Positions 1 through 64,000 of a DNA stretch of 64,000 bases are shown in pieces. The translations under genes were made by a program, and so were the position numbers. Source of the stretch: an uncultured Veillonellaceae bacterium (GTDB taxonomy: Bacteria; Bacillota; Negativicutes; Selenomonadales; Selenomonadaceae). The notes under the pieces are model-generated. The model did not search any database and had not been told where the DNA came from. It saw nothing but the letters and a program-made list of their open reading frames with translations. Each line of letters opens with the position of its first letter. Within the stretch, counting starts at the first letter, position 1. The stretch spans positions 10,070 to 74,069 of the forward strand of contig CADCIX010000006.1 of assembly GCA_902801565.1 (NCBI GenBank). The letters are read 5' to 3'.

Positions 1-1187
1 TTGATGTTGCGCTCCTTGGCAAAGCCCGGCGCATTGACGTAATTTACCTCGCTCTCCATGATGGGGTTCAGCATGCCCTTGATGACAGCCGTGGAGAGAA
101 GCCCTGTGTTGACCTCGGTGATTTCCCCGTTGTAGGTGATTTCCACGCTCTTGATGGGGCCTTCTGCGAGGGAGCAGACCGTTCCTCCGATGCGCTCCGC
201 CAGATTGAGATAGGGCCCGATGACCTTCATGACCTGCGGGGAAACAGGCGCCATATTGACCGCCGTGGACACAGGCTCGCCCTTGAGTGCCGCAAGGATG
301 CCCTCCGACACGTCCACGGAAACCCCAATCTGCGCCTCCACCGTCGATGCGCCGAGATGAGGCGTGAGGATGATGCCGGGAATGCCCAGCAGAGGATGAT
401 CCGCAGGAATCGGCTCACTGGTGAACACGTCGATTGCCGCGCCTGCCACGATGCCATCCTTCACCGCCTGGGCCAGATCCGCCTCGTCGATGATGCCTCC
501 GCGGGCGCAGTTCACAAGGCGCACGCCCTTCTTCATCTTCTTCATCTGCTCCATGGAGATCATGCCCTTGGTCTCAGGAGTCAAAGGCATATGCACCGTG
601 ATGAAGTCTGCCTCCGCAATCACATCATCCAGGGAACCCACCTTGACACCAAGGGACTTCGCACGCTCCTCATTGATATAGGGATCATAGGCGATGACAT
701 TCATGTCAAAGGCCAGGGCCCTCTTTGCAACGCCGCTTCCGATACGCCCCATTCCGACAACGCCGAGAGTCTTTCCGCGAAGTTCCACGCCCACATATTT
801 CTTGCGGTTCCATTCGCCCTTCTGCAAGGTCTCGTTGGCAATGGGGATATGGCGGGACATGGCGAGCATCATGGCCATGGTATGCTCCGTGGCTGCGATG
901 GTGTTGCCGCCGGGGGAGTTGATGACGATGATGCCTCGTGCGGTTGCCGCAGGAATGTCGATGTTGTCCACGCCGACGCCGGCCCTGCCGATGATCTTGA
1001 GTTTCTCCGCACGCTCGATGACATCCGCCGTGACCTTGGAAGCCGAGCGGACCATCAGCGCATCAAACTCCGGAATGATGGAAAGAAGCTCCTCATGGGA
1101 AATCTTCTCCTTCACTACCACTTCGAACTCCTTCTCCAGAAGCTCGATACCCTTTGTCGAAATACCATCTGCTGCCAAAACCTTCAT
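1..1187 (-). CDS. serA: D-3-phosphoglycerate dehydrogenase (long type); 3' end runs off the window
   Basis: Absent from the ORF track because it is open at the window edge. Manual reverse translation from ATG at 1187-1185 gives MKVLAADGISTKGIELLEKEF...IIGRAGVGVDNIDI...GKTLGVVGMGRIGSGVA...VRLVNCARGGIIDE...TPHLGASTVEAQ, the D-2-hydroxyacid dehydrogenase/SerA signature. GAGGAGGAG lies just upstream. Confidence 0.85.
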   Translation of the reverse strand, partial: MKVLAADGISTKGIELLEKEFEVVVKEKISHEELLSIIPEFDALMVRSASKVTADVIERAEKLKIIGRAGVGVDNIDIPAATARGIIVINSPGGNTIAATEHTMAMMLAMSRHIPIANETLQKGEWNRKKYVGVELRGKTLGVVGMGRIGSGVAKRALAFDMNVIAYDPYINEERAKSLGVKVGSLDDVIAEADFITVHMPLTPETKGMISMEQMKKMKKGVRLVNCARGGIIDEADLAQAVKDGIVAGAAIDVFTSEPIPADHPLLGIPGIILTPHLGASTVEAQIGVSVDVSEGILAALKGEPVSTAVNMAPVSPQVMKVIGPYLNLAERIGGTVCSLAEGPIKSVEITYNGEITEVNTGLLSTAVIKGMLNPIMESEVNYVNAPGFAKERNI

Positions 1188-1211
1188 AATGACTCTCCTC
1201 CTCAAACAAAT

Positions 1212-2816
<1,605 letters not shown>

Positions 2817-2831
2817 CTATATTTCCTCCTG

Positions 2832-3167
2832 CTATTCCTGAATGCTCTCGAATAATTTCTCCTTGCGGCGGCTGGCCTTGGAAGAACCCTTGCTGCCGGC
2901 AGCCGTGGAACGGGAAGAAGTGTGGGTGCGCTTAACCTCGGGAGGAGCCCACTCTATGAGGCCCCATTGCCCCTCTCCCTCATAATGGAACCTGCTGTCC
3001 ATATTGATATGCGTGTATACCTCAGAGATTGCTGCGGAAAGCGACTGGACAGGCTTGTGCTTCTTCTCGATGACCTCCAGGACAAGATCCTTGTAGTACA
3101 TCGCCTGTCCTTTCTGGCTCAATATATAGTATGCGACATCTGCTTCAGAACTGGTGACGAAATCCAA
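2832..3167 (-). CDS. rpoE: RNA polymerase delta-subunit-like HARE-HTH protein (basic tail instead of acidic tail)
   Basis: 111 aa. The N-terminal approx 75 aa follow the RpoE/HARE-HTH pattern (A..IL...M.YKDL...V......I.EVYT.IN.DSRF...G...WGL..W). It sits immediately upstream of pyrG, as in Bacilli. Confidence 0.65.
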   Translation of the reverse strand: MDFVTSSEADVAYYILSQKGQAMYYKDLVLEVIEKKHKPVQSLSAAISEVYTHINMDSRFHYEGEGQWGLIEWAPPEVKRTHTSSRSTAAGSKGSSKASRRKEKLFESIQE

Positions 3168-3187
3168 GAGAAAAACCCCTTTCTATG

Positions 3188-4843
3188 CTACATCTTATTC
3201 GGTGCCGACACCCCAAGGATTCCAAGGGAATGGCGGATGACATGGGCCGCGACATCGACAAGGGCAAGCCGCGCCTCGGCAAGAGACGGCTCCACGCCCA
3301 TGATGCGGCATTTATTGTAGAAGCTGTGGAACAGGCTGGCAAGGTCATAGGCATATCTTGCAATGCGCTGGGGCGCATACTCTGCCGCTGCCCGGTCCAC
3401 TTCCTCCGTGTATTCCTCGATCTTCTTGATGAGGGCAATCTCCGTCTCATCCGTGAGCAATTCCATCTGAGGATGCTCCCCAAGGGCAAGACCCACTTCC
3501 TCTGCCTGCCGATGGATGCTGCAGATGCGGGCATGGGCGTATTGGATATAGTAGACGGGATTCTCGTTGGACTGTTTCTTCGCAAGATCCAGATCGAAAT
3601 CCAGCTGGCTGTCCAGGGAACGCATGAGGAAGAAATACCTGGCAGCATCAGTGCCCACTTCCTCCATGAGCTCGTTCAATGTGACGCTCTCTCCCGTGCG
3701 CTTCGACATCTTGACGAGTTCTCCGCCGCGATAGAGGCTGACCATCTGAAGGAGCAAGACCTCCAGATGGGAGGCATCATAGCCCAGAGCCGACATGGCC
3801 GCCTTCACCCTGCAGACATAGCCGTGATGGTCCGCGCCCCAGATATTGATGAGCTTGCCGAAGCCCCGCTCGAACTTGTTGCGATGGTAGGCAATATCCG
3901 CGGCCAGATAGGTGGGCACACCATTCTCCCGGATGACCACCCGGTCCTTGTCGTCCCCATAGGCCGTGGATTTCAGCCAAAGGGCTCCGCCCTCCTCATA
4001 GATATTGCCGTTTTTCTTCAATACCTCGACGGCCTCATGGATTGCATCGGGATGCAGGGTGCGCTCGCTGAACCACTTGTCGAAGGTCACATGGAAGGCT
4101 TCCAGATCCTCCTTCAGAGCCGCCAGCTTCTCCTGATAGGCAAGGTCCTTGAAGATGGCAAGACGCTCCTTTTCCTCCAGCCCGAGATACTTGTCCCCGT
4201 CCTTCTTGAGGATGCGCTTTGCCGTGTCGATGATGTCCGCGCCATGATACCCATTCTCCGGGAATTCCACGGTCTTCCCCAGAAGTTCCAGATAGCGGGC
4301 ATTCACGGACATGGCAAGATTGTCCATCTGGTTCCCTGCATCATTGATGTAATACTCGCTCTCCACAGGATAGCCGGCTGCCCGCAACAGGTTCACCAGG
4401 GCGCTCCCCACAGCTGCGCCGCGCCCGTGCCCCACATGCAGAAGCCCCGTGGGATTGGCGCTCACGTACTCCACCTGTATCCGTTCTGTATCCTTGGCGG
4501 GAAGCTGGCCGTATTCCGCCCCCGCCTCGAAGATCTTCCGGAAGGAATCATAGAGCACATTGGATTTCAAATAGAAGTTGAGGAACCCCGGGCCTGCAAC
4601 CTCCGTGCGCTCCAGCCAGTCCCCCTCCATGCGCTTCGCCAGCTCCTCGGCAATCTTTCGGGGGGTCATGCGGAACACCTTCGCCGACTGCATGGCAAAA
4701 TTCGTGGCAAAGTCGCCAAACTCCTTCTGCGGCGGAACCTCCAGCGCAATCTTCGCGAGCTCCCCCTCCGGGAACACGCCATCCGCCATGGCAGACCTCG
4801 CCGCCTCCTCAATGGCCTTTTCCAATGTCTCCTTGATATCCAA
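3188..4843 (-). CDS. argS: Arginine--tRNA ligase
   Basis: Class I aaRS motifs are present (SANPTGLLHVGH, MSKRTG). The ORF is open to 4918, but a TTG at 4843 preceded by GGAGGA gives a typical N-terminus (DIKETLEKAI). Confidence 0.93.
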   Translation of the reverse strand: MDIKETLEKAIEEAARSAMADGVFPEGELAKIALEVPPQKEFGDFATNFAMQSAKVFRMTPRKIAEELAKRMEGDWLERTEVAGPGFLNFYLKSNVLYDSFRKIFEAGAEYGQLPAKDTERIQVEYVSANPTGLLHVGHGRGAAVGSALVNLLRAAGYPVESEYYINDAGNQMDNLAMSVNARYLELLGKTVEFPENGYHGADIIDTAKRILKKDGDKYLGLEEKERLAIFKDLAYQEKLAALKEDLEAFHVTFDKWFSERTLHPDAIHEAVEVLKKNGNIYEEGGALWLKSTAYGDDKDRVVIRENGVPTYLAADIAYHRNKFERGFGKLINIWGADHHGYVCRVKAAMSALGYDASHLEVLLLQMVSLYRGGELVKMSKRTGESVTLNELMEEVGTDAARYFFLMRSLDSQLDFDLDLAKKQSNENPVYYIQYAHARICSIHRQAEEVGLALGEHPQMELLTDETEIALIKKIEEYTEEVDRAAAEYAPQRIARYAYDLASLFHSFYNKCRIMGVEPSLAEARLALVDVAAHVIRHSLGILGVSAPNKM

Positions 4844-4892
4844 GTCGAATCCTCCTAACAGACATACTTCCAAACACTCCCTAGTATAACGC

Positions 4893-4931
4893 AAAATAGA
4901 AGGTTTTGCCAGAGGCAAAACCTTCTATTTT
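4893..4931. terminator. Perfect 18-bp inverted repeat, intrinsic terminator between the cheX-like gene and argS
   Basis: aaaatagaaggttttgcc-aga-ggcaaaaccttctatttt. T-runs occur at the arm ends on both strands. Confidence 0.7.
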
Positions 4932-4962
4932 ATGTTCCGATCGAATTGTCCGCTTTTCCGTC

Positions 4963-5427
4963 CTACTTCTGATCAACGGCGATATCCAGTTCCACGATCT
5001 GCCCCCCCAGATCCATCTCAACCGTGAGATACTGGGAATCGCTGATCTTGACCTGGAAATTCGCCCCAATGGTCAGGCTTGGCGTGGAAATATCCACCTC
5101 AAGGCCCATGCCCGTAAGATTCGTTGCAGCATTTGCCGTGAGCATGTTCGACATCTCCGAGATGGCACTCTGTGCCATGGCATCAAACTCATTGATGGGC
5201 ATCCCCATCATCATCGTCGAGGCAATATACTTTGCCGTGTCCTCCGACATATTGTAAACGACATTGCCGCGAATCTGCTTGGTGAAACCGACAATGACAG
5301 AAACTCCCCGGCTGACGGCATTCCTTTCCCTGACGTAGAGTTTCGCGCGCTTTGGCTCCGGAAACCCCATCTGCGGCATGACAGATGTAAATGCATCAAC
5401 GAAAGGATTTACTAATTTCGCATCCAT
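4963..5427 (-). CDS. CheX/CheC-like chemotaxis phosphatase family protein
   Basis: About 154 aa starting at MDAKLVNPFVDAFTSVM. This is the CheX-type pattern (N-terminal helix, then G.VVG, then an S/E-rich helix ISEMSNML). The ATG lies 4 nt after the upstream stop and is preceded by GGAAGGGG. Confidence 0.7.
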   Translation of the reverse strand: MDAKLVNPFVDAFTSVMPQMGFPEPKRAKLYVRERNAVSRGVSVIVGFTKQIRGNVVYNMSEDTAKYIASTMMMGMPINEFDAMAQSAISEMSNMLTANAATNLTGMGLEVDISTPSLTIGANFQVKISDSQYLTVEMDLGGQIVELDIAVDQK

Positions 5428-5431
5428 CTTA

Positions 5432-6304
5432 TCATTCCCCTTCCGCAAATCCAACGTTCAGATAAATCTTGCCAATCCTTGTATCTGCCGTAATCTTGAA
5501 AGTCGTAAGTTTCGGGCTCGCGATGCGGATATTCGTGCCGCTGATCGTGCCCGGCGGAGTGATGCGCATTTCCTTGTCCTTGAACACATCATTGATATTC
5601 GACACACCGCGTCCCACGATGATATTCACAGCTTCCTCCACCGTGTCGCTGGCATCATCCTCGTCCAGATCCTTCGGATCGTCGATATTCAACATAATCG
5701 AAGAGAACTTGTTCATGGTATCCACGTCCATGTAGACAATGGCACGCCCCACAGGAAAGCCCGTGAGACCCACGATGACGGCGATGCCGCTCACGTCGAG
5801 GTAACGGCGGTCATCCAGTTCCAGGCTGACCTCGCTGTGCACCCCGATCATGCTGAAAATGCCCTGCTGTAAAGCGCGCACGAAGGCCTTGGCATAGGAC
5901 TCCCTGAGAACGGCAATCTTTCCCACCTTGCTCTGGCAAAGCACCATCATCGTATCAATCAGGTCGTTGGTGCTGATGGGCTTCTGCAAGAAGGCACTGA
6001 TGCCCACTTCCCGGCCCGTGGCCACCAGGCTGGCATCCTTCATCGCACTGATCATGATGATCTTCACATCGGAATCAATGGCATGGATGCGCCTGCTGCA
6101 CTCAATGCCATCGGCATCGGGAAGATTCATGTCCATCGTGATGATGCTGGGATGCGTCTCCCCGTACAAGGCTACCGCTTCTGCTGCGGTCTTCGCCTCG
6201 GCGCATACCTCGAAGTTCGTCTTGGCCAGATGCCCCCGGATCATGGCACGGCTGATCTTCGAATCATCTACTATCATTACCTTGACTTTCTCCACAAAGC
6301 TCAC
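5432..6304 (-). CDS. Response-regulator receiver domain fused to a CheX-like domain
   Basis: N-terminus is VMIVDDS...DMNLPDADG...ISA...K (REC). The C-terminal approx 150 aa resemble the neighbouring CheX-like protein. The start is ambiguous (GTG 6304, GTG 6295 or ATG 6277). Confidence 0.8.
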   Translation of the reverse strand: MSFVEKVKVMIVDDSKISRAMIRGHLAKTNFEVCAEAKTAAEAVALYGETHPSIITMDMNLPDADGIECSRRIHAIDSDVKIIMISAMKDASLVATGREVGISAFLQKPISTNDLIDTMMVLCQSKVGKIAVLRESYAKAFVRALQQGIFSMIGVHSEVSLELDDRRYLDVSGIAVIVGLTGFPVGRAIVYMDVDTMNKFSSIMLNIDDPKDLDEDDASDTVEEAVNIIVGRGVSNINDVFKDKEMRITPPGTISGTNIRIASPKLTTFKITADTRIGKIYLNVGFAEGE

Positions 6305-6429
6305 CTGCTTCTCTCTATATGATTTTTAAAAGCCATTTTCCCTTATTAGATTAATTCTTCGCTATCCACATAGAAAATCCCTGCTAAAATAAAACTTTTT
6401 TCCTCAAATTTCTAAAAAGAAACGAGAAA

Positions 6430-6457
6430 GGCACCCCATCGACCTCGATGGAGTGCC
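6430..6457 (-). terminator. Intrinsic terminator downstream of ndh
   Basis: GGCACCCCATCGA-CC-TCGATGGAGTGCC stem, followed on the minus strand by CTTTCTCGTTTCTTTTT. Confidence 0.65.
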
Positions 6458-6470
6458 CAACAAAAGAAAT

Positions 6471-7736
6471 TCATTCCACTTCAATATTCGTCACAATACG
6501 GCCAAGCCGTGTTCCCGAAAGGAGATTCCACATCCATTTGAGGGAGATGGTGAGCTTCATGTGGGTTCCCGCCAAGCGATAGAGATGGATGAACATCCAT
6601 GCACACCATGCGAGGAACCCCGTCAGTTCCGGATTCATGCTGGTCTTGTTGACCACGGCCTCGCCGCGCCCAATGGTCGCCATGGCGCCCATATCTTTAT
6701 AATGGAAGGATTCGAGATTCTTATCGCCCTTGATGAGTTTGAGGATATTCCTGCAGGCAACCTCCGCCTCCTGGTAGGCCACAGGCGCCACCGTGGGAAG
6801 CGGGCGCTCCGTTCCATGGCAGAAACTCGCACAGTCGCCGATGACAAAGACCCGGTCGGATCCCTTGGCAAGAAGGTTCTCCTCCACGATGATGCGCCCG
6901 GCGCGATCCACCTCCGCACCGCAATTTGCGATAAAGGGCACTGCCTTGACACCGGCGGCCCAGATGACCGTTTGTGTGGGAATGGACCGCCCGTCCTTGA
7001 GGTTCAGTGTCTTGCCGTCATAGCCAACCACCTGGGTGGAAAGGGAAACCTCAACCCCCTTCCCCCGAAGGACTTCCACGGTATGGTCGCGGAGCCGCTG
7101 GGACATCATGGGCAGCACGGTCGGCGTCGCCTCGATGAGCTTGATGCTGACCTCGTTGAAGTCGATGTTGTGGTATTCCTTCTTCTGTATCTCGATGAGC
7201 TCGCATATGGCACCGGCCTCCTCGATGCCCGTGGGGCCTCCGCCCACCACCACGAAGGTCAGCATGCGGCGGCGTGTCGCCTCGTCATCCTGATGCTTGT
7301 TGGCACGCTCGAACATATGAAGGACATGATTGCGGATGTGCAGTGCCTCCTGTATGGTCTTCATGCCATAGGAATACTTCTCCACGGACTCCATGCCAAA
7401 GTAGTTCGTCGTGGCCCCTGCCGCCAGGATCAGATAGTCATAGGGAATCTCTCCATGGTTCGTCAGCAGCACCTGCCTCGCCTGGTCCACGCCCTGGGCC
7501 TTCGCCATGAAGAGATCCACATTCTTGTTCTCCCGGAAAAACGCCCGGATGGGGTAGGCAATCTCCGCCGGGTCCAGGATTGCCGTGGAAATCTGGTAAA
7601 GAAGCGGCTGGAACAAATGGAAGTTATGGCGGTCCACCAACATGACCTCCACATTCTCCCTGGCGAAGAGCTTGGCAGCCTTGATGCCGCCAAAACCTGC
7701 TCCCACAATCACGATATGCGGCCTGCTGTTTGCCAT
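6471..7736 (-). CDS. ndh: Type II NADH dehydrogenase (NAD(P)/FAD-dependent oxidoreductase)
   Basis: MANSRPHIVIVGAGFGGIKAA (FAD GxGxxG) and VVVGGGPTGIE (second dinucleotide fold). ATG at 7736 is preceded by GGAGGAAAC. The upstream part of the ORF, to 7832, is AT-rich and unlikely to be coding. Confidence 0.88.
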   Translation of the reverse strand: MANSRPHIVIVGAGFGGIKAAKLFARENVEVMLVDRHNFHLFQPLLYQISTAILDPAEIAYPIRAFFRENKNVDLFMAKAQGVDQARQVLLTNHGEIPYDYLILAAGATTNYFGMESVEKYSYGMKTIQEALHIRNHVLHMFERANKHQDDEATRRRMLTFVVVGGGPTGIEEAGAICELIEIQKKEYHNIDFNEVSIKLIEATPTVLPMMSQRLRDHTVEVLRGKGVEVSLSTQVVGYDGKTLNLKDGRSIPTQTVIWAAGVKAVPFIANCGAEVDRAGRIIVEENLLAKGSDRVFVIGDCASFCHGTERPLPTVAPVAYQEAEVACRNILKLIKGDKNLESFHYKDMGAMATIGRGEAVVNKTSMNPELTGFLAWCAWMFIHLYRLAGTHMKLTISLKWMWNLLSGTRLGRIVTNIEVE

Positions 7737-7888
7737 GATAGTTTCCTCCCCAATAGATTCGTGAAAAAAATAACTTTTGTATATCATATCACACTTTATT
7801 GGTTTTTCAAGGAAAATTTTCTTTACTTCCAAAAGTTATCGTTATGTATTGGCAGAGCCTCCGAATCCCTCTGATTTCAACCGAATGC

Positions 7889-8947
7889 CTATTGTGGAAG
7901 TGTTCTGGCCCGGAATCCTTTGCCCTTCGCAACATATCGTCCCATGGCACGGATGCGCCCTTCCATGCAGCCCCGACAGTCCGCAGGGGTATCCGAAACG
8001 CATATCTTGCCTGGATACAAGGCGTATTTCCTGCGGTATTCCCCTTCCGTCACATTGGGCATGACCACGTTTGCCCCGGAGGCAAGGATGATTTCCCTGC
8101 CTCCCTTCACCATGGTCTCCACCGCCGTGGTTGCCGGAATGTTCGCCTCGGGCAGAAGCAACCGGAGCAGGGAAACCATGCGCCGCGTGAGGTGAAAATC
8201 CCCCGCTTCCTCATCCCCAAGGGGCGTATCCCCATTGGGAATGAGCGGACCGATGCCCAGCATGTCCACATCCATTTCCTGATAAAAGAGGATATCCTCT
8301 GCAATGGATTCCAGGCTTTGCCCGGGAAGGCCTACCAAAGTTCCCGTCCCGACCTCATATCCCAAACGCTTCAAGTCCTGCAGGCAACGCACGCGATTTT
8401 TGTAGCTCATGCCCGGATCCAGTTTCTCATAGAGTGCTTCATTCGTCGTTTCTATGCGAAGCAGATAGCGATCTGCCCCTGCCTCGCGAAATGCCTTGTA
8501 TTCCTCATAGGAGCGTTCCCCAATGGAAAGGGTGATGGCCATGTCCAGCTTCTTGATTTCTCTAAGAATCCCTGCCATCCTCTCCACATTGAAATACGGA
8601 TCCTCTCCGGACTGCAGGACCACCGTCCGGTAACCATAGCCCTTGGCCTTCTCCGCCAGCATGACGATTTCCTCTCCGGACAGCCGATAGCGCTCCAGCC
8701 TTCGGTTGTCCCGGCGCAGGCCGCAGTACATGCAGTTCTGGCGGCAGATATTGGAGAACTCGATGAGCCCCCGCAGATGGATGCCATCTCCCACATAGGC
8801 ATGGCGCACCCTGTCAGCAGCTGCCGCCAATGCCTCCTCGCACTCCGGCGAGGCAAGCAGGGACACGAGATCCTCCTTATCCAGCCGATGTTCCCTTTCC
8901 GCCCGCAAAACCAGCCTGTCCAGCACAATCCACCGCCTCACATGCAA
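7889..8947 (-). CDS. hydE: [FeFe]-hydrogenase maturase HydE (radical SAM)
   Basis: CRQNCMYCGLR radical-SAM cluster motif within a BioB-like fold pattern, with hydF nearby. The start is probably TTG 8947 or GTG 8941, just after the upstream stop. The listed ORF N-terminus (RRTRRIRK...) is an out-of-frame read of the upstream repeat. Confidence 0.82.
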   Translation of the reverse strand: MHVRRWIVLDRLVLRAEREHRLDKEDLVSLLASPECEEALAAAADRVRHAYVGDGIHLRGLIEFSNICRQNCMYCGLRRDNRRLERYRLSGEEIVMLAEKAKGYGYRTVVLQSGEDPYFNVERMAGILREIKKLDMAITLSIGERSYEEYKAFREAGADRYLLRIETTNEALYEKLDPGMSYKNRVRCLQDLKRLGYEVGTGTLVGLPGQSLESIAEDILFYQEMDVDMLGIGPLIPNGDTPLGDEEAGDFHLTRRMVSLLRLLLPEANIPATTAVETMVKGGREIILASGANVVMPNVTEGEYRRKYALYPGKICVSDTPADCRGCMEGRIRAMGRYVAKGKGFRARTLPQ

Positions 8948-8951
8948 TGTG

Positions 8952-9602
8952 TTACTTCTTGTCCTTCTTATCTTTCTTGTCTTTCTTATCCTTCTTGTCC
9001 TTCTTATCCTCATCTTTTAGCGGATTCTTCGCCTCTTCGAGCTTCTTCTTGTCTTCCTCCCGAAGTTCCCCCTTCGTATGCCCTATGATTTCCTCCTGAT
9101 GTTCAGCCGCGTATTCGAGGATTGCCCGGTAGAACTTTCCATCCACGTCCTTCTCCCCATAGGAGTCCAGGCTCACCGGCTCATAATTCTTCTCCACGTT
9201 CAAGGGATTCCAGCCATCATCCAGATCGTTATGCTCTATAATGCGCACGGTCTTTTCCTCAAGATTGAACTCCAGATAATCCGCTGCCCCCGTCAGCATA
9301 TCATAACCGTCCATATCCATCATCCGCCAGCGGCGCTTTGCCACCACATCCTCAATCTGCACGGGATCATATACCTTGATGGTCGGCACGATCAGCCGAT
9401 TGAGGTCAATGTATCCTTCCTTGTCCACCGCATAGCACATCTGCTCCTTGTTGAAATAATATCCCGCACGGGCAGTTGACTGAACCCATTCAAAAGTATC
9501 CTTCGGAAGTGTCGGAGTCGCCTCAATGGCAGACTGCCCTGAAAGCAGCAACGCACCGGCCACCATTCCCATTGCACAGATTTTCTTGATAGAATATTTC
9601 AT
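8952..9602 (-). CDS. Secreted hypothetical protein with C-terminal (KKD)n tail
   Basis: MKYSIKKICAMGMVAGALLLSGQSAIEA signal peptide after GGAGGAAC. No recognised catalytic motif. Appears to be a paralog of the 10641-11519 product. Confidence 0.6.
   Translation of the reverse strand: MKYSIKKICAMGMVAGALLLSGQSAIEATPTLPKDTFEWVQSTARAGYYFNKEQMCYAVDKEGYIDLNRLIVPTIKVYDPVQIEDVVAKRRWRMMDMDGYDMLTGAADYLEFNLEEKTVRIIEHNDLDDGWNPLNVEKNYEPVSLDSYGEKDVDGKFYRAILEYAAEHQEEIIGHTKGELREEDKKKLEEAKNPLKDEDKKDKKDKKDKKDKKDKK
8955..9008. repeat. Six tandem 9-bp units (three 18-bp units) encoding KKD repeats
   Basis: cttcttgtc cttcttatc tttcttgtc tttcttatc cttcttgtc cttcttatc, read directly from the sequence. Confidence 0.95.
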
Positions 9603-9618
9603 AAAAGTTCCTCCTGAC

Positions 9619-10554
9619 TCAATCATCCCGGCTCCTATAAAGCTCATCCAGCTCATAGGGAGTTTCCTGATAGACGTAATAGTTCAACCAATTCGCAAAA
9701 AGCAGATGCGCCACAGAACGCCACCGCACAATCGGGGGCTTCGATGGGTCATCCTGGGGATAATAATTGATGGGAATCTTTGGGTTCATGCCCGCCTTGA
9801 AATCCCTGTCATATTCCTGCTTCAAGGTCATCGGGTCATATTCCGCATGACCTGTGATGAAGAACTGGCGTTTTTCCAGGTTGGCGATGATGTACACCCC
9901 CGCATCCCCTTCTGCCTCCGCCAGGATGGTAAGCTCCGGAACCTTCAGGATGTCCTCCTTGTGTTCCTCCGTATGGCGGGAATGGGGCACATAGAACTCA
10001 TCGTCAAACCCCCGCAAAAGGCGCTCATGCTCCACGCAAAGATGATGCCGGTAAACGCCGAAAATCTTCTCCGGCACATGGTACTTCGGGATGCCATAGT
10101 GATAGTAGAGCCCGGCCTGCGCTCCCCAGCAGATATGGAAGGTGGAATATACATGGGTGTTGGTCCACTCCATGATTTCCGCAACCTCATCCCAATAAGC
10201 GACCTCCTCGAACTCGTAATTCTCCACGGGAGCGCCGGTGATGATGAAACCGTCGTACTTCCTGTGGCGCACCTCGGCGAAAGTTCCATAGAACTCCGTG
10301 AGATAATCCTGGGAAGTATGAGACGGCGTATAGGACTCCGTGTAGATAAAGTCCACCTCCACCTGCAGCGGCGTATTGCCAAGCAGTCTCAGAAGCTGCG
10401 TCTCCGTGACAGACTTAATCGGCATGAGGTTCAATATAAGCAGTCGCAAGGGACGGATATCCTGGCTGTAGGCCCGGTCCGCATCCATGACGAAGATATT
10501 CTCACCCTCCAGCACATGAGCGGCCGGCAGATTGTTCGGTATCTTTATCGGCAT
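9619..10554 (-). CDS. metA: Homoserine O-acyltransferase (MetA family)
   Basis: [23 protein letters not shown]...[12 protein letters not shown]...ICWGAQA, the typical MetA/HTS pattern. Confidence 0.9.
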
Positions 10555-10564
10555 TGGCTTCACC

Positions 10565-10603
10565 TTTCAAAAACAGGCAGCATCCTCAAGGTCGGATGCT
10601 GCC
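10565..10603 (-). terminator. Terminator-like hairpin plus U-tract about 10 nt upstream of the metA start
   Basis: Minus strand reads GGCAGCATCC-gaccttga-GGATGCTGCC TGTTTTTGA, then AAGGTGAAGCCAATG (metA start). Confidence 0.55.
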
Positions 10604-10640
10604 TTCATATTTCACAAAAAGACTCGCAGGAATCTCCGCA

Positions 10641-11519
10641 TCAATCAATACGATAGCGATTCACCCAGGTGGAATATCCCTTGGCAAAAGCCCGCAGACG
10701 CACAAGTCCCTTATATTCCGGGGACGTCTCCACGATGGGGCGGTATTTGCCGTCCATGTCATCCTCCAAGACCTGCCAGCCGGTCTTCGGGCTCCAATAC
10801 TTGCCCGACACGAAAAGCTCCGTCCCATTAGGGAGATTCACCGACTTCTTCATGAACTTGATCTCCAGGACGCCTCCTGCAGCATCCTTCTGTTCCTCCC
10901 ATTCCCAGAGGATGAGATTGTCGCCGCGGAGCCGCATGGTTGTCGTATCCGCCGTCACTTGAGTGGAAACGCCGCCCTGTTCAGACTGCCAAAGAGTGAT
11001 CCATCGATCCTCCGCCATGCGCCGCGCCATCTCGCCCTGGCGGAAAACTTCATCCACAATGGCGGCATAGAACTCATCATCAAATTCCTGAGAGTTGACC
11101 TCTTTCTCACGGTCCTCCGCCTTCGACCAGATAACCTTGCCATCCGCATCGTAGAAGTTCTCACGAACATACTGCACGGTACGATTCTGTGGATTGATGC
11201 GGACCTGCGCCAGGCTGTAGGCAAGTTTTCCCGGATTCGGCAGGCTGTCCTTGATCTTATAGTTTTCAATGGTCTCTGCCGCACCAGCATAGCTATAGGT
11301 CGTTTTTGTCCATGCCTCGATTTCCGTCGCCACGAAACCGCGTTCCGTCTTGACCTTTTTCGTCACAACAACGGAAACCGGATCAAAAAACTTCCCATAT
11401 TTTGCGTCGGACCCCAGCCAGTACCAATTATCGGCAGCATTTACCGCCGAATGCTGGCATACCGTCAGGCAGAGGACAACTGCCAGAATGCATGCCAATC
11501 TATACCATTGTCTTCCCAT
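10641..11519 (-). CDS. Secreted hypothetical protein (paralog of the 8952-9602 product)
   Basis: MGRQWYRLACILAVVLCLTVCQHSAVNA signal peptide, with GGAGG 8 nt upstream of ATG 11519. Shares the blocks GAA(D/E), (K/R)TV(R/Q), and D..FY.AI with the other secreted protein. Confidence 0.6.
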   Translation of the reverse strand: MGRQWYRLACILAVVLCLTVCQHSAVNAADNWYWLGSDAKYGKFFDPVSVVVTKKVKTERGFVATEIEAWTKTTYSYAGAAETIENYKIKDSLPNPGKLAYSLAQVRINPQNRTVQYVRENFYDADGKVIWSKAEDREKEVNSQEFDDEFYAAIVDEVFRQGEMARRMAEDRWITLWQSEQGGVSTQVTADTTTMRLRGDNLILWEWEEQKDAAGGVLEIKFMKKSVNLPNGTELFVSGKYWSPKTGWQVLEDDMDGKYRPIVETSPEYKGLVRLRAFAKGYSTWVNRYRID

Positions 11520-11604
11520 ATCCATAACCTCCACCCCTCATCGCCGGATCTTTTAACATCTTTTAACTACATTTTACCGTAAGACAATGATTTAGGCAAC
11601 CATT

Positions 11605-12810
11605 TCAAGGTTTCTTTGGATAAGCTACGTCATCCAGGATGCCCAGCAGGCCGGCAATCGCCACACCATAATTCGTCATGGGCATGCCCTGCCTGCGGCA
11701 CTGTTCCACACGATTCAGCACATAGCGCCGGTTGAACATGCAGGAGCCGCAATGGATCACCATATCATAGCCGGAAAGGTCTTCAGGAAAATCCCTTCCA
11801 CTCACGAACTCAATCCGCAGCCCATCCCCCAAGCGCTTCTTCAAAAGGCGCGGCAGCTTTACCCGCCCGATATCCTCGGTGAGCGGGCGATGGGTGCACG
11901 CCTCCGCAATCAGGATACGGGCATCCTTCGACAAGGCCGGAAGCTTCGCCGCCGACTCCATGAAGTAGTGGATATCCCCCTTGTAATGGGCAAACAGGAC
12001 AGAAAAGGACGTCAGAATGCTCTCCTTTGGCTTCTTTTCATGGACCGCACGGAATGCCTGGGAATCCGTGATGATGAGATGCGGCGGCCTTCCCAGAGCC
12101 GCAAGGGTCTCTTCCAGCATATCCGTCGTACAGCTCATGACCATGCATTTCTTGTCCAGAAGTTCCCGTATAGTCTGCACCTGCGGCAGGATCAGCCGCC
12201 CCTTCGGGGCCTGGATATCCTGCGGCATCACCAGGAGCACCAGGTCCCCGCCGGAGCAGAGATCCCCCGTGATGCTCGCGCTCTCGTAATCCTCCGGAAG
12301 CTGCCGGATGAGCTCTCCCCGCAGATCATCGAGCCCGATGCGCTCTTTTGCACTCACCAGCACAGGCATAATCCCTGTGGCTTCCTGCACGGACTTTGCC
12401 AAAGCCTTTCCGCCCTCATCGCGCTCATCCGTCCGGCTGATGACGGGAATCACTGCGGTTTTTGCCTGCCGCAGCCGTTCCATCCACGAAAGCTCCTCCG
12501 CCATATCCCCGTCATCGAACAATACCAGGGCAATATCCACGGCTTTTGCGGCATCCTGCGTCTTTCCCACGCGCAGCTCACCCAATTCCCCCACATCATC
12601 AAAACCCGCCGTATCCACGAACACCACGGGCCCGATGCCATGAAATTCCATGGCCTTGTACACCGGATCCGTCGTCGTCCCCGCCACATCGGAAACCGTG
12701 GAGACCGACTGTCCCGTCAAAGCATTCAGCAAGGAAGACTTGCCGCTGTTGCGCCGCCCAAGCAAACCGATATGCAGACGGTTCGCCCTGGGGGTATCCG
12801 TCAATCCCAT
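11605..12810 (-). CDS. hydF: [FeFe]-hydrogenase maturation GTPase HydF
   Basis: GRRNSGKSSLLNALTG (P-loop), DTAG, and a C-terminal CxHC...C cluster region (EACTHRP..., HCGSCMF). 401 aa. Confidence 0.88.
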   Translation of the reverse strand: MGLTDTPRANRLHIGLLGRRNSGKSSLLNALTGQSVSTVSDVAGTTTDPVYKAMEFHGIGPVVFVDTAGFDDVGELGELRVGKTQDAAKAVDIALVLFDDGDMAEELSWMERLRQAKTAVIPVISRTDERDEGGKALAKSVQEATGIMPVLVSAKERIGLDDLRGELIRQLPEDYESASITGDLCSGGDLVLLVMPQDIQAPKGRLILPQVQTIRELLDKKCMVMSCTTDMLEETLAALGRPPHLIITDSQAFRAVHEKKPKESILTSFSVLFAHYKGDIHYFMESAAKLPALSKDARILIAEACTHRPLTEDIGRVKLPRLLKKRLGDGLRIEFVSGRDFPEDLSGYDMVIHCGSCMFNRRYVLNRVEQCRRQGMPMTNYGVAIAGLLGILDDVAYPKKP

Positions 12811-12833
12811 AGTATCACCCTCCCATAAAACAA

Positions 12834-12863
12834 TAAGAAAAAGAGAGCGCTCTTACGCTCTCT
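12834..12863 (-). terminator. Intrinsic terminator after the 76-aa ORF
   Basis: AGAGAGCG-ctctta-CGCTCTCT stem, followed on the minus strand by TTTTTCTT. Confidence 0.55.
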
Positions 12864-12915
12864 TCTCCATAGTAAGGCATCATGGCATCCCATAATGCCT
12901 TTATGCAATATACAA

Positions 12916-13146
12916 TTATGCCACACTTTTCACCACGGTCTCAACAACACGGTTGTCAAGCCATTCCGCGACTGCCTCGCGCTCCGAGCATGCCCCGCCC
13001 TTTGCAACAACACTCAGCATGTCGTGGTCAGCGGCGTAATCAACAAAGCTGGAGCTTCCAACAAGTTTAGCCGCCTTGGTGAACTGCTTCACGCGAACAG
13101 GAATATAAACATCTTCCATCCACTGCGAATAAATTTGTACCTTCAT
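12916..13146 (-). CDS. Small hypothetical protein (76 aa)
   Basis: AGGAG lies 8 nt upstream of the ATG and the ORF has its own terminator. No family recognised. Confidence 0.45.
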   Translation of the reverse strand: MKVQIYSQWMEDVYIPVRVKQFTKAAKLVGSSSFVDYAADHDMLSVVAKGGACSEREAVAEWLDNRVVETVVKSVA

Positions 13147-13447
13147 GATAATCGCTCCTTCTACTATTCATCGCATAACATTGATGGTATGGCCATCCTC
13201 AGCCACTAGCAATCATGCAATTCACGGTCATTTTCTTGTTCCGTGTTTTCAATAGTATTATCGGAGAAAACCATGATTTCCTTAAGTGTGGTTACCATGT
13301 ATACTGTATGTAGTTGGAATATTCTCTGAAACAGGCACTCCAAAACTATCCAACCCCAACAACCATAAGGGAAGAAAGGACTTTCATTCCTCTCGTTCTG
13401 GCTCTCTCCTGATTCCGCATTCATTATATGACAACCTCAAGAAAAAG

Positions 13448-15124
13448 TCAAGGCATCGAATTTCTTTTTTCCAGAGGTATCCTGCATACCACCTCCGTGC
13501 CCTCTCCCTGACGGGAGGAAAGCTCCAGACTGCCCCTGCCGGAATACAGATTGGCGATGCGCTGTCGCACATTGGAAAGGCCGATGCCCCCGGAGCTTTC
13601 CTGCAGCAGCTTCCTGCAATCCTCTTCCGTCATGCCCACTCCGTTGTCGGCAACCCGCACCACCAGCTGCCCCTCTGCCTGCTTGATGCTTACCTCCAGC
13701 CGGCAATCCTCCGGCTTGGGAAAAAGGCCATGGAGCAGGGCATTTTCCACGATGGGCTGCAGGGAAAAAGTGGGAAGAAGACAGTTGCCTGCCCCCTCAT
13801 CCACTTCAATATGCACCGACAGCCGGGAGCCGAAACGGACCTTCAGGATCTCAATATAGGCCTCCACACTGGAGAACTCCTCTTCCACCGTCACCTTGTC
13901 CTCATGCTTGGCGAAGCTGAAATGGAGCATTTCCGACAGTTTCTCCAAAAGAGTCCGTGCGGTGTCCGGGGAAGTCCGGCAAAAGGACATGACATTGGAG
14001 AGGGTGTTGAACAGGAAATGAGGGTTGATCTGTGCCCGCAGCGCCCGCATTTCCGCCTGCTCCACAAGGGCCTGCTGCTGGTCAAGCTCATGAAGGGCCA
14101 GTTGCCTGGAAAGGAGTTTGGCCAAATCCTTCACCAACTGGATATCCGCCACAGTCAAGTTGCTATTGTGGGCACGGTAGAGCTTTAAAGTGCCCACCGC
14201 CTTGTCCCTGGGAACAAAGGGTGCCACTATCCCACAGGCCAGGGGACATCCAGGCTCCGGACAATGAGCCCCGTCCCGGAAAACCACGATCTCTCCCTCT
14301 GCCAGTGCCTCCGTGGTAACCCCCGAAAGGATGACCCCTCCGGGCCGGTGATGGTCGCTGCCCAGGCCAATAAAGGCAAGGATCTTCCTGTCGTCCGTGA
14401 TGGAGACGGCATCCGCCTGAGTCAGGCGATAGATGATTTCCGCCACTTTCTTTGCGCTGTCCTGGGAAAGGCCGTCCCGCAGCCATTTAAGTGTCTGGTC
14501 CGCCACGGAAAGGGCCAGATGGGCAGACCGGGCCCCGCTGAGCTCCGCCTGCAGCTGCATGTCCTTCAGGATCAGCACAAAGAGGCTGGTGCCCACAATG
14601 GTCACAAAGGTGGTAGGCAGGGCCGCCGCCTTCTCAAAGGCCCAGGCCGCCTCAAAGGGCTTGGCGAAAGCCAGTGTAAAGCCCTTCTGGATGATCTCCG
14701 CCATCAGGGCAATACCGGAAGCCATGCGCCAGTCCAGGCGGTGAAAGCCGATCTTTTGGCGAAGCAGCCCCGCCATGATGCCCATCAGCAGGGTGGCGGC
14801 AGCACAGGAGGCTGCGGTGAAGCCCCCCAGACTGTAGCGGTGAAGGGCTCCCACGAGGCCGACACTGAACCCCACCCATGGCCCGCCAATAATGCCTCCC
14901 ATCAGGGTTCCCACAATCCTGGTGCTGGCCAGGGCTCCCTCAATATGGGTGCCATAATAGGAGGAGATGATGGAGAGCAAGGAAAAAACCACCGTGAACA
15001 CGGTCCAGGACCTCCATGTCACAGGCTGCATCGCCATGGCCATGGCCTTGGGATTGCGCCCCAAAAGGTAAGCCACCACCGCCGCGAAGCAGACATTTCC
15101 CAGCAGACTGAACAACAGTGCCAT
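13448..15124 (-). CDS. LytS-type sensor histidine kinase (5TM-LytS, GAF, His_kinase, HATPase)
   Basis: N-terminal multi-TM region, QINPHFLFNTL (H-box of the LytS/YehU family), and a C-terminal G-box GGIGLSNVRQRI. Confidence 0.9.
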   Translation of the reverse strand: MALLFSLLGNVCFAAVVAYLLGRNPKAMAMAMQPVTWRSWTVFTVVFSLLSIISSYYGTHIEGALASTRIVGTLMGGIIGGPWVGFSVGLVGALHRYSLGGFTAASCAAATLLMGIMAGLLRQKIGFHRLDWRMASGIALMAEIIQKGFTLAFAKPFEAAWAFEKAAALPTTFVTIVGTSLFVLILKDMQLQAELSGARSAHLALSVADQTLKWLRDGLSQDSAKKVAEIIYRLTQADAVSITDDRKILAFIGLGSDHHRPGGVILSGVTTEALAEGEIVVFRDGAHCPEPGCPLACGIVAPFVPRDKAVGTLKLYRAHNSNLTVADIQLVKDLAKLLSRQLALHELDQQQALVEQAEMRALRAQINPHFLFNTLSNVMSFCRTSPDTARTLLEKLSEMLHFSFAKHEDKVTVEEEFSSVEAYIEILKVRFGSRLSVHIEVDEGAGNCLLPTFSLQPIVENALLHGLFPKPEDCRLEVSIKQAEGQLVVRVADNGVGMTEEDCRKLLQESSGGIGLSNVRQRIANLYSGRGSLELSSRQGEGTEVVCRIPLEKRNSMP

Positions 15125-15135
15125 GATCTCTCCTC

Positions 15136-15885
15136 CTATTTTATGCCCAGTGCCTCCCGCACCTCCGACATGTGCTTGCGGCTCACGGGGATTTCCTCTC
15201 CCGCCTCCCCCTTGAGGCTCAGCACATAGGAACCGTGGAACCAGGGAATGACCTTGGCTATGGCCCCTATGTTCACGATATACTGGCGATGCACCCGCAG
15301 GAACAGATTGGGATCCAGCAGTTCCATCAACTCCGACAAGGTCATGGACAGCTGAAAATCCCCCTCCTTTGTACGCAGGAACACCAGCTTGTCCCTGACA
15401 TAGGCCATCAGGATATCCTGTTGCTGCACAGGCACCAGGACATCCCCCTTCTGCACGCTGATGGGCCGGTAGTGGTGAGCTGTTTCCGCATGGGCATGCT
15501 CCCCGCCATTTTTCTCTCCCAAGGAAAAGAGGGAACGGACCTTCAGCAGAGCCTTGGTAAGCCTGGCCTGGCTGAGGGGCTTGGTGAGATAGGCCACCGC
15601 CGAGGTCTCAAAGGCAGGCAGGGCATATTCCTCATAGGCAGTGACGAAGATAATCATGACATTGATCTTCAGCGTGGCCAGACATTCGGCAAATTCCAGG
15701 CCGCTCATGCCCGGCATCTTTATGTCCAGCAGCAAAAGGTCGCAGGGATTCTGCTGCAGATAGGCCAGGGCGGGCTGGCTTTGCTGGAACTTGGCTGCCA
15801 CCGTAATATCAGGATGAGCCTCCAGCAAGTATTCAATATCATCACAAATAGGCTTCTCATCATCAACAATCACTGCACGAAGCAT
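15136..15885 (-). CDS. LytR/AlgR-family response regulator (REC + LytTR)
   Basis: MLRAVIVDDEKPI...DIKMPGMSG...K, followed by a LytTR pattern (FLRVHRQYIVN). The longer ORF to 15948 is unlikely to be real. Confidence 0.9.
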   Translation of the reverse strand: MLRAVIVDDEKPICDDIEYLLEAHPDITVAAKFQQSQPALAYLQQNPCDLLLLDIKMPGMSGLEFAECLATLKINVMIIFVTAYEEYALPAFETSAVAYLTKPLSQARLTKALLKVRSLFSLGEKNGGEHAHAETAHHYRPISVQKGDVLVPVQQQDILMAYVRDKLVFLRTKEGDFQLSMTLSELMELLDPNLFLRVHRQYIVNIGAIAKVIPWFHGSYVLSLKGEAGEEIPVSRKHMSEVREALGIK

Positions 15886-15957
15886 CTTTCCTCCCCCTTC
15901 CTTCTTTGCACCTTCTCCCATTCTACCCTTTGATTCCCTATTTTTCAAGATAAGGCA

Positions 15958-15985
15958 AGGGAGGAAGCCCGCCGGCTTCCTCCCT
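15958..15985 (-). terminator. Hairpin downstream of the kor operon
   Basis: AGGGAGGAAGCC-cgcc-GGCTTCCTCCCT. The U-tract is weak. Confidence 0.45.
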
Positions 15986-15999
15986 TACCAAACCTATCC

Positions 16000-16545
16000 T
16001 CACACAGCCGCTTTCAAGACCTCTTCCGCTGCCTCCCAGCCCACCTGCAGGGCCTTCATGTTCTGCTCCACCGTATGGGGAGGCACACGTTTGGCCACGG
16101 AGTCCTTGATGGTCTCGAACTTTACGGTTCCCGTGATCCGCACCAAAGCCCCCAGAGCCACGATGTTGGCGAAAAGGGTCTTCCCCACCTTCTCCACCGC
16201 CAGCCTGGTGATGGGAATCTTGATAACATGAGGGAACTTTGGCGGCTCCGGCACGAGGTCCTCGTCCAGCACCAGAACGCCGTCTTCCTTCAGGTCGCCG
16301 TAGTACTTCTCCGCAGCCTTCTGTGTCATGGCAAGCACCAGGTCGGGCGTTTTTACATGGGGATGGTAGATGGGGCTTTCATCCACGATGACCTCGGACT
16401 TGGAGGCACCACCCCTGGCCTCCGGCCCGTAGGACTGGGATTGCACAGCCTCCTTGCCCTCCTGCACGGCGGCCTCCGCGAAGATGATGGCCGCTGTGAT
16501 CACGCCCTGACCGCCGGAGCCGGACAAACGCATCTCTTTTCTCAT
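16000..16545 (-). CDS. korC: 2-oxoacid:ferredoxin oxidoreductase, gamma subunit
   Basis: LSGSGGQGVITAA... is the gamma-subunit pattern. Its start overlaps the beta subunit stop by 4 bp. Confidence 0.88.
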   Translation of the reverse strand: MRKEMRLSGSGGQGVITAAIIFAEAAVQEGKEAVQSQSYGPEARGGASKSEVIVDESPIYHPHVKTPDLVLAMTQKAAEKYYGDLKEDGVLVLDEDLVPEPPKFPHVIKIPITRLAVEKVGKTLFANIVALGALVRITGTVKFETIKDSVAKRVPPHTVEQNMKALQVGWEAAEEVLKAAV

Positions 16546-17366
16546 TTCCTGGCACCTCCCGCAATCTCGATGACCTTCTCATAGGCCACATCATAAGCCA
16601 CGCCTTCCTCCTGCTTGAAGACGCCGATGGGGAACTTCTCCCCCTGCTTCTCCCCCTCCGGAAGCTTGTCCCAGGCGGCTTTCATGACGGCGTTGTCCCG
16701 CATCCATGCCATCATCTTAGCGGGGTCCCCCATCTTGTTCTTGCGTCCGTAAGCCGTGGGGCACTGCACCATGGCCTCGATAAAGGAGAAGCCCTTGTTC
16801 CTGAGCCCGCCGGAGATCATGTCCGTGAGATGCTTCACATGGAAGGCCGTGGAACGCGCCACATAGGTCGCTCCCGCCGCCCCTGCCAGGGCACAGGCAT
16901 TGAAGGGACGATCCACGGAGCCATAGGGGGCTGTCGTGGCCTTCTTGCCCGTGGGTGTCATGGGGGACGCCTGGCCTCCTGTCATGCCGTAGATATTGTT
17001 GTCGAAGAGCACCACCGTGAGGTCCACATTCCTGCGACAGCCGTGGATGAAGTGGTTGCCCCCGATGGCGGTGCAGTCACCATCCCCGGTGATGACCACC
17101 ACATTCAGCTCAGGATTGGCAAGCTTCACACCCGTGGCAAAGGGAATGGCGCGGCCATGAGCCGTGTGCAGGGTGTCAAAGTCCATGTAGCCGGAAGCAC
17201 GGGAGGAGCAGCCGATGCCGGACACGATGACGGTGTTGTCCTGGGTGAGCCCTTCCTTCTCGATGGCCTGAACGATGGCCTTCATGACGATGCCGTTGCC
17301 GCAGCCGGGGCACCAGAGGTGCGGCAGGCGGTTCTGGCGAAAATAAGCCTCAAAACTTCTTTCCAT
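16542..17366 (-). CDS. korB: 2-oxoacid:ferredoxin oxidoreductase, beta (TPP-binding) subunit
   Basis: WCPGCGNG...GIGCS...GDGD...GGNH motifs of the TPP/[4Fe-4S] beta subunit. Confidence 0.92.
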   Translation of the reverse strand: MERSFEAYFRQNRLPHLWCPGCGNGIVMKAIVQAIEKEGLTQDNTVIVSGIGCSSRASGYMDFDTLHTAHGRAIPFATGVKLANPELNVVVITGDGDCTAIGGNHFIHGCRRNVDLTVVLFDNNIYGMTGGQASPMTPTGKKATTAPYGSVDRPFNACALAGAAGATYVARSTAFHVKHLTDMISGGLRNKGFSFIEAMVQCPTAYGRKNKMGDPAKMMAWMRDNAVMKAAWDKLPEGEKQGEKFPIGVFKQEEGVAYDVAYEKVIEIAGGARK

Positions 17367-18514
17367 TATTTATTCCCTCCCGCAACGAGCCCATCGATGC
17401 CTTTCTCGATTTCCTCCGGCTCGAAGATTTCCATGTTGTACTTGGCGCAAAGTTCTACCGGGCAGGCCCCCGCCACGGCTCGTTCCACTTCGTGGACAAT
17501 CTGGCCGTAGTTGAGCTCCGCCACCAGGATGCCCCTGACCTTTGCCGCAAGGGCCTTCACAGCCTTGTCTGCGAAAGGCCACACCGTCATGAGGCGGAGC
17601 ATTCCCACCTTCTGCCCCCTGGCGCGGGCGTTCTTCACTGCCTCGTAGGCGGTGCGGGCCGTGCCGCCAAAGGCGATGACGGCGTATTCCGCATCCTCCA
17701 TGAAGAACTCCTCCGTGTGGGTAATCTCGTCCCGCACACGCTCGATCTTCTGGTGCATACGGTCAATGGCCTCGGCGGTGATTTTCGGGCTTCCGATGGG
17801 GAATCCCGTCTCGTCGTGGATGAGTCCCGTGACGTGGATATGATAGCCCTGGCCGAAGTCCGCCACATTGGGCACGAGATCCTCGTCCGGCGTGTAGGGC
17901 TGGTAGCCCTCAGCGCGAGTCTTCCCCGGCTTGCGGCGGGGGTATATCTCGATCTCCCCGGTTTCCGGCAGAACGACCTTCTCCCGGAGGTGTCCCACAA
18001 TCTCGTCCATCAGCAGGATAACCGGGGTGCGGAACCGCTCGGCATAGTTCACCGCCATGACGGCAGCATCGAAGGCCTCCCTCACGGTCCAGGGGGAAAG
18101 GGCGATCATGGGATGGTCGCCGTGGGTGCCCCAGCGCGCCTGCATGACATCCCCCTGGGAAGGAGCCGTGGGCTGCCCCGTGGAGGGGCCCACACGCTGG
18201 ACGTTCACGATGACGGCTGGAATCTCCGCGCAGGCGGCGTAGCCGATGAGCTCCTGCTTCAGGGAAATGCCCGGACCGGAAGAGGCCGTCAGGACCTTCC
18301 TGCCCGCCAGGGATGCCCCGAGAACCACGCCCATGCTGGCAATCTCGTCCTCCATCTGAATGAACTTGCCGCCGCATTTCGGAAGGAGCTGCGCCATGCC
18401 CTCGGCAATCTCCGTGGACGGGGTGATGGGGTAACCGCCAAAGAAGCGCACCCCCGCTGCAATGGCGCCCTCGGCGCAGGCCTCGTTGCCCTGCATAAGT
18501 CTTGCTGCTGTCAT
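17366..18514 (-). CDS. korA: 2-oxoacid:ferredoxin oxidoreductase, alpha subunit
   Basis: MQGNEACAEGAIAAGVRFFGGYPITPSTEI and GPGISL patterns. 382 aa. Confidence 0.92.
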   Translation of the reverse strand: MTAARLMQGNEACAEGAIAAGVRFFGGYPITPSTEIAEGMAQLLPKCGGKFIQMEDEIASMGVVLGASLAGRKVLTASSGPGISLKQELIGYAACAEIPAVIVNVQRVGPSTGQPTAPSQGDVMQARWGTHGDHPMIALSPWTVREAFDAAVMAVNYAERFRTPVILLMDEIVGHLREKVVLPETGEIEIYPRRKPGKTRAEGYQPYTPDEDLVPNVADFGQGYHIHVTGLIHDETGFPIGSPKITAEAIDRMHQKIERVRDEITHTEEFFMEDAEYAVIAFGGTARTAYEAVKNARARGQKVGMLRLMTVWPFADKAVKALAAKVRGILVAELNYGQIVHEVERAVAGACPVELCAKYNMEIFEPEEIEKGIDGLVAGGNK

Positions 18515-18714
18515 GCTGATGCCTCCTCTTTGTCTACAAATATGGCATAGTCCGGGCAGCGCATCTCACACTGCCCGCATGCAATGCATGCGTCCGCATT
18601 CTGAACCTGGATCTTGCCCAGCTCGCTGACGGCCAGGACCTTCTTTGGGCAGAAGGCCGCGCAGATGCCGCAGCCCTTGCAGCGCGGCTCCTTGATGGTA
18701 ATTACGCCTTTCAT
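18511..18714 (-). CDS. korD: 2-oxoacid:ferredoxin oxidoreductase, delta (2x[4Fe-4S] ferredoxin) subunit
   Basis: MKGVITIKEPRCKGCGICAAFCP...CIACGQCEMRCP. The ATG is preceded by GGAGGAGAGAAG. The listed 117-aa ORF is an upstream extension. Confidence 0.85.
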   Translation of the reverse strand: MKGVITIKEPRCKGCGICAAFCPKKVLAVSELGKIQVQNADACIACGQCEMRCPDYAIFVDKEEASA

Positions 18715-18742
18715 CTTCTCTCCTCCATTTTCCATACACAAA

Positions 18743-20224
18743 TCAGAATATCCCCAGCACCTTCCAATAAGTCTGTGCGAAGACCAGCAAAAGCAAATAG
18801 CCGATGATGGTGATGGGCAGGCCGATCTTGATGCAGTCCATGGCCGTGAAGGTATCCGTGGCAAAGGCCAGGATGCCCTGGGGCGAGTTCACCGGCAGGA
18901 TGAAGCCGAAACTGACGACGAACTGCAGCACCATGGTGATGCCTACGATGTTGAGCATTGGATTGTCCAGGCCCTGCAGCACGGCAATCATGATGGGAAT
19001 CATGGAAGATGCCACGGCCGTGGCGCTGGCAAAGCCGATGTGAACGACGATGAGGAACAGGGCCAGGATGGCAAAGACCATGAAGACGCTCATTCCGGCA
19101 AGGCCAAATCCCTCGGAAAGCTGATGGGCAAGCCATGATGCCGCCTCCGTGGAAAGCAAGGCCGAGCCCATGCTGATGCCGATGCCGAAGAGAACCAGGG
19201 TGCCCCAGGAAATGTGTGCCTGGGCCTCCCTCCAGGTCATGATGCCGATGCCCGGCAGGAACATCAAGGTGATGGCAAGGACCGTGGAGGTGGTGGTGTC
19301 CAGCGGGTGAAGGGTCTTTTCCGTCACCCAGAGGAACAGAAGCCCGATGGAAATCAGCATGAGCTTCTTCTCCGAGGCCTTCATGGGGCCCAGTTCCTTC
19401 CGCGCTTCCTTCACGGTGGCATCGCCGCCCTCCACTTCCATGGTTTCCGGCTTCAGCAGTTTCCAGCAGACGAAGTACAGGATCACCGACATGATGGCCG
19501 CATACGGGGCAGCCGCGATGAACCACTCGCTCCAGGTGATGTTCGCTCCCAGCTGCTTGTCGATGAAGCCCAGAGCCACCATGTTCTGGGCAGCAGCCGT
19601 CTTGATGCCGATATTCCAGATGCTGGCGGCGTGCACCGTGGCAATCATCAGGAGCGCTGCGAAACGGCTGGTCTTCTCCATCTTGAATGCCGCGATGATG
19701 CCAAGAACGATAGGAACGATACAGCCCACCCGCGCCGTGGTGCTCGGCACAAAGAAGGCAAGAACAAATCCGACGAAAATCATGCCTGCCAAGATGCGAT
19801 TCGTCTTTGCCCCCACCTTGGAGAGGACGAAAAGGGCGATGCGCTTGTCAAGCCCCGTATGCATCATGGCCGCCGCCAGGAAGAGCGCCGCTCCCACCAG
19901 CACGGTCCCGCTGGCACTAATGCCCGCAAAGGCTGTCTTGAGCGCAGCGGACGTGCCCAGAAGCTTCGATGTATCCTGGGGATCCGGCGACAGCCCCAGA
20001 CACAGAATCATCAATGTGGCGATGATGGATGCGCTGACCGGGTATGTCACCGTTTCCGTGATCCAGATGATGACCGCGAAAACGAGAATGCCCAGCATGC
20101 GGTGTCCCGCCGTTGTCAGGTCCGCCGGCGTCGGCGCCATGAAAATCGCCACCATTGCCAGGACTGCCAATGGCAGCCCACACTTCTTGAAGAAAGACGA
20201 TGAGGCAGCTGCTTGCCCTGCCAT
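18743..20224 (-). CDS. DASS/SLC13-family anion:sodium symporter (di/tricarboxylate type)
   Basis: About 490-aa polytopic membrane protein with the pattern FFVPSTTARVGCIVPI... and a second half ILPVNSPQG (SNT-like hairpin motifs). Lies 28 bp upstream of korD. Confidence 0.8.
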   Translation of the reverse strand: MAGQAAASSSFFKKCGLPLAVLAMVAIFMAPTPADLTTAGHRMLGILVFAVIIWITETVTYPVSASIIATLMILCLGLSPDPQDTSKLLGTSAALKTAFAGISASGTVLVGAALFLAAAMMHTGLDKRIALFVLSKVGAKTNRILAGMIFVGFVLAFFVPSTTARVGCIVPIVLGIIAAFKMEKTSRFAALLMIATVHAASIWNIGIKTAAAQNMVALGFIDKQLGANITWSEWFIAAAPYAAIMSVILYFVCWKLLKPETMEVEGGDATVKEARKELGPMKASEKKLMLISIGLLFLWVTEKTLHPLDTTTSTVLAITLMFLPGIGIMTWREAQAHISWGTLVLFGIGISMGSALLSTEAASWLAHQLSEGFGLAGMSVFMVFAILALFLIVVHIGFASATAVASSMIPIMIAVLQGLDNPMLNIVGITMVLQFVVSFGFILPVNSPQGILAFATDTFTAMDCIKIGLPITIIGYLLLLVFAQTYWKVLGIF

Positions 20225-20498
20225 TCCTTCCACCTCCCAAAGAATCACAACATTACCTCATAAATCAGTGCACCTCTTTGGCATGAGTATACATCCTCTC
20301 CCGCAGGGAAGGCGAGAAACATTTCCCGAATAGCAGAAATTCGCCCCTGAATGACGAAAAAGGGGCACTGAAAAGTACACCACCAAAAACCGCTCCTTGC
20401 TGTGTTGACACATGAATGCTACAATAAAGGTATCATCGGAACCGCACGGCCGTCGGCCAAGACGGAACAGCGCATCGAGAAGAAAGGGGCGACCTCAA

Positions 20499-21062
20499 AT
20501 GATATGCAACGAACGTCTGGAAAAGCCAAGATATGAGCACATCAACAACAGGGAGCGGCTCATGACCCAGCCATCCATCAACCACAGCCGGATATCCTGC
20601 AATTTCATGAGAATTATTGCAAACTATCTTCGCGGCAAGAAATGCAAGGTGTTCGGCGAAGTCGATGTCTATTTTGACGAGAACACCCACTACATCCCGG
20701 ATGTCATCATTGTCTGCGACAAGGACAAGATCAAGCCCGACGGCATCTACGGCGCACCGGACCTGGTCATAGAGATATTGTCGCCCTCCACGGCAAAGGT
20801 TGACCGCACGGAGAAAAAGGAGACCTACGAGAAATTCGGTGTCAGGGAATACTGGCTGGCAAACCCCAAGGATAAATCCGTCGAGGTCTACCATCTCGTG
20901 GACAACGCCTTCCTGCTGGACGAGATCTACCACGCCTATGAGCCGGTGGAGTGGAAAATGCTCACCGAAAAGGAAAAAGCGGAACAGAAACTCTCCCTCA
21001 AAGTCTCCCTCTATGATGATTTTGAGATTCCTGTGGAGGAGATATTTGAGGATATGATCTAG
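20499..21062 (+). CDS. Uma2-family (DUF820) restriction-endonuclease-like protein
   Basis: YEHINNRERLMTQPSINHSRIS...APDLVIEILSPSTAKVDRTEKKETYEKFGVREYWLANP matches the Uma2 PD-(D/E)xK pattern. ATG at 20499 follows GAAAGGGG. Confidence 0.8.
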   Translation: MICNERLEKPRYEHINNRERLMTQPSINHSRISCNFMRIIANYLRGKKCKVFGEVDVYFDENTHYIPDVIIVCDKDKIKPDGIYGAPDLVIEILSPSTAKVDRTEKKETYEKFGVREYWLANPKDKSVEVYHLVDNAFLLDEIYHAYEPVEWKMLTEKEKAEQKLSLKVSLYDDFEIPVEEIFEDMI

Positions 21063-21220
21063 TGCAACAGATTTTAAATACCTTACTGCCTCACTTGTTC
21101 AGATTTCCATCTGCTGCGTTGTCGTTCGCTTGACGTAGCTCTGCTACGCCTGCACTCCTCCGCCTTGCAGCTGAAAATCTGCCCTGCGTGATACAGCAAG
21201 TTATTAAAAACTTGTTGCAC
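21062..21220. repeat. 159-bp imperfect palindrome (nested inverted repeats); MITE-like or rod-shaped structured RNA
   Basis: Outer arms are GTGCAACAGATTTTAAATA and TTATTAAAAACTTGTTGCAC. Inner arms are CAGATTTCCATCTGCTGCG and CGCCTTGCAGCTGAAAATCTG. The apex carries CGTAGC-tct-GCTACG. Confidence 0.6.
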
Positions 21221-21228
21221 CAGGGCAT

Positions 21229-21258
21229 CAAAAAACCGCCGGCGCACGGCGGTTTTTT
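21229..21258. terminator. Bidirectional intrinsic terminator between the convergent Uma2 and DUF4160 genes
   Basis: AAAAAACCGCCG-gcgca-CGGCGGTTTTTT. Confidence 0.8.
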
Positions 21259-21276
21259 GATGTACCAAACAAAACT

Positions 21277-21555
21277 TTAACAATAAAACATAACTTTTCC
21301 AAAATACGCTTTCCACTTTTGAATCACTTCATCGCTTCTGGCTTCGATAATTCGCATCATGTTTCTCAGTGCTACATTAGGGATTTGTGACTTGTTATGG
21401 CACAGCAAACATTTTCCTGTACTGGTAATCCATACTTTTGTAGCATTGGCAGTTGGCTTTCCTTCTGCAATATGTACATGAATCGGCTCTAATGGATCAC
21501 TTTCGTTGGTCCAGAAATAAATCCAATAGGAACCTATCCTAAAAATTTGCGGCAT
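21277..21555 (-). CDS. DUF4160-family small protein
   Basis: MPQIFRIGSYWIYFWTNESDPLEPIHVHI resembles the DUF4160 N-terminal pattern (hydrophobic start, then PPH(F/V)H). AT-rich compared with its neighbours. Confidence 0.65.
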   Translation of the reverse strand: MPQIFRIGSYWIYFWTNESDPLEPIHVHIAEGKPTANATKVWITSTGKCLLCHNKSQIPNVALRNMMRIIEARSDEVIQKWKAYFGKVMFYC

Positions 21556-21811
21556 TTTCAAATCCACCGCCTTTGGAAAACTCTATAATGAGATGTGCCG
21601 TACTTCTCACGATATCCAAATAATGATTTACTTCGCCTTGCTCAAATCCAAATACATCATCCAATCGGTAACTCGGAAGATAACATGTCATGTGATGAAA
21701 ACAATCCTTTTCATCCGGTTTCTCTATGTAAACTTTTACCTCGTCATTCTCCAACAACTCGGAATGTACGATTTCAGTTCCATCATCCAATATCAAAAAG
21801 GGGTACATCAT
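21539..21811 (-). CDS. Small hypothetical protein overlapping the DUF4160 gene start
   Basis: About 90 aa starting at MMYPFLILDDGTEIV. Overlaps the downstream gene by 17 bp. No family recognised (does not resemble DUF2442). Confidence 0.45.
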   Translation of the reverse strand: MMYPFLILDDGTEIVHSELLENDEVKVYIEKPDEKDCFHHMTCYLPSYRLDDVFGFEQGEVNHYLDIVRSTAHLIIEFSKGGGFENAANF

Positions 21812-21856
21812 TGCATTCACCTTCCATTCACCCTGCTGCCTCCTCAAAGAGAGCCA

Positions 21857-22705
21857 TCACCCCATCAAAACAGCACTTGCCCTGCGGTGCTCGAACTGCA
21901 GGCACTCTTTATACCCGAACTCCTTCGCATAGGCAATGGCATCGTCGATATGCCGGCCGCAGTCCTCGGGCTTGTGGGCATCCGATGAAGTGATGATGGG
22001 AAGGTCATACTTCACCGCCATGCGCATGAAATCAGGATATGGCGAGATCTCCTGGATTGGGTAGCGGTAATAGGTCCCCGTGTTCACATCCACCGCCATA
22101 TGCGCCTTTGCCATGGCCTTTGCCACACGCTCCAGATAAGGCGTCACGTCAAAGTCCGGCAGGTACTTGAAGAGGCGGATATTGAAGGGATGCCCCAAAA
22201 CATCGTAAAGACCTGCCTCGCAGAGCTTTTCCGCCTCCTCCGCGTACCAGTCGTAAATCTCCTCCAGGCTGTGCCTCTCCCATTCCGCCTTGATCTCCGA
22301 AGAGTCATAGGCCCAGCCCCGCAGGAAGTGGATGGAGCCGATCACATAATCGAAATCATAGCCTTTCAGGATATCCCTTACCTTCTCCTGATCCTGGAAG
22401 TTGCAGACCTCGATGCCCGTTTTCACGGTATGATGCTTCCGCAGTTTTTCCATAAAGGCAAAATAATCGTCCAGGGTGTACTTGAACTTGTTCTTCTTGA
22501 GCCATTTTTTCTGGAATTCCCCGATGAAGGAATCGTCCAGAACGAGATCCGCATAGTAAAGGGGCTCAAACTCCGGAAAGGTATGGGAATGCTCGCTGAT
22601 GCCGATCTCATCCAGCCCGCGCTCCTTTGCCGCCGTAAAGAATCCCTCTACCCAGCTCTCATCATAAGAGCCGTACTCAAAATGCATATGATAATCCAGC
22701 TTCAA
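21857..22705 (-). CDS. PHP-domain histidinol-phosphatase (HisJ/HisK) family protein
   Basis: MKLDYHMHFEYGS...ISEHSH...GSIH...HP...SSDAH are metal-ligand motifs of PHP phosphoesterases. Confidence 0.8.
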   Translation of the reverse strand: MKLDYHMHFEYGSYDESWVEGFFTAAKERGLDEIGISEHSHTFPEFEPLYYADLVLDDSFIGEFQKKWLKKNKFKYTLDDYFAFMEKLRKHHTVKTGIEVCNFQDQEKVRDILKGYDFDYVIGSIHFLRGWAYDSSEIKAEWERHSLEEIYDWYAEEAEKLCEAGLYDVLGHPFNIRLFKYLPDFDVTPYLERVAKAMAKAHMAVDVNTGTYYRYPIQEISPYPDFMRMAVKYDLPIITSSDAHKPEDCGRHIDDAIAYAKEFGYKECLQFEHRRASAVLMG

Positions 22706-22727
22706 AACACATTCCTCCCCAATGCCG

Positions 22728-23534
22728 TCAGCAAAGCCCCTTGTCCATCAATTCCCGGATGCCATGAAGCACCCCATATTCCGCATTGCTCTTCGTATGG
22801 AAGCGCGCCAGCTCCTTGATCTTCGGATGGGCATTCTCCACCGCATAGCTGTAGTAGACCGAGCTCATCATCTCGGTGTCGTTCAGATAGTCGCCAAAGG
22901 CGGCGCACTCCATGGGGGTGATTCCCAGCCTCTTCTGCACCTGCTGGATGGCAATGCCCTTGTTGATGCCAAAGGCCATGACATCCACCCACCAGTCGCT
23001 GGAGGCCACCACCTGCAAGGGGCCGTCAAACCTCTGGACGGTGGGAAGGATGCTCTCTATTGCCTTGCCCTCCGCATCGAACAGCGATATCTTGATGGGC
23101 TCGTCCTCCACCTCCTGGAAGCTCTTCACCGCAGCATAATGGGTGTAATACTTGTGGAACTCGTCCCGGAACTCGTCGGTATCCTGTTCCTCCAGGATAT
23201 AGGCATCCTTCTTGCCGCAGAAGACACGATAGGCCTCCGGGTTCTCCCTGGCAGCCTCCAGCACCTCCAGGGCATCCGCCCGCCTCATGGGGCAGGAAAA
23301 GATTTCCTCGTCATGGTATTTGACGATTGTCCCGTTCTCCGCAAGAAAGAGGAAGTCATCCTCATATCCCGCAAAGGTCTTGAGCAGGGAAAAATACTGC
23401 CGCCCGCTGCAGGGAGCAAACAGCACATCCCGTTTTTTCAACTCGGCCATCACGTCATCAAAGCCGGGGGGAAGGTTCCCGTTCTCGTCCAGCAGGGTGC
23501 CGTCCATATCCGTCATAATAAGTTTTATCATCAT
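22728..23534 (-). CDS. Cof-type HAD-IIB hydrolase
   Basis: IMTDMDGTLL (DxDGT), ...SGR..., and GDYLND motifs. Confidence 0.85.
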   Translation of the reverse strand: MMIKLIMTDMDGTLLDENGNLPPGFDDVMAELKKRDVLFAPCSGRQYFSLLKTFAGYEDDFLFLAENGTIVKYHDEEIFSCPMRRADALEVLEAARENPEAYRVFCGKKDAYILEEQDTDEFRDEFHKYYTHYAAVKSFQEVEDEPIKISLFDAEGKAIESILPTVQRFDGPLQVVASSDWWVDVMAFGINKGIAIQQVQKRLGITPMECAAFGDYLNDTEMMSSVYYSYAVENAHPKIKELARFHTKSNAEYGVLHGIRELMDKGLC

Positions 23535-23555
23535 TCACACTCCAAATTCCTGAGC

Positions 23556-24551
23556 CTATTCCCCTTTTCTCCCATGGTAGAGACACCAGGGCTCCTCGCT
23601 CATATAGTCTCCCCCATGGTAGCAGGCCGCCCGCGCACGGCAGCCGCCGCAGCTCCCCTTATAGGAGCAGGTCCCGCAGCCGCCGCTGTATTCCAGTGTG
23701 CGGAGCTTTTTCAATACCTCATTGTTCTTCCAAATCTCATCAAAGGGCGTCTCTCGCACATCCCCCAGCTCCATGTTGAGATAGGCGCAGGGCTGCACCT
23801 TCCCCCTGGGGCTGATGATGCAGTAGGAAAGCCCCGCGAGACAGCCGCGGCGGAACCTCGTCCGGTAGCCAAGCTGGTCGGCAATGCGGATGAACTGTGG
23901 TGCACAGGTGGGCTTCAATTCAATCTCCACTTCCTGCTGCTTCTTCATGATGCGGGTGAGGACCTCCTCATAGGCCTCCGCCCGCAGGGATTCCTCCTCC
24001 ATGGTCTTCGCCCGTCCCGTGGGAACCAGGAAGAAGAAATGATGCGCCTTGGCGCCGATCTCCACGGCAAAATCCGTCATGGCCTCCAGTTCCAACTGGT
24101 TCCAGTCCATCACCGTCGTATGGATCTGGAAGGGCAGCCCCGCCTCGCGGCAGTTCTTCATGCCGCGCACAGCCCCCTCCCATGCGCCGGGAAAACTCCG
24201 GAACTTGTCGTGCTTCTCCTTGTCCAGGGAATCCAAAGAAATTCCCATACCCTTCGCCCCGGCCTCCTTCAGGTCATGGGCCATCTCCGGCGTGATGAGC
24301 GTCCCATTGGTGCCAAAGACGGGGATGAGATGCAGACTTGCCGCATGGCGCACCAGCTCCAGGATATCTGGACGGGTCAGTGGCTCACCGCCGGAGAAGA
24401 TCATGATCTTGAACCCCGCCCGCGCAATCTCCTCCAGCAGCTTCTTCGCCTCTTCCGTGGAAAGCTCCTCTTCCGCCTTGCAGCCCGCATCACGGTAGCA
24501 ATGGGCGCAGTACATATTGCAGGCATTTGTCGTATTCCATGAAACGATCAT
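23556..24551 (-). CDS. Radical SAM/SPASM protein, NirJ2/AhbD-like
   Basis: WNTTNACNMYCAHCY (CxxxCxxC) plus a Cys-rich SPASM C-terminus (GGCGTCSYKGSCGGCRARA). ATG at 24551 lies immediately after the upstream stop. Confidence 0.72.
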   Translation of the reverse strand: MIVSWNTTNACNMYCAHCYRDAGCKAEEELSTEEAKKLLEEIARAGFKIMIFSGGEPLTRPDILELVRHAASLHLIPVFGTNGTLITPEMAHDLKEAGAKGMGISLDSLDKEKHDKFRSFPGAWEGAVRGMKNCREAGLPFQIHTTVMDWNQLELEAMTDFAVEIGAKAHHFFFLVPTGRAKTMEEESLRAEAYEEVLTRIMKKQQEVEIELKPTCAPQFIRIADQLGYRTRFRRGCLAGLSYCIISPRGKVQPCAYLNMELGDVRETPFDEIWKNNEVLKKLRTLEYSGGCGTCSYKGSCGGCRARAACYHGGDYMSEEPWCLYHGRKGE

Positions 24552-24552
24552 A

Positions 24553-25746
24553 TCATTTGCCCTCCCTGCCGGCGATGCCGATTTCCTCGTCCGTGAGATA
24601 GCAGGAGGGATCGGATTCCCAGAAATCCCCGGTACGCGCCTCTGCCCGGGTGCGGAAGTTGCCGTTGCAGTTGTCAAGGAAGCGGCATCTTGCACAGCGT
24701 CCCTTCAAGAGGTGCTTCCTGTCCTTGAGCCCCTTCATGATGGGATGGGAGATGTCCGACCAGATATCCCCGAACTTCCTTTCCCGCACATTGCCGAAGG
24801 TATGGTGCTGGGTGAACTGGTCCGGATGCACATAGCCCATGGGATCCACCTCGCCGAAAGCAATGCCGGAGCGGTTGCCTCCGTTGCGGGAAATGAATTC
24901 CCTGATCTGGGCCGCCGCCTTCTCATCGCCTTCGGACAGGGCCTTGAGGTACATGTAGACGCCATCGCAGTGGTTGTCCACCGTGAGGATCTCCTTCTCC
25001 AGCCCCCGCGCCTCGAAATCCTTCGTGCGGCGGATGATGGTGTCCATGGCATGGCGCGACTCCTCCGGCGTCACATCCTCCTCCATCATCTGGCTGCCAC
25101 GGCCTGAATAGACGAGATGGTAGAAGCATACCCGGTTGATATTCTCTTCCTCGATGAAATCGAAGATATGGTCAAGCTCCTGCAGGTTGTGATGGTTGAT
25201 GGTGAACCTGAGGCCTACCCTCTGCCCCACGGCCACGCAATTCTCGATGCCCTGCATCGCCTTCTCGTAGGCGCCATCCACACCGCGGAACTTGTCGTTG
25301 ACCTCCTTGAGCCCGTCCAGCGATATCCCCACATAACCCACGCCGATATCCTTGATGCGCTGAGCCACCTCCCTGGTGATGAGTGTGCCGTTCGTTGACA
25401 GGGTGGGGCGCACCTCCTTTTCCGCAGCGTATTCCGCTAATTCAAAGAAGTCCGGCCGTATGAGGGGCTCCCCGCCGGAAAAGAGCAGCACCGGCACATG
25501 AAACTCCGCCAGATCGTCAATGAAACGCTTGGCCTCCTCCGTCGTGAGCTCATCCTGATACTTCCTCGCATCCGAACTCATATAGCAATGGCGGCATTTC
25601 AGGTTGCAGGTCCTGGTGGAATTCCAGACCACCACCGGCCCCATGCCCTCCGCCGCGCCGTCCCTCATCTTATGCGCATTCTTCGTATAGCGCAGGGAAT
25701 CCCCGAAATACTCCCGGGCAAACAATAGCTTCGTTACGCTGATCAT
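24553..25746 (-). CDS. Radical SAM/SPASM protein, NirJ1/AhbC-like
   Basis: WNSTRTCNLKCRHCY plus a SPASM-like CARCRFLDNCNGNFR. Paralogous to the downstream gene. Confidence 0.72.
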   Translation of the reverse strand: MISVTKLLFAREYFGDSLRYTKNAHKMRDGAAEGMGPVVVWNSTRTCNLKCRHCYMSSDARKYQDELTTEEAKRFIDDLAEFHVPVLLFSGGEPLIRPDFFELAEYAAEKEVRPTLSTNGTLITREVAQRIKDIGVGYVGISLDGLKEVNDKFRGVDGAYEKAMQGIENCVAVGQRVGLRFTINHHNLQELDHIFDFIEEENINRVCFYHLVYSGRGSQMMEEDVTPEESRHAMDTIIRRTKDFEARGLEKEILTVDNHCDGVYMYLKALSEGDEKAAAQIREFISRNGGNRSGIAFGEVDPMGYVHPDQFTQHHTFGNVRERKFGDIWSDISHPIMKGLKDRKHLLKGRCARCRFLDNCNGNFRTRAEARTGDFWESDPSCYLTDEEIGIAGREGK

Positions 25747-25794
25747 ATACAGATACACCTCTATAGATTATTGCTCGATGATTGCTCCTTATTG

Positions 25795-26421
25795 TTAGCA
25801 GATGCCATCCAGCAGGATGCGGGTCTTGAGGGCCACATTCTCCTGAAAGGAAATATCCAGCTTGCTGAAGGAGGCCGCCTGGTAGATGGAATGGAACATT
25901 TCGGCGATGAGCTGCGCCGGCACATCCTCCCGAAACTCCCCCCGTTCCTGTCCCTGCCGGATGATATCCGTGAACAAGGACTTGAACTTCGGCGCCGGTT
26001 TCGCTTTCCCCTTCATGCCTTCCGGCATGGCAGACTCCTCGGAACCGCTCAGAAAGAGCGGAAGGACAAAGCGGTTCTTGTCCAGGAATTCCGCCGTGAT
26101 CCGGCTGACCGCAAGAAGGAGTTCCATGGAGGGACGGCCCGCGATATTGAGTTCCTCCAGCGCCTCCGTCACTTTTTTCGCCAGTTCTCCCAGAAGGCTC
26201 TGCAGGACATCCTCCTTGGAATCGAAATAATTGTAGAACGTACCGATTCCAAGGTCGGCAGCACTCATGATATCCGCCACGGACGTATCGCGGAATCCCT
26301 TCCGGCTGAATTCCCCCACTGCGGCATCCAGGATCGCCTGCCTCGACTGGAGCTTCTTCCTCTCCCGTCGGCTCAACTGCTCTTCCACGGCACATGCCCT
26401 CCTTTGCACATTTTTTTGCAT
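25795..26421 (-). CDS. TetR/AcrR-family transcriptional regulator
   Basis: RKKLQSRQAILDAAVGEFSRKGFRDTSVADIMSAADLGIGTFYNYF is the TetR HTH. ATG at 26421 lies 7 nt downstream of a TATAAT. Confidence 0.85.
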   Translation of the reverse strand: MQKNVQRRACAVEEQLSRRERKKLQSRQAILDAAVGEFSRKGFRDTSVADIMSAADLGIGTFYNYFDSKEDVLQSLLGELAKKVTEALEELNIAGRPSMELLLAVSRITAEFLDKNRFVLPLFLSGSEESAMPEGMKGKAKPAPKFKSLFTDIIRQGQERGEFREDVPAQLIAEMFHSIYQAASFSKLDISFQENVALKTRILLDGIC

Positions 26422-26428
26422 TACGTCT

Positions 26429-26457
26429 ATTATATATGAAACCCATTCATTTGTGAA
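26429..26457 (-). promoter_or_regulatory. Predicted sigma-70-type promoter giving a leaderless TetR mRNA
   Basis: Minus strand reads TTCACA, 17 nt, TATAAT, AGACGTA, ATG. The palindrome ATTCA-N4-TGAAT (26445-26458) overlaps the -35. Confidence 0.5.
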
Positions 26458-26471
26458 TCCATAATTTCTTC

Positions 26472-26500
26472 TTGACAACAATGCAGGCGAATGCTATGAT
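26472..26500 (+). promoter_or_regulatory. Predicted promoter of the solitary tRNA-Arg
   Basis: TTGACA, 17 nt, (TGc)TATGAT, located 28 nt upstream of the tRNA 5' end. Confidence 0.6.
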
Positions 26501-26528
26501 ATTACACGTTGGCGGAAGCCAGCACCAT

Positions 26529-26606
26529 GACTCAGTAGCTCAGCTGGATTAGAGTATTTGACTACGAATCAAAGGGTCGGGGGTTCGAGTCCCTCCTGGG
26601 TCACCA
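26529..26606 (+). tRNA. tRNA-Arg (anticodon ACG), CCA encoded
   Basis: GACTCAG TA GCTC AGCTGGATTA GAGT A TTTGA CTACGAA TCAAA GGGTC GGGGG TTCGAGT CCCTC CTGGGTC A CCA folds as a cloverleaf and closely resembles E. coli tRNA-Arg(ACG). Confidence 0.92.
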
Positions 26607-26618
26607 TAAGAAAAGTTC

Positions 26619-26650
26619 AAGCCCATCGGTACATGCCGATGGGCTTTTTT
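26619..26650. terminator. Terminator after tRNA-Arg, shared with the convergent secreted-protein gene
   Basis: AAGCCCATCGG-tacatg-CCGATGGGCTTTTTT. Confidence 0.75.
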
Positions 26651-27822
26651 CAACGCTCCGTATGAACTATGGTCTCTTCTTTCTTCTTCTCCTTCTTTTC
26701 CTCGCCGGGAGCGAGAATCAGGAGTGCTGGCAGGTTGGAGGCCCCGGGAGGGGAATATTCGATGGCTGTTCCCTTGTAAGGAGGATAAAGGCCAAGATCG
26801 GCAAACTCGAAATCCCGTGAGAAAACCATTTTCTCATCATATCTTTCCGGCAAGCCGAAAGGTGTCTTTTCCCCAAAGTAAAGCTTTCCTGTCGGCGTCT
26901 CCACCAGACGTATGCCTTCCTTGTGCTTCACGCGCACAGCACCCGCATAGACACCACCAAGGGGGCTGAGGAGGAAATGGGTCGGCGACTTGCCCTTCGT
27001 TGGAATCTCAAAGCGATAGCGTACCCCGTAATTCCCGTAATTCTGGACAGCGCTCCCATCCGTGGCATCGATTCCCATCTTGTAGACATCGCTCTTGTTG
27101 TCCCCAATGGGAATATACACCATGCCATCCTTCTGCGGGTCATAGATACGCTTTGCCGTTATCGTGCGGTTCATGCCCTGAAAGGTCCCCCGAAGGGCAT
27201 ACTCATCGCGGGGAAGGACCTTGGCGGTTTCCGCAAAAAACACGGGATCGGAATACTCGGAGCAGAACACCACCGTCACCCGGACAGGAGAGGATGCCCG
27301 GATGTCATAGATACCGGAAACGAGTTCGCCGGGTTCCAGGAGAACATCATTCATTTTCGATGAAAGAACCCTTCCGCCCCCGCCTTCAATAGAAAAGGTT
27401 TTTTCCGTCTGGGGCATCGACATATAGCCAATCTCCGTCTCCTTCCCCACTTGCGGATAATTGTTGCTCGGTCTTGAAATCGCAGACCGCAGGATCTTTA
27501 CCTTCGCACGCCTGTCCCCCTCATTCCTGATAACAACTGCGGCCTTTCCGGGCCTGCCTGTCTCATTCAGATGATAATAAAAGATCCTGGCATCCCCTTC
27601 GACCACATCCGAGTAGAGGATCCCATGTTCCTTCACATACTCCGGGCTGTCAGAAAACAACAACACCCCCCCGGAATCCTTCGTCTCCACCGGCCATGGA
27701 TTCATCACACGCACATAGAAACCGCTTTCTTCATCTGCATAGTGGTCCGCAGATACCATGCCCGGAATGAGCCAGGCCATGCATCCTGCCAAAACACTTC
27801 GCAGAACAGATCTCCAATTCAT
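26650..27822 (-). CDS. Secreted hypothetical protein (about 390 aa) with K/E-rich C-terminal tail
   Basis: MNWRSVLRSVLAGCMAWLIPGMVSA signal peptide. AGGAAG lies 8 nt upstream of ATG 27822. No motif recognised. Confidence 0.6.
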   Translation of the reverse strand: MNWRSVLRSVLAGCMAWLIPGMVSADHYADEESGFYVRVMNPWPVETKDSGGVLLFSDSPEYVKEHGILYSDVVEGDARIFYYHLNETGRPGKAAVVIRNEGDRRAKVKILRSAISRPSNNYPQVGKETEIGYMSMPQTEKTFSIEGGGGRVLSSKMNDVLLEPGELVSGIYDIRASSPVRVTVVFCSEYSDPVFFAETAKVLPRDEYALRGTFQGMNRTITAKRIYDPQKDGMVYIPIGDNKSDVYKMGIDATDGSAVQNYGNYGVRYRFEIPTKGKSPTHFLLSPLGGVYAGAVRVKHKEGIRLVETPTGKLYFGEKTPFGLPERYDEKMVFSRDFEFADLGLYPPYKGTAIEYSPPGASNLPALLILAPGEEKKEKKKEETIVHTER

Positions 27823-27849
27823 CTTTATACTTCCTTTCACTACGAACTT

Positions 27850-29409
27850 TCATTTGCGCTTGTCCAGGTTACCCCCCATTTCTGGCAAGAGGGGCCTTCC
27901 TCCCGCAAACGGTGACCGCCGGGACGGAGGACTTTCCTGGCCAGGCTTCGTATTTTGCGCCGGCCTGGAAGGATTTGCCGAACCAGGAACAGGATCCTTG
28001 ACGTTTCTCAATTCCTTCATCTGCTGCTCCAAGGCCAGCAACCGTTTTGCCAAGGATTCCTGCCCCTTTTTGAGATCAACCGCCAATGCCTCCCAGTCAA
28101 TCTCATCTGCCCCTGTCTGCCCAGCCATTCCCTTCCCTTGGGATTTCTCTTGGGAGCCCGCCTCCAAATCCCTGGAAACAAACACATGATGAAAGGGAAC
28201 AGAAAAGGTCTCGAAGGCCGAATAAAACGCCACGTTTCTCTGAAACATCCTCTTTGCCGTCTCGGTGTGGTACAGCAGAATCGTCTTCCTTGCAAGATTC
28301 ACGCTGGCCACCCGATAAATGCCCGCAGCGACATAGCCCTGCACGTAGTTCCCGCTCACCGAGACAAAAAGATCCACGAGCAGATTCCCGTCATAGTACA
28401 CCTTGTGGGGATACCTTGCGCTCTCAAGCATCTCCCGGGTCAGTGGAACCCTGTTCTTTTCATCCATCAACAGCTCTCCGTTTCCCGCTCTGCTGCGCCT
28501 TGCCAAAATCCTGCTGCGGCCGATCTTTTTCCTTGCAGCGGGCACCGGGATTTCCTGGGGACGCGTTGACTCAAGCACTGCGGCAAAATCAAATGCGTGT
28601 CCAAAAACAGGCTGCCTGAACTTCCCGAAAAGAATCTCTCTCAAAAGGCTTTTCTGCTTTACCAGAATAGCCTCTCCATCAAAGACAAGATACCCGCTTT
28701 TCCATAACCGCAGAAGTTCCTCATATTTCCCCATGGATTCCACATTCAGCCCATGCGGAACCAGATCCTTGGAAAACCAGGCATGGACTGACTGCATTGC
28801 ATCCATGCCGGAACTGTCCTCCTCATGCAGGCGGCAGATCGGCACCAGAGCAACCTTCCCTCCGCTGCTGTACCAGCCATCCCGCCCATTCACCCAACAC
28901 CAATGGGATTCCTTGCCGCGAAGTTCCTTCGTCAGTATCACGGTATTGTAAACGGTCTCGGGAAAATGGGAAAATCCCCCGGTGCTTTGCAGGTAAGGGT
29001 TTCCGGTATTGGCCATGAAGCTCTTCCGAAATTCCCTCTGGGTCATCGGGACAAAATGAAACCCTTCAAAATCCAGCCCGCGATAGGATCGCACCGGTTG
29101 TTTCGAGGTATCAAAGACAGGCAGGTCTATTGCCTCAAACATCGGGAACAACGCTGCATTGGCACGATCAAACCAGACCTTCTTGTTTTTCATTTTGACG
29201 AAATGACGATTTGCCAATGGCCGGATATCCTCCAAAAAGGACAGGACATCCTTGGACAATGCTTCGACTCTTTCCAGCATCGCATGAGCCGCCAATACCT
29301 GTTTCTCCAAGGAAAACAGCCGCTTCCCCAAAGAAGCGAAGCCCTTCTGCACCCCCAGCAAGGCTGCATCGTATCTTGGGAGAGTCTTCGCACCATCCAC
29401 CACATTCAC
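27850..29409 (-). CDS. Hypothetical protein (about 519 aa) with the same coiled-coil motif at both termini
   Basis: Long ORF on the coding strand of its neighbours, with a 10-bp gap to the downstream gene. The start may be GTG 29409, 29403 or 29400. No family recognised. Confidence 0.6.
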   Translation of the reverse strand: MNVVDGAKTLPRYDAALLGVQKGFASLGKRLFSLEKQVLAAHAMLERVEALSKDVLSFLEDIRPLANRHFVKMKNKKVWFDRANAALFPMFEAIDLPVFDTSKQPVRSYRGLDFEGFHFVPMTQREFRKSFMANTGNPYLQSTGGFSHFPETVYNTVILTKELRGKESHWCWVNGRDGWYSSGGKVALVPICRLHEEDSSGMDAMQSVHAWFSKDLVPHGLNVESMGKYEELLRLWKSGYLVFDGEAILVKQKSLLREILFGKFRQPVFGHAFDFAAVLESTRPQEIPVPAARKKIGRSRILARRSRAGNGELLMDEKNRVPLTREMLESARYPHKVYYDGNLLVDLFVSVSGNYVQGYVAAGIYRVASVNLARKTILLYHTETAKRMFQRNVAFYSAFETFSVPFHHVFVSRDLEAGSQEKSQGKGMAGQTGADEIDWEALAVDLKKGQESLAKRLLALEQQMKELRNVKDPVPGSANPSRPAQNTKPGQESPPSRRSPFAGGRPLLPEMGGNLDKRK

Positions 29410-29525
29410 CTGCCTTCTTTATTCGAATTCGACATCCTTGTCAAAAAACCTTTTTGCTATGAAATCTTATCGAGCCAAGCCCGAAGGGCGCAGTGCGAAA
29501 CACTGTTTCACACGGAGTTTCCTAC

Positions 29526-29551
29526 AAAAAAAGCGCCGCTTTCGCGACGCT
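29526..29551 (-). terminator. Terminator of the tRNA operon
   Basis: Minus strand reads AGCGTCGC-gaaa-GCGGCGCT TTTTTTT. Confidence 0.75.
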
Positions 29552-29561
29552 TGCCTTTTCG

Positions 29562-29647
29562 TGGTGGGCAGGGATGGATTCGAACCATCGTAATCCGAAG
29601 ATGACAGATTTACAGTCTGTTGCCTTTAACCACTCGGCCACCTACCC
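29562..29647 (-). tRNA. tRNA-Tyr (anticodon GTA), long variable arm, CCA encoded
   Basis: Reverse complement is GGGTAGGTGGCCGAGTGGTTAAAGGCAACAGACTGTAAATCTGT...GGTTCGAATCCATCCCTGCCCACCA. Confidence 0.9.
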
Positions 29648-29651
29648 ATGA

Positions 29652-29729
29652 TGGTGACCCAGGAGGGACTCGAACCCCCGACCCTTTGATTCGTAGTCAA
29701 ATACTCTAATCCAGCTGAGCTACTGAGTC
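29652..29729 (-). tRNA. tRNA-Arg (anticodon ACG); sequence matches the 26529-26606 copy
   Basis: By manual comparison, the reverse complement matches the plus-strand copy over all 78 nt. Confidence 0.92.
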
Positions 29730-29747
29730 ACAAAACTATGTAATTTT

Positions 29748-29824
29748 TGGTGGGCCCACTTGGACTCGAACCAAGGACCGACCGGTTATGAGCCGGTTGC
29801 TCTAACCAACTGAGCTATAGGCCC
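29748..29824 (-). tRNA. tRNA with CAT anticodon (Met by anticodon; resembles lysidine-type tRNA-Ile2)
   Basis: GGGCCTATAGCTCAGTTGGTTAGAGCAACCGGCTCATAACCGGTCGGTCCTTGGTTCGAGTCCAAGTGGGCCCACCA. The anticodon stem-loop GGCTCATAACC is like Bacillus tRNA-Ile(CAU). Confidence 0.85.
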
Positions 29825-29873
29825 ATAGATATATTGATTTCTGCCGGCAAATCCAGCAAAACCAACTGCAAAA

Positions 29874-29948
29874 TGGAGCGGAAAACGAGGCTCGAACTCG
29901 CGACCCCCACCTTGGCAAGGTGGTGCTCTACCACTGAGCTATTTCCGC
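29874..29948 (-). tRNA. tRNA-Gly (anticodon GCC), copy 1
   Basis: GCGGAAATAGCTCAGTGGTAGAGCACCACCTTGCCAAGGTGGGGGTCGCGAGTTCGAGCCTCGTTTTCCGCTCCA. Confidence 0.92.
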
Positions 29949-29952
29949 AGAA

Positions 29953-30027
29953 TGGAGCGGAAAACGAGGCTCGAACTCGCGACCCCCACCTTGGCAAGGT
30001 GGTGCTCTACCACTGAGCTATTTCCGC
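29953..30027 (-). tRNA. tRNA-Gly (anticodon GCC), copy 2 (tandem duplicate)
   Basis: Same 75-nt sequence as copy 1 by manual comparison, separated from it by 4 nt. Confidence 0.92.
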
Positions 30028-30073
30028 GTCCTATGCATCAGCAGGGATACCCCTGCGCTGACTGACAAAACCT

Positions 30074-30102
30074 ATTCTAATCATTTATCGGTCTTTTGTC
30101 AA
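30074..30102 (-). promoter_or_regulatory. Predicted promoter of the five-tRNA operon; its -35 overlaps the helicase stop codon
   Basis: Minus strand reads TTGACA, 17 nt, TAGAAT, located about 45 nt upstream of the first tRNA-Gly. Confidence 0.6.
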
Positions 30103-33100
30103 GCATTTTTTTCATTTTTTTCATCAGCCAGCAAATCCTCCCGCCTCCATTCCTCGCGAATCCGTGCTGCGGCTTCCAGCACCCTTGCCAAAAGCTCTTC
30201 CCGCGCTTTCCCTGCAGAATGGCCGGCATCTTCCTTCCCCATCGGCAAGATCCCATATCGGCGAAGCTCTTCCTCCATGTCATCCATGGCACTCTCCGGG
30301 GAACGATAAAACCTGCTGCCCCGAAGCCGCAGGAATACCCATCCCAAACGCTCCAGCACTGCCTGTTCCTTCTGTGCTTCCAAAAGACAGTTCTCATCAT
30401 CCTCCCCGTCCTCGCCTTCACAGGAAACAGCGACCCTGCGGCCAGAAGACAGGACCGCCATATCAATCCGATAGGCGCCCACGGGCCACCGCTCCTCTAC
30501 GCGAAACCCCCGCTGACGGAGCCTCTGTGCCACCTCCTGATGGAACGCCGGCACAGGCCCCCCTGCCGTTCTACCTCCCGACAACATCATGGAATCCTCC
30601 GGGGAGGCCGCATATTCCAGAAGGCCGCGCCGAAGACCGCCTTCCTCCAGTTCCTCGATGCCCATGGAATGAAGCACCCATAGCTGATCCCTGGCCCGAC
30701 TGGCCGCAACATTATAGTTCCGCTTTTCGGCATCGACCGGTTCCTTCCCGGAATCCATCTCCTGCACCGATGCTGCATCATCCACCATGGAAAGGAAGAT
30801 GACATCCCTTTCATCTCCCTGGAAATTCATGGGGGTGCCCGCCAGGAAATTCCTTTCCTCCAAACGCGGAATGCCGATGCGCCGCAGGGCAATCTCCCGT
30901 ATCAGGCGCCCCTGGCCATCCCCCAGCAGCGAAATGGCGCCAAAGGTCTTGCCCTCATACTCCGATTGCTCCATACAGGCCATCATGAGCACGACAATCT
31001 CCTCTGCCTCCTTCCAATTCACTGGCCGCTCCCCGTCCCTCACACCATCCACCTCATAGGAAACCACAGGTTTCAGCGTACTCCCTCCGGATTCCCGGAG
31101 AGGCTGTATGAGATTCTGGTAGACAAGCTGGTTGGAATAACCGATAATTTCGGGAACAGAACGGAAATGCTCCTTGAACATGCGCGTCTCGAAATACATC
31201 CGGGCGATATCATAGAGGGAATTGTCCAGAACATAGGGATTTGCATATCCATCTCCCTCGAAAAGAGAAGGCACTCCGAGGCCGGACACCTCATCCTCTG
31301 ACAGATCGATCGGTTCCGGAGCAACCTGCTTGTCATCCCCCACGACAATCACCTTGTGTCCGAAATAAAGCAGGGGCAGCGATGTGATATCCGCCTGGCT
31401 TGCTTCATCCATGATGATGACATCGAACTTCCTGCTCTCCGGCTGCAGATTTTCCCATACCTTGTCCAAGGGCATGATCCATACCGGCACGGCAGACTGC
31501 AGTTCCATCGTCTGTTTCCGGGCCATGCGGACGCGACGGGAAATGTTCCTCCCTGCGTCCCTTCCTGCTTTTTTCACCGCCCTGCTCCAGCTCATGAGCG
31601 TCGCACGAATGCCGCTGTCTGCAACCTCCTGGAAAAAATTCCGCCATGCCAATTTTTCCACCAAACCGGCCGTGATTTCATGAAGCTGCTCCAACTGCCG
31701 GTGCAAAGCCCCATCCAAGCCTGCCACATCCTCCCCGGCCGCCTTTGCCAATTGCTGGACAAACTGCCGGCATTTCCATGCATCCTCAAGAGCAGCCGGC
31801 ACCTCTGCCATACCGGAGCTTCCATGCTGGCGGGCTATGCCCGCTGCCCAGTCGGGGGCAACCGACGCTAGCCGCGCCAGAAAATCCGTCCGCTCCTTGA
31901 ACTTGTCCATCAGGCTTTCATAGTGGAGCAATTTGTCATAGTCCTTGCGATACGCCTCGCTGCTCCCCCCCTGCAAGGCAACAGCCAGACGCTTTGCGAG
32001 CTGGGAACGCCGTTCCGCTAATTCTGCGACACGCTTGCGGAAATTTCCCATCAATGCCTGTTTTTCGATGCATTCCAAGCGAATCAGTGCAGCACACTGC
32101 GGCCAGGACTCCTGAAGCCAATGGATCTCCATCGCCATCTGCTGGCGCGGTGTCATGAACCTCTCATCCTCCGGCAGGATCTTTTCCAGCTTTACCCCCG
32201 CCTCATCCAGATGTTTCTGAAAGGATTCCCTGCGATTATCGTACCAGTCAAGGCAATACTGAATCTGCTCCCAGCGGGCGCTGCAGATATCATCCACATC
32301 ATCCGAGGAAATCCAGAGCTCCTCATAGGTTGGCTCACCGCACCGTCCCAGAAGATGGTCCCATTCCTGCTGCACCCGCCGCCGCGCCTGCTGCAGGCTG
32401 AGATATCTCTCCGCCACCATACAGTCCTGGTCACTCCGAAGGCCATGGCCGTCAACGAGGATCTTCTGTGAAAGCCTGCGCCAGCTTCCATGAAGGATTT
32501 TCTGCAAAATGGACAGCTCTCCCTTACGGGCAAAGGTCTCCCGCATATCCGCCAGCTCCCTGAGCACCCGCTCATCATACATTATCTCTTCCGGGCATTC
32601 CACCGAACGCCCCAATAGCGGAATCACGGCTGCATCCTTGCAGGTCCGCACCCGCCTAATATCCTCGCCCAGCTGCTCCCATGCCATCCGCGCAGTTCCG
32701 CCCTGCCTGCCTGCCAGTACAGCTTCTCTGGCCCAGACGGACTCCATCCATGCAAAATCGATCTGCCGATAATCTGCCTCCGCCGTCAGGAATGCGTCCA
32801 TCTGAAAATCCGCCACAACCTGCTCATGACGGTAAAAGATCTGCTCCTCCTCCACAGTCCAGTCCGGCAACTCCTGCAAGAGGCCGCGTTCCCGCTCACC
32901 CAGGATTTCCTGTTCCTGCAAGAGATTCTCCACATCTACAGGGGACAGGAGCCTGCCGCTCTTCGGCAGATTCTCCGCCATTTCCTTCAGGTCCTGACGG
33001 CTGAACAAACCGTTGCTGGCATAAAGCAGGGCCAGTTCCTCTGCCGTCAGGGGGATTGCCTTCCCCTCCCCGACCTTTCCCGGGACAATTTCCAATAAAT

Positions 33101-34643
33101 GCTCATGTTCATGGACAAACCTGGCCATTCCAGAAAGGGAATACGCTTCTCCCCCGAAGGAAAAGAAGTCCCTCCTGTGTTCCATGCGTCGGACAGCGGC
33201 TGCCTTCTCACGGGAATCGCCGAGCAGCTTCCGGGCTTCCTTCCATTTTCGGCGCGCTTCCTGGGCCTCATACTCCATATCCTCTGTGGTGGAGCTTCCC
33301 AGCACATCGCAGATTCCCTCCACGGAACGTTCCAAATCCCGATAGGAATCCCCCTGCAGGGAAACACAGAGATTGCGGATCCCCTCCGGGAGCATGCCTT
33401 TCAGGATGCGCAATGCCTTGGGCGTTGAGCTCGTCACCAGCACGCGGTTTCCCCTTGCCAGGAAATGCCCCAACAGATTTGCAATGGTATGCGTCTTTCC
33501 CGTACCGGGAGGCCCCTGTACCACCACAGCAGAGGATTCCTCCAGTTTCCTGGCAATTCCGATCTGTTCCGCATTGGCGGATTTGACCAGAAGGATATCC
33601 TCGGACTCTCCCCTTGCATCCGCCAGGGTCTCCCTGCGGCAGGACACATTCCTCTCCGATGCCCTGGCATCCACAATATCCAGGAGGGGCAAGGGAACAT
33701 CGCCCTTATCCGCAATGCGTTCCATGATTCCCGAGAGCAATCTTTCTTTTCTCGAATGCTTCCTGCGCAGGAAAAGCACAGGACGGGCATAGAGAATATA
33801 CCAGTCCGTAGGCAGGATATGGAACCCTTCTGACGCATAACGGCATTTGGGACTAAGCAGGGAGGCCATATCTTTCAAGAGAGCTTCCCCAACGTCCTTC
33901 TGCAAAGGATGGATACCGGACCTCCCAACTTTCCTTTGTGCTGCACGGAGTGCCTCTTCACCCACATCCTCCTGCCCAAGGAAAAGCTCACTATAGAACT
34001 CCAGTTCCTCCCTGGCATCCACAAGCTGCATGTGCTCCTTTTCCGTATAGCGCACCTGCACCTTTTTGAGCAACAAGGGATGATGCAGACGGGAATCCAG
34101 ACCACTGTAGAAGAAACCATTTCCCGCCATGAGTTCCATCTTCTCTCCATCCCGGCGGCAGCGCTCATATATGCGGTAGAGGTCATCGAACAGATGCTTC
34201 GCCTGTTGTTTCAGCCGCTCTTTCTTGCGCCACTTCTGCCTGGCCTTCTTCCACTCTGAAAAATTCCTGACGCGCCGCTCGCTGTCATGGAAGCGCATGA
34301 CAATGCTTCCCATCTGCTCCGTGGTTTTCGCCAGTTCCGAATGCACCTTGACCTCATCCACGTGAAAATCTTCCCATCGGGGCGTTGCAATCCAGCCCGC
34401 CAGGGCATCCGGCAAAGCAGGGCATGGGGAAAACTCCGGACGGCCTACATCCAAAAGGATTTCGCTCCCATCCTCGTCTTTACCAGCAAAAAAACGAAGT
34501 CCGCCTCCTTCAGATTCCAGCTTGTCCAGATAGAGCACCCACTCCTGTTTCTCAATATCTGTCACGGTTTTATATTGCAAAACACAGATCTGGCGAATAT
34601 ATTCCAACAAGGCCAGAACTTTTTCCTGCTTCTCACGGCTCAT
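30099..34643 (-). CDS. 1514-aa SF1 (Upf1/DNA2-like, AAA_11/AAA_12-type) helicase with a C-terminal Vsr/DUF559-like endonuclease fold
   Basis: Helicase motifs seen: GPPGTGKTHT (aa 377-386), IIMDEASQ (aa about 1076-1083), VVGDDKQ, FQGDERDVIFLS and NVAASRARDQLWV. The C-terminus reads YRIDMAV...VAVSCEGE...LERLGWVFLRLRG. The ATG overlaps the upstream stop (ATGA). Confidence 0.85.
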   Translation of the reverse strand: MSREKQEKVLALLEYIRQICVLQYKTVTDIEKQEWVLYLDKLESEGGGLRFFAGKDEDGSEILLDVGRPEFSPCPALPDALAGWIATPRWEDFHVDEVKVHSELAKTTEQMGSIVMRFHDSERRVRNFSEWKKARQKWRKKERLKQQAKHLFDDLYRIYERCRRDGEKMELMAGNGFFYSGLDSRLHHPLLLKKVQVRYTEKEHMQLVDAREELEFYSELFLGQEDVGEEALRAAQRKVGRSGIHPLQKDVGEALLKDMASLLSPKCRYASEGFHILPTDWYILYARPVLFLRRKHSRKERLLSGIMERIADKGDVPLPLLDIVDARASERNVSCRRETLADARGESEDILLVKSANAEQIGIARKLEESSAVVVQGPPGTGKTHTIANLLGHFLARGNRVLVTSSTPKALRILKGMLPEGIRNLCVSLQGDSYRDLERSVEGICDVLGSSTTEDMEYEAQEARRKWKEARKLLGDSREKAAAVRRMEHRRDFFSFGGEAYSLSGMARFVHEHEHLLEIVPGKVGEGKAIPLTAEELALLYASNGLFSRQDLKEMAENLPKSGRLLSPVDVENLLQEQEILGERERGLLQELPDWTVEEEQIFYRHEQVVADFQMDAFLTAEADYRQIDFAWMESVWAREAVLAGRQGGTARMAWEQLGEDIRRVRTCKDAAVIPLLGRSVECPEEIMYDERVLRELADMRETFARKGELSILQKILHGSWRRLSQKILVDGHGLRSDQDCMVAERYLSLQQARRRVQQEWDHLLGRCGEPTYEELWISSDDVDDICSARWEQIQYCLDWYDNRRESFQKHLDEAGVKLEKILPEDERFMTPRQQMAMEIHWLQESWPQCAALIRLECIEKQALMGNFRKRVAELAERRSQLAKRLAVALQGGSSEAYRKDYDKLLHYESLMDKFKERTDFLARLASVAPDWAAGIARQHGSSGMAEVPAALEDAWKCRQFVQQLAKAAGEDVAGLDGALHRQLEQLHEITAGLVEKLAWRNFFQEVADSGIRATLMSWSRAVKKAGRDAGRNISRRVRMARKQTMELQSAVPVWIMPLDKVWENLQPESRKFDVIIMDEASQADITSLPLLYFGHKVIVVGDDKQVAPEPIDLSEDEVSGLGVPSLFEGDGYANPYVLDNSLYDIARMYFETRMFKEHFRSVPEIIGYSNQLVYQNLIQPLRESGGSTLKPVVSYEVDGVRDGERPVNWKEAEEIVVLMMACMEQSEYEGKTFGAISLLGDGQGRLIREIALRRIGIPRLEERNFLAGTPMNFQGDERDVIFLSMVDDAASVQEMDSGKEPVDAEKRNYNVAASRARDQLWVLHSMGIEELEEGGLRRGLLEYAASPEDSMMLSGGRTAGGPVPAFHQEVAQRLRQRGFRVEERWPVGAYRIDMAVLSSGRRVAVSCEGEDGEDDENCLLEAQKEQAVLERLGWVFLRLRGSRFYRSPESAMDDMEEELRRYGILPMGKEDAGHSAGKAREELLARVLEAAARIREEWRREDLLADEKNEKNA

Positions 34644-36418
34644 GCGCCCTTCTCCTCCGCAGCATCTTCCTGTTCCTTCGTTTCCTGTGCTTTTTTCGCT
34701 TCTTCCTTTTCCATCCGGGCAAACGCTTTGGGATCGATCTCCTTCAGATATTCCTTGGGAATCTCAGCCTTGGAATCCAGGGTATGAAGCGTCCGGTAGG
34801 CGTCCAAGGCCTGCTCCCTCTGGTCCATCTCATCGTAGAGCTCCGCCGTGAGAAGCCATGCTACTGCGCTCTTTTTATCCAATTCCCTTGCCTTGGCACA
34901 GTCCTCCATTGCCTTTTCCCGATCTCCCATCATACGATAGATATCCGCCCTGTTCAAATAGTTCAAGGCATTACTCCCATCCATGCGAATGCCCTTCCCG
35001 GCATCTTCCAACGCCCCGGCAAAATCCCCTGCCACGGCCTTGGCCCTGCCGCGGATCACATAGCATTCCGCCATGTTGTCCTGCTTCTCGCTTTTCATGG
35101 CCCGTTCCATCTCCACCATAGCCATCTCACTCATGCCATAGTCGCTGTAGGCATCGCTGTTGTAACGGAGCTTTTCCGCAAACTTCTTGTCCGCGGACAA
35201 TGCCTGTTGCCGGATCTTCTCAAGCTCATCCATCCGCTTTTTCTCTTTCTCCTGAAGCTTCGCCCGGCCTTCTGCATCAGCTTCCCTGCCATAGGCTGCG
35301 GCCACCAGGGTTTCCAATCGCTGCATCGTTTCCCCATTTCCGGCAAACTCCTTCAGGATACCATAGACCCGGTCATCCGTGAGGCAATCCATTCTCCCCT
35401 GCTCCGTGCGGAAATTCCATCCCTCGATCGTGTCATGGTCATGGAATGCCTTGGCAAGAGCCCCGGCAACACCATAGGCATTCTCCACGGTATTGTCATA
35501 GCTCGCCCCCGTATCTCCCACGGAAAGGAAGAGCTCCCCATCGATGAGCACATCCTTCTGGTCGCGTATCGTCACATGCCCGCAGCTGTACTCCGTCATC
35601 AGCTCTGCCAGGCGCTTCTCGCGATCCTCTGTCTCCGGATGGTCGCTGTACTCCGTCTGGCCTTTCTTGTCCGGGCTGTCAAACTCATACATATCCCGGG
35701 TCTCATAGCGAAGGTAATGCTGCATGCGAGCCATTGCTGCGGCAGGCCCCCCGGGATTGAACCCGGCACTCGTCATGAGGAAGAAGCCTTCCTCATCCGC
35801 CTCTGCCTCCGTAGGCATCGTGACATTCGTGGCAATGGAATACCCCACAAGCCCGTTGAGTTTCTGCCAGTCAACGTTATTCGTCTCCATGCCGAGAAGG
35901 GTGATTCCCATGGCCTGCGCCACTGCCTGGGCATAATTGTGGGCGCTGTGCTGCCTGAGTCCATGCACCATCTCATGTGCCAGCACCGCTGCAATCTCGT
36001 CCTCATCAGAGTTGAGTCCCCGCACCAGCCCACGATTCACGCTGATGTAATTCGTCGGATAACAGGAAGCATTGAAGAGCTTGCTGTCATTCACTGCCCA
36101 TAGAAAAGGAAGCGAATTCACCTGCATCGCATAGTCTCCCTTATCGATGAGCTGCTTCATGACACGATCCACCAGCTGCACATCCATCGGGTTCCTGTCC
36201 TGCCCATTCTCCCGAAGATCCTGCCTGCGGCTGCTCACCTGGGCGTGGACATTATTGCCCATGCGCAGAAGATCCGTCAATGCCGACTTGTACATGCCGT
36301 AAATCCCCAATGCCTGGGCCGCTATCGCCCAGGGATCCGGGGAAGATGCCAGAGCCTTCCCTTGCGGCAGGATCCCCAAGGCAGCCACAAGCAAAACAGC
36401 AATCCATCGTTTCCACAT
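34640..36418 (-). CDS. Exported M48-family zinc metalloprotease with C-terminal TPR repeats (BepA-like architecture)
   Basis: Signal peptide MWKRWIAVLLVAALGILPQGKALA. HEMVH at aa 148-152, with a downstream EAEADE. The C-terminal approx 150 aa carry TPR-like repeats (AECYVIRGRAKAVAGDFAGALED..., ALNYLNRADIYRMMGDREKAMED...). Confidence 0.8.
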   Translation of the reverse strand: MWKRWIAVLLVAALGILPQGKALASSPDPWAIAAQALGIYGMYKSALTDLLRMGNNVHAQVSSRRQDLRENGQDRNPMDVQLVDRVMKQLIDKGDYAMQVNSLPFLWAVNDSKLFNASCYPTNYISVNRGLVRGLNSDEDEIAAVLAHEMVHGLRQHSAHNYAQAVAQAMGITLLGMETNNVDWQKLNGLVGYSIATNVTMPTEAEADEEGFFLMTSAGFNPGGPAAAMARMQHYLRYETRDMYEFDSPDKKGQTEYSDHPETEDREKRLAELMTEYSCGHVTIRDQKDVLIDGELFLSVGDTGASYDNTVENAYGVAGALAKAFHDHDTIEGWNFRTEQGRMDCLTDDRVYGILKEFAGNGETMQRLETLVAAAYGREADAEGRAKLQEKEKKRMDELEKIRQQALSADKKFAEKLRYNSDAYSDYGMSEMAMVEMERAMKSEKQDNMAECYVIRGRAKAVAGDFAGALEDAGKGIRMDGSNALNYLNRADIYRMMGDREKAMEDCAKARELDKKSAVAWLLTAELYDEMDQREQALDAYRTLHTLDSKAEIPKEYLKEIDPKAFARMEKEEAKKAQETKEQEDAAEEKGA

Positions 36419-36430
36419 ATCCGCAACCCC

Positions 36431-38059
36431 TCAAAACATGATCTTGCACTCAAACATACGATTCCATGGGAAACTCACCTTCAGGTTCTGCCACCCATTA
36501 AAAGAAGGAAAGTTCCTCTCCGCAAATTCCCTCAGAAGTGCGCCGACACGATTTTCCTCTTCCGTGCGGAAACCATCCAGCCGTCCATAGGCTTCTGCAT
36601 GCCCTGCCATCCGCAGCTCATTTTCCACAGCGCCTCGTACATTGGCCTGATATGCCCAGTCATCAAGATAGCGGCGAAGCAGGAGCCGCTCCCGTCCCGC
36701 ATCGGTCATCTTGTTGGACAGCATCCCTGTTCCCAGCGCGAAGCCGGAACTATTGGTCGCCGTGTTCCATCCGGAATACGCACGAAGCCTTCCCAGCAGG
36801 CCTTCCTTCCACAGATTCTCCATCAGTGCATTATCGGAACCATTGGCAAAGGCGATATCCGCAATCCCCACAGGATACCCTTTGGCGAGGCAGTCCTTCA
36901 GAAGGTCGAAGAAATACATGGAGCCATCCCGCGCATTTCCGTCATTGACCATCGGTGCAGAGCCCGGCACGGAAAAAGATGCCTCCCCTGTTCTCCCCTG
37001 AGGATCCGTATTCACCAACAGGACGAAATCCGCCTTGCCCGGTTCGGGAACCAGCATGCCGCCAGCCACCACCACAGAATCACGAATGGAATCCCCGATG
37101 TGCTCGTCGGAATAGGAAGGAATCGTATCCGCACCCGTGCCCTCATTGTACAACACATAGACAAAGGGAACCTCATTCTGCAAATCGTTGACCGCCCGCG
37201 TCAGGAGCAGCAGGTTGAATTCATCGATTCCCGTCATGGACTTGAACTGGCTCCCGGCCATTCCCCTTGTCGCGGCATAGGACTTGAGCTCCCTGTTTTC
37301 CTTATGTGTCTGGCAAAGAGGCGCATTGTCATCCCGACCGACAACGAAGCATTTCGCAATGCCTTGCTTCGTCAAGTCCATCAGCTGTTTCGTGGCGGAG
37401 AGGTTCTTCTCCCGACGGTTCATCCAGTCCAGCAATACCTCCGAGGGGATGCGCTGCCGGACCTCTTTCATCTCTGCTTTCTCCTGGGCGGAAAGATGCC
37501 CCATCTCCTCCTTGTCCTTGAGTGCCGTATAGCGAAAGATATCCGCGCCGTAATCATTGTAGTACTCCGGCTCCTCATTTCCGGAATAGATCCCGCTCTT
37601 CGGCGTCCGCATCAGGGAGCCGAAAAGGTACAGCCTGAGTTTCGGATACTTGTCGTGAAACTGCTTGAACCGTTTCACCCTCTCATCGATTTTCACCTGT
37701 GCAATCTCATGTTTCCGCGAGGGAATCAATCCCCCATAAAGCATGGAATCCGTGGAGACCACCGCTGCCTGCGCAGATTTTGCATTTTCCTCCAGCCATT
37801 TCCACAATCCATCGGGATTCCCCGGTTCTTCCAGGGCGCGGGACAACAAATCCTCCGGCGGCATCACCAGTTCATAGCCGGCCTGTTCCACCACCTCCGC
37901 CGTCTGCTGCATGGAAATCGGACGGTTGTCGTGGGGAATGAAGATGATCTTCTCCGCGCACTCTGCGCTGCCTCCCCATCCCAGCATCACAAAAACGGCC
38001 AGGCATGACAGCAACAAAATGCGGCAAATCCCTGTTTTTCTCTGTATCTTCTCTTTCAT
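36431..38059 (-). CDS. DUF4127-family protein with N-terminal signal/anchor
   Basis: MKEKIQRKTGICRILLLSCLAVFVMLGWGG, then IIFIPHDNRPIS and STDSMLYGGLIPSR, as in DUF4127. ATG at 38059 follows GGAGAA. The listed ORF start at 38224 overlaps the upstream gene. Confidence 0.75.
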   Translation of the reverse strand: MKEKIQRKTGICRILLLSCLAVFVMLGWGGSAECAEKIIFIPHDNRPISMQQTAEVVEQAGYELVMPPEDLLSRALEEPGNPDGLWKWLEENAKSAQAAVVSTDSMLYGGLIPSRKHEIAQVKIDERVKRFKQFHDKYPKLRLYLFGSLMRTPKSGIYSGNEEPEYYNDYGADIFRYTALKDKEEMGHLSAQEKAEMKEVRQRIPSEVLLDWMNRREKNLSATKQLMDLTKQGIAKCFVVGRDDNAPLCQTHKENRELKSYAATRGMAGSQFKSMTGIDEFNLLLLTRAVNDLQNEVPFVYVLYNEGTGADTIPSYSDEHIGDSIRDSVVVAGGMLVPEPGKADFVLLVNTDPQGRTGEASFSVPGSAPMVNDGNARDGSMYFFDLLKDCLAKGYPVGIADIAFANGSDNALMENLWKEGLLGRLRAYSGWNTATNSSGFALGTGMLSNKMTDAGRERLLLRRYLDDWAYQANVRGAVENELRMAGHAEAYGRLDGFRTEEENRVGALLREFAERNFPSFNGWQNLKVSFPWNRMFECKIMF

Positions 38060-38123
38060 AGAATTCTCCAAAATCATCCCCCTCAACGAATCACCCGCTT
38101 CACATGGTTTCCTTCTGAACTTT

Positions 38124-39314
38124 TCATGTTTCCTCATCCTTTGCCATGCAGCAGTTCTTGTATTTCTTCCCGCTGCCGCAGGGACAGGGATCGTTTCTTT
38201 TTGCCTTCGCCTTATGCTGCCCAAAGGGAACCACCTTCCCCTTGCTTTCCCCCATAAGTTCCCCGGGGGTGTGTCCCTTGAGGGGCCAGAGATGTGTGGA
38301 ATTGTTGAAATCCATCAGCAGGGGAACCATCGCCTTTGCCTTGCGGTCATCTGCCATGAGGCCAAGCTCCTCAAGATATTCCACCACATCCTTCATGGCA
38401 TTGCCGTTCTGCAGCAGGATAAGGATTTCCCCCACCACATCCGCTGCTTTGAGGACATCGTATCCATGCTCCTTCATGATGAACTGCGCCAGTGCCTTAT
38501 AGGCATCCGTCGCTTCAATATAATTGTCCTCCCCTGCCTCATAGACCTTGTCATAAGGCAATTTGACAAAGTCCAGATTGCTGCGGCGGCACTGCTCGTT
38601 CTCCAGTTTGTCTGCACTGATGAGAGTATAGTATTTCATTCCATGGGGAAGTGCCCCGATGTTCTGCTTCCAGCATGCCGCATTGAGCATGATGCCCACG
38701 AAATCCATAAAGGAAACGGTCTCCCGCGCCTCCTTCTCCAGATATCCTCCCACCATACCATAGAGCTGGTCAAAATTCAGATAACCGCAATAAAAGAGCA
38801 GCCCCGTTGCCAGTCTTGCAATTTCCGTATTGAGTTCCACCGCACTGCGGAAAACACCAGAATCAATCTTCCGAAACTCCTCCTGTATCTCCTCCGGCAT
38901 GTACCAGGCGAGCTTTTCCTCCTGCACGCCGCAGGAAACAAGCCCCAGCCCCATCAGATAATCCAGTCGGATATCATCATCCCGAAGTTCCGTGGAGATG
39001 CCGGAATGTTCCATGAGATGGCGGAAACAGCCGTATTCCTCTTCCAGCATGGACGGGAACCAGCGACGGGAAAACTCCGGCACCGCCTCCGCCAGTCTTT
39101 CCACCAGTTCGTCCTTCTTCAGGGAACTGATCCCTGTCACATTGAGGTTATAGCAGATATCCTCCAACGTCGTCTTCGTCATACCGGAAAGGGCACTTCT
39201 CAAATCTCTTTTCTCCGGAAGTTTGTGGCGATAAAGCTGTTTGCGCCGTTCCTCCTTTGCCGCCGCTTCCAAATTTTCCAATTCTTTCGTGATATCGATT
39301 TCTTTAGGTTTCAA
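38124..39314 (-). CDS. SEC-C motif protein with an N-terminal SAP/Rho-N-like helix-hairpin
   Basis: C-terminal DPCPCGSGKKYKNCC (nt 38148-38186). N-terminal LEDICYNLNVTGISSLKKDELVERLAEAV. TTG start at 39314 follows GGAGAT. Confidence 0.75.
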   Translation of the reverse strand: MKPKEIDITKELENLEAAAKEERRKQLYRHKLPEKRDLRSALSGMTKTTLEDICYNLNVTGISSLKKDELVERLAEAVPEFSRRWFPSMLEEEYGCFRHLMEHSGISTELRDDDIRLDYLMGLGLVSCGVQEEKLAWYMPEEIQEEFRKIDSGVFRSAVELNTEIARLATGLLFYCGYLNFDQLYGMVGGYLEKEARETVSFMDFVGIMLNAACWKQNIGALPHGMKYYTLISADKLENEQCRRSNLDFVKLPYDKVYEAGEDNYIEATDAYKALAQFIMKEHGYDVLKAADVVGEILILLQNGNAMKDVVEYLEELGLMADDRKAKAMVPLLMDFNNSTHLWPLKGHTPGELMGESKGKVVPFGQHKAKAKRNDPCPCGSGKKYKNCCMAKDEET

Positions 39315-39413
39315 GCTCTTTCATCTCCAATATAACATAATCCTGCCCCTGCTTTGGGCATGTTGATAAATTACGCCAGCACACCTTAAAAGTTCATACT
39401 ATATATCATGATA

Positions 39414-39469
39414 TTATCCACAAATCGTTTTCCACAGCCTGTGGATAATGTGGATATTTCCGTGGATAA
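39414..39469. promoter_or_regulatory. Cluster of five DnaA-box-like 9-mers
   Basis: TTATCCACA (39414-39422, perfect), TTTTCCACA (39428-39436), TGTGGATAA (39440-39448, perfect, inverted), TGTGGATAT (39449-39457) and CGTGGATAA (39461-39469). Confidence 0.7.
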
Positions 39470-39539
39470 ACAAATATCCTGCCCTTTATTCTATCACGTG
39501 AAAGACTTGCGGGCAAACTATTTGCCCGCCCTGTCTGCA

Positions 39540-40685
39540 TCAAGAAATCCTCAATAAAGATTCAAAATATCCTGCCATGTGATTTTCCCTCAAATACTCG
39601 CGGATAATCCTCATGGCATCCCTATTGTGGTCCAGCCGCTCTGTCAGGCGGTCAATGCCAAGGAGAACCTCCTCAAATCCCATCCCCCCCTGCGCCGACA
39701 TCATCAGCAATGCAAACTCCATCACCTTCCATGACAGGACGAAGATCCGCGCATTCTCCTCCATGGACTCGGGATAGGCGTAGGGATAAAAACGAAGGAA
39801 GAACTCATTGGACAGGTAATTCTCGAACAAGGAGCGATGCTCCTGCAGAAGCTGTTTTGCAAAAACGGGATACTGTCCTTCATAAATTTCCAGCAATACC
39901 CCCAAGCGCTCCTCATCCGACGGTGCCCCGTAGAGTGCATGGAACAGCTCCATCATGGCGCGGATGTATCCTGTCCTCGAAAATTTCCCGTCGCTCCCCT
40001 CTTCCAAGACACGAAGGGAAAACTCCCCGGACTCCACATCCTCCAACAGCCTCCCAAAGCCCTTGCCATCTCCTGCCTCCAACAGGACTTCCGCCCGCCT
40101 GTAAAAAGACAGCAGGGAAAACAGGCACTGGTCAAGGGTGAGCCTCCTGTCCTGCAAAAGCCAGATACCCGCCGACTGCAGATCCTGCCAGTCCTCCCCA
40201 TGCTGCCCCACCTTATCCGTCATATCGAACTGCCAGCCCCTTCGCTGCTCTTCCCTCTCTTCCTCCACAAAACGAAGGGGCCCGTCCTGTCCCAGGAGCA
40301 ATCTGGCCGCCACAGGACAGCTCATGGCCAGGGACTGCTCCACAACCTCCCCGATCCGATAAGTCACCCGGGGATAGGAATAGCAGATGTCCGACAGAAA
40401 TTCCTCCCCATAGTCCTTCTGCAGGCGGCAGAGACTATCCTCCCGCAGAAATGGGCACCTCCTGTCCTCCCGAAGACGCACCGGATAATTCCCCTTCTCG
40501 TCCTGCCCGGAGAACCACCCGCAAATCTCATCGCACACATCCCTTGGCTCCATCCCTTGATACTTCTCATATGTCCCAGGGTCCACCGCCACGCTCCAAT
40601 CCCTGCAGCAGCGACTGCCACACGCCTTCCCGTCACATCGAAACTGCCCCACATATTCCGGATATATATACGTCACCATGCTCAT
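39540..40685 (-). CDS. FliB-family flagellin lysine-N-methylase-like protein
   Basis: YPEYVGQFRCDGKACGSRCCRDWSVAVDPGTYEKY matches the FliB N-terminal Cys cluster (F.C.G.AC...CC..W.I.(L/V)D). About 380 aa. Confidence 0.7.
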   Translation of the reverse strand: MSMVTYIYPEYVGQFRCDGKACGSRCCRDWSVAVDPGTYEKYQGMEPRDVCDEICGWFSGQDEKGNYPVRLREDRRCPFLREDSLCRLQKDYGEEFLSDICYSYPRVTYRIGEVVEQSLAMSCPVAARLLLGQDGPLRFVEEEREEQRRGWQFDMTDKVGQHGEDWQDLQSAGIWLLQDRRLTLDQCLFSLLSFYRRAEVLLEAGDGKGFGRLLEDVESGEFSLRVLEEGSDGKFSRTGYIRAMMELFHALYGAPSDEERLGVLLEIYEGQYPVFAKQLLQEHRSLFENYLSNEFFLRFYPYAYPESMEENARIFVLSWKVMEFALLMMSAQGGMGFEEVLLGIDRLTERLDHNRDAMRIIREYLRENHMAGYFESLLRIS

Positions 40686-40807
40686 CCCAACCACTCCAAA
40701 AATAGCATTTGCCTTTTATCACAGCAAATGCTAGAATTCTCATATCACTATTATATCATAGGACAATAAAAAGTACCTCAAGAAACCAATGACAGCAGGT
40801 GATTCCC

Positions 40808-41233
40808 ATGCCCAACTTAAACGAAACCGACCTCTCCAATCTCTCCCGCCCCCACGGCCAGGAGCAACAGTTAAAAATGGAACTCCTCAACATGATCCAC
40901 AGTGCCGAAAACCCCTTCGACATCATCTGCCATGTGGCACGGCAGCTGGAAACAAGCTCCGGCGAACCCGGATACGCCCAGTATGTAGAAGAACAACTTC
41001 GGGCTGTCTACGGCTTTGCCCTGCAGCACAAAAAACTCCTGACAGACGAACTCCGCGATGTGGAGGAACGCCTCAAAATCATCGAGGAGCGCAACAAGAA
41101 CGGTGACTTCACCGAAGAAGAACACACCCGCATCGGCTTCGCCATCGACCGCCACAAGAAAAATATCGAACGCCTCAAGACCATGATCCAAAAAGCCGAA
41201 GCAGATGGAACCCCCCTCTATTTCGACAAATGA
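40808..41233 (+). CDS. Hypothetical protein (141 aa)
   Basis: Plus-strand ORF with AGGTGA upstream of ATG 40808 and a terminator downstream. No family recognised. Confidence 0.5.
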   Translation: MPNLNETDLSNLSRPHGQEQQLKMELLNMIHSAENPFDIICHVARQLETSSGEPGYAQYVEEQLRAVYGFALQHKKLLTDELRDVEERLKIIEERNKNGDFTEEEHTRIGFAIDRHKKNIERLKTMIQKAEADGTPLYFDK

Positions 41234-41244
41234 GCACACAAAAA

Positions 41245-41272
41245 AGCTTCCAAGGAAAACTCCCTGGAAGCT
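41245..41272. terminator. Bidirectional terminator between convergent genes
   Basis: AGCTTCCAAGG-aaaactc-CCTGGAAGCT, flanked by an A-run and a T-run. Confidence 0.65.
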
Positions 41273-41278
41273 CTTCTT

Positions 41279-42085
41279 TTAAATCAGTACATAGACGGTG
41301 ATATCGCGGCGGCCAAACTCCATGGCCTCGCCATAATCCTCCATGCAGAGGTCAATCATGTTGCCAATGATGGCCCCGCCGGTATCGGCGGCAATTGCCT
41401 CACCATAGCCGGGGATGTAAAGGCGTGTACCAAGCGGTATCACATCAGGGTCCACAGCCACCACGCCGCGTTCGGCCATCATGCCGGAAGCCGTGATGCC
41501 ATCCCCGCCGCCATCTGTCGGCAGATAGGCACTCGCCTCCATGATCATGGCCTCTGAGTAGCGAGCCATGCCCCGCGACGTCTCTACCTGTTCTCCGCGC
41601 TGTCTTTCAGCCTCAGCCGCTCGCTCTGCCGCAATTCTGGCTGCCCTGTCAGACAATGTTATATCGAGATGCTCATGAATTGTCGTTTCCAATCCCGGAG
41701 TGACATCATAGTCCTCCAGCTGATAGCCCATATCCAGAAGGGCTTCTTCCACTGTCAACTTACTGGTCAAAACTTCACTTTTCTGTCCATCGCAATCAAT
41801 AGTTACCGGGACAGCACGGTAAACCGTAATCTCTGTCTTGTTTCCATCTTTCTTCAGACGATACTCGTCCTTATCCTCAAGGGATATCCCTGCCTCACGC
41901 AGGATTCGTTCCGGGCTGACCTTGGCGGTATGGGTGTCTATGACACGCCCGTCCACCTCAATCTGCACATGCTGTATATCTTTCTGTGTAAAACCTGTCG
42001 TCAGCATCATGAACGAGGCCAACATCAGGCTGACTGCCAATTTTTTCTCGTTCTTTCGGAATAAGCGTATTTTCTTTAAACTCAT
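41279..42085 (-). CDS. YabE-like cell-wall protein (DUF348 repeats + C-terminal 3D domain)
   Basis: N-terminal anchor, ubiquitin-like DUF348-type repeats (V.I.VDG......T...TV...L...GI), and a C-terminal 3D-domain pattern (GVVAVDPDVIPLGTRLYIPGYG...ADTGGAI.GN.IDL). Confidence 0.75.
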   Translation of the reverse strand: MSLKKIRLFRKNEKKLAVSLMLASFMMLTTGFTQKDIQHVQIEVDGRVIDTHTAKVSPERILREAGISLEDKDEYRLKKDGNKTEITVYRAVPVTIDCDGQKSEVLTSKLTVEEALLDMGYQLEDYDVTPGLETTIHEHLDITLSDRAARIAAERAAEAERQRGEQVETSRGMARYSEAMIMEASAYLPTDGGGDGITASGMMAERGVVAVDPDVIPLGTRLYIPGYGEAIAADTGGAIIGNMIDLCMEDYGEAMEFGRRDITVYVLI

Positions 42086-42372
42086 TCAATTCCCCCTTTC
42101 GACAGCATTCGGAAAACAGTCCCGAACCCGATAAGTCACTGCCTCACCAAGTTCTTGTGTCATAGTTTCCCACTTCTGTCTGAAAAAACACTGTAAAATG
42201 GTCCCAACTCCCCACTATGGCATCAGATTCGCCATGCTTCTACCACTTTTCAATGAAAAGAATATGAAAGTGCTTGAAGTCCTATAAAACAAGGACTGCC
42301 AGCGAATAGCACCAGCAGTCCTTTAATAACTAAAATTTATTATTTATATTCATTTTTTTCATCGATTTTATT

Positions 42373-43275
42373 TCATAAAAACTCTTGATACGTGTCAAGA
42401 AAGAGACGACGCGCCTCATTGTAGTCCGGATCCGTATCAAAGGAAAAACCCGGACTATCATGGATACACCATATATCACCCGAACAGGGCACCACAATGC
42501 GATAGCCCCTTTTCCGAAACTCCATGGACTGAGAGATATCATAGAAATGCCATCCATGAAACAAATCGCTTCGCCATGGCAGGTCATATTGTGTCATCAT
42601 GAATATCCCGTCAATAGCCTCAACAAATTCAAATTCCTTTTCCGTTTTCAAAAATCCCAGCCTATACGTGAGGTCAGGGGAAACTGCCTGGGCTGCAACG
42701 CCATATCCCTGTCCCTCCGTCTCGTACCAACGACCGTTTTTTGGCATACTGCTGCATCCGGCAAACCCAATCATCCCAACTTCCGGATGTTCCGCAAAAA
42801 TGCGCAGCATACGCTGCAAGGCATCCTCTTTTACGACACAAAGATCCTGGTGAATGTAAATCTTGTACTTCGCCCGGCTGCTCTGCATCCCCTCCTGGTA
42901 GCCGCTGGTGATGCTCTCCGCATGATAGATGGCGATAGGCTCCAATTCCATCCCATCCGGCAAATCACATTGGCTCAGATACAAAAGACATTCCTCGTAT
43001 TTCCTATCATCATTCACGCAGGAAATGACCGCAATTCTCTTGTCATCAGGAGTTTCTTCCTTGCCTCCCGAAAGTGCCGCCAGGACCCTGTCCGGATGCA
43101 AGCACGCCTGAACAAAGGGAAGCAACTTCTCTTGGGAGATGTGATGATTTGCACATAGACGCCACAGTTTGCTCGCATTCGCCTTCACATCGATGCCATA
43201 CTCGAGCCGACGCAGTATATAAGCCAACTCCCAACGAATCTCCAACGGAATCTCCTGTGGTGACTGTTCCGCCAT
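42373..43275 (-). CDS. Glycosyltransferase-like protein (GT2-like fold)
   Basis: IAVISCVNDDRKYEECL...YIHQDL...AIDGIFMMT...WHFYD resembles the glycosyltransferase-like family. Noticeably lower GC than its flanks, by eye. Confidence 0.5.
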   Translation of the reverse strand: MAEQSPQEIPLEIRWELAYILRRLEYGIDVKANASKLWRLCANHHISQEKLLPFVQACLHPDRVLAALSGGKEETPDDKRIAVISCVNDDRKYEECLLYLSQCDLPDGMELEPIAIYHAESITSGYQEGMQSSRAKYKIYIHQDLCVVKEDALQRMLRIFAEHPEVGMIGFAGCSSMPKNGRWYETEGQGYGVAAQAVSPDLTYRLGFLKTEKEFEFVEAIDGIFMMTQYDLPWRSDLFHGWHFYDISQSMEFRKRGYRIVVPCSGDIWCIHDSPGFSFDTDPDYNEARRLFLDTYQEFL

Positions 43276-43288
43276 TTTGGCACCCCCT

Positions 43289-44068
43289 TCACAAAGTCAT
43301 TTTTTCGTAAAGCGCTTCCGCATTCCGCGTTGTCCGGGCAGCAACTTCCTCCAGACCCATTTCCCAGATCTCCGCCACCTTTTCCGCCACATAGCGCACA
43401 TAGGCGGGCTCGTTGCGCTTGCCGCGCATGGGAGTGGGGGCCATGTAGGGGGAATCCGTTTCCACCAGCACCATGTCCTTCGGGGCCTGACGGAGGATTT
43501 CCGGAAGCTTGGCCGCATTCTTGAAAGTCAATGGGCCATCCACGCCAATGAACCAGCCCATGCGAAAGATTTCCCGAGCCATCTCCCAACTGCCCGAAAA
43601 GCAATGGAGAACACCGCGAAGCCCCTTCCCTTCCCGCTTCAGGATTTCCAGCACATCCCCATGGGCATCCCGGTCATGGATGCAAACGGGCAGATGAAGC
43701 TGCCGCGCCAGATCGAGCTGGCGAAGGAACACCCTTTGCTGCAGCTGGCGTTTTTCTGCATCCTTTTCCCAATAGTAGTCCAGCCCGATCTCGCCGATGG
43801 CCACGACCTTGGGATGCTTTGCCCATGCCGCCAGCTGGTCGATATCCTTCTCCGAAAGCTCATGGGCTTCCTCCGGATGGATGCCCACGGCGGCAAAGAG
43901 GCCCTCATGGGAGTCTGCCATTTCTGCAACCAAAGCCGAGGATTCCATTGTATCCCCCATATTGATGATGCGGTTCACGCCGTGCTCCCTTGCCCGTGCA
44001 ATGACCTCTTCCACATCGTCTGCGAATTTCCCATCGTTCAGATGGGCATGGGTATCCACGAATTCCAT
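43289..44068 (-). CDS. tatD: TatD-family metal-dependent hydrolase (YabD)
   Basis: FVDTHAHLND...GEIGLDYYW...IHDRDAH...HCFSG...ETDSPY are canonical TatD motifs. Confidence 0.92.
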   Translation of the reverse strand: MEFVDTHAHLNDGKFADDVEEVIARAREHGVNRIINMGDTMESSALVAEMADSHEGLFAAVGIHPEEAHELSEKDIDQLAAWAKHPKVVAIGEIGLDYYWEKDAEKRQLQQRVFLRQLDLARQLHLPVCIHDRDAHGDVLEILKREGKGLRGVLHCFSGSWEMAREIFRMGWFIGVDGPLTFKNAAKLPEILRQAPKDMVLVETDSPYMAPTPMRGKRNEPAYVRYVAEKVAEIWEMGLEEVAARTTRNAEALYEKMTL

Positions 44069-46008
44069 CAGCGCACCTGGCTTCCCACGGGCATATCCAC
44101 GTCCAGAAGCTTCATGTCATCGCCATGGGAAGCCGCCAGCACCATGCCATGGGAGACAATGCCGCGGATTTTCGCGGACTTCAGGTTGATGACCATGACC
44201 ACATTCTTGCCGATAAGTTCCTCCGGTGTATAGTGCCGGGCGATTCCCGATACGATCTCACGCTCCTCGTCGCCGAGATCCACCGTGAGCTTCAACAGTT
44301 TCTCCGTCTTTGGCACCGGCTCTGCCGCCAGCACTTTCACCACCCGCAGATGGATCTTGGAGAACTCCTCCATGGTGATCTCAGGATGCTCCTCCTTCTT
44401 TGCATCGGCCTTTGCCTTCTCCTTCTTTCCGGCTGCCTTCTGCTGCCTGGCAGGCGCCTCCTCTTTCTCCAGTTCAATGCGCGGGAAAAGCTGTTCCGGC
44501 ACACCAACCTTCAGATCGCCGGGGGTTCCGCCCCACTCCTGGATGTCCGAAAGCTGTACCCCGGAAAACTCCTTCGGCAGCCCAAGCTGCTTCCAGATGC
44601 GCTCCGCTGTTACAGGCATGTAGGGGGAAATGAGCACGCTGATGATGCGCAGGCTCTCCACAAGATTGTACATGGTGTTGGCAAGCTCCTGCTTCCTGCC
44701 GGCATCCTTCGCCAGCACCCAGGGAGCCGTCTCGTCGATGTACTTGTTGGCGCGGCTGACAAAGGCCCAGACCTTCTTGATGGCACTGCTCAGCTGCATT
44801 GCCTCCATCTCTTCCCCGTAGGCCTTCACGGTCTCCATGGCATCTGCCTTGAGGGACGCGTCAATCCCGCTCTCTCCCTGCGGCGGGATCAGGCTTCCCT
44901 GCTGGAACTTGCCGATCATATTGAGGGTACGGTGCAGGAGATTGCCAAGGTCATTGGCAAGGTCGGAATTGATGCGGGTGATGAGGGCATCCCGCGAGAA
45001 ATTGCCGTCCTGCCCCAGATTGATCTCCCTGAGCAGGAAATAGCGGATGGCATCGGCACTGAATTCCTCGATGAGCGCAAGAGGATCCACCACATTGCCC
45101 TTGGACTTCGACATCTTGTCGCCGCCCACGATGAGCCATCCATGCCCGTAGATCATCTTCGGCAGAGGAAGCTCCAGGGCCATGAGGATGCAGGGCCAGA
45201 TGATGGAATGGAAACGCACGATTTCCTTGCCCACCAGGTGAAGGTCCGCCGGCCAATACTTGTCGAATTTTTCCTTGTCGTCCAGGAACCCGATGGGCGT
45301 GATGTAGTTCGTCAGGGCGTCAAACCAGACATAAATCACATGTTTCGTATCGATGGGAACGGGAATCCCCCAGTCGAAAGAGGTCCTGGAGATGCAAAGA
45401 TCCTCCAGGCCCTGTTTGATGAAATTGATCATCTCATTGCGGCGGGAGACGGGCTGGATGAAATCGGGATTCGCCTCGATGTATTCCAGCACCTTGTCCG
45501 CATATTTGGACATCTTGAAGAAATAGGCTTCCTCCGAGACCTCCTGTACCGGACGATGGCAGTCAGGGCAGCAGCCGTTCTCATCGAGCTGGTGCTCCGT
45601 CCAATAGCTCTCGCAGGGTGTGCAGTAAAGCCCTTTATAGGAACCCTTGTAGATGTCCCCTTTCTCATAGATGCGACGGAACACTTCCTGCACCACGCGC
45701 TGATGGCGCTCCTCCGTGGTGCGGATGAAATCATCGTTGGAAATATGGAGTTCCTTCCAGAGGTTCTGGAACCCTGCCACTATCCCATCCACATACTCGA
45801 TGGGAGTGACCCCTGCCGCCTCCGCCGTCTGCTGGATTTTCTGCCCATGCTCGTCGGAGCCAGTGAGAAAGAACACATCATATCCCGCAAGGCGCTTGAA
45901 ACGGGCAATGGCATCGGCTATGGTGGTGCAATAAGCATGCCCGATGTGCAGCTTTGCACTGGGGTAATAAATCGGTGTAGTGATATAAAACGGTTTCTTC
46001 TTTTCCAC
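44068..46008 (-). CDS. metG: Methionine--tRNA ligase with C-terminal tRNA-binding (Trbp111-like) domain
   Basis: YYPSAKLHIGHAY (HIGH), KMSKSKGN (KMSKS), a CPDC zinc knuckle, and a C-terminal LRVVKVLAAEPVP... Confidence 0.95.
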   Translation of the reverse strand: MEKKKPFYITTPIYYPSAKLHIGHAYCTTIADAIARFKRLAGYDVFFLTGSDEHGQKIQQTAEAAGVTPIEYVDGIVAGFQNLWKELHISNDDFIRTTEERHQRVVQEVFRRIYEKGDIYKGSYKGLYCTPCESYWTEHQLDENGCCPDCHRPVQEVSEEAYFFKMSKYADKVLEYIEANPDFIQPVSRRNEMINFIKQGLEDLCISRTSFDWGIPVPIDTKHVIYVWFDALTNYITPIGFLDDKEKFDKYWPADLHLVGKEIVRFHSIIWPCILMALELPLPKMIYGHGWLIVGGDKMSKSKGNVVDPLALIEEFSADAIRYFLLREINLGQDGNFSRDALITRINSDLANDLGNLLHRTLNMIGKFQQGSLIPPQGESGIDASLKADAMETVKAYGEEMEAMQLSSAIKKVWAFVSRANKYIDETAPWVLAKDAGRKQELANTMYNLVESLRIISVLISPYMPVTAERIWKQLGLPKEFSGVQLSDIQEWGGTPGDLKVGVPEQLFPRIELEKEEAPARQQKAAGKKEKAKADAKKEEHPEITMEEFSKIHLRVVKVLAAEPVPKTEKLLKLTVDLGDEEREIVSGIARHYTPEELIGKNVVMVINLKSAKIRGIVSHGMVLAASHGDDMKLLDVDMPVGSQVR

Positions 46009-46020
46009 GAAAATGCCTCC

Positions 46021-46905
46021 TCATATATTGCAATTGGGATTCTGCCGCTCCAAAAGTGCCGTATAGACATCCCTGCGGCTGATGCCCAATTTCTTTGCCG
46101 CTTCCCTCATGGCCTCTTTCTTGTCCTTGCCCTGGGCCAAAAATTGTTCGTACAATTCTATAGGATTTTCCGACGCCTCAGGTGGGCCCTGGCCATTTTC
46201 CCTTGCACCTTCCACCACAAGGACAAACTCACCCCTCGGCTCGTTCATCCCATAATAAAGCAAATGCTCCCCAAGGGAGCCTCTGCGGAACTCCTCAAAC
46301 TTCTTCGTGAGTTCCCTGCCGATGGCCGCCCGACGGGACTCCCCCAGAACCGCAGCAAGTTCCTTCAACGTTGCCTTGAGGTGATGAGGCGCCTCATAGA
46401 AGATAAGGGTTTCCTCCCGCACCTTCACCTTTTCCAGCAGTTCCCGCCGCTTTTTCGCCGTCCTGGGCAAAAAGCCCACAAAGGTGAACATGGAGGTATC
46501 CAGTCCGGAACAGATCAATGCGGAAAGAGCCGCATTCGCACCGGGAAGAGCCGTGACCCTGATCCCGGCCTCGATGGCCAGCGCTGCCAAATGGCTGCCG
46601 GGATCGCAGATTCCGGGAAGCCCCGCATCGCTGACGCAGACGAGATCCTTGCCGGAAAGCAGGTACTCGATGAGTTCCGGCCCCTTCTCCAGCTTGTTGT
46701 GCTCATGGTAGCTCGTCAGCCGCGTATGGATATCAAAATGAGCCAGAAGCTGCCGCGTATGCCGCGTGTCCTCCGCAGCGATGAGCTCTGTCTCCGACAG
46801 GATGCGAACGCATCGATAGGTCATGTCCTCCAGATTGCCGATGGGCGTTGCCGCAAGATAAAGGGTCCCTGCCTGCTTTCCTTCCATTTCATCCATCGCA
46901 TTCAT
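46021..46905 (-). CDS. rsmI: 16S rRNA (cytidine1402-2'-O)-methyltransferase
   Basis: GTLYLAATPIGNLEDMTYR...GLPGISDPG-type pattern. The start is one of the ATGs at 46905, 46896 or 46887. Confidence 0.9.
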   Translation of the reverse strand: MNAMDEMEGKQAGTLYLAATPIGNLEDMTYRCVRILSETELIAAEDTRHTRQLLAHFDIHTRLTSYHEHNKLEKGPELIEYLLSGKDLVCVSDAGLPGICDPGSHLAALAIEAGIRVTALPGANAALSALICSGLDTSMFTFVGFLPRTAKKRRELLEKVKVREETLIFYEAPHHLKATLKELAAVLGESRRAAIGRELTKKFEEFRRGSLGEHLLYYGMNEPRGEFVLVVEGARENGQGPPEASENPIELYEQFLAQGKDKKEAMREAAKKLGISRRDVYTALLERQNPNCNI

Positions 46906-47632
46906 AGATCCGCAAAATCTCCTCCGTATACCCGCCATCCGCCCCATGCACAATGAGGGGCGGCAGTACCTTCAGCCCGCCGGGGGCTGCCCCCACCACG
47001 GCCTCCACCAGCATCATATTGGGTGCCTTCCCTTCCTTCGGCTGGATCATCCGAAGGCGCTTCGCCTCCATCTGATGTGCATGGAGGGAAACCATGATTT
47101 CCCCCAGACGCTCCGGCAGATGCACCATGGCAAAGGTGCCGCGAAAACGCAAGGCATAGCGGGCTGCCGCCACAACGTCCTCCAGTGTTGCCGTAAACTC
47201 ATGCCTTGCGCGGGCCACGCCATCCCGAAGGTTGGTATTGCCCTGGGTCACAGGACGATAGGGGGGATTTGCCAGCACCACATCAAAGGTTTCCGGCGGA
47301 TACAGCTCCCGTATCTTCCGAAAATCCCCCTCGCAAATGGAAATCCTGTCCTCCAGATCATTGAGGCACACATTGCGCCTCGCAAGATCTGCCGTGACAG
47401 GATTCAGCTCGACCGCGTCCACATGAGCCACCTCGTCAACGATAATCAAGGGGATCACCCCCGTCCCCGTGCCGAGCTCCAGCACCCTCTGCCTCTTCTT
47501 CCAGCGGGGAAAATGAGCCAGCAGCACGGCATCCAGGGAAAAACAGAACTCCTGCGTATTCTGGATGATCTGCCGCCCGCTCCGCATCAGATCATCCAGC
47601 CGTTCAAAGGCCTTCAGCTCAACCAGACTCAC
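46889..47632 (-). CDS. SAM-dependent methyltransferase, YabB / tRNA1(Val) m6A37 (TrmN6)-like
   Basis: LELGTGTGVIPL (SAM motif I) and LANPPYRP (NPPY). Occupies the position of yabB in Bacillus synteny. Confidence 0.8.
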   Translation of the reverse strand: MSLVELKAFERLDDLMRSGRQIIQNTQEFCFSLDAVLLAHFPRWKKRQRVLELGTGTGVIPLIIVDEVAHVDAVELNPVTADLARRNVCLNDLEDRISICEGDFRKIRELYPPETFDVVLANPPYRPVTQGNTNLRDGVARARHEFTATLEDVVAAARYALRFRGTFAMVHLPERLGEIMVSLHAHQMEAKRLRMIQPKEGKAPNMMLVEAVVGAAPGGLKVLPPLIVHGADGGYTEEILRIYECDG

Positions 47633-48870
47633 TCGCTGCTTTTTTCCTTCCCAACATCGGCGAAGGGCTTGCCATAGCCGCCATGATTATTCGTATTGAT
47701 GCCGGTATTCCCCTCATTTCGATGCTCCTTCTGGTTTTTGGGACGCCTGCTGCGGTTGCGCCTGTTATGGGATTCGCGGGCGGCCTCGTTCCCTTCCTTG
47801 CCCTCCCGCTTCTCCTTGCGCCCTTTGCGCTGGTCCCTGGGCTCCCTATGTTCCTTGCCGTCCTTGGCATCCTTATGTCCACGATCCTTCCGTCCCTTTG
47901 CACCGGAACGCTCTCCTCGTCCGCTACGACGATGGGAGTTTTCTTCACCGCCGTTATGGTGCTTGCCGTCTTCCCGGGCACGCCGTTCCGTTCCCTTTTT
48001 CTCCTCGCTCCGGGAAGCATTTTCTGCGCCGGCCTCTTCTTCCTCCTTCTCGACAACATCCTCCCAGGATGCCACGATGGTCTTGCCATCATCGAGAAGA
48101 ATCGTAGCCGTACGCCGCTGCGTGTTGACCGAAATGACCTTTCCTGCACCCTCGACAGAAACCACACGGCTTCCCTGTTTCGGCTCCTGCACCACGGGCT
48201 TCTTGTGGCACGCCTCCTCATAACAGTCATTTTCATACTTCAGGCAGCACAAAAGACGTCCGCAGATGCCGGATATCTTCGTGGGATTCAGGGACAGGTT
48301 CTGCTCCTTTGCCATGCGGATCGATACCGGCTCAAAATCCCCCAGGAACGAGGCGCAGCACAAGGGGCGCCCGCAACAGCCGATGCCGCCCATGAGCTTT
48401 GCCTCATCCCTGACGCCGATCTGCCGCAGTTCGATGCGGGTACGGAAGACAGAAGCAAGATCCTTCACCAGTTCCCGAAAATCGATGCGCCCATCCGCCG
48501 TGAAATAAAAGACGATCTTGTTCATGTCAAAGGTGTACTCTACATCCACCAGCTTCATGGGAAGCTGATGTTCTGCAATCTTCCTGCCGCAGATGCCGAA
48601 GGCTTCCTTTTCCCGTTCCTTGTTCTCCAGAACCCTTTCCTTGTCCGCCTCGGAGGCCTTGCGCTGCACGATCTTCAGCGGAAGCACCACCGTGTCATCC
48701 TCCACTTCCCGCGGCCCGATGACCGTACGCCCGTACTCAACCCCCCGGGCAGTCTCCACGATGACATCATCACCCTTGGCGATATCCAGCCGTCCCGGGC
48801 TGAAATAATATATCTTCCCCGCTTTCTTGAAGCGGACCCCTATTACTGTCTGCAAAGATCTTTCCCCCAT
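47629..48870 (-). CDS. ricT: PSP1-domain protein RicT/YaaT with a long charged C-terminal extension
   Basis: VIGVRFKKAGKIYYF...GIGCCGRPLCCASFL...GICGRLLCCLKYE are the PSP1 Cys motifs. About 140 extra R/K/E/G-rich residues follow at the C-terminus. Confidence 0.85.
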   Translation of the reverse strand: MGERSLQTVIGVRFKKAGKIYYFSPGRLDIAKGDDVIVETARGVEYGRTVIGPREVEDDTVVLPLKIVQRKASEADKERVLENKEREKEAFGICGRKIAEHQLPMKLVDVEYTFDMNKIVFYFTADGRIDFRELVKDLASVFRTRIELRQIGVRDEAKLMGGIGCCGRPLCCASFLGDFEPVSIRMAKEQNLSLNPTKISGICGRLLCCLKYENDCYEEACHKKPVVQEPKQGSRVVSVEGAGKVISVNTQRRTATILLDDGKTIVASWEDVVEKEEEEAGAENASRSEEKKGTERRAREDGKHHNGGEENSHRRSGRGERSGAKGRKDRGHKDAKDGKEHREPRDQRKGRKEKREGKEGNEAARESHNRRNRSRRPKNQKEHRNEGNTGINTNNHGGYGKPFADVGKEKSSE

Positions 48871-48874
48871 CGTA

Positions 48875-49873
48875 TTATATATCTTTCAATCGAATCAAAA
48901 CGCCTTCCATGAAGAGGCGCAGATTCACGTTGGCCTGCAATCGACACTGGCTTTCCTTCACCAACCGAAGCATCTGGAAAATCCTCCCTTTTGGAAATTC
49001 CGGCAGCATATCCGCCAATTTCCTCTGGATATCCCGTGCATAGATTATCCCGCTGTCATCGCTTTCATAAAGCACCAGCATATCGCGAAGCAGCATGTTG
49101 AGGTACATGAGCCACTCGGAAATCTTTTCCCTGCCTTGTTCCCCCATATCCTTGCCCCGCAACCATATCTTTCCCATGTCCATGGCGCCCAGCCCTTCCA
49201 GGAAAGCCATCGCATCATCCCGCAGCTTCATCCCGTCATTTTCATGAAGAGCCAGGGCGCGTCCCATGCTGCCATCAGAAAGGACCGCCAATTCTTCCGC
49301 CTCCGCCGTGGATATCCCTCGACAGGCCAGCAAGCCTGCAAGTTCATCCATGGGCAGCATGCCAAAAGACACGGGCATGCAACGGGAAATGATGGTATCG
49401 AGAAGCGATGCCCTGGAGCCGGTCACCAGCAGAAAGGTGACCTGTCCTGTCGGCTCCTCCAAGGTCTTCAGCAGACTGTTCTCCGCAGCCTCGTTCATGA
49501 GCTCTGCATCATCGATGACGACTGCCCGCCGATGGGACAGGATTGGCAGACGGGAAGCCTCTGCCTGCATTTCTCGTATCTGCTCAATGCGAATGGCACG
49601 CGCACCCTTCCCCCTGCTCTCCGGACGAACCTCATAGTAATCCGGATGGCTGTCCTGCCTCAGTGCAAGACAGGAAGGGCACTTTCCGCAAGGACCCTCC
49701 GGCTCTCCGCACAACAAAGCAGCGGCAAGCGTCCGGGCTGCCCGGCACTTGCCGACTCCTTCTGGCCCCGTGAAAAGCAAGGCATGGGGAAGCCTTCCCT
49801 CCCGCAGCATCCTCCTCAAACGGGCAATATTCTCCTCGTGTCCGATGATTCCTTTCCAATCGATGTCCATCAC
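48875..49873 (-). CDS. holB: DNA polymerase III subunit delta'
   Basis: RLPHALLFTGPEGVGK...CGKCPSC...SRC pattern, in synteny with yaaR and yaaT. Confidence 0.88.
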   Translation of the reverse strand: MMDIDWKGIIGHEENIARLRRMLREGRLPHALLFTGPEGVGKCRAARTLAAALLCGEPEGPCGKCPSCLALRQDSHPDYYEVRPESRGKGARAIRIEQIREMQAEASRLPILSHRRAVVIDDAELMNEAAENSLLKTLEEPTGQVTFLLVTGSRASLLDTIISRCMPVSFGMLPMDELAGLLACRGISTAEAEELAVLSDGSMGRALALHENDGMKLRDDAMAFLEGLGAMDMGKIWLRGKDMGEQGREKISEWLMYLNMLLRDMLVLYESDDSGIIYARDIQRKLADMLPEFPKGRIFQMLRLVKESQCRLQANVNLRLFMEGVLIRLKDI

Positions 49874-50316
49874 AGGTAAAGGTCCAGCAACATGCCACGG
49901 ATGGCATCATGACTGGCAAGGATATCCAATCGTTTCGCCTGGCCCAGCCGAATCCGTTCTGCCATCTCCTCCAGTTTCTTGTCGATCTTGCGCACCGTCG
50001 TATAGACCTTCTGACGGCCCATGCGATCCCATCCTGCCTGGGTATGCATGTCATACATATGCGAAACAGCTTCCCCGACAAAATTCTTGATGAGGGTACG
50101 ATACTCCTTGAGCTCATCATAGGTCGGTGTCACCGAGAGTTTTGCTCCCTGGGCATCAATCTGCTTCATGAGCTTGTCCAGATGTTCCTGGGAGATTTCC
50201 CCCTCCTGGTCAAAAAGCTCCATGGAGAACTCGGTTCCAGCATCCTGCACAGATCCGCCACTGTCGCGCATCCTAAGGATTGTCGGCCCCTGCGGCGTAA
50301 AATTGCTTATTTTCAT
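49870..50316 (-). CDS. YaaR (DUF327) family protein
   Basis: Size, position upstream of holB, and the pattern ...LKEYR.LIK.F... match YaaR. The start is probably MKISN at 50316. Confidence 0.65.
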   Translation of the reverse strand: MKISNFTPQGPTILRMRDSGGSVQDAGTEFSMELFDQEGEISQEHLDKLMKQIDAQGAKLSVTPTYDELKEYRTLIKNFVGEAVSHMYDMHTQAGWDRMGRQKVYTTVRKIDKKLEEMAERIRLGQAKRLDILASHDAIRGMLLDLYL

Positions 50317-50405
50317 CGCCATTGCTACCACCCGCTTCCAGGCAAACTATAACTTCTCACTAAAGTATAACGCATTGCTCAAATTTCGCCAAGGGCGAAA
50401 TATTC

Positions 50406-50993
50406 TTATTGACGTTTCAACGGGGCTGTCTGTTTGGGATTCCATGGGCGGAAGCCCTCACACTCCATCCCGAACTGCATAAGCACTTTGCCGACGATAT
50501 GCCGCACCTGTTTCTCCACCGTATCTGCGCCATTGTAAAAGGTAAGCACCGGCGGAACAATCACACAGCCGGAATCTGCTGCCTCTTTGAGGTTCCGCAA
50601 ATGTATCCGCGACAAGGGCATCTCCCGCGGCACGAGAACCACCTTGCGCCCCTCCTTCATGCACACATCCGCTGCCCGAAGAAGCAGGTTCGAGGAATAT
50701 CCCGAGGCAATCCCGGCCACAGTCTTCATGCTGCAGGGAATGATAATCATGCCCTCCGTCCGGAAGGAACCGCTGGATATGGCAGCCCCGATATCCCCAT
50801 TGTCATAAACCACATCAGCCATGGCCCGCACTTCATCCATGGAAAGCTCCGTCTCATATCCAAAGGTCGCTTCCGCCCCCTCTGTTACAATGAGATGGCT
50901 TTCCACATCCGGCATCCCCTTCAGAACCCTCAAGAGTTCCATTCCCATGATGGCCCCACTGGCACCTGTTATCCCAACAATCAGCCGCTTCAT
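50406..50993 (-). CDS. ubiX: UbiX-family flavin prenyltransferase
   Basis: MKRLIVGITGASGAIMG...IIPCSMKTVAGIASGYSSNLLLRAADV...VLVPRE. ATG at 50993 follows AAAGGA. The listed 308-aa ORF is an upstream extension. Confidence 0.9.
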   Translation of the reverse strand: MKRLIVGITGASGAIMGMELLRVLKGMPDVESHLIVTEGAEATFGYETELSMDEVRAMADVVYDNGDIGAAISSGSFRTEGMIIIPCSMKTVAGIASGYSSNLLLRAADVCMKEGRKVVLVPREMPLSRIHLRNLKEAADSGCVIVPPVLTFYNGADTVEKQVRHIVGKVLMQFGMECEGFRPWNPKQTAPLKRQ

Positions 50994-51110
50994 TACAATC
51001 CTTTCAACACGATGCCAGCTCCGAGCACGTTCCCACAAGAAAAGTGCTTCACGAGGGCTGGAAATATATGATAAAATACAAACAAAAACCATCAGGAAGG
51101 ATCGAGCCCC

Positions 51111-51878
51111 ATGCTGATTGCCATTGTCACCGGAGCCTCCAGCGGGCTGGGAAGAGAATATGTGCGCACCCTGGACACGCGGGAACTCGACGAGATCTGG
51201 GTCATCGCGCGCCGCAGGGAACGCTTGCAGGCCCTGGCGGAAGAAACGGCCACGCCGCTCCGCATTCTCGCCTGCGACCTCACGGAACCCGCAGTACTCC
51301 GGGCCATCGAGGAAGAACTCGCCGAGAACCATCCCATCGTGAAATATCTCATCAATGCCGCCGGTTTCGGAAAAATCGGAGGTTTTTCTGATATTCCCAC
51401 CGAGGAACTCTGTTCCATGATCGACCTTAACTGCCGCGCAGCCGTCGCCATCACCCAGATGACGCTCCCCTATATCCCTCCCACGGGAAGGATACTCCAG
51501 GTCTGCTCCTGCGCGGCCTTCCAGCCCATCCCTTTCCTGAACGTCTATGCCGCTTCAAAATCATTCCTTCTCCGCTACACCCGTGCCCTTCGCTCCGAGA
51601 TTGCTTCCAGGGGCATCCACGTCACCGCCGTCTGCCCCTACTGGATCGAGGACACGGAATTCATTGCAAAGGCGAAGAACACGAAGAATTCCACCTATAT
51701 CCAGAACTTCCCCTTCCCACAGGAACGGGAAGACGTGGTCCGGCGCTCCCTGCGCGGTGTCGAGAACAACGTGGAAATCGTCACTCCGGGACTGATTCCC
51801 TTCCTGCACCGCATCCTCGCCGGTCTCCTCCCCCACAGCTTCATGATGGCCGCCGGCAAGTTGTTCCACCGTCACTAA
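51111..51878 (+). CDS. Short-chain dehydrogenase/reductase (SDR)
   Basis: IAIVTGASSGLG (TGxxxGxG), NAAG, and YAASKSF (YxxxK). Confidence 0.88.
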   Translation: MLIAIVTGASSGLGREYVRTLDTRELDEIWVIARRRERLQALAEETATPLRILACDLTEPAVLRAIEEELAENHPIVKYLINAAGFGKIGGFSDIPTEELCSMIDLNCRAAVAITQMTLPYIPPTGRILQVCSCAAFQPIPFLNVYAASKSFLLRYTRALRSEIASRGIHVTAVCPYWIEDTEFIAKAKNTKNSTYIQNFPFPQEREDVVRRSLRGVENNVEIVTPGLIPFLHRILAGLLPHSFMMAAGKLFHRH

Positions 51879-51890
51879 TGCAACGGACTC

Positions 51891-52781
51891 TCACGCCGCT
51901 TTCATGAGCATCTGCAGGCGCTGGCGCAAAAGCTCGAAATCCCGCAGTTGCGTCCCAAGGAGCCGGATATCCTCAGCAAAGTCCCCGGTAAGCTCCACCT
52001 CCGGCCCATCCAGGAAAAGCTCATCATCATCATCGCTGTCCTGCCCCTCGCTTGACATGATATGATAATGAGCATCGGCCAGCATGGCAGCCACCTCGTA
52101 GATGCGGTTGGAAAGATGCTCGATACCCTCGGAAAGCTGCCCGGTCTCTCCATTCTCCAACTGTGTCTTGAGGTTCTTGCGTTCCTTGTGCATCTCCTTC
52201 TCGTAAAAAGAGGCAATCCCGGTGAGCAGACGACCGGCCGATCCCACAGAAGCCGCCCTCCGCCCTGCGATGATCTTCACATCATCCCGCAGGCAGAAGC
52301 GATACTTTGCGGAAAAAAGCGTCTGGCTCCCCATCATCCTGTCCACACCAATGATATAGCGCGCCTTTCGAAGCATCCGAAGGACTTCCTTTCTCGGCTG
52401 TTCCCAAAAGGAAATGGGGCGAAACCTGAGGTTCGTCATCCCCCGCTCCTTGCACTCCCGAATCAGGAGATTCGTGTAGGCCAGATGATTGTTGAACACG
52501 TAAACCTCCTCAGTGGGAGGTGTCCTGGCAATCGCCGCAAAGAACTCCTCCGTGGGATGCAGGTCAAACACGAAAAGCTGCTCGCCCGGAACAATCCGGG
52601 ACAAGAACTTCTCCTGCGTCGTTGCGCAAATATAAAAGGCATCCGGATCCGCTTCCTTCACCTCTTCCGTCGAAATGGTCTCGATGGGAATGGCTCCTTC
52701 GAGGAAAGACTCCGTAATCGCCTTGATCTCATCGGCAATGAGCTCATCACTGCCCACCGCCATGAGCCTGAGTTCACGCAT
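51891..52781 (-). CDS. Hypothetical protein (296 aa) with acidic C-terminal segment
   Basis: Long ORF with coding-like composition. No family recognised. Confidence 0.5.
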   Translation of the reverse strand: MRELRLMAVGSDELIADEIKAITESFLEGAIPIETISTEEVKEADPDAFYICATTQEKFLSRIVPGEQLFVFDLHPTEEFFAAIARTPPTEEVYVFNNHLAYTNLLIRECKERGMTNLRFRPISFWEQPRKEVLRMLRKARYIIGVDRMMGSQTLFSAKYRFCLRDDVKIIAGRRAASVGSAGRLLTGIASFYEKEMHKERKNLKTQLENGETGQLSEGIEHLSNRIYEVAAMLADAHYHIMSSEGQDSDDDDELFLDGPEVELTGDFAEDIRLLGTQLRDFELLRQRLQMLMKAA

Positions 52782-52965
52782 TTTCTCCCGTCCTTTCCTG
52801 CTTTATCGTATTAAACTATATTTCTCAACTCCGTACAATCCATTATATAATGATTATAACGCAATTGTTCAGGTTTTTCCACAGGAAAACATCCTCAATT
52901 AGAAGGAATCCCCCTCTCCTTCGCCGAATTTCTATACAAAACTACATCACAAGGAGCGTGTCATC

Positions 52966-53274
52966 ATGAAAACAAAGATTGCCGTCTGGTTCACCCAGAA
53001 AAAATTTGCCGAATCCGTGCCACAGGCCGAGGAATTCCTGGATGCCATCAAGGAAAACGAATGCCCACAGGAACTTCTCGATATCCTCCAAAAAAATCTT
53101 GATGTCCGCATCGCTATCGGCGGCGGTACCATAACAAAAGAAACGGCCTTGAACTTCCTGCAAGAGAAGCTCAAGACCGCTGAAAAACTCATCGCCTTTT
53201 GGGAAGCAAACCCAAAAGACACCAACGCTATTTTCTTTTTCCGCGAATACCACCGCTACATGGAAGAAGGATAG
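52966..53274 (+). CDS. Hypothetical protein (102 aa)
   Basis: AAGGAG lies 9 nt upstream of the ATG. No family recognised. Confidence 0.45.
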   Translation: MKTKIAVWFTQKKFAESVPQAEEFLDAIKENECPQELLDILQKNLDVRIAIGGGTITKETALNFLQEKLKTAEKLIAFWEANPKDTNAIFFFREYHRYMEEG

Positions 53275-53283
53275 CCACCTGCC

Positions 53284-54429
53284 TCATTCCCCCATCTTCG
53301 TCCGCAATACCTCTTCCGCCTTTGCGAGCTGTACATCCTCCGTATCTCCCGGCTGGAAATCGATGCTCACATCCGGCTCGATTCCCACACCGTCGATATT
53401 GCGGCCGCTTGGCGTGTAGTATTTCGCAATGGTCAGTTTCACCGCATCATCGTGGAACATGGGCAGGACTGTCTGCACAGACCCCTTGCCGAAGGATTTC
53501 GAGCCCACAAGGGTTCCCGCGCCCGTATCCTGTACCGCCCCCGCCAGGATTTCCGCGGCGCTTGCGCTGTTCCCGTCGATGAGCACCACAAGGGGATACT
53601 TCAGTTCCTTGAGGCTGGAAGTGTATTCCTCCTTCCCGCCGTCCCGCTCCACCACGGAAACAACAGGACCCTCCGGCACCACCATATTCGCAATTTCCAC
53701 GCTGCTGGTGACAAGCCCCCCTGGATTCTCCCTGAGATCGATGACGAGGCCCTTCATTCCCTCATTCTCCAATGCCTCGTAAGCATCCCTGAACTCCTGG
53801 GCGGTATTCTCGCTGAAGGCTGCGATGCGGATATAGCCCATATTGTTCTCCAGCATCCTGCCCTCGGCAGTCTTCACCTGTATGGTATCCCGCTGGATGA
53901 CAAATTCCTTGTCCTCCGTCCCGTTCCTGCGGATGGAAAGTATAACCTCAGTGCCAACTTCCCCCCGTATATGAATGGCAACCTCTTCGGGCTGTATCTC
54001 CGTCACAGGAACCCCGTCCACTGCAAGGATCTCATCATTCGCCTGGATGCCGGCCCGCGCAGCCGGCGAATCATCCATGACAGAAATCACGGAAACCTTG
54101 TTATCCTTGAACCCCATGTAGATACCAATTCCGCCAAAAGATCCTATCGTTTGCTCCATGAGCTGGTGATAGGTTTTCGGGTCAAGATAGATGGAATGGG
54201 GATCTCCAAGGGACTGTATCATGCCGGAAATCGCCCCGTCCATGAGTTTCGTGCTGTCTACATCTGTGACGTAATGGGACTCGATCAGCCGATAGACTCC
54301 CGCAAAGCGTAAGACATCCCCCATCTTCTGCCCCGTCATGTCCAAGGCATAGCAAAGCCCCCCCAAGGTCAACAGGACAGAAGCAATCGACGTTGCGACC
54401 ATCAATGCCGCAATTTTTATTTTGTTCAT
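53284..54429 (-). CDS. S41-family C-terminal processing peptidase (CtpA/CtpB type, PDZ domain)
   Basis: Membrane anchor, PDZ domain (GIQANDEILAVDG), GLVIDLRENPGG, and SASAAEI..K catalytic Ser/Lys region. Confidence 0.9.
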   Translation of the reverse strand: MNKIKIAALMVATSIASVLLTLGGLCYALDMTGQKMGDVLRFAGVYRLIESHYVTDVDSTKLMDGAISGMIQSLGDPHSIYLDPKTYHQLMEQTIGSFGGIGIYMGFKDNKVSVISVMDDSPAARAGIQANDEILAVDGVPVTEIQPEEVAIHIRGEVGTEVILSIRRNGTEDKEFVIQRDTIQVKTAEGRMLENNMGYIRIAAFSENTAQEFRDAYEALENEGMKGLVIDLRENPGGLVTSSVEIANMVVPEGPVVSVVERDGGKEEYTSSLKELKYPLVVLIDGNSASAAEILAGAVQDTGAGTLVGSKSFGKGSVQTVLPMFHDDAVKLTIAKYYTPSGRNIDGVGIEPDVSIDFQPGDTEDVQLAKAEEVLRTKMGE

Positions 54430-54461
54430 ACAGAACCCCAATCTGTGCGTACGAAAGAAAA

Positions 54462-55616
54462 TTACAAATACCCATAGGGACTCACAACGGAGCCGTTCTC
54501 ACGAACCTCAAAGTGGCAATGGGGGCCCGTGGAGTTCCCGGTGGAACCACAATAGGCAATGACCTGCCCCTGGGAAACCGTCTGGCCCTCGCTCACGGCA
54601 AAACTCTGGTTGTGCCCGTAAAGGGTCGATATGCCACCGCCATGATCGATGATAACGGTATTGCCATATCCCGAAATCCAGCAGGCATCCGTCACCACGC
54701 CACTGGCCGCAGCAACCACCGGTTCACCGTAATCTCCGCCAATATCAATTCCGCTGTGGAATTTCTCCGTACCGGTAATGGGATGGACGCGCCAGCCGAA
54801 TTCCGAGGTAATCGGCCCGGAAATCGGCCAGATCATGCCACCGCCCCCGCCGCCGGTATACGTGGCATAGGAGCCGGATACCTGGGATCTGCGCGCCTGA
54901 ATCATTTCCGCAACCTTCTTCGAGGCCGCCATGAATTCGTCATATTCGAGATCGATGGTGGCCTTGTCGCTCTTCATCTTGTCCAGGAGCGCCTGGCGCT
55001 TCTGCTGCTTCTCCACCATGACATCCTTTGCCTTGCTGGCAGAGCGCACCTTCGGCTCCAGCGCTGCCCGATCCTTCTCCAGGCTGGCTGTGGTCGTCTC
55101 AATCTCTTCGCGCTCCGCCATCACCACCTGAACCAGCTCATAATCCTGCTTGATGACGCGCTTCAGGAGATCCATGCGTGTCATGAGATCCTGAAAGTCC
55201 TTCGCGCCAAAGATGACATCGAGATAACTGATCTGCCCATTGATATAGATATCCCGCACGCGTTTCCCAAGAAGACCGGTCTTCTTCCCATAATCCTCCT
55301 GGACTTCCTCCAGCCGTGCCTCATTGGCGGCAATGCGCTCCTTGATGTCATCCATCTCTGCCTTGAGCACCCGATAGTTCTGGATGGCCTCCTCCGCTTC
55401 CAGGTCAAGGACACGCTTCTCCTCCGAAAGTTCATTGATCTTGATCTGGATCTTGTTGCTTTCCTCCAGTTTTTCCTGAGCCTGCTGCTCGTAGCTTGCC
55501 TGTTCATCCTCCAGCTCATCGGCATAGAGCACGGAAGGGGAGGACAAGGCCAGCATACAGGCCATTGCAGCTGCCCCAAAAGCCTTTTTCTTCAATAAAA
55601 CCAACCCCTGCCTCAT
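54462..55616 (-). CDS. M23-family peptidoglycan metalloendopeptidase with N-terminal coiled coil (EnvC-like)
   Basis: Signal peptide and long coiled coil, then C-terminal HSGIDIGG...GHN...GSTGNSTGPHCHFEV (M23 HxxxD / HxH). Confidence 0.9.
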   Translation of the reverse strand: MRQGLVLLKKKAFGAAAMACMLALSSPSVLYADELEDEQASYEQQAQEKLEESNKIQIKINELSEEKRVLDLEAEEAIQNYRVLKAEMDDIKERIAANEARLEEVQEDYGKKTGLLGKRVRDIYINGQISYLDVIFGAKDFQDLMTRMDLLKRVIKQDYELVQVVMAEREEIETTTASLEKDRAALEPKVRSASKAKDVMVEKQQKRQALLDKMKSDKATIDLEYDEFMAASKKVAEMIQARRSQVSGSYATYTGGGGGGMIWPISGPITSEFGWRVHPITGTEKFHSGIDIGGDYGEPVVAAASGVVTDACWISGYGNTVIIDHGGGISTLYGHNQSFAVSEGQTVSQGQVIAYCGSTGNSTGPHCHFEVRENGSVVSPYGYL

Positions 55617-56500
55617 ACTTTCAGGAACCGTTTCAAGGAAATCGTACTGCCAATCGTGCCGATAACCATGCCACTCACGATGATGGCAACACTCACATAA
55701 TTCATGAAGGGATACTGTGGCATGAGCGGAAAGAAGGCCAGTGTGCTATAAATCTTCGCCGCCATGGCCGCATAGAAGCTCCGCAGTGCCAAAGCTGCGA
55801 TGATACCGCCGATGAATCCCAGAACCATGCCCTCCAGAAGGAAGGGCCAGCGAATGAACCAGTCCGTTGCCCCCACGTACTTCATGATGGCAATTTCCTT
55901 GCGCCGTGCAAACACCGTCAAACGAATCGTATTGGAAATGATGAAAAGCGTCGCTCCTGCCAGAAGCACCATGAGCGCCAGGCCGAAAATCCTCATGAGC
56001 CGCGTGATGTCAAAGAGATGTTCCACCACATCCTGCCCGTATTTCGCTTCCTCCACACCATCCATCTTCACAATGGCATTTGCCGCTGTCTCCACCATCT
56101 CCGGCATCTTTACCGTCACCTCAAGGGAATCGGGAAGGGGATTCTTTTCCTCCAGTGCATCCAGCAGGTATTTCTGGTCGCCCAGCCGTTCCTTCAGACG
56201 CTCCATGGCTTCGTCCTTGCTCACATACTTCACGGATTCGATGCCCTGCATCTCAAGGATGTCCTCCTCCACCTTGTCGCGGACGGAATCCTTGATATCA
56301 TCCTGAAAGTAGACGCTGATCTGCACCTGGGACTCCAGAGTGGATGCCAGCCGGTTCATGTTCAGCACGAGAAGCATGAATACCCCGAGAACGAACAGGG
56401 ACACCGCCACCGTGCCAACGGAGGCAAAAGACATCCAATTGTTGCGCCGCAGGGAAATCAAAACCTCGCGGATGAAATATTCACTTGTCCTAAGCTTCAT
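55613..56500 (-). CDS. ftsX: Cell-division permease-like protein FtsX
   Basis: Four-TM FtsX topology with a large first extracytoplasmic loop. Overlaps the ftsE stop. Confidence 0.88.
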
Positions 56501-57179
56501 ATCCGTACACTCCCCTTGCCTCATCCCTGACGATGTGGCCGTCCTCAATGGCTATGACGCGCTTCCGCAGCGTGTCCACGATGGTCTTGTCATGGGTTGC
56601 CATGACAATCGTCGTCCCCGACTTGTTGATGCGCAAAAAAATGTCCATGATATCCCAGGAAGTCTCCGGATCAAGATTCCCCGTGGGCTCATCGGCAATG
56701 ACAATGGCCGGATCGTTCACAATGGCACGGGCAATGGCCACGCGCTGCTGCTCGCCGCCCGAAAGCTGTGACGGGAACGCCTTGTACTTCTCCCGAAGCC
56801 CCACCACATCCAGCACGGAATTCACGCTGCGCTGGATAAGCCTTCTGGGGGCCTCGATGACCTGCATGGCAAAGGCCACATTCTCATAGACTGTCTTATC
56901 GGGAAGCAACCGGTAGTCCTGGAAGATCACCCCAAGGCCACGCCGCAGATAAGGAACCTCGCTTTCTGCCATCTTCGTCACATCCCTGCCGTTCACCTCC
57001 AGGACCCCGGAAGAAGGCAGGACCTCACGGAACAGCATACGGATGAAGGTGGACTTTCCCGCCCCGCTGGCACCGACAATAAAGACAAATTCTCCCTTGC
57101 CGATGTCCACGCTCACATGATCCAGTGCCATGGCACCGTTATCTTCATATATTTTGGAAACATCCTTCATATGGATCAT
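56490..57179 (-). CDS. ftsE: Cell-division ATP-binding protein FtsE
   Basis: GASGAGKST (Walker A), LSGGEQQR (signature) and [11 protein letters not shown] (Walker B). 229 aa. Confidence 0.93.
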
Positions 57180-57252
57180 AGGATGAAACTCCTTCCTGTC
57201 TCACAAGAACACAAATATTGTTTTATTTTACCACACATCCATGAAAATAAGC

Positions 57253-57284
57253 AAAAAAATTGGAGTGCATTCCACAGCACTCCA
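57253..57284 (-). terminator. Terminator downstream of csaB
   Basis: Minus strand reads GGAGTGC-tgtggaa-TGCACTCC AATTTTTTTG. Confidence 0.65.
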
Positions 57285-57300
57285 AACAAAACCTATTCCA

Positions 57301-58395
57301 TCATGCCTTTTTCATCGTATCCAAGGCCAATCTTGCATTGCGGATTGCCTTCTCCCGCAGCTCGGCCAGAAGCGCGGCATTCTGTTCACGGAATGCCGCC
57401 TTGTCATTCCACTTGCGGCGAACCTCTGCCATGAGCTGCTCCACCGTAACATCTTCCAAATGCCCCACAATGGCATCCCCGATGGAATCCATGAATCTCT
57501 CGATCTTCGGATCATAGGAAACGCCAATCATGGGCACTCCCATGACCCCTGCAAAGATCAGGGCATGCAATCGGATGCTGATCATGAGGTCCATGCACCC
57601 CACCAGGGACAAAAGCTCTCCCGTCGCATACTCATCCCCAAGTACCGTACATTCCTCCCGGGCCATGGCCGCAATGGATTCCGCTGCCCTCATATCCTCC
57701 GGATGCTGCATGGGGAGGAATACCACCCGTGCACCGAATTCCCGCACAATGGCATCCGCAGTCCCCGCAAGGGCTTCCTTGTAATGCTGCCAGCCCTTCC
57801 ATTCCCGGACGGAAATCCCTACCATCGGCCTGCCATCGTCAACATGATAACGTTTCAGGATATTCTTTCCAATCGATCGATCCACAGGATTGATTGCCAG
57901 CACGGGATCTGCCGTGCATTCGATATGAGGAGAATGAATATGGAGGCTTTCCAATTCCTCCAAAGATCCATGATCCCGCACCGTGATGACGTTCACATGA
58001 TTGCCCAGCCAGCTCATCACGCGACGGGCAATACCTCCATAGATCGGCCCGATTCCCTGGGCATAGAGCATCACCGGCGTTCCCAAAAGATGCGCCAGAA
58101 AGATGATGCCCATATAGTAATAGAGGCTGCGCCCGCTGGTGACGTTCTGCAAAAGACTTCCGCCGCCGCTGATGAGGAGATCCGCCCTTCTCAAGGCACG
58201 AAAGATTCCGGGCAGCCCCAGCCATGAAATGGCCTCCACTCCATGGCGCTTTTTCGTGTCCTCCGGATTCGCCGAGATGACCGTGATATTCAGTTTTGGG
58301 TCAAGGTCGGATAACACCTCGATCATGGCGGCAAGCATCGCCTCGTCGCCGCCATTTTTCGAGCCGTAATACCCGGAAACCACAATATTGTGCAT
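57301..58395 (-). CDS. csaB: Polysaccharide pyruvyl transferase CsaB
   Basis: IVVSGYYGSKNGGDEAML...SGGGSLLQNVTS...RLHALIFA, the CsaB pattern. Confidence 0.85.
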   Translation of the reverse strand: MHNIVVSGYYGSKNGGDEAMLAAMIEVLSDLDPKLNITVISANPEDTKKRHGVEAISWLGLPGIFRALRRADLLISGGGSLLQNVTSGRSLYYYMGIIFLAHLLGTPVMLYAQGIGPIYGGIARRVMSWLGNHVNVITVRDHGSLEELESLHIHSPHIECTADPVLAINPVDRSIGKNILKRYHVDDGRPMVGISVREWKGWQHYKEALAGTADAIVREFGARVVFLPMQHPEDMRAAESIAAMAREECTVLGDEYATGELLSLVGCMDLMISIRLHALIFAGVMGVPMIGVSYDPKIERFMDSIGDAIVGHLEDVTVEQLMAEVRRKWNDKAAFREQNAALLAELREKAIRNARLALDTMKKA

Positions 58396-58398
58396 GAA

Positions 58399-60459
58399 TC
58401 AGATTCCTACCCCTTTTTCTCTTGCCTTAGCCAGAAGCGTCTGCCAGAACTGGACAAGCACCATGGCCGCAGCGCCGACTCCGGCTCCCAGCACAATGCC
58501 GCCGATTCCCCGCATGAAGGACATGTAGACCGGCGTGCGCATATGGGCAAAGGTCTCCACCATGGAACCCTGCCCGATGGTGGCAACGATGACCAGCAGG
58601 AAAAATACCATTGTGGGCCACTTGCGCTGCCATGCCATGGCTGCCAGCATAAAGGCAGGATGGCCGATCAGAAGCTCCTTCGAACGGGGACGGGCATAGA
58701 ATGCCTGCTCCAGGAAGGCGCGGAAGCGCAGTTCCGTGCTGGAAACCGGCATCCCCAGGGTATGTCCGCTGCGGGCGATAAAGACTATGCATGCCAGCAA
58801 CACGACGCCAATGCCCATAAGTGTCTTGATTTTCACAGGCATATCGAAGATCTGCCTGAGCTGGTCCATCATCCCCTTGCTGTCATCGAACTTCCCATCA
58901 AAGATATCGAAACGCTGCAGGAAGGCCAGGGCCACAAGGACAAGGGGCAGGATAAAGGTCAGCTTGATGCCCCGATAGATATTGAACTCCAGGAAATACT
59001 CCGTATCCGACAAGGAACCGGAAAGATAGGCCGCACCAACATAGGACAGGGCCCCCGTCACGAAAAGAGCAAGGGCAGCCGTCACCACAAGTTTCGGCAG
59101 GGAAACCCTCACCTCATTGCGGAAGGAGCGCAGACGATCCAGCTGCCAGATAATGGCCAATGCAGGGAACAGGTTCGCACTGGCAAAAGCCGCAAGAATG
59201 CGGATCTTGCTGCCATTTCCCATGAGTACCGGGATTACCGCAACCGCTGCAAAGATCACAAGCAGGAGATACTGATACCTCGCACTTGCATTGAGCCGCG
59301 GAAAGATCAGGGACAAGTAGAGCACCCCTGCCGCGGCAACGCCCAGCATCACCAGGGCACGCAAGGTTTTGCTGGGATAATATGTCTCAAAGGTACTGGC
59401 CGGCCCCAAGGTAAAACCTTTTTCCCTCAGTATATTCGCCGTATCTTTGAAATACTTCATATTCGTCTCCAGAAGGCTCATATCCGGGGACGGGCTCTTA
59501 TAAATGTGCAACAGGTCGATGCGGATGTTGCGCTCCTGGTCCGTATTGGCCCATCGCTCCACCGCCGTATCGATCTTGAGCTTCGCCATCTCATCCTTCG
59601 GAACGCTGTAAAGCCTCGCCACATGGTCGTAACCAATGCCCTTGACAATCTCCTCCATGCCCTCCTGCCGATAGAACTGGAGCTGGGAAACATCCTCAAT
59701 CAGACCCAGCGTCATATTCCGCGCCTTGAATTCATCAATGGTGGCCTGCAGGGATTTCGTCGCCCCCAGGGACTGGTTGCCGGCAAAAACCACCTCAGAC
59801 ACCTTGATTCCTTCCAGCCGCTTGAATACCGCCTGCACATCCTCCTTGGTGCAGCCCTCATAGTTGCTGGGACGTGCCAGCACATAGAAACCGGCCTCGT
59901 TCACGGCCTTCATCTCATCCGTGGGAAGGCCGATATTCATTTTCAGGAAGGACTCGTAATGCGCCTTGACGGCGAGGACTTCCTTCCCCCCCACCTGCCA
60001 CGAGGTCACCCGGTCTTTTCCGAGACGGCGGATGAGATCCTCCTTTGTCTCCCGGAACACCTGCGGATCCTCGCCCGTCACATAGACCTCATTGCCCTTG
60101 ACCTTCCCCGCCGCGACAAAATCGCGCCATGCCGGATCTGTCAGGGAACCATTCCGGTAATTGGCAAGGATATCACTTCCGGCCACTGCCGTTGCCTTCC
60201 CGTTCTCATTGAACTTCTTGAAGGACGTCTCATAAACCGCCAAAGAGGTAAATCCCGCCTCCCTGGCTTTCGCCAGCATTTCCTGGGCAGGAATCCCCTC
60301 ACGATCCGCCAGTTCCAGCAATGCCTCATAATCAATGGCAAGGTCTACCTGATTGTTCTGCACCTCTACCTCATGGCGCTGCCAGCAAATGACCAGCGAC
60401 GCTGCCAGCCCAAGGACAATGCATGCAATGAGCCAGCGATTGTATTGAAACAATTTCAT
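58399..60459 (-). CDS. DUF5693-family polytopic membrane protein
   Basis: N-terminal anchor plus an extracytoplasmic domain, then about 10 TM segments. Adjacent to csaB, the usual context for this family. Confidence 0.65.
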   Translation of the reverse strand: MKLFQYNRWLIACIVLGLAASLVICWQRHEVEVQNNQVDLAIDYEALLELADREGIPAQEMLAKAREAGFTSLAVYETSFKKFNENGKATAVAGSDILANYRNGSLTDPAWRDFVAAGKVKGNEVYVTGEDPQVFRETKEDLIRRLGKDRVTSWQVGGKEVLAVKAHYESFLKMNIGLPTDEMKAVNEAGFYVLARPSNYEGCTKEDVQAVFKRLEGIKVSEVVFAGNQSLGATKSLQATIDEFKARNMTLGLIEDVSQLQFYRQEGMEEIVKGIGYDHVARLYSVPKDEMAKLKIDTAVERWANTDQERNIRIDLLHIYKSPSPDMSLLETNMKYFKDTANILREKGFTLGPASTFETYYPSKTLRALVMLGVAAAGVLYLSLIFPRLNASARYQYLLLVIFAAVAVIPVLMGNGSKIRILAAFASANLFPALAIIWQLDRLRSFRNEVRVSLPKLVVTAALALFVTGALSYVGAAYLSGSLSDTEYFLEFNIYRGIKLTFILPLVLVALAFLQRFDIFDGKFDDSKGMMDQLRQIFDMPVKIKTLMGIGVVLLACIVFIARSGHTLGMPVSSTELRFRAFLEQAFYARPRSKELLIGHPAFMLAAMAWQRKWPTMVFFLLVIVATIGQGSMVETFAHMRTPVYMSFMRGIGGIVLGAGVGAAAMVLVQFWQTLLAKAREKGVGI

Positions 60460-60472
60460 CTACTCCGCCTCG

Positions 60473-61210
60473 TTATAAATCTTTGTTTTCCGCCTTCTCC
60501 GATGAGGACTGCCGACCTCCGGCCCACAGGATGACCTTGCCATCCTGCATCTCCACTCGCTCGAACTTCGCCCCCAGGGGAAGTTTGTCCGGCTTCACGA
60601 TCTGGATATCGCCAAAAAGGTTGTCCAGACTGAGCTTGCCGGGAAAGGCATTCTTCACATTGAGCTTCGTCATGCGAAAATACAAGGAACCGCTGTCCTC
60701 CAGCACCACCCCTGTCATCTCGATGTCCACCATGCGCCCAAACACCTTGGCATTTGCCGTCACCAGGACATCCTGCGGCGTGATCTTCACCTGGACATTC
60801 TCCAGCTTGTCCACCTGACGGCTGATGAGCTCTTTGAGATTCAGCTCCGTGACAATGCCCTTGAGTTCCAGTTTGTCTGCCGACTGGAGCCGAAGGGTCC
60901 CATCCTCCAGCAGGGCCGGCATGTCGATCCGCACGCCTTCACCTTCCGCTGACAGTTCCTCAACGTAAATCTCCCCCAGCTTTGCCGAATGTGCAATCAC
61001 GCGAAGCGTATCCGCACGCCCCAGGCTGATCAAAAGATTGGGGGAGGAAGACATGGACACCATCACATCATGGGTCGCCAAACGCTCCGAAAGACGCGTC
61101 TTCAAGGTGGAAGACACCAGCGTCGGCAGGATAAACTCGCCAAACATGATTAATATTATGAAGACGATGAATAAAATAGTCAAGCCTTTTCGCAAAATAT
61201 CACGCTCCAT
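60473..61210 (-). CDS. DUF2993 (LmeA-like) membrane-anchored protein
   Basis: MERDILRKGLTILFIVFIILIMF anchor, then a repetitive beta-rich pattern typical of DUF2993. Confidence 0.6.
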   Translation of the reverse strand: MERDILRKGLTILFIVFIILIMFGEFILPTLVSSTLKTRLSERLATHDVMVSMSSSPNLLISLGRADTLRVIAHSAKLGEIYVEELSAEGEGVRIDMPALLEDGTLRLQSADKLELKGIVTELNLKELISRQVDKLENVQVKITPQDVLVTANAKVFGRMVDIEMTGVVLEDSGSLYFRMTKLNVKNAFPGKLSLDNLFGDIQIVKPDKLPLGAKFERVEMQDGKVILWAGGRQSSSEKAENKDL

Positions 61211-61242
61211 CGGAAAGCCCGTCCTTAAGGACGGGCTTCGAT

Positions 61243-62349
61243 TCAAAGTTCATGGTTCGCCTTGGCCGCCAGATAGGAACGGATGAAGGGATCGAGCTCC
61301 CCATCCATGACCGCCTGCACATTCCCCGTTTCCTCACCTGTCCTGTGGTCCTTGACCATGGTGTAGGGCTGGAACACATAGGAACGTATCTGGCTGCCCC
61401 ATTCGATTTTCTGCTGGTCGCCCTCCAGCTTCGCAATCTCAGCGTCCTTCTTCTCCTGCTCCAGCTCAAAGAGCTTGGCACGGAGCATCTTGAGGCACTG
61501 CTCGCGGTTCTGAAGCTGGGAACGCTCATTCTGGCACTGCACCACAATGCCCGTGGGCTCATGGGTCATGCGGACCGCCGAGGAGGTCTTGTTGATGTGC
61601 TGGCCGCCGGCGCCGCTGGCACGATAGGTATCCACCCGCACATCGGACATGTTGATGTCCACCTCCACAGCATCATCGATCTCCGGCATGATATCACAGG
61701 CCGAGAATGACGTATGGCGGCGGGCATTGGCATCAAAGGGAGAGATGCGCACAAGGCGGTGGACCCCCTTCTCCGATTTCAGGAAACCATAGGCATTATG
61801 CCCTCGGATGAAAAGCGTCACGGACTTGACTCCCGCCTCGTCGCCGGGCAGGAGATCCTGCGTCTCCACCGTGAAGCCATGACGTTCCGCCCAGCGGCCG
61901 TACATGCGAAGAAGCATCTGCGTCCAGTCCTGCGCCTCCGTGCCGCCGGCCCCGGCGTGAAGTTCCAGATAGGCATTGTTGGCATCATATGGCCCGGAAA
62001 GGAGGATCTCCAGCTGCAGTGCTTCCAAGCCTTCCCTGATGGTCTCCATCTCGGAGCATACATCGTCTTCCACCGACTCGTCCTTATCCTCCATGCCCAT
62101 TTCCCAAAGGGTCTGGGCATCCTCATACTTCGTCACCAGTGCCTTATACTTGTCCACACCAATTTTCAGGTCATTGAGCTCCTGATTGATTTTCTGGGCC
62201 TCCTCCGCATCATCCCAGAAAGTGGGCTCTCCCATCTTGTATTCCAGCTCGGCAATCTTCTCTTCCTTGCGCTGGACATCCAGCGAATCCTCCATGATGT
62301 CCAGCTTTTCCTTCAAGGCTGCCAGCTCGGCCTTCCGATCCTCCAGCAT
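61243..62349 (-). CDS. prfB: Peptide chain release factor 2, uninterrupted reading frame
   Basis: SPF tripeptide (RISPFDANARRHTSF) and GGQ (SGAGGQHINKT). 368 aa with no internal stop at the usual frameshift position. Confidence 0.93.
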   Translation of the reverse strand: MLEDRKAELAALKEKLDIMEDSLDVQRKEEKIAELEYKMGEPTFWDDAEEAQKINQELNDLKIGVDKYKALVTKYEDAQTLWEMGMEDKDESVEDDVCSEMETIREGLEALQLEILLSGPYDANNAYLELHAGAGGTEAQDWTQMLLRMYGRWAERHGFTVETQDLLPGDEAGVKSVTLFIRGHNAYGFLKSEKGVHRLVRISPFDANARRHTSFSACDIMPEIDDAVEVDINMSDVRVDTYRASGAGGQHINKTSSAVRMTHEPTGIVVQCQNERSQLQNREQCLKMLRAKLFELEQEKKDAEIAKLEGDQQKIEWGSQIRSYVFQPYTMVKDHRTGEETGNVQAVMDGELDPFIRSYLAAKANHEL

Positions 62350-62404
62350 CTACTCACATCCTCAATCCCACGAACATAAAGATTTATCGACAAATATCCT
62401 CTCT

Positions 62405-62433
62405 ATCTTATACATATTGTCAATTCCTGTCAA
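62405..62433 (-). promoter_or_regulatory. Predicted sigma-70-type promoter of prfB
   Basis: Minus strand reads TTGACA, 17 nt, TAAGAT, located about 55 nt upstream of the ATG. Confidence 0.6.
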
Positions 62434-62503
62434 TAAACTCAATCAAAACAGTGTTTCGCACTATACGAAACCTAGTGTCCCTGCGCATTTCGGGCTTGAC
62501 ACG

Positions 62504-63559
62504 CTAAGATTTCGCAATAAATTCGCGAATTTGCTTCTCCATGACCGGAACGATATCTTCTCCGGCGTTCCGGGCCTTGCTCCATTCCACGGTTTTTCGG
62601 ATTGCCTCGTCGATATGCCAGACCGGCCTCCACCCAAAAGTCCTCTTGAGTCTGGAACAATCCAGCTTCAGAAACTGTGCCTCATGGGCCGATGCAAAAT
62701 CCACGGACTGCCACTTCATGCCCTCTCCCCACGCCTCGCAGAACATAGTGGCAAGCGCGCCTGTGGTCACGCAGTCGCTCTCCTCCGGCCCCACGTTGTA
62801 GCTTCCTGCCAGTTCCCTGTGGCCATATTGCCTTTCCGCAACCAGAAGGTATGCCGCAAGCGGCTCCAAGACATGCTGGTAGGGACGGATTGAGTGCGGA
62901 TTCCGGACCTGTATCACTTCCCCCTTGCAGGCCGCACGAACACAATCCGGGACAATACGATGCTGCGCAAAATCCCCGCCGCCGATGACATTTCCCGCAC
63001 GAACCGTGGAAACCGCCACCTCACGCTCCGCAAAAAAGCTTCTGCGATAGCTGTGGGTCACCAGTTCCGAGCAACTCTTGCTGTTGGAATAGGGATCGAA
63101 GCCGTCCAGAGCATCGTTCTCCCGATATCCCCATTCCCATTCGCGGTTCTCATACACCTTGTCGGTCGTCACGTTCACCACGGACACCACGGAATCCGTC
63201 CGGCGCACACACTCCATGAGATGCACCGTTCCCATGACATTTGTCCCATAGGTTCCCACAGGATCGCGATAGCTTTCCAGCACAATCGGCTGGGCTGCCA
63301 AATGAAACACGAGTTCCGGGCGGAACTCAGCAAAAACTTTCTGCAGATGCGCCAAATCCCGCACATCCCCCATATGGGACTCTGCAACCTCGGATACAGC
63401 CGCCTCAAAGAAGCGCTCCCCCTCTGCGGTCGCCGATTCCAGCGCATACCCGGCCACCCGTGCGCCAAGCATGGCCAGCATCTTGCACAGCCAGGTCCCC
63501 TTGAACCCTGTATGCCCCGTCACAAGAACACGTTTTCCTGTCCAAAATTCAAGATCCAC
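62504..63559 (-). CDS. rfbG: CDP-glucose 4,6-dehydratase
   Basis: KRVLVTGHTGFKGTWL (extended SDR), YSNSK (YxxxK), and an overall RfbG-like pattern. GTG start at 63559. Confidence 0.85.
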   Translation of the reverse strand: MDLEFWTGKRVLVTGHTGFKGTWLCKMLAMLGARVAGYALESATAEGERFFEAAVSEVAESHMGDVRDLAHLQKVFAEFRPELVFHLAAQPIVLESYRDPVGTYGTNVMGTVHLMECVRRTDSVVSVVNVTTDKVYENREWEWGYRENDALDGFDPYSNSKSCSELVTHSYRRSFFAEREVAVSTVRAGNVIGGGDFAQHRIVPDCVRAACKGEVIQVRNPHSIRPYQHVLEPLAAYLLVAERQYGHRELAGSYNVGPEESDCVTTGALATMFCEAWGEGMKWQSVDFASAHEAQFLKLDCSRLKRTFGWRPVWHIDEAIRKTVEWSKARNAGEDIVPVMEKQIREFIAKS

Positions 63560-63715
63560 TTCGAGACCACCCCATCTATAAAGTCACCAACATCATTTCT
63601 TTCCATGCACCGACAAAAAGCATATATCTGCTCCGGCTGTGCATAACCTTTCTGCATCTTTTTATAGTCTAAGCATTCCTTTTGCTGTATAATTACTCCA
63701 AAGGAGGCTTTATCT

Positions 63716-64000
63716 ATGCGACTATACTTCGATTGTTGCTGCTACAACAGGCCCTTCGATGACCAATCACAGGATCGCATCCATGACGAGAGCGAAGCCA
63801 TCCTCTCCATCATGAAGCGGTGCTGTGCCAGCAAGGAAGACATTGTTTTGGGCAGCACAGTCCTGACTATGGAGTTTGACAAAATATCCGATAAAGACAA
63901 AAAGGCCAACGTGCTGCATCTTGCAAGGATAATTCGTGAAACCATAATCTACTCCCCGGAGGTTCGACAACGTGCCATGGAATTGGAACAGCTGGATACG
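63716..64000 (+). CDS. Hypothetical protein, possibly PIN-like; 3' end outside the window
   Basis: Manual translation from ATG 63716 gives MRLYFDCCCYNRPFDDQSQDRIHDESEAILSIM... AAAGGAGG lies 8 nt upstream, and TATAAT lies at 63688-63693. Not in the ORF track because it is open at the window end. Confidence 0.45.
   Translation, partial: MRLYFDCCCYNRPFDDQSQDRIHDESEAILSIMKRCCASKEDIVLGSTVLTMEFDKISDKDKKANVLHLARIIRETIIYSPEVRQRAMELEQLDT

What the first reader, a model, noticed from the sequence alone, without database searches (positions are those of the whole stretch)
30099..34643. Giant SF1 helicase fused to a Vsr/DUF559-like nuclease fold, with an unusually long insert inside the helicase core
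Seen in the sequence:
- Walker A GPPGTGKT sits at aa 377-384 (nt approx 33492-33515).
- Walker B DEAS appears only at aa approx 1079 (nt approx 31400-31409), so about 690 aa separate motifs I and II. This insert is largely helical and charged.
- Motifs VVGDDKQ, FQGDERDVIFLS and NVAASRARDQLWV follow in Upf1/DNA2-like (AAA_11/AAA_12) order.
- The last approx 150 aa (nt approx 30300-30540 for the core) read YRIDMAV...VAVSCEGE...LERLGWVFLRLRG, the pattern of DUF559/MTES_1575-type restriction-endonuclease-like domains.
- The first approx 370 aa carry no motif I recognise.

From established knowledge: single-polypeptide SF1 helicase + Vsr-like nuclease proteins recur in defence islands and have been proposed as stand-alone anti-phage genes. 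I recall the Hhe class in PADLOC, but this is from memory and unverified.

Inference: this is a candidate nucleic-acid-targeting defence or genome-surveillance enzyme with atypical architecture. It sits directly next to a tRNA operon, a classical hotspot for accessory DNA.
Basis: partly seen in the sequence, partly recalled or inferred. Interest (0 to 1): 0.75.

Follow-up and report, generated by a model that had tools for sequence, protein, structure and literature searches.

The report
Hhe-like giant helicase, decayed nuclease site
This is a 1,514-residue motor protein related to known anti-phage helicase-nuclease enzymes, but in this rumen-bacterium lineage the DNA-cutting site has decayed and the gene sits at a fixed chromosomal spot, so it probably moves along nucleic acid without cutting it.

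Summary
ORF 30099-34643(-) encodes a 1,514-aa Upf1-like SF1B helicase. Walker A and Walker B lie about 695 aa apart, and a Vsr-like MTES_1575 domain follows (Pfam E 1.4e-20).

Three corrections apply:
- **The long insert is not atypical.** It occurs in every family member, in the ProA model and in a Sphingobium DUF3320 relative. Klebsiella Hhe has an even longer gap (about 940 aa).
- **The protein belongs to neither Hhe nor ProA.** It scores 96 bits against an Hhe cut-off of 2000 and 174 bits against a ProA cut-off of 1500. It belongs to a separate, unnamed, multi-phylum family with its own 330-aa N-terminal domain, which has no match of known fold.
- **The nuclease site has eroded.** Most of the family, and Hhe, keep E-D-E-D-H at five sites. 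The query has H-D-S-E-E, and all 45 closest relatives (the Selenomonadaceae clade) are also eroded. Their helicase motifs are invariant.

The gene is intact and under purifying selection (dN/dS 0.12). It lies directly upstream of the same tRNA-Gly-Gly-Met-Arg-Tyr operon in relatives down to 41-43% identity, beside core genes, with no island signatures.

The best reading is a vertically retained derivative of a mobile Hhe/ProA-like helicase-nuclease family with a decayed nuclease site, acting as an ATP-driven translocase. Its biological role is unknown. Interest is moderate.

The parts
30099..34643 (-). Complete ORF of 1514 aa: giant Upf1-like SF1B helicase with an N-terminal domain, a helical insert and a C-terminal Vsr-like domain
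   Evidence: dN/dS is 0.12 against the 94%-identical ortholog L003.
33654..34643 (-). N-terminal domain (aa 1-330), alpha/beta, specific to this family, with no known fold
   Evidence: No Pfam, NCBIfam or PADLOC hit. The AF2 model has pLDDT of about 90 over aa 1-320. Foldseek against the PDB gives a best E of 0.16. phmmer finds 856 cluster representatives; among the 150 listed, the match lies at or near the N-terminus, mostly in proteins of about 1500-1900 aa. P69, P75, W84, W131, W138, F152, P189 and P246 are invariant.
33354..33581 (-). First part of RecA1 (aa 355-430), with Walker A GPPGTGKT (nt 33492-33515) and motif Ia
   Evidence: AAA_11 matches aa 359-411. G377-T384 is invariant across the family.
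31509..33353 (-). Mostly helical module of about 615 aa (aa 431-1045) inserted in RecA1 between motif Ia and motif II
   Evidence: The AF2 model has mean pLDDT 86.6 and this stretch is almost all helices. No solved structure covers it. It is conserved family-wide and has dN/dS 0.08. It aligns with the ProA model and with a Sphingobium DUF3320 protein, but not with Klebsiella Hhe.
31194..31508 (-). Second part of RecA1 (aa 1046-1150), with Walker B DEASQ (D1079/E1080) and motif III GDDKQ
   Evidence: D1079, E1080 and Q1106 are identical in all 120 relatives that align there (one, P0052, has a gap at Q1106).
30609..31193 (-). RecA2 (aa 1151-1345), AAA_12, with motifs V FQGDERD and VI NVAASRAR
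   Evidence: AAA_12 E 6.6e-10. R1279 and R1316 are invariant. The fold matches SETX/Sen1, UPF1, Dna2, IGHMBP2 and ZNFX1, with E from 2e-11 to 8e-8.
30258..30560 (-). Vsr-like MTES_1575 domain (aa 1362-1462) with the fold retained and the active-site residues eroded (H1368, D1394, S1407, E1409, E1414 in place of E-D-E-D-H)
   Evidence: Pfam E 1.4e-20. Pentad table. Hhe carries E-D-E-D-H. The domain is relaxed within the clade: 48.8% mean identity against 67.1% in canonical members. It is still constrained against the closest ortholog (dN/dS 0.14).
30102..30257 (-). C-terminal long helix (aa 1463-1514); no DUF3320 or wHTH extension
   Evidence: AF2 places a helix at model residues 1148-1184. There is no DUF3320 hit in the query, but there is one in P0130 and in the Sphingobium relative.
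34640..36418 (-). Upstream gene whose stop overlaps the helicase start (ATGA): an exported M48 metalloprotease (HEMVH) with TPR repeats, BepA-like
   Evidence: A signal peptide, MWKRWIAVLLVAALGILPQGKALA, is visible. The pairing is conserved only in the query sub-clade ((L003)). Homologs elsewhere lack the helicase.
29562..30027 (-). Co-directional tRNA operon Gly(GCC)-Gly(GCC)-Met-Arg(ACG)-Tyr directly downstream; this linkage is conserved across the clade
   Evidence: The same operon follows the helicase in L001, L004, L005 and L032; in L002 and L003 the contig ends after the first tRNA-Gly.
30074..30102 (-). Promoter-like site TTGACA-17-TAGAAT (11 of 12) for the tRNA operon, overlapping the helicase stop codon; a strong terminator follows at 29531-29552
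   Evidence: consensus scan only.

Best explanation
The gene encodes a derivative of a widespread, horizontally mobile family of single-polypeptide helicase-nuclease proteins whose nuclease site has decayed. That family is a sibling of the anti-phage proteins Hhe and ProA.

**Shown**
- The Upf1/Sen1/Dna2-type SF1B motor is complete. Motifs I, Ia, II, III, V and VI are all intact.
- The N-terminal domain and the 615-aa helical insert in RecA1 are conserved and under purifying selection.
- The C-terminal Vsr-like fold is retained, but it has lost the acidic and histidine residues that are invariant in canonical members and in Hhe.
- The gene has been inherited at one chromosomal position, directly upstream of a tRNA operon, throughout a Selenomonadaceae clade.

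**Inferred**
- The protein binds single-stranded nucleic acid and translocates 5'->3' using ATP, as its structural relatives do.
- The N-terminal domain and the helical insert act as the substrate-sensing, autoinhibitory or oligomerisation scaffold.
- The dead Vsr-like domain serves as a nucleic-acid-binding or structural module rather than a cutter.
- The ancestral family works like Hhe, with the motor locating foreign or aberrant DNA and the nuclease cutting it. In this clade that has become translocation or remodelling without self-contained cleavage.
- The role may be a residual nuclease-independent defence or a domesticated chromosomal one. The evidence does not decide between these.
For: **Motor**
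- Pfam AAA_11 and AAA_12 match.
- PDB sequence hits are Sen1, Upf1, DNA2 and IGHMBP2.
- The AF2 model (pLDDT 86.6) matches SETX, UPF1, Sen1, Aquarius, Dna2, IGHMBP2 and ZNFX1 with E from 2e-11 to 8e-8.
- K383, D1079, E1080, R1279 and R1316 are identical in all 121 aligned proteins and Q1106 in 120, and in all complete genome loci.

**Family relationship**
- ProA scores E 2.7e-51, aligning aa 329-1464 in a single stretch. Hhe scores E 7.8e-28. PDC-S37 scores E 1.9e-47.
- hhalign against a Sphingobium DUF3320 protein spans the whole length (probability 100%, E 7e-109). That protein lies between a restriction endonuclease and AbiEi/Eii on a conjugative megaplasmid.

**Nuclease decay**
- E-D-E-D-H is present in 75 of 121 family proteins and in Klebsiella Hhe. 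All 46 proteins in the clade, counting the query, are degenerate, and in several different ways. The query reads H-D-S-E-E and S. ruminantium reads E-P-A-D-V.
- E-D-E-D is kept in 68 of 80 genome loci, but in none of the 6 Selenomonadaceae-clade loci.
- Mean identity in the Vsr domain is 48.8% within the clade against 67.1% in canonical members. Every other domain except the short C-terminal tail is more similar within the clade than among canonical members.

**Gene is functional**
- dN/dS is 0.12 overall, 0.08 for the insert and 0.14 for the Vsr-like domain.
- Intact ORFs of about 1500 aa occur throughout the clade.

**Vertical retention**
- The same tRNA Gly(-Gly)-Met-Arg-Tyr operon follows the gene in the window and in L001, L004, L005 and L032; in L002 and L003 the contig ends after the first tRNA-Gly. 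These relatives range from 94% down to 41-43% identity.
- The upstream core cluster holB-PSP1-rsmI-metS-tatD is shared with L002 and in part with L083, which starts at the rsmI-type methylase.
- There are no defence neighbours, no GC shift and no flanking repeats.

**Nuclease dependence in Hhe**
- The E1731A mutation abolishes Hhe defence (bioRxiv 10.1101/2022.06.16.496414).
Against: - No biochemistry exists for any member of this family. Translocation polarity, substrate (DNA or RNA) and the roles of the N-terminal domain and insert are all inferred from homology.
- The catalytic assignment rests on conservation and on the general Vsr/PD-(D/E)xK pattern, not on a solved active site.
- The query keeps D1394, E1409, E1411 and an acidic run (EGEDGEDDEN), so a non-canonical metal site cannot be excluded.
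- The Vsr-like domain is still under purifying selection in the closest pair, so it does something.
- The helicase evolves about three times faster than the neighbouring MetRS. That pace is more typical of conflict genes than of housekeeping genes.
Confidence: 0.6

Rival explanations
1. The protein is an active stand-alone anti-phage helicase-nuclease of the Hhe type that cuts invading nucleic acid, and it lies in an accessory island next to a tRNA hotspot.
For: - The protein is homologous to Hhe, ProA, PDC-S37 and MkoA/C.
- The family is patchy across phyla and is found on plasmids.
- Some relatives sit beside Cas10, BrxA, methyltransferases, Shedu, AbiE, integrases or IS elements.
- The gene evolves fast.
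- D1394 and several nearby acidic residues remain.
Against: - Three of the five conserved active-site positions carry non-conservative replacements in the query (D1409 to E is conservative). No alternative residue set is conserved even within the closest sub-clade (HDSEE, HDSEL, NHVED, QPVED, SDVDD).
- Hhe requires its nuclease residue.
- The gene's position is conserved down to 41-43% identity, with core neighbours and no island marks.
- Scores lie far below the curated Hhe and ProA cut-offs.
Confidence: 0.15
2. The helicase and the upstream M48-TPR protease form a functional two-gene system, translationally coupled by the ATGA overlap.
For: - Overlapping stop and start codons, and the adjacency itself, are conserved in the window, L003, L002, L084 and L083.
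- In L084 the context further upstream is different ((L003)).
- The two genes have diverged to a similar degree (66.6% and 67.8% identity against L002).
Against: - The protease has a Sec-type signal peptide and is BepA-like, so it is periplasmic, whereas the helicase is cytoplasmic.
- The S. ruminantium-type orthologs have no M48 partner.
- M48-TPR homologs in other Selenomonadaceae and in Mitsuokella stand without the helicase.
- No conserved partner was found across 82 loci.
Confidence: 0.08
3. The gene is a decaying relic on its way to becoming a pseudogene, with no remaining function.
For: The nuclease site is eroded, the Vsr domain is relaxed, and overall divergence is fast.
Against: - The 1514-codon ORF is intact and has a good ribosome-binding site.
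- dN/dS is 0.12, and all domains are constrained.
- Motor motifs are invariant in 45 clade members spanning 40-95% identity.
- The AF2 model is confident.
Confidence: 0.03

Closest known systems
Hhe (DUF4011 helicase + Vsr endonuclease single-gene anti-phage protein; PADLOC PDLC02194, NCBIfam NF042953)
   Same: - It is a single giant polypeptide.
- It has an Upf1-like AAA_11/AAA_12 motor with a very long gap between Walker A and Walker B (447 and 1384 in Klebsiella Hhe).
- An MTES_1575/Vsr-like domain follows directly after RecA2.
- The C-terminal roughly 420 aa align with the family profile (hhalign probability 99.9%, E 2.4e-33).
   Different: - The score is 96.5 bits against a cut-off of 2000.
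- There is no DUF4011 N-terminal domain and no DUF3320 tail.
- The N-terminal domain and the insert do not align with Hhe.
- Hhe keeps E-D-E-D-H and needs its nuclease residue for defence, whereas the query has H-D-S-E-E.
- The query gene is chromosomal and syntenic, whereas the Klebsiella Hhe copy examined lies on a conjugative plasmid next to IS elements.
ProA (NCBIfam NF058533, 'anti-phage protein ProA')
   Same: This is the best-scoring named model (E 2.7e-51). One alignment stretch covers query aa 329-1464 against model positions 623-1707. The motor, the long insert and the Vsr-like domain are therefore all homologous.
   Different: - The score is 174 bits against a cut-off of 1500.
- The 622-position N-terminal region of the ProA model is not matched.
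- Canonical members of this family also fall short, at 275 bits or less.
- The primary literature on ProA was not found in the paper library.
MTES_1575-type / DUF3320 giant helicases (Anantharaman et al. 2013, PMC3710099); example: Sphingobium pMSHV WP_081570538
   Same: Homology runs the full length, including the N-terminal domain and the insert (hhalign E 7e-109 over profile columns 16-1485). The spacing from Walker A to Walker B is the same, about 685 aa.
   Different: - The relative is about 420 aa longer, with an extra N-terminal extension and a DUF3320/wHTH tail.
- It has an intact IECDG..H nuclease motif.
- It lies in a defence island on a conjugative megaplasmid.
PADLOC candidate PDC-S37 and Mokosh MkoA/MkoC
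   Same: They share the Upf1-like helicase core. PDC-S37 also shares the region through the Vsr-like domain (E 1.9e-47, query 1036-1462 against model 902-1340 of 1550).
   Different: - The matches are partial and low-scoring for a 1500-aa protein.
- PDC-S37 is an unvalidated candidate, to my knowledge.
- Mokosh matches cover only the motor.
Eukaryotic and viral Upf1-like SF1B helicases (Sen1/SETX, UPF1, Dna2, IGHMBP2, Aquarius, ZNFX1, nsp13)
   Same: They share the RecA1/RecA2 fold and the motifs, and they carry accessory domains inserted into RecA1.
   Different: - Only about 330-450 of the 1185 modelled residues superpose (TMq about 0.2).
- The 615-aa helical insert, the N-terminal domain and the Vsr-like domain have no counterpart in these proteins.

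Membership tests
Hhe | Scores at or above the NCBIfam equivalog cut-off (NF042953, 2000 bits) | tested here: not met
   96.5 bits, covering only aa 1043-1472. Canonical family members reach at most 191 bits.
Hhe | DUF4011 N-terminal domain | tested here: not met
   There is no DUF4011 hit at E <= 0.1. The family profile aligns to a Klebsiella Hhe only over 1358-1788 of Hhe.
Hhe | SF1 (AAA_11/AAA_12) helicase core with intact ATPase motifs | tested here: met
Hhe | Vsr-like nuclease domain with intact active-site residues (E-D-E-D-H; needed for defence) | tested here: not met
   The fold is present (MTES_1575 E 1.4e-20), but the residues are H-D-S-E-E. Hhe has E-D-E-D-H. The Hhe E1731A mutant is inactive.
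Hhe | Protects against phage when expressed | not testable with these tools
   This needs an experiment.
ProA | Scores at or above the NCBIfam equivalog cut-off (NF058533, 1500 bits) over the full model | tested here: not met
   174.3 bits; model positions 1-622 and 1708-1903 are unmatched.
PDC-S37 (PADLOC candidate) | Full-length match to model PDLC05009 | tested here: inconclusive
   159.8 bits in 2 stretches, the best being 1036-1462 against 902-1340 of 1550. The library gives no curated cut-off. Canonical relatives score 214-259 bits.
Mokosh (MkoA/MkoC) | Match beyond the shared helicase core | tested here: not met
   Only the helicase core matches: MkoC over 1071-1344 and MkoA over 367-432. 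The rest of the Mokosh gene content was not examined.
Upf1-like SF1B helicases | Motifs I, Ia, II, III, V and VI in order, and a RecA1/RecA2 fold matching Upf1, Sen1 and Dna2 | tested here: met
Upf1-like SF1B helicases | 5'->3' ATP-dependent translocation or unwinding | not testable with these tools
   Inferred from homology only.
Pfam MTES_1575 (Vsr-like REase fold) | Scores above the Pfam gathering threshold (38.2 bits) | tested here: met
   73.6 bits, aa 1367-1460, covering model positions 1-96 of 96. AF2 gives pLDDT of about 70-93 for this domain.
Unnamed family defined here (N-terminal domain + split motor + MTES_1575) | Full-length colinear homology including the N-terminal 330 aa | tested here: met
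   The 120 listed proteins cover 79-100% of the query (118 of them at least 95%). At least 574 species genomes carry a relative. The N-terminal domain alone finds 856 cluster representatives.

The most novel reading that the evidence does not exclude
A mobile Hhe/ProA-like defence enzyme was captured once in an ancestor of rumen and gut Selenomonadaceae. It then lost its nuclease and became fixed as a resident motor protein directly upstream of the tRNA Gly-Gly-Met-Arg-Tyr operon. It now has a new, nuclease-independent job. That job could be clearing R-loops or transcription-replication conflicts at highly transcribed loci. Alternatively, it could act as a sensor that hands over to effectors encoded elsewhere. 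Either case would be an example of domestication of a defence helicase-nuclease.
Probability: 0.3. Interest if true: 0.55.

Novelty: new variant of a known kind. Interest (0 to 1): 0.4.

Why it matters
**A gap in defence annotation.** The analysis defines a large family of Hhe/ProA-like helicase-nucleases (at least 574 species genomes and 856 cluster representatives). No tested PADLOC or NCBIfam defence model reaches its cut-off or matches it over full length. The family has a confidently modelled N-terminal domain and a 615-aa helical module with no structural precedent.

**A natural separation of functions.** A whole clade keeps the motor, the N-terminal domain and the insert under selection while the nuclease site decays. 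A canonical paralog coexists in at least one of the same genomes. That pairing could be used to ask what the motor and its accessory domains do on their own in this poorly understood class.

**A caution for annotation.** Labelling defence genes by domain architecture alone ('helicase + Vsr nuclease next to tRNAs') would overcall this gene.

Tried and rejected
- **Conserved partner gene.** All-against-all BLAST of ORFs within +/-5 kb in 82 loci found none. The M48-TPR pairing is lineage-specific.
- **Defence-island context in the window.** PADLOC found only a generic radical-SAM similarity to pVip and trivial SEC-C motif hits.
- **Island boundaries.** There are no flanking direct repeats and no GC shift.
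- **Defence enrichment among immediate neighbours.** Of 123 immediate neighbours of relatives, only single neighbours hit each defence model (Cas10, BrxA, MTases, Shedu, SoFic and others), and most are housekeeping genes. This was not decisive, and the output does not allow an exact count.
- **Fold assignment for the N-terminal domain.** Foldseek against the PDB gives a best E of 0.16 (weak CYTH/TTM-like hits at TM below 0.15), which I rejected as noise. BFVD gives only one 'AAA domain protein', probably a fragment of the same family.
- **Fold assignment for the insert.** Only the helicase core matched the PDB. The models could not be cropped for a domain-only search.
- **Phage origin.** There is no tblastn hit in 50,697 phage genomes.
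- **Primary paper on ProA.** Four searches found nothing.
- **Midpoint-rooted NJ tree.** It split the degenerate sequences into two groups at the root. I treat this as a rooting artefact, so one loss or two adjacent losses cannot be distinguished.
- **Lost calls.** One Python call did nothing useful, one failed on an aligner setting, and one query was out of frame.


Full report
**1. The observation**

The ORF at 30099-34643 on the minus strand is real. It is 1,514 codons long and starts with ATG. A GGAGGAG ribosome-binding site lies upstream, and its start overlaps the stop codon of the upstream gene as ATGA.

These are GPPGTGKT at aa 377-384, DEASQ from D1079, GDDKQ at 1102, FQGDERD at 1274, AASRAR at 1313, YRIDMAV at 1391 and SCEGE at 1407.

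Pfam gives the following:
- AAA_11 in two separated stretches.
- AAA_12 at aa 1151-1324.
- MTES_1575 at aa 1367-1460, E 1.4e-20, about twice the gathering score.
- Nothing for aa 1-330.

The description is therefore confirmed.

**2. What the protein is made of**

A profile of the family hits only Upf1-like SF1B helicases in the PDB by sequence: Sen1, Upf1, DNA2 and IGHMBP2.

An AlphaFold2 model of aa 330-1514 has mean pLDDT 86.6. It matches SETX/Sen1, UPF1, Aquarius, Dna2, IGHMBP2, ZNFX1 and nsp13 with E from 2e-11 to 7e-7. Only about 330-450 residues superpose, which is the two RecA domains.

The stretch between motif Ia and motif II, about aa 431-1045, is predicted with confidence as an almost entirely helical module. 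It has no solved counterpart.

The N-terminal 330 aa form a confidently modelled alpha/beta domain (pLDDT about 90). It has no significant Foldseek match in the PDB (best E 0.16). In the viral library it has a single match, to what looks like a fragment of the same family.

Searched alone against 1.84 billion cluster representatives, the N-terminal domain finds 856 proteins, 565 of them at E <= 1e-10. Among the 150 listed, the match lies at or near the N-terminus, mostly in proteins of about 1,500-1,900 aa; many shorter entries appear to be fragments.

**3. The long insert is the rule, not the exception**

- The NCBIfam ProA model aligns to aa 329-1464 in one stretch.
- A Sphingobium megaplasmid protein annotated 'DUF3320 domain-containing' aligns to the family profile over columns 16-1485 (hhalign E 7e-109). 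Its Walker A is at 508 and its Walker B at 1191.
- A Klebsiella plasmid protein that NCBI annotates as Hhe has Walker A at 447 and Walker B at 1384.

The 'atypical architecture' is therefore typical of this group.

**4. Family membership**

The protein is homologous to Hhe, ProA, PDC-S37 and MkoA/C, but it fails the curated cut-offs by an order of magnitude. ProA scores 174 bits against 1500, and Hhe scores 96 against 2000.

This is not because the query is an aberrant member. Canonical relatives also reach at most 275 bits for ProA and 191 for Hhe. There is no DUF4011 and no DUF3320. Hhe aligns only over the C-terminal roughly 420 residues.

The protein therefore belongs to a separate, unnamed family:
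- All 120 listed relatives cover 79-100% of the query (118 of them at least 95%) at 32-95% identity.
- At least 574 species-representative genomes carry one. They span Selenomonadaceae, Clostridia, Fusobacterium, Brachyspira, Gastranaerophilales, Saccharimonadales, Acidobacteriota, Verrucomicrobiota, Ktedonobacterales, Proteobacteria, Bacteroidaceae and Microbacteriaceae.
- Some longer members add a DUF3320 tail (P0130).

**5. The family at large looks accessory**

- No neighbouring gene is conserved across 82 loci.
- Relatives occur on 420 plasmid records, some of them interrupted by IS elements.
- One relative sits between a restriction endonuclease and AbiEi/Eii. Another sits beside an integrase/NikA element.
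- A few immediate neighbours are Cas10, BrxA, methyltransferases, Shedu or SoFic, though most are housekeeping genes.
- There is no match in 50,697 phage genomes.

No member has been tested.

**6. The nuclease site is eroded in this clade**

Five positions were aligned across 121 proteins, at query residues 1368, 1394, 1407, 1409 and 1414. They read E-D-E-D-H in all 75 proteins that are 38% or less identical to the query. Klebsiella Hhe has the same pattern (SDFE..., FFID..., IECDG..YHS).

All 45 closer relatives, like the query, are degenerate, and in different ways. The query and P0001 read H-D-S-E-E. Others read HDSEL, NHVED, QPVED, SDVDD, EPADV (S. ruminantium), EPVQV, EGDQY and so on.

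In 80 genome loci, E-D-E-D is kept in 68. The fifth position there is H, Y, N or, in five loci, another residue. None of the six Selenomonadaceae-clade loci keeps it, and about six scattered others have also lost it.

The motor residues K383, D1079, E1080, R1279 and R1316 are identical in every aligned sequence, and Q1106 in all but one, which has a gap there.

The Vsr-like domain is among the best-conserved parts in canonical members, at 67% mean pairwise identity. Within the clade it is among the least conserved, at 49%. Every other domain except the short C-terminal tail is more similar within the clade than among canonical members. Structural residues such as LERLGW.F.R.RGS persist.

In Hhe, a point mutation in the Vsr domain (E1731A) abolishes defence (bioRxiv 10.1101/2022.06.16.496414).

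From this I infer that the query's domain keeps the fold but no longer cuts in the canonical way. The assignment of these residues as catalytic rests on conservation and on general knowledge of Vsr/PD-(D/E)xK folds. It does not rest on a solved active site.

**7. The gene is alive and resident**

Selection:
- Against the 94%-identical ortholog in a goat-rumen Selenomonadaceae MAG (L003), dN/dS is 0.12 overall.
- By region it is 0.13 for the N-terminal domain, 0.08 for the insert and 0.14 for the Vsr-like domain.

Local context:
- The window upstream carries the core cluster holB-PSP1-methyltransferase-rsmI-metS-tatD-yabE-like.
- That cluster is shared with relatives whose helicases are 65% and 49% identical.
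- GC content is unremarkable.
- No repeats flank the gene.
- No neighbour hits a defence model convincingly.

Linkage to the tRNA operon:
- The tRNA Gly(-Gly)-Met-Arg-Tyr operon directly downstream of the helicase is also directly downstream of its orthologs in four other loci; in two more (L002, L003) only the first tRNA-Gly is visible before the contig ends. These are L003, L002, S. ruminantium TAM6421 and S137, an uncultured Selenomonas, and Selenomonas sp. AE3005, at 41-94% identity.
- L006 and L007 lack the operon.
- The operon is not found next to the canonical ~32% paralogs, nor next to the canonical copy in Selenomonas sp. F0473, which sits after rplQ.
- The tRNA operon is therefore a conserved neighbour here, not a sign of recent insertion.
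- A promoter-like TTGACA-17-TAGAAT overlaps the helicase stop codon, and a strong terminator follows tRNA-Tyr.

Rate of change: the helicase evolves faster than its neighbours. Against L002 it is 66.6% identical, compared with 88.5% for MetRS. Against L083 the figures are 50.1% and 83.3%.

**8. The upstream M48-TPR gene**

Its stop overlaps the helicase start in five loci, including one with a different context further upstream ((L003)).

It has a Sec-type signal peptide and an HEMVH motif, and it is BepA-like. S. ruminantium-type orthologs of the helicase lack it. Its homologs in other Selenomonadaceae and in Mitsuokella are not followed by the helicase.

I read this as lineage-specific synteny rather than a functional system.

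**9. Mechanism**

Shown:
- An intact SF1B motor.
- Conserved and constrained N-terminal and helical modules.
- A retained but eroded Vsr-like fold.

Inferred:
- ATP-driven 5'->3' translocation on single-stranded nucleic acid, as in Upf1, Sen1 and Dna2.
- The accessory modules act as sensor, autoinhibitor or scaffold.
- The dead domain acts as a binding or structural element.
- The ancestral family likely works like Hhe, coupling the motor to cleavage.
- This clade has lost the self-contained cleavage step.

Whether it still contributes to defence without cutting, or has been recruited to a chromosomal task, is open. Stable position and loss of the effector site favour the second.

**10. Verdict**

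This is a real and correctly described protein. It is a new variant within the known kind of Hhe/ProA-like helicase-nucleases, and it is not a member of either named family. The 'nuclease', 'atypical insert' and 'tRNA hotspot' parts of the interpretation are not supported for this gene. Interest is moderate.

Noticed in passing
window 26528-26607 (+) and 29651-29730 (-): Two identical tRNA-Arg(ACG) genes form an 80-nt perfect inverted repeat. They bracket 3,043 nt holding two ORFs (26650-27840, 396 aa; 27850-29409, 519 aa) with no credible Pfam, NCBIfam or PADLOC match. This could be an invertible or inserted segment.
   Followed up: partly
window 30074-30102 (-), 29531-29552 (-): A near-consensus promoter (TTGACA-17-TAGAAT) for the tRNA operon overlaps the helicase stop codon. 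No terminator separates the helicase from the tRNAs, so read-through is possible. A strong terminator follows tRNA-Tyr.
   Followed up: no
window 34640-36418 (-): An exported BepA-like M48 protease with TPR repeats is translationally coupled (ATGA) to the cytoplasmic helicase in five related loci, but not in S. ruminantium or Mitsuokella.
   Followed up: yes
window 36431-39314 (-): A DUF4127 gene and a gene with a SEC-C motif lie between FliB and M48-TPR here, but are absent at that place in the 65%-identical relative L002. In L084, DUF4127 lies near the M48-helicase pair in another context.
   Followed up: no
window 20001-23000 and 16001-20000: GC content falls to about 0.48 at 20-23 kb, directly after a stretch of about 0.60 at 16-20 kb. 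The window mean is about 0.55. This may be a foreign segment.
   Followed up: no
L005 and L020 (Selenomonas sp. AE3005): One genome carries both a degenerate copy (EPVQV, next to the tRNA operon) and a canonical E-D-E-D-H paralog (about 32% identical to the query) elsewhere.
   Followed up: partly
Plasmid hits H16 (Deinococcus actinosclerus CP029776.1) and H8 (Rhizorhabdus wittichii CP021182.1): Relatives of the family on plasmids appear to be interrupted by IS701 and IS1380 transposases.
   Followed up: no
L025, L037, L043, L053, L056, L024: Scattered members outside Selenomonadaceae also deviate from E-D-E-D at the nuclease positions. This suggests repeated independent loss of the nuclease in this family. 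Alignment errors were not excluded.
   Followed up: no
L088 (Selenomonas sp. F0473): A canonical family member lies immediately after the ribosomal-protein/rpoA/rplQ operon and before an NFACT (RqcH-like) gene. This is another insertion into a highly conserved core region.
   Followed up: no
window 24553-25758 (-): A radical SAM/SPASM protein gives weak PADLOC pVip hits (72 bits). This is probably generic radical-SAM similarity rather than a viperin.
   Followed up: no

What the first reader, a model, noticed from the sequence alone, without database searches (positions are those of the whole stretch)
30099..39314. Tightly packed four-gene cluster mixing exported and cytoplasmic proteins: SEC-C/SAP-like, DUF4127, M48/TPR protease, helicase-nuclease
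Seen in the sequence, four co-directional genes have very short junctions:
- SEC-C stop at 38124 to the DUF4127 start at 38059.
- DUF4127 stop at 36431 to the M48 start at 36418, with the RBS overlapping the stop.
- The M48 stop and the helicase start overlap as ATGA at 34640-34643.

I found no terminator-like hairpin between them. Two products have signal/anchor sequences (DUF4127, M48/TPR). The other two look cytoplasmic and nucleic-acid associated: the SEC-C zinc knuckle protein with a SAP/Rho-N-like helix pair, and the helicase-nuclease.

The 4-bp overlap suggests translational coupling between a periplasmic protease and a giant cytoplasmic helicase. That combination is unexpected, and I do not know it as a described system.

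Inference: it is either a fortuitous operon or an envelope-sensing-plus-nuclease module.
Basis: partly seen in the sequence, partly recalled or inferred. Interest (0 to 1): 0.7.

Follow-up and report, generated by a model that had tools for sequence, protein, structure and literature searches.

The report
Chance four-gene string in rumen bacterium
Four tightly packed genes in a rumen Selenomonadaceae genome are real and probably share one transcript, but their relatives sit apart in other genomes, so this looks like an ordinary chance neighbourhood, not a new envelope-sensing nuclease system.

Summary
Such packing is the norm here: 6 of 57 consecutive minus-strand ORF pairs overlap by 4 bp.

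The quartet occurs only in the same species (a goat-rumen Selenomonadaceae MAG). In relatives each gene sits elsewhere:
- The SEC-C protein lies beside amidase/MatE or HD/recO genes.
- DUF4127 lies beside pckA or a SpoU methylase gene.
- The M48/TPR protease is solitary in Selenomonas and Mitsuokella.
- The helicase is a stand-alone gene in 79 other species across many phyla.

Only the M48-helicase adjacency persists, and only in a narrow clade (helicase 49-95% identical), always after metG-tatD-3D. I read the cluster as a fortuitous, probably co-transcribed string at a variable spot, not an envelope-sensing nuclease module.

Two side leads:
- The Vsr-like nuclease signature (D-E-D-H, kept in 71/71 distant homologs) is degenerate in the whole rumen clade. 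The window protein reads D-S-E-E.
- A DnaA-box cluster heads the string. Among all fetched DNA, such clusters occur only here and directly upstream of the helicase orthologs of rumen Selenomonas.

Interest is low for the cluster and moderate for the helicase lead.

The parts
39488..39516 (-). Sigma-70-like promoter candidate (TTGCCC, 17 nt, TG-n-TAGAAT) at the head of the four-gene string.
   Evidence: 9 of 12 matches with an extended -10 TG. It aligns with the TAGAAT element upstream of the Selenomonas helicase genes. This is a consensus match only; no transcript data exist.
39361..39469 (.). DnaA-box cluster: six TTATCCACA-like sites (two perfect, four with one mismatch) in the 225-nt gap upstream of the SEC-C gene.
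   Evidence: 25 sites in the window against 10.4 +/- 3.4 in shuffles, and both perfect sites are here; comparable clusters in 2.1 Mb of fetched loci occur only in L006 (same position) and just upstream of the helicase orthologs in L007, L008, L009 and L170.
38124..39314 (-). Cytoplasmic 396-aa protein with a C-terminal SEC-C zinc motif (CPCGSGKKYKNCC). The rest is uncharacterised.
   Evidence: PF02810, E 1.2e-10; Rho_N below cut-off. (only the motif matches solved structures); full-length homologs lie in other contexts.
36431..38059 (-). DUF4127 family protein of 542 aa with an N-terminal signal peptide or anchor.
   Evidence: PF13552, 505 bits, full length. (hydrophobic N-terminus). (AlphaFold2 pLDDT 90; helix 2-28, then a low-confidence linker); no PDB fold match.
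34640..36418 (-). Exported M48 zinc metalloprotease with C-terminal TPR repeats (HEMVH at residues 148-152, EAEAD at 204).
   Evidence: It is conserved at 52-55% identity across Selenomonas and Mitsuokella.
30099..34643 (-). 1514-aa Upf1/Sen1-like SF1 helicase with a C-terminal Vsr-like REase_MTES_1575 domain. The motor motifs are intact; the nuclease signature is degenerate (D-S-E-E instead of D-E-D-H).
30074..30102 (-). Strong promoter-like site (TTGACA, 17 nt, TAGAAT; 11 of 12 matches) whose -35 hexamer contains the helicase stop codon. It probably drives the tRNA array.
29562..30027 (-). Array of five tRNA genes (Gly, Gly, Met, Arg, Tyr) directly downstream of the helicase.
29531..29552 (-). 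Intrinsic terminator (9-bp GC-rich stem followed by TTTTT) that ends the tRNA array. It is the first convincing terminator downstream of the cluster.

Best explanation
The four genes are a species-specific, probably co-transcribed string of functionally unrelated chromosomal genes. They were brought together by local rearrangement at a variable spot between the conserved metG-tatD-3D block and a tRNA array, in a rumen Selenomonadaceae (a Negativicute, so a bacterium with an outer membrane).

Each product most likely works on its own:
- The M48/TPR protein is an exported, BepA-like periplasmic quality-control protease.
- DUF4127 is an exported protein of unknown activity.
- The SEC-C protein is a cytoplasmic zinc-motif protein.
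- The large protein is a member of a cross-phylum, stand-alone SF1 helicase/Vsr-like family. In this rumen clade it keeps its ATPase motor but has lost the nuclease signature.

Shown: gene order, junctions, domains, lack of conserved co-localisation, and motif states. Inferred: a single transcript from the promoter near 39.5 kb, export of the two proteins, loss of nuclease activity, and possible DnaA control through the box cluster in the leader.
For: - The quartet occurs only in the same species: L006 (94% identity, a goat-rumen Selenomonadaceae MAG) and the identical contigs L001 and L002.
- L005 (M48 69%, helicase 65% identical) and L086 (59% and 49%) keep M48-helicase after metG-tatD-3D but lack SEC-C and DUF4127. 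They carry other genes there instead: a FliB_C-like gene, or a PAS-GGDEF-EAL gene.
- M48 orthologs at 52-55% identity in Selenomonas GACV-9, Mitsuokella AF33-22 and another Selenomonadaceae MAG have no helicase beside them.
- DUF4127 orthologs sit beside pckA/HAD or SpoU genes.
- Eighteen full-length SEC-C homologs sit beside AMIN-amidase/MatE/lepA or HD/recO genes.
- In 80 species with a full-length helicase homolog, only L006 has any of the three partners. No neighbour family recurs in more than 12 of the 80 loci.
- All 120 listed M48 homologs keep HExxH, and all 11 whose N-termini were inspected have a signal-peptide-like N-terminus, so the paired copy is not repurposed.
- 4-bp overlaps and short junctions are the local norm.
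- PADLOC has no hit for DUF4127 or M48. No mobile-element repeats flank the cluster.
Against: - The M48-helicase adjacency, with overlapping stop and start (4 bp, or 14 bp in L086), has survived divergence down to 49% helicase identity while the genes just upstream changed. That could reflect selection for co-expression.
- The DnaA-box/promoter module at the head of the string resembles the one directly attached to the helicase gene in rumen Selenomonas. This hints that expression of the whole string may be organised around the helicase.
- No transcript data exist.
- Genome-wide copy numbers could not be checked.
Confidence: 0.72

Rival explanations
1. The M48/TPR protease and the helicase form a lineage-specific functional pair. 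Translational coupling through the overlapping stop and start fixes their stoichiometry, linking an envelope protease to a cytoplasmic nucleic-acid motor.
For: The overlap and adjacency are conserved in the window, L006, L005 and L086. The upstream genes vary while the pair stays together.
Against: - Outside this clade both genes exist but lie apart.
- The protease keeps its signal peptide, so the two products end up in different compartments.
- In the same genomes the metG-tatD-3D synteny is equally conserved, so the adjacency needs no special selection.
- 4-bp overlaps are common in this window.
Confidence: 0.1
2. The cluster is an anti-phage defence locus. The helicase is an Hhe/ProA-like single-gene defence protein inserted next to a tRNA array, and the neighbouring genes act as accessories.
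For: - Partial profile matches to ProA, Hhe, PDC-S37 and MkoC.
- Hhe is a helicase with a Vsr endonuclease domain whose nuclease-site mutation abolishes defence (bioRxiv 10.1101/2022.06.16.496414).
- A tRNA array lies directly downstream, and the adjacent region varies between relatives.
Against: - Scores are far below the family cut-offs: ProA 174 versus 1500, Hhe 96.5 versus 2000. There is no DUF4011 hit.
- The Vsr-like signature is degenerate in the whole rumen clade.
- The gene is vertically conserved in Selenomonadaceae. The family is absent from 50,697 phage records and rare on plasmids (42 of 72,556).
- DUF4127 and M48 have no PADLOC hit.
- No integrase or att-like repeats are present.
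- A related large DUF4011 gene is a core gene in P. aeruginosa, which shows that such helicases need not be mobile defence genes (PMC10250203).
Confidence: 0.06
3. The string is a DnaA-responsive transcription unit whose ancestral and relevant member is the helicase. The promoter and DnaA-box leader that directly precede the helicase gene in rumen Selenomonas were kept at the head, and three unrelated genes came to lie between the leader and the helicase. This is compatible with the best explanation as far as the other three genes are concerned.
For: - Six DnaA boxes lie at 39361-39469, just downstream of a TAGAAT -10 element.
- Clusters of at least three boxes in 2.1 Mb of fetched DNA occur only in L006 (same position) and in the 5' leaders of the helicase orthologs in L007, L008, L009 and S. 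ruminantium TAM6421, L170.
- The promoter and box regions align collinearly.
- SEC-C homologs elsewhere lack the boxes.
Against: - L005 and L086, the closest lineages with M48-helicase, have no DnaA boxes upstream of M48 or the helicase, so two losses or an independent origin are required.
- Mitsuokella (L010) and oral Selenomonas (L171) orthologs lack the boxes.
- DnaA-box arrays are constrained motifs, so the similarity may be convergent.
- In L006 an extra ~100 nt with a TATAAT lies between the boxes and SEC-C.
- Neither DnaA binding nor transcription has been tested.
Confidence: 0.25

Closest known systems
Hhe (single-gene anti-phage helicase with a Vsr-like endonuclease domain) and NCBIfam 'anti-phage protein ProA'
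   Same: A large stand-alone protein that combines an Upf1-like SF1 helicase core (AAA_11/AAA_12) with a C-terminal Vsr/DUF559-type REase_MTES_1575 domain. It gives partial profile matches.
   Different: - There is no DUF4011 domain, and scores are 10-20 times below the family cut-offs.
- The nuclease signature D-E-D-H is replaced by D-S-E-E.
- The gene is chromosomal and conserved in the family, not on phages, and rare on plasmids.
- In rumen Selenomonas the gene is preceded by a DnaA-box cluster.
BepA (beta-barrel assembly-enhancing protease; periplasmic M48 protease with a TPR domain) of Proteobacteria
   Same: Signal peptide, M48 HExxH catalytic domain and C-terminal TPR repeats, in a bacterium with an outer membrane.
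   Different: It scores only 33.5 bits against the BepA equivalog model (cut-off 570) and matches over the protease core only. There is an extra ~160-residue middle region and a charged C-terminal tail. Its function in Negativicutes is untested.
DnaA-box clusters outside oriC that bind DnaA and regulate adjacent genes, as described for Bacillus subtilis (from my own knowledge, not checked in the literature here)
   Same: Several closely spaced consensus TTATCCACA boxes in both orientations, in an origin-proximal intergenic region next to a promoter. The gene order yaaR-holB-yaaT...metG-tatD-yabE in L005 matches the origin-proximal region of B. subtilis (the match is from my own knowledge).
   Different: The downstream genes are a SEC-C protein and, in related genomes, an SF1 helicase. 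I do not know either as a DnaA-regulon member. Binding and regulation are untested.
Ordinary bacterial operons of unrelated genes with overlapping stop and start codons
   Same: Co-directional genes, junctions of -4 to +64 nt, no internal terminator, and a ribosome-binding site inside the upstream gene.
   Different: Nothing distinguishes it. The same junction types recur throughout the window.

Membership tests
Conserved multi-gene system (quartet, or M48-helicase pair) | The genes co-localise in several independent lineages | tested here: not met
   The quartet occurs only in the same species. The pair occurs only in one narrow clade that shares local synteny. No partner gene lies beside the helicase in 79 other species, and homologs of the other three genes show separate contexts.
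Operon (single transcription unit) | Co-directional genes with short junctions and no internal terminator | tested here: met
   Junctions are +64, +12 and -4 nt. No convincing terminator lies between 30099 and 39314.
Operon (single transcription unit) | One transcript spans all the genes | not testable with these tools
   This needs RNA-seq or 5'/3' end mapping of the organism, which is known only as a MAG.
Upf1/Sen1-like SF1 helicases | Walker A, Walker B and motifs III-VI intact | tested here: met
   GPPGTGKT at 377, DEASQ at 1079, and GDDKQ, QGDERD and YNVAASRAR are invariant in a 12-sequence alignment. The nearest solved structures are Sen1, Upf1 and IGHMBP2.
REase_MTES_1575 / Vsr-like endonuclease domain | Domain present by profile | tested here: met
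   PF18741 scores 73.6 bits against a cut-off of 38.2, over residues 1367-1460.
REase_MTES_1575 / Vsr-like endonuclease domain | Conserved acidic/histidine signature (RIDM...ECDG...H) | tested here: not met
   The window protein reads D-S-E-E. All 35 homologs at or above 39% identity are degenerate, while 71 of 71 more distant homologs keep D-E-D-H. That these residues are catalytic is inferred from their conservation and from knowledge of Vsr/DUF559; it was not assayed.
Hhe anti-phage protein | DUF4011 N-terminal region and full-length match to the family model | tested here: not met
   Pfam gives no DUF4011 hit. NF042953 scores 96.5 bits against a cut-off of 2000, and the PADLOC Hhe match covers the C-terminal part only.
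ProA anti-phage protein (NF058533) | Score above the curated equivalog cut-off | tested here: not met
   174.3 bits against a cut-off of 1500.
Peptidase M48 | HExxH zinc site with a downstream glutamate, and a profile match | tested here: met
   PF01435 scores 50.5 bits against a cut-off of 20.3. HEMVH is at 148 and EAEAD at 204.
BepA | Equivalog-level sequence match | tested here: not met
   NF052400 scores 33.5 bits against a cut-off of 570. Only the architecture (signal peptide, M48, TPR) is shared.
DUF4127 (PF13552) | Full-length profile match | tested here: met
   505.6 bits, covering profile positions 1-488 of 489.
SEC-C motif proteins | C-terminal CxC...CC zinc motif | tested here: met
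   PF02810 scores 41.5 bits against a cut-off of 20.4. The motif matches the SecA and YchJ C-terminal peptides in the PDB.
SAP / Rho_N-like nucleic-acid-binding helix pair | Profile match above cut-off | tested here: inconclusive
   PF07498 scores 16.8 bits against a cut-off of 24.9, E 0.0065.
DnaA-box cluster | At least three consensus TTATCCACA boxes (one mismatch allowed) within about 120 bp | tested here: met
   Six boxes lie in 109 bp, two of them perfect. None of 100 shuffles reached the window total.
DnaA-box cluster | DnaA binds and regulates the adjacent genes | not testable with these tools
   This needs ChIP or EMSA and expression analysis.

The most novel reading that the evidence does not exclude
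In rumen Selenomonadaceae, a clade of the widespread SF1-helicase/Vsr-nuclease family has lost its nuclease signature while keeping the motor, and has been placed under a DnaA-box leader. It has thus been recruited from a defence-type enzyme into a replication-linked housekeeping role. In the window species the whole four-gene string, including two envelope proteins, would then be read from that DnaA-controlled promoter.
Probability: 0.15. Interest if true: 0.55.

Novelty: new member of a known kind. Interest (0 to 1): 0.22.

Why it matters
For the cluster itself the result is a useful negative.

What could matter is the helicase. A very widespread but unstudied stand-alone helicase/Vsr family shows a clade-wide loss of its nuclease signature in rumen Selenomonadaceae, together with a DnaA-box leader. 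If real, this would be an example of a defence-type enzyme domesticated for a replication-linked function, and it would give a handle on what this family does.

Tried and rejected
- **DUF4127 literature:** a full-text search returned no paper.
- **DUF4127 structure:** the AlphaFold2 model is confident (pLDDT 90), but Foldseek against the PDB gave only weak matches (TM 0.25 or less) to sugar isomerases and periplasmic binding proteins. The sequence search of the PDB found nothing. No function could be assigned.
- **Defence island:** PADLOC gave no hits for DUF4127 or M48 and only motif-level hits for SEC-C. No flanking direct or inverted repeats were found.
- **Hidden RNA element inside the cluster:** Rfam found only the five tRNAs.
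- **Conserved partner of the helicase family:** all-against-all clustering of neighbours in 80 loci found none.
- **Origin of replication at the DnaA boxes:** rejected, because cumulative GC skew falls monotonically across the window.
- **Look-ups that returned nothing:** P0313 and P0158.
- **Not attempted:**
  - No structure prediction for the SEC-C protein, because no permitted alignment was available.
  - No signal-peptide predictor was available, so export is judged from sequence features only.
  - My greedy ORF caller was misled by long antisense ORFs, so minus-strand-only calls were used for the junction statistics.
Full report
**Observation**

- SEC-C protein, 38124-39314
- DUF4127, 36431-38059
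- M48/TPR, 34640-36418
- helicase, 30099-34643

The junctions are as described. There are 64 nt between the SEC-C stop and the DUF4127 ATG. There are 12 nt between the DUF4127 stop and the M48 ATG, with a GAGGGG ribosome-binding site over the stop. The M48 stop and the helicase start share ATGA.

Pfam confirms the domain calls, with one exception. The Rho_N/SAP-like hit is below cut-off.

No convincing terminator lies inside the cluster. The only strong one follows the five-tRNA array downstream. A strong promoter-like site (TTGACA-17-TAGAAT) contains the helicase stop codon and probably drives the tRNAs.

DUF4127 and M48 have signal-peptide-like N-termini; the other two proteins do not.

The tight packing is not unusual for this window. 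Nearly all genes are on the minus strand. Of 57 consecutive minus-strand ORF pairs, 6 have a 4-bp overlap and about 24 have junctions within +/-30 nt.

**Source organism**

The closest genome record is a goat-rumen Selenomonadaceae MAG (L006, 94% identity). Named homologs come from Selenomonas and Mitsuokella. These are Negativicutes, which have an outer membrane (established knowledge). An exported M48/TPR protease is therefore expected to be periplasmic.

Upstream lie metG, tatD, a glycosyltransferase gene, a 3D/DUF348 gene and a 384-aa gene.

**Is the combination conserved?**

It is not.

*Quartet.* It is found only in L006 and in the identical contigs L001 and L002.

*M48-helicase pair.* L005 (M48 69%, helicase 65% identical) and L086 (59% and 49%) keep M48-helicase with overlapping stop and start, at the same place after metG-tatD-3D. 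Both lack SEC-C and DUF4127. The genes between the 3D gene and M48 differ in each lineage.

*M48.* Orthologs at 52-55% identity in Selenomonas GACV-9, Mitsuokella AF33-22 and another MAG have no helicase beside them.

*DUF4127.* Orthologs sit next to pckA/HAD or SpoU genes.

*SEC-C.* Eighteen full-length homologs (41-65% identical) sit next to AMIN-amidase, MatE and lepA genes, or next to HD and recO genes.

*Helicase.* The family is huge and crosses phyla (5453 hits at E<=1e-20). In 80 species-representative loci with 10-kb flanks, only L006 has any of the three partner genes. No neighbour family recurs in more than 12 of the 80 loci. The helicase is therefore a stand-alone gene.

All 120 listed M48 homologs keep HExxH, and all 11 whose N-termini were inspected have a signal-peptide-like N-terminus. 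The copy next to the helicase is thus the ordinary exported protease.

What remains is a genus-level adjacency, inside a block whose wider synteny is equally conserved.

**What each gene is**

*M48/TPR.* It has the BepA architecture (signal peptide, HExxH protease, TPR) but is not a BepA ortholog, scoring 33.5 bits against a cut-off of 570.

*DUF4127.* It folds confidently (pLDDT 90) but has no solved structural relative and no literature.

*SEC-C protein.* Only its C-terminal zinc motif is recognisable.

*Helicase.* It is Upf1/Sen1-like with invariant motor motifs and a Vsr-like REase_MTES_1575 domain. That domain was first described fused to SF1 helicases in conflict systems (PMC3710099). 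It resembles Hhe and ProA only partially and misses their cut-offs by a wide margin. The family is absent from phage records and rare on plasmids. A related large DUF4011 gene is a core gene in P. aeruginosa (PMC10250203).

*Degenerate nuclease signature.* In 71 of 71 homologs at or below 38% identity, the signature RIDM...ECDG...H (D-E-D-H) is intact. In all 35 homologs at or above 39% identity, which form the rumen Selenomonadaceae clade, at least two of the four positions are replaced. The window protein reads D-S-E-E. In Hhe a mutation in the nuclease site abolishes defence. I did not map which Hhe residue corresponds. Loss of nuclease activity is therefore an inference, but 'helicase-nuclease' is probably a misnomer here.

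*DnaA-box cluster.* The 225-nt gap upstream of SEC-C holds six DnaA boxes, including the only two perfect TTATCCACA sites in the 64 kb. They lie just downstream of a TG-n-TAGAAT -10 element.

Across 2.1 Mb of fetched loci, clusters of at least three boxes occur in only two settings:
- in L006, at the same position as in the window
- in the 5' leaders of the helicase orthologs of rumen Selenomonas (L007, L008, L009 and S. ruminantium TAM6421, L170)

The regions align collinearly.

This suggests the helicase is DnaA-controlled in this family, and that the string may be read from such a promoter. Several observations weaken the idea:
- L005 and L086 lack the boxes.
- Mitsuokella and oral Selenomonas orthologs lack them too.
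- L006 has extra sequence with a TATAAT between the boxes and SEC-C.

**Verdict**

The 'module' reading is not supported. The best explanation is a fortuitous, probably co-transcribed string at a variable spot.

The cluster is of low interest. The nuclease-degenerate helicase clade with its DnaA-box leader is a moderate side lead that needs experiments.

Noticed in passing
window 39361-39469; L006 5096-5143; L007 1222-1317; L008 260-347; L009 9910-9997; L170 5916-6000: DnaA-box clusters (TTATCCACA-like, both orientations) lie upstream of the SEC-C gene in the window species. In four rumen Selenomonas genomes they lie directly upstream of the helicase ortholog. No such cluster occurs anywhere else in 2.1 Mb of fetched loci.
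   Followed up: partly
window 30099-34643, protein residues 1390-1420: The Vsr-like nuclease signature D-E-D-H is conserved in 71 of 71 distant homologs. It is degenerate (D-S-E-E) in the window protein and in all 35 homologs of the rumen Selenomonadaceae clade, while the helicase motifs stay invariant.
   Followed up: partly
window 30074-30102: A near-consensus promoter (TTGACA-17-TAGAAT) for the tRNA array has the helicase stop codon inside its -35 hexamer. No terminator separates the helicase gene from the tRNAs.
   Followed up: no
L006 4403-4975 versus window 39315-39540: The same-species MAG has an extra 190-aa ORF between the 384-aa gene and the DnaA boxes, and about 100 extra nucleotides with a TATAAT between the boxes and SEC-C. 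The spot therefore varies even within the species.
   Followed up: no
window 39540-40694; L005 8699-9886; L104 1622-2788: The Cys-rich 384-aa gene upstream has no Pfam hit here. Its L005 homolog is recorded with FliB_C (PF27117). A distant homolog (25% identity) lies 1.2 kb upstream of a SEC-C homolog in L104.
   Followed up: no
window 36431-38059: The DUF4127 AlphaFold2 model is confident (pLDDT 90, pTM 0.88) but has no convincing structural neighbour in the PDB (best TM about 0.25). It may be an uncharacterised alpha/beta fold of an exported protein.
   Followed up: partly
L087 2621-11746: In another Selenomonadaceae MAG the M48/TPR ortholog ends a co-directional string: a short M48 gene, then MgsA-like AAA, LRR_5, DUF2201, AAA and M48/TPR genes. 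This is a different and possibly meaningful neighbourhood for the protease.
   Followed up: no
window 20001-22000 (ORFs 21277-21847): A local GC dip (0.48 against about 0.55) contains two small minus-strand ORFs with very low third-position GC (0.36-0.42). This may be recently acquired DNA.
   Followed up: no
window 23556-29409: Downstream of the tRNA array lie two uncharacterised proteins (519 and 396 aa, no Pfam family), then two radical SAM genes, one of them with a SPASM domain. This could be a peptide-modification locus.
   Followed up: no

Follow-up and report, generated by a model that had tools for sequence, protein, structure and literature searches.

Experimental maps of DnaA regulons, and of DnaA-box clusters away from the origin, exist for only a few model bacteria. 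Closest to the locus described here are the DnaA-box clusters (DBCs) that Bacillus subtilis carries outside oriC and that serve at the same time as DnaA-regulated promoters, namely ywlC-ywlB, yydA-yycS, yqeG-sda, ywcI-vpr, thdF-jag and gcp-ydiF. According to the criterion of Ishikawa et al. (2007) and Okumura et al. (2011), stable DnaA binding is expected where at least four clustered boxes match TTATNCACA with at most one mismatch. In this regard, clusters are scored by an A value in which TTATCCACA carries a weight of 4 and one-mismatch boxes a weight of 1, with a threshold of A > 0.3; in B. subtilis, all eight regions bound by DnaA in vivo, and only those, exceed this threshold (PMC2533591). 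The six non-oriC clusters comprise 4–8 boxes in 44–96 bp and reach A values of 0.36–1.64 (PMC2533591). Proximity to oriC is typical of the family and not obligatory, yqeG-sda being distant, and the presence of DBCs varies between Bacillus species, in which they lie upstream of varying genes (PMC3245932).

As for their effect on transcription, B. subtilis DnaA generally represses, probably by blocking the formation of the transcription initiation complex and/or by forming a roadblock, whereas sda, whose promoter has five boxes on its upstream side, is activated by DnaA. In the autoregulated dnaA promoter of E. coli, B. subtilis, Streptomyces and Mycobacterium the boxes are found downstream of the promoter, and the placement of boxes between promoter and coding region is an arrangement associated with repression (PMC2533591).

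Here we describe an array of five DnaA-box 9-mers in 56 bp (39414–39469) within a 64-kb window, the whole stretch of DNA analysed. The array resembles the B. subtilis DBCs in being intergenic, in holding between four and eight boxes with at most one mismatch in about 45–100 bp and in having A > 0.3 (PMC2533591, PMC3245932). Just as those clusters sit at the promoters of neighbouring genes, where DnaA usually represses, the array sits at predicted promoters (PMC2533591, PMC3245932). In contrast to the B. subtilis DBCs, its host is a Negativicute, its box density is above that of any of them, and the genes behind it (SEC-C, DUF4127, M48-TPR and helicase-nuclease) are unrelated to known members of the DnaA regulon. 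With the autoregulated dnaA promoter it shares the placement of boxes between a promoter-like element (P1, below) and the coding region, although the gene behind it is not dnaA. The locus is of interest for the density of the array, for the phylum of its host and for the uncharacterised operon behind it; elements of this kind and their likely mechanism were known before, which makes the result useful but incremental.

Layout of the array and its gene neighbourhood

The array lies within a 225-bp gap (39315–39539) between two minus-strand genes, fliB and a gene encoding a SEC-C-motif protein, and the minus strand is the coding strand for all genes neighbouring it (Table 1). The initial annotation had listed five DnaA-box-like 9-mers in this gap, two of them perfect and three with one mismatch, and all of them are present at the coordinates given. 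On the minus strand the sequence of the array runs TTATCCACG-gaa-ATATCCACA-TTATCCACA-ggc-TGTGGAAAA-cgatt-TGTGGATAA, with gaps of 3, 0, 3 and 5 bp from box 1 to box 5. Boxes 1–3 are in direct orientation and are followed by boxes 4–5 in the opposite one, the CACA ends of boxes 3 and 4 facing each other. Two pairings stand out: boxes 1 and 2 form a direct repeat with a 3-bp gap, and boxes 3 and 4 together make up an inverted repeat (6+6, perfect, 3-bp spacer) of the form TCCACA-N3-TGTGGA. In the three one-mismatch boxes the mismatches are peripheral. A sixth box-like 9-mer, TTATCAACA (39361–39369), was dropped from the array, as it breaks the invariant C6 and is without conservation.

Table 1. 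Coordinates of the DnaA boxes, predicted signals and genes at the array (positions in the window)
Feature	Coordinates	Strand	Description
DnaA box 1	39461–39469	-	TTATCCACG, one mismatch (position 9); forward-strand letters CGTGGATAA
DnaA box 2	39449–39457	-	ATATCCACA, one mismatch (position 1); forward-strand letters TGTGGATAT
DnaA box 3	39440–39448	-	TTATCCACA, perfect; forward-strand letters TGTGGATAA; abuts box 2
DnaA box 4	39428–39436	+	TTTTCCACA, one mismatch (position 3)
DnaA box 5	39414–39422	+	TTATCCACA, perfect; 5 bp from box 4
P1, promoter-like element	39488–39516	-	TTGCCC-17 nt-TAGAAT with TG (extended -10); consensus scan
P2, promoter-like element	39398–39410	-	CATGATATATAGT, extended -10 type; inferred by eye from the sequence
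Stem-loop, probable fliB terminator	39509–39529	-	GCGGGCAAA-tag-TTTGCCCGC; directly after the fliB stop codon; overlaps the -35 of P1
fliB, flagellin lysine-N-methylase	39540–40694	-	NCBIfam NF038110, 192.7 bits vs cutoff 85; upstream of the array
SEC-C-motif protein gene, 396 aa	38124–39314	-	TTG start, GGAG 9 nt upstream; first gene downstream of the array
DUF4127 gene	36431–38059	-	ORF open to 38224; start at ~38059 inferred from ~540-aa homologues
M48 peptidase + TPR gene	34640–36418	-	12 bp after the DUF4127 gene
SF1 helicase gene, 1514 aa	30099–34643	-	C-terminal MTES_1575 nuclease domain; start overlaps the M48 stop by 4 bp

Such a density of boxes is far from what chance gives. In 200 first-order Markov simulations of 64 kb the maximum number of boxes per 60 bp was one (183 runs) or two (17 runs), compared with the five observed, and under a Poisson model fewer than 1e-6 spans of 56 bp with at least five boxes would be expected in the window. 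Where shuffled sequences predict 10.35 boxes of at most one mismatch, the window as a whole contains 25, and its only two perfect TTATCCACA sites both lie in the array. The A formula and its distance convention were reproduced from two published table rows (PMC2533591). By this measure the two overlapping quartets of the array score 2.73 and 2.33, the former exceeding every non-oriC cluster of B. subtilis, and the best other quartet in the window, array boxes excluded, scores 0.05. Across 1.89 Mb of other loci A > 0.3 was found at seven places, three of which are homologous sites. Box number, A value and intergenic location all agree with the DnaA-box-cluster class and, as far as sequence goes, the array has every feature by which a non-oriC DBC is recognised.

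No convincing terminator was found between the SEC-C, DUF4127, M48-TPR and helicase genes, and a tRNA array with a strong promoter and a terminator of its own follows the helicase gene. To the right of fliB lie a 3D/DUF348 (yabE-like) gene, a glycosyltransferase gene, tatD and metS, then rsmI, a methyltransferase gene, PSP1/yaaT and holB (assigned by comparison with an annotated conspecific contig) and, still further right, a ctpA-like gene, M23, ftsX, ftsE and prfB. The homologues of SEC-C, FliB and DUF4127 all come from Selenomonadaceae (Selenomonas, Mitsuokella, Schwartzia, Quinella and metagenome-assembled genomes), which identifies the host, by sequence comparison, as a Negativicute without Bacillus kinship.

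Conservation and lineage range

Four haplotypes of the region were compared: that of the window, taken as reference, L081/L082 (97% amino acid identity in SEC-C), L179 (92% in FliB) and L172 (95% in SEC-C). All of them retain the five boxes with unchanged spacing, and the TCCACA cores are invariant. In L081/L082 the boxes are identical, with one spacer change, and the intergenic region is near-identical, the stem-loop behind fliB being kept with a single change. The boxes are likewise identical in L179, again with one spacer change, in spite of a 21-bp insertion upstream and about 50 bp less sequence downstream. L172 keeps the spacing and has one box change, box 3 reading TAATCCACA, plus a second change at an insertion junction; box 1 is unchanged in L081, L179 and L172. 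The flanks of the L172 array differ strongly: a Uma2 gene lies between the fliB terminator and P1 on one side and the array on the other, and a palindromic insertion of about 86 bp separates box 5 from the -10 region downstream.

Six sites vary within the array, four of them among the 11 spacer positions and two among the 45 box positions (hypergeometric p = 0.011). Between the window and L172 the boxes changed at 2 of 45 positions, whereas 17.6% of third codon positions in the SEC-C gene differ (p = 0.009). These tests draw on four closely related sequences with few substitutions and are supportive, short of conclusive. The array is, in this sense, a conserved island inside an otherwise fluid spacer, and the footprint seen in the four haplotypes lends weight to the regulatory DnaA site that had been proposed from the sequence of the window. 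In L172, where Uma2 parts fliB and P1 from the array, it is the 5' end of the SEC-C gene that the array has remained with, and not fliB.

The same pattern bears on the possibility that the repeats are a young, neutral by-product, for example of local duplication of a 9–12-bp unit, and have no function. The restriction of the array to one species-level lineage would suit such an origin, as would the abutting boxes 2 and 3 and the direct run 1-2-3, which slippage or duplication would give. Tandem duplication alone is insufficient, however, to account for matches to a specific 9-mer consensus in both orientations; the variation is biased towards spacers, the boxes are more conserved than synonymous sites, and the array was spared by four independent indel or insertion events. 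Moreover, DnaA would be expected to bind such a sequence whatever its history. We regard a functionless repeat as improbable.

In the relatives compared outside this lineage the boxes are absent. For SEC-C homologues at 56–71% identity, among them those of Mitsuokella, S. ruminantium and Selenomonas sp. GACV-9, the gene context is AMIN-amidase / SEC-C / MatE and there are no boxes; the idea that the boxes travel with the SEC-C gene family was accordingly rejected. Nor do they mark the 3' end of fliB or a chromosomal position, since 80 fliB-anchored metagenome loci have no box cluster (one of them, with a fliB 66% identical, offers 216 bp of downstream sequence) and the L172 array follows SEC-C. 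Homologues of DUF4127 at 48–65% identity are stand-alone genes in unrelated contexts, without boxes; with this, and with PADLOC and NCBIfam recognising no system in the SEC-C / DUF4127 / M48 / helicase genes, a conserved box-carrying system of these four genes was rejected. Since distant relatives have the same genes elsewhere without boxes, the element is lineage-specific, and these comparisons present the gene cluster together with its DnaA-box array as a recent assembly in one species-level lineage. The species-specific presence of Bacillus DBCs provides a parallel, and a lineage-specific gain agrees with the rapid turnover of the Bacillus clusters between species.

A candidate DnaA operator and the competing explanations

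The array had been placed in the promoter region of the SEC-C/DUF4127/M48/helicase genes, and it does lie upstream of them and overlaps predicted promoters. P1 is 19 bp upstream of box 1, which puts the array at about +12 to +67 of the predicted P1 transcript. It is kept in L179 and in L172, where it precedes the inserted Uma2 gene. The P2 motif starts 3 bp after box 5 and reads CATGaTATATAGT in the window, the TTAT end of box 5 lying 3 bp from the conserved CATG of this extended -10-like element. P2 is below the threshold of the consensus scan, and the window itself offers only a poor match (TGaTATATA / TATAGT); L179 has TGtTATACT at the equivalent place, and L172 has TGgCATACT closely preceded by TATAAT. 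The motif is common to all haplotypes, one of which has TATGGT in place of TATAGT. The predicted spacer/-35 region of P2 coincides with boxes 4 and 5. A weak hairpin at 39344–39360 is missing from L179 and L172, and a structured RNA or riboswitch in the leader was discarded, as Rfam finds only tRNAs in the window.

Other features of the array point towards binding by DnaA. ChIP-seq in E. coli (Stringer et al.) identified direct pairs 2–3 bp apart as the preferred DnaA target, and this configuration is required for DnaA at nearly all targets (PMC11317965). The triple formed by a box, 3 nt, a second box and an abutting third also stands ahead of hpf-secA in L064 and L049, two unrelated loci from Clostridia, a recurrence that suggests a recurrent DnaA-binding architecture in Firmicutes. 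We consider it quite likely, given the boxes and their arrangement, that DnaA binds the array.

Our findings are best accounted for, with moderate confidence, by a model in which the array is a DnaA operator on the SEC-C operon, probably repressive, that would also sequester some DnaA. Nucleation by DnaA, probably in the form of a cooperative ATP-DnaA oligomer, would start from the two perfect boxes and from the direct pair with the 3-bp gap. The occupied array would act as a roadblock to P1 transcripts, because it lies at about +12 to +67, and would exclude RNA polymerase from P2, because boxes 4 and 5 cover its -35/spacer region. Expression of the SEC-C operon would consequently go down when active DnaA is abundant and up once DnaA is depleted or is titrated by other sites; incidentally, a few DnaA molecules would be sequestered at the array, as at the B. 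subtilis DBCs. Repression is favoured since B. subtilis DnaA is generally repressive. DnaA can also activate, as at sda, and the sign of the regulation is therefore uncertain and is proposed with less confidence than the operator itself. What speaks for DnaA control of the operon, as initially proposed, is the A value, the predicted promoters and the conservation footprint; the arguments from origin proximity and from the AT-rich tract, which had been offered alongside, add no weight (see below).

The geometry in L172 qualifies this model. There the ~86-bp insertion parts the array from P2, and the strict promoter-operator geometry is not conserved; such a displacement would fit a roadblock or sequestering role better than occlusion of the promoter. 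As the promoter is displaced, the exact geometry is dispensable, and a roadblock and a sequestering role are both plausible. It is conceivable, then, that the array is mainly a cluster that sequesters DnaA or organises the chromosome and tunes the timing of initiation, any effect on the operon being incidental. Its box number and density equal or exceed those of the B. subtilis DBCs (PMC2533591), combined deletion of which leads to early initiation (PMC3245932), and species-specific DBCs upstream of varying genes are known in Bacillus (PMC3245932). The retention of the array in L172, about 86 bp from the promoter, agrees with such a role, as does the parallel with E. coli datA, which likewise has five high-affinity boxes (PMC3245932). 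A lone five-box site holds few DnaA molecules, however, and in B. subtilis a clear phenotype took the deletion of six DBCs (PMC3245932). The window has neither dnaA nor a skew switch, and the placement of the array between P1 and P2 of the operon points to a transcriptional role as well. A mainly sequestering function is, on balance, unlikely.

A more specialised variant would make the array a datA/DARS-type element that alters the nucleotide state or availability of DnaA, or a link from the helicase-nuclease/M48/DUF4127 module to the initiation status. Action of the former kind would be exerted through the facing pair of boxes 3 and 4, flanked by direct boxes; if the latter were true, the module would switch on when DnaA is sequestered or replication perturbed. 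E. coli datA spans about 1 kb, depends on IHF and catalyses the hydrolysis of DnaA-bound ATP. The array, in a different phylum, spans 56 bp. DARS activity is not known outside E. coli and its near kin, a DARS-type element being defined by a three-box core that promotes the release of ADP from DnaA. With datA, which has five high-affinity boxes outside oriC and a negative effect on initiation (PMC3245932), the array shares only the number of boxes. In the DARS core, boxes I and II are opposite with a 5-bp gap and boxes II and III are direct (PMC6868365). Compared with the DARS1/DARS2 core of E. coli, boxes 3 and 4 of the array are opposite and the pairs 2/3 and 4/5 direct, with a gap of 3 bp and not 5 (PMC6868365); this resemblance, an analogy of layout, may serve as a lead only. 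We hold a datA/DARS-type element or a module link to be doubtful, and much less probable than the operator.

Another dimeric transcription factor reading TCCACA-N3-TGTGGA would make the likeness to DnaA boxes coincidental. The 6+6 inverted repeat of boxes 3 and 4 is kept in all haplotypes while its spacer varies, as an operator of this kind would require. The palindrome leaves three further full 9-mers unexplained, however, including their TTAT arm and direct orientation, and no regulator gene adjoins the array, the flanks being fliB and the SEC-C gene. We know of no Firmicute regulator with a TCCACA half-site. The lack of any such known regulator and of any Rfam match to the array region both count against a foreign operator, which we judge to be a rather remote prospect.

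The features that would bear on an origin of replication were found to be ordinary or absent. The initial annotation had pointed to an AT-rich tract immediately left of the boxes; the tract is present, its start 2 bp off (24 of 29 positions A/T at 39388–39416), but nine 29-mers in the window, this one included, are as rich in A/T; L179 and L172 have the tract in shortened or displaced form, and relative to the adjacent box it is on the wrong side for an unwinding element. We regard it as an ordinary promoter region. The rule of orientation follows E. coli oriC, in which it is the CACA end of R1 that points towards the unwinding 13-mers; this R1/13-mer sequence was found at 100% identity, once per genome, in 5425 genomes. 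The GC skew stays below zero in each of the 32 two-kb bins and its cumulative curve is monotonic, which leaves no switch anywhere in the 64 kb relative to which the array could be placed, as had been envisaged; the strand bias says only that the origin lies beyond the right end of the window. In agreement with the initial annotation, dnaA is absent from the window, a six-frame scan finding neither a G[LV]GKTHL nor a DH[ST]TV motif, and there is no dnaN or rep gene in it either. The origin-proximal synteny that had been argued by reference to Bacillus is weak support here: the host belongs to the Selenomonadaceae, and the holB-metS block is joined to an ftsEX-ctpA-prfB block that we take not to be origin-proximal on the B. 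subtilis map. No similarity to plasmids, phages or viral contigs was found, and a plasmid, phage or viral origin was rejected.

The basal unwinding system (DnaA-boxes, DnaA-trios and an AT-rich region) shares with the array closely set boxes beside an AT tract. The array differs from it in orientation and distance, in having neither a skew switch nor dnaA nearby, and in the lack of conservation of the tract. A replication origin (a chromosomal oriC, a second origin or a relic of a plasmid or phage, with the AT tract as the site of unwinding) is thus rejected on several grounds as extremely improbable, for although the cluster adjoins an 83% A+T tract, that tract is ordinary and unconserved, no skew switch and no dnaA, dnaN or rep gene occurs in the 64 kb, box 5 turns its TTAT end and not its CACA end to the tract, and boxes 1–3, which do point to it, lie at a distance of over 30 bp, where the limit applied to the spacer in the basal unwinding system is 16 bp (PMC8287927).

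The downstream operon and its proteins

The array is a very strong sequence-defined candidate for a non-origin DnaA-box cluster in the Selenomonadaceae, a rumen and gut family of the Negativicutes. If it is controlled by DnaA, an uncharacterised operon encoding a SEC-C protein, a DUF4127 protein, an M48-TPR protease and a helicase-nuclease would join the replication-coupled genes.

The first of these products gives no lead to a function. An exact-sequence look-up of the SEC-C protein of the window matched no record, and its CPCGSGKK zinc motif is generic, matching SecA-like C-termini across all phyla. The AlphaFold model has a pLDDT of 79 and gave no match to the PDB at E < 0.1; it shows a weak, non-significant likeness to tandem winged-helix proteins, e.g., MukE, ScpB and ESCRT-II, and the protein may, according to this model, contain tandem winged-helix folds. 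The helicase is the sole gene of the cluster with any resemblance to defence proteins, in the form of a sub-threshold similarity to the anti-phage helicases ProA/Hhe/PDC-S37.

DnaA-box clusters in other Firmicute loci

Dense DnaA-box clusters are also found upstream of hpf (Ribosomal_S30AE) and secA in two comparison loci, L064 and L049. The hosts, an uncultured bacterium for one locus and Metaclostridioides mangenotii for the other, are unrelated Clostridia, and the clusters' values of A, the published B. subtilis score for such clusters (Ishikawa et al., 2007), are 0.95 and 0.70. Both have in common with the window array a triple made up of a box, 3 nt, a second box and an abutting third one. 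They may mark a conserved, DnaA-controlled hpf-secA promoter. Two more with A > 0.3 occur among random Firmicute loci (L038 and L007), one directly upstream of an Amidase_3 gene and the other at the 5' end of a Mur-ligase gene.

Positions of features in the window and in comparison loci
Feature	Sequence	Position	Strand
DnaA-box cluster	L064	4126-4224	
DnaA-box cluster	L049	4136-4259	
DnaA-box cluster	L038	11648-11717	
DnaA-box cluster	L007	81-175	
Uma2 gene	L172	9086-9658	
MITE-like insertion	L172	~9835-9925	
Uma2 gene	window	20412-21062	+
Radical-SAM locus	window	23556-26446	
tRNA-Arg(ACG)	window	26529-26606	+
ORF between tRNA copies	window	26650-27840	
ORF between tRNA copies	window	27850-29409	
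tRNA-Arg(ACG)	window	29652-29729	-
SF1 helicase gene	window	30099-34643	
SEC-C gene	window	38124-39314	-
Promoter-like element	window	40709-40737	+
144-aa ORF	window	40799-41233	+
metS-tatD-yabE segment	window	41279-46008	

Insertions and gene content around the array

In L172, a 95%-identical relative, the array is flanked on one side by a Uma2 gene and on the other by a palindromic, MITE-like insertion of ~86 bp. Uma2 proteins are restriction-endonuclease-like, and the window's own Uma2 gene sits within a GC dip to 0.48.

The metS-tatD-yabE segment also differs among close strains. A Glyco_tranf_2_5 gene is placed between tatD and the yabE-like gene in the window and a Methyltransf_21 gene is additionally present there in L172, whereas the same interval in the relative L081 contains neither; in L081, a glycosyltransferase gene lies between the SEC-C and DUF4127 genes. 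The promoter-like element in the table (TTGCCT-17 nt-TAGAAT, with a preceding TG) has almost the same form as P1, the one upstream of the array, and points at the 144-aa ORF. No Pfam match was found for this ORF, and a 141-aa gene is annotated at the corresponding position in conspecific contigs.

SEC-C protein family and other loci of the window

The SEC-C protein family is kept across Selenomonadaceae (loci L083-L091), where the usual order is an AMIN-domain amidase, directly followed by SEC-C and then a MatE transporter; only in the window's lineage does SEC-C head the DUF4127/M48/helicase cluster. Its AlphaFold model (pLDDT 79) gave no significant PDB match, the weak resemblances being to tandem winged-helix proteins. 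At the other end of the cluster, the M48-TPR protease gene stop overlaps by 4 bp the start of the 1514-aa helicase, which carries a C-terminal MTES_1575 nuclease domain and shows partial similarity to anti-phage ProA, Hhe and PDC-S37, with scores far below cutoffs.

Two inverted tRNA-Arg(ACG) copies enclose two ORFs for which no match was found in Pfam, NCBIfam or PADLOC. This arrangement could reflect either an island or an inversion located at a tRNA gene. Finally, a pair of radical-SAM genes, of which one encodes a SPASM domain, adjoins a 258-aa ORF for which no family matches were found; this locus may constitute a peptide-modification cluster.
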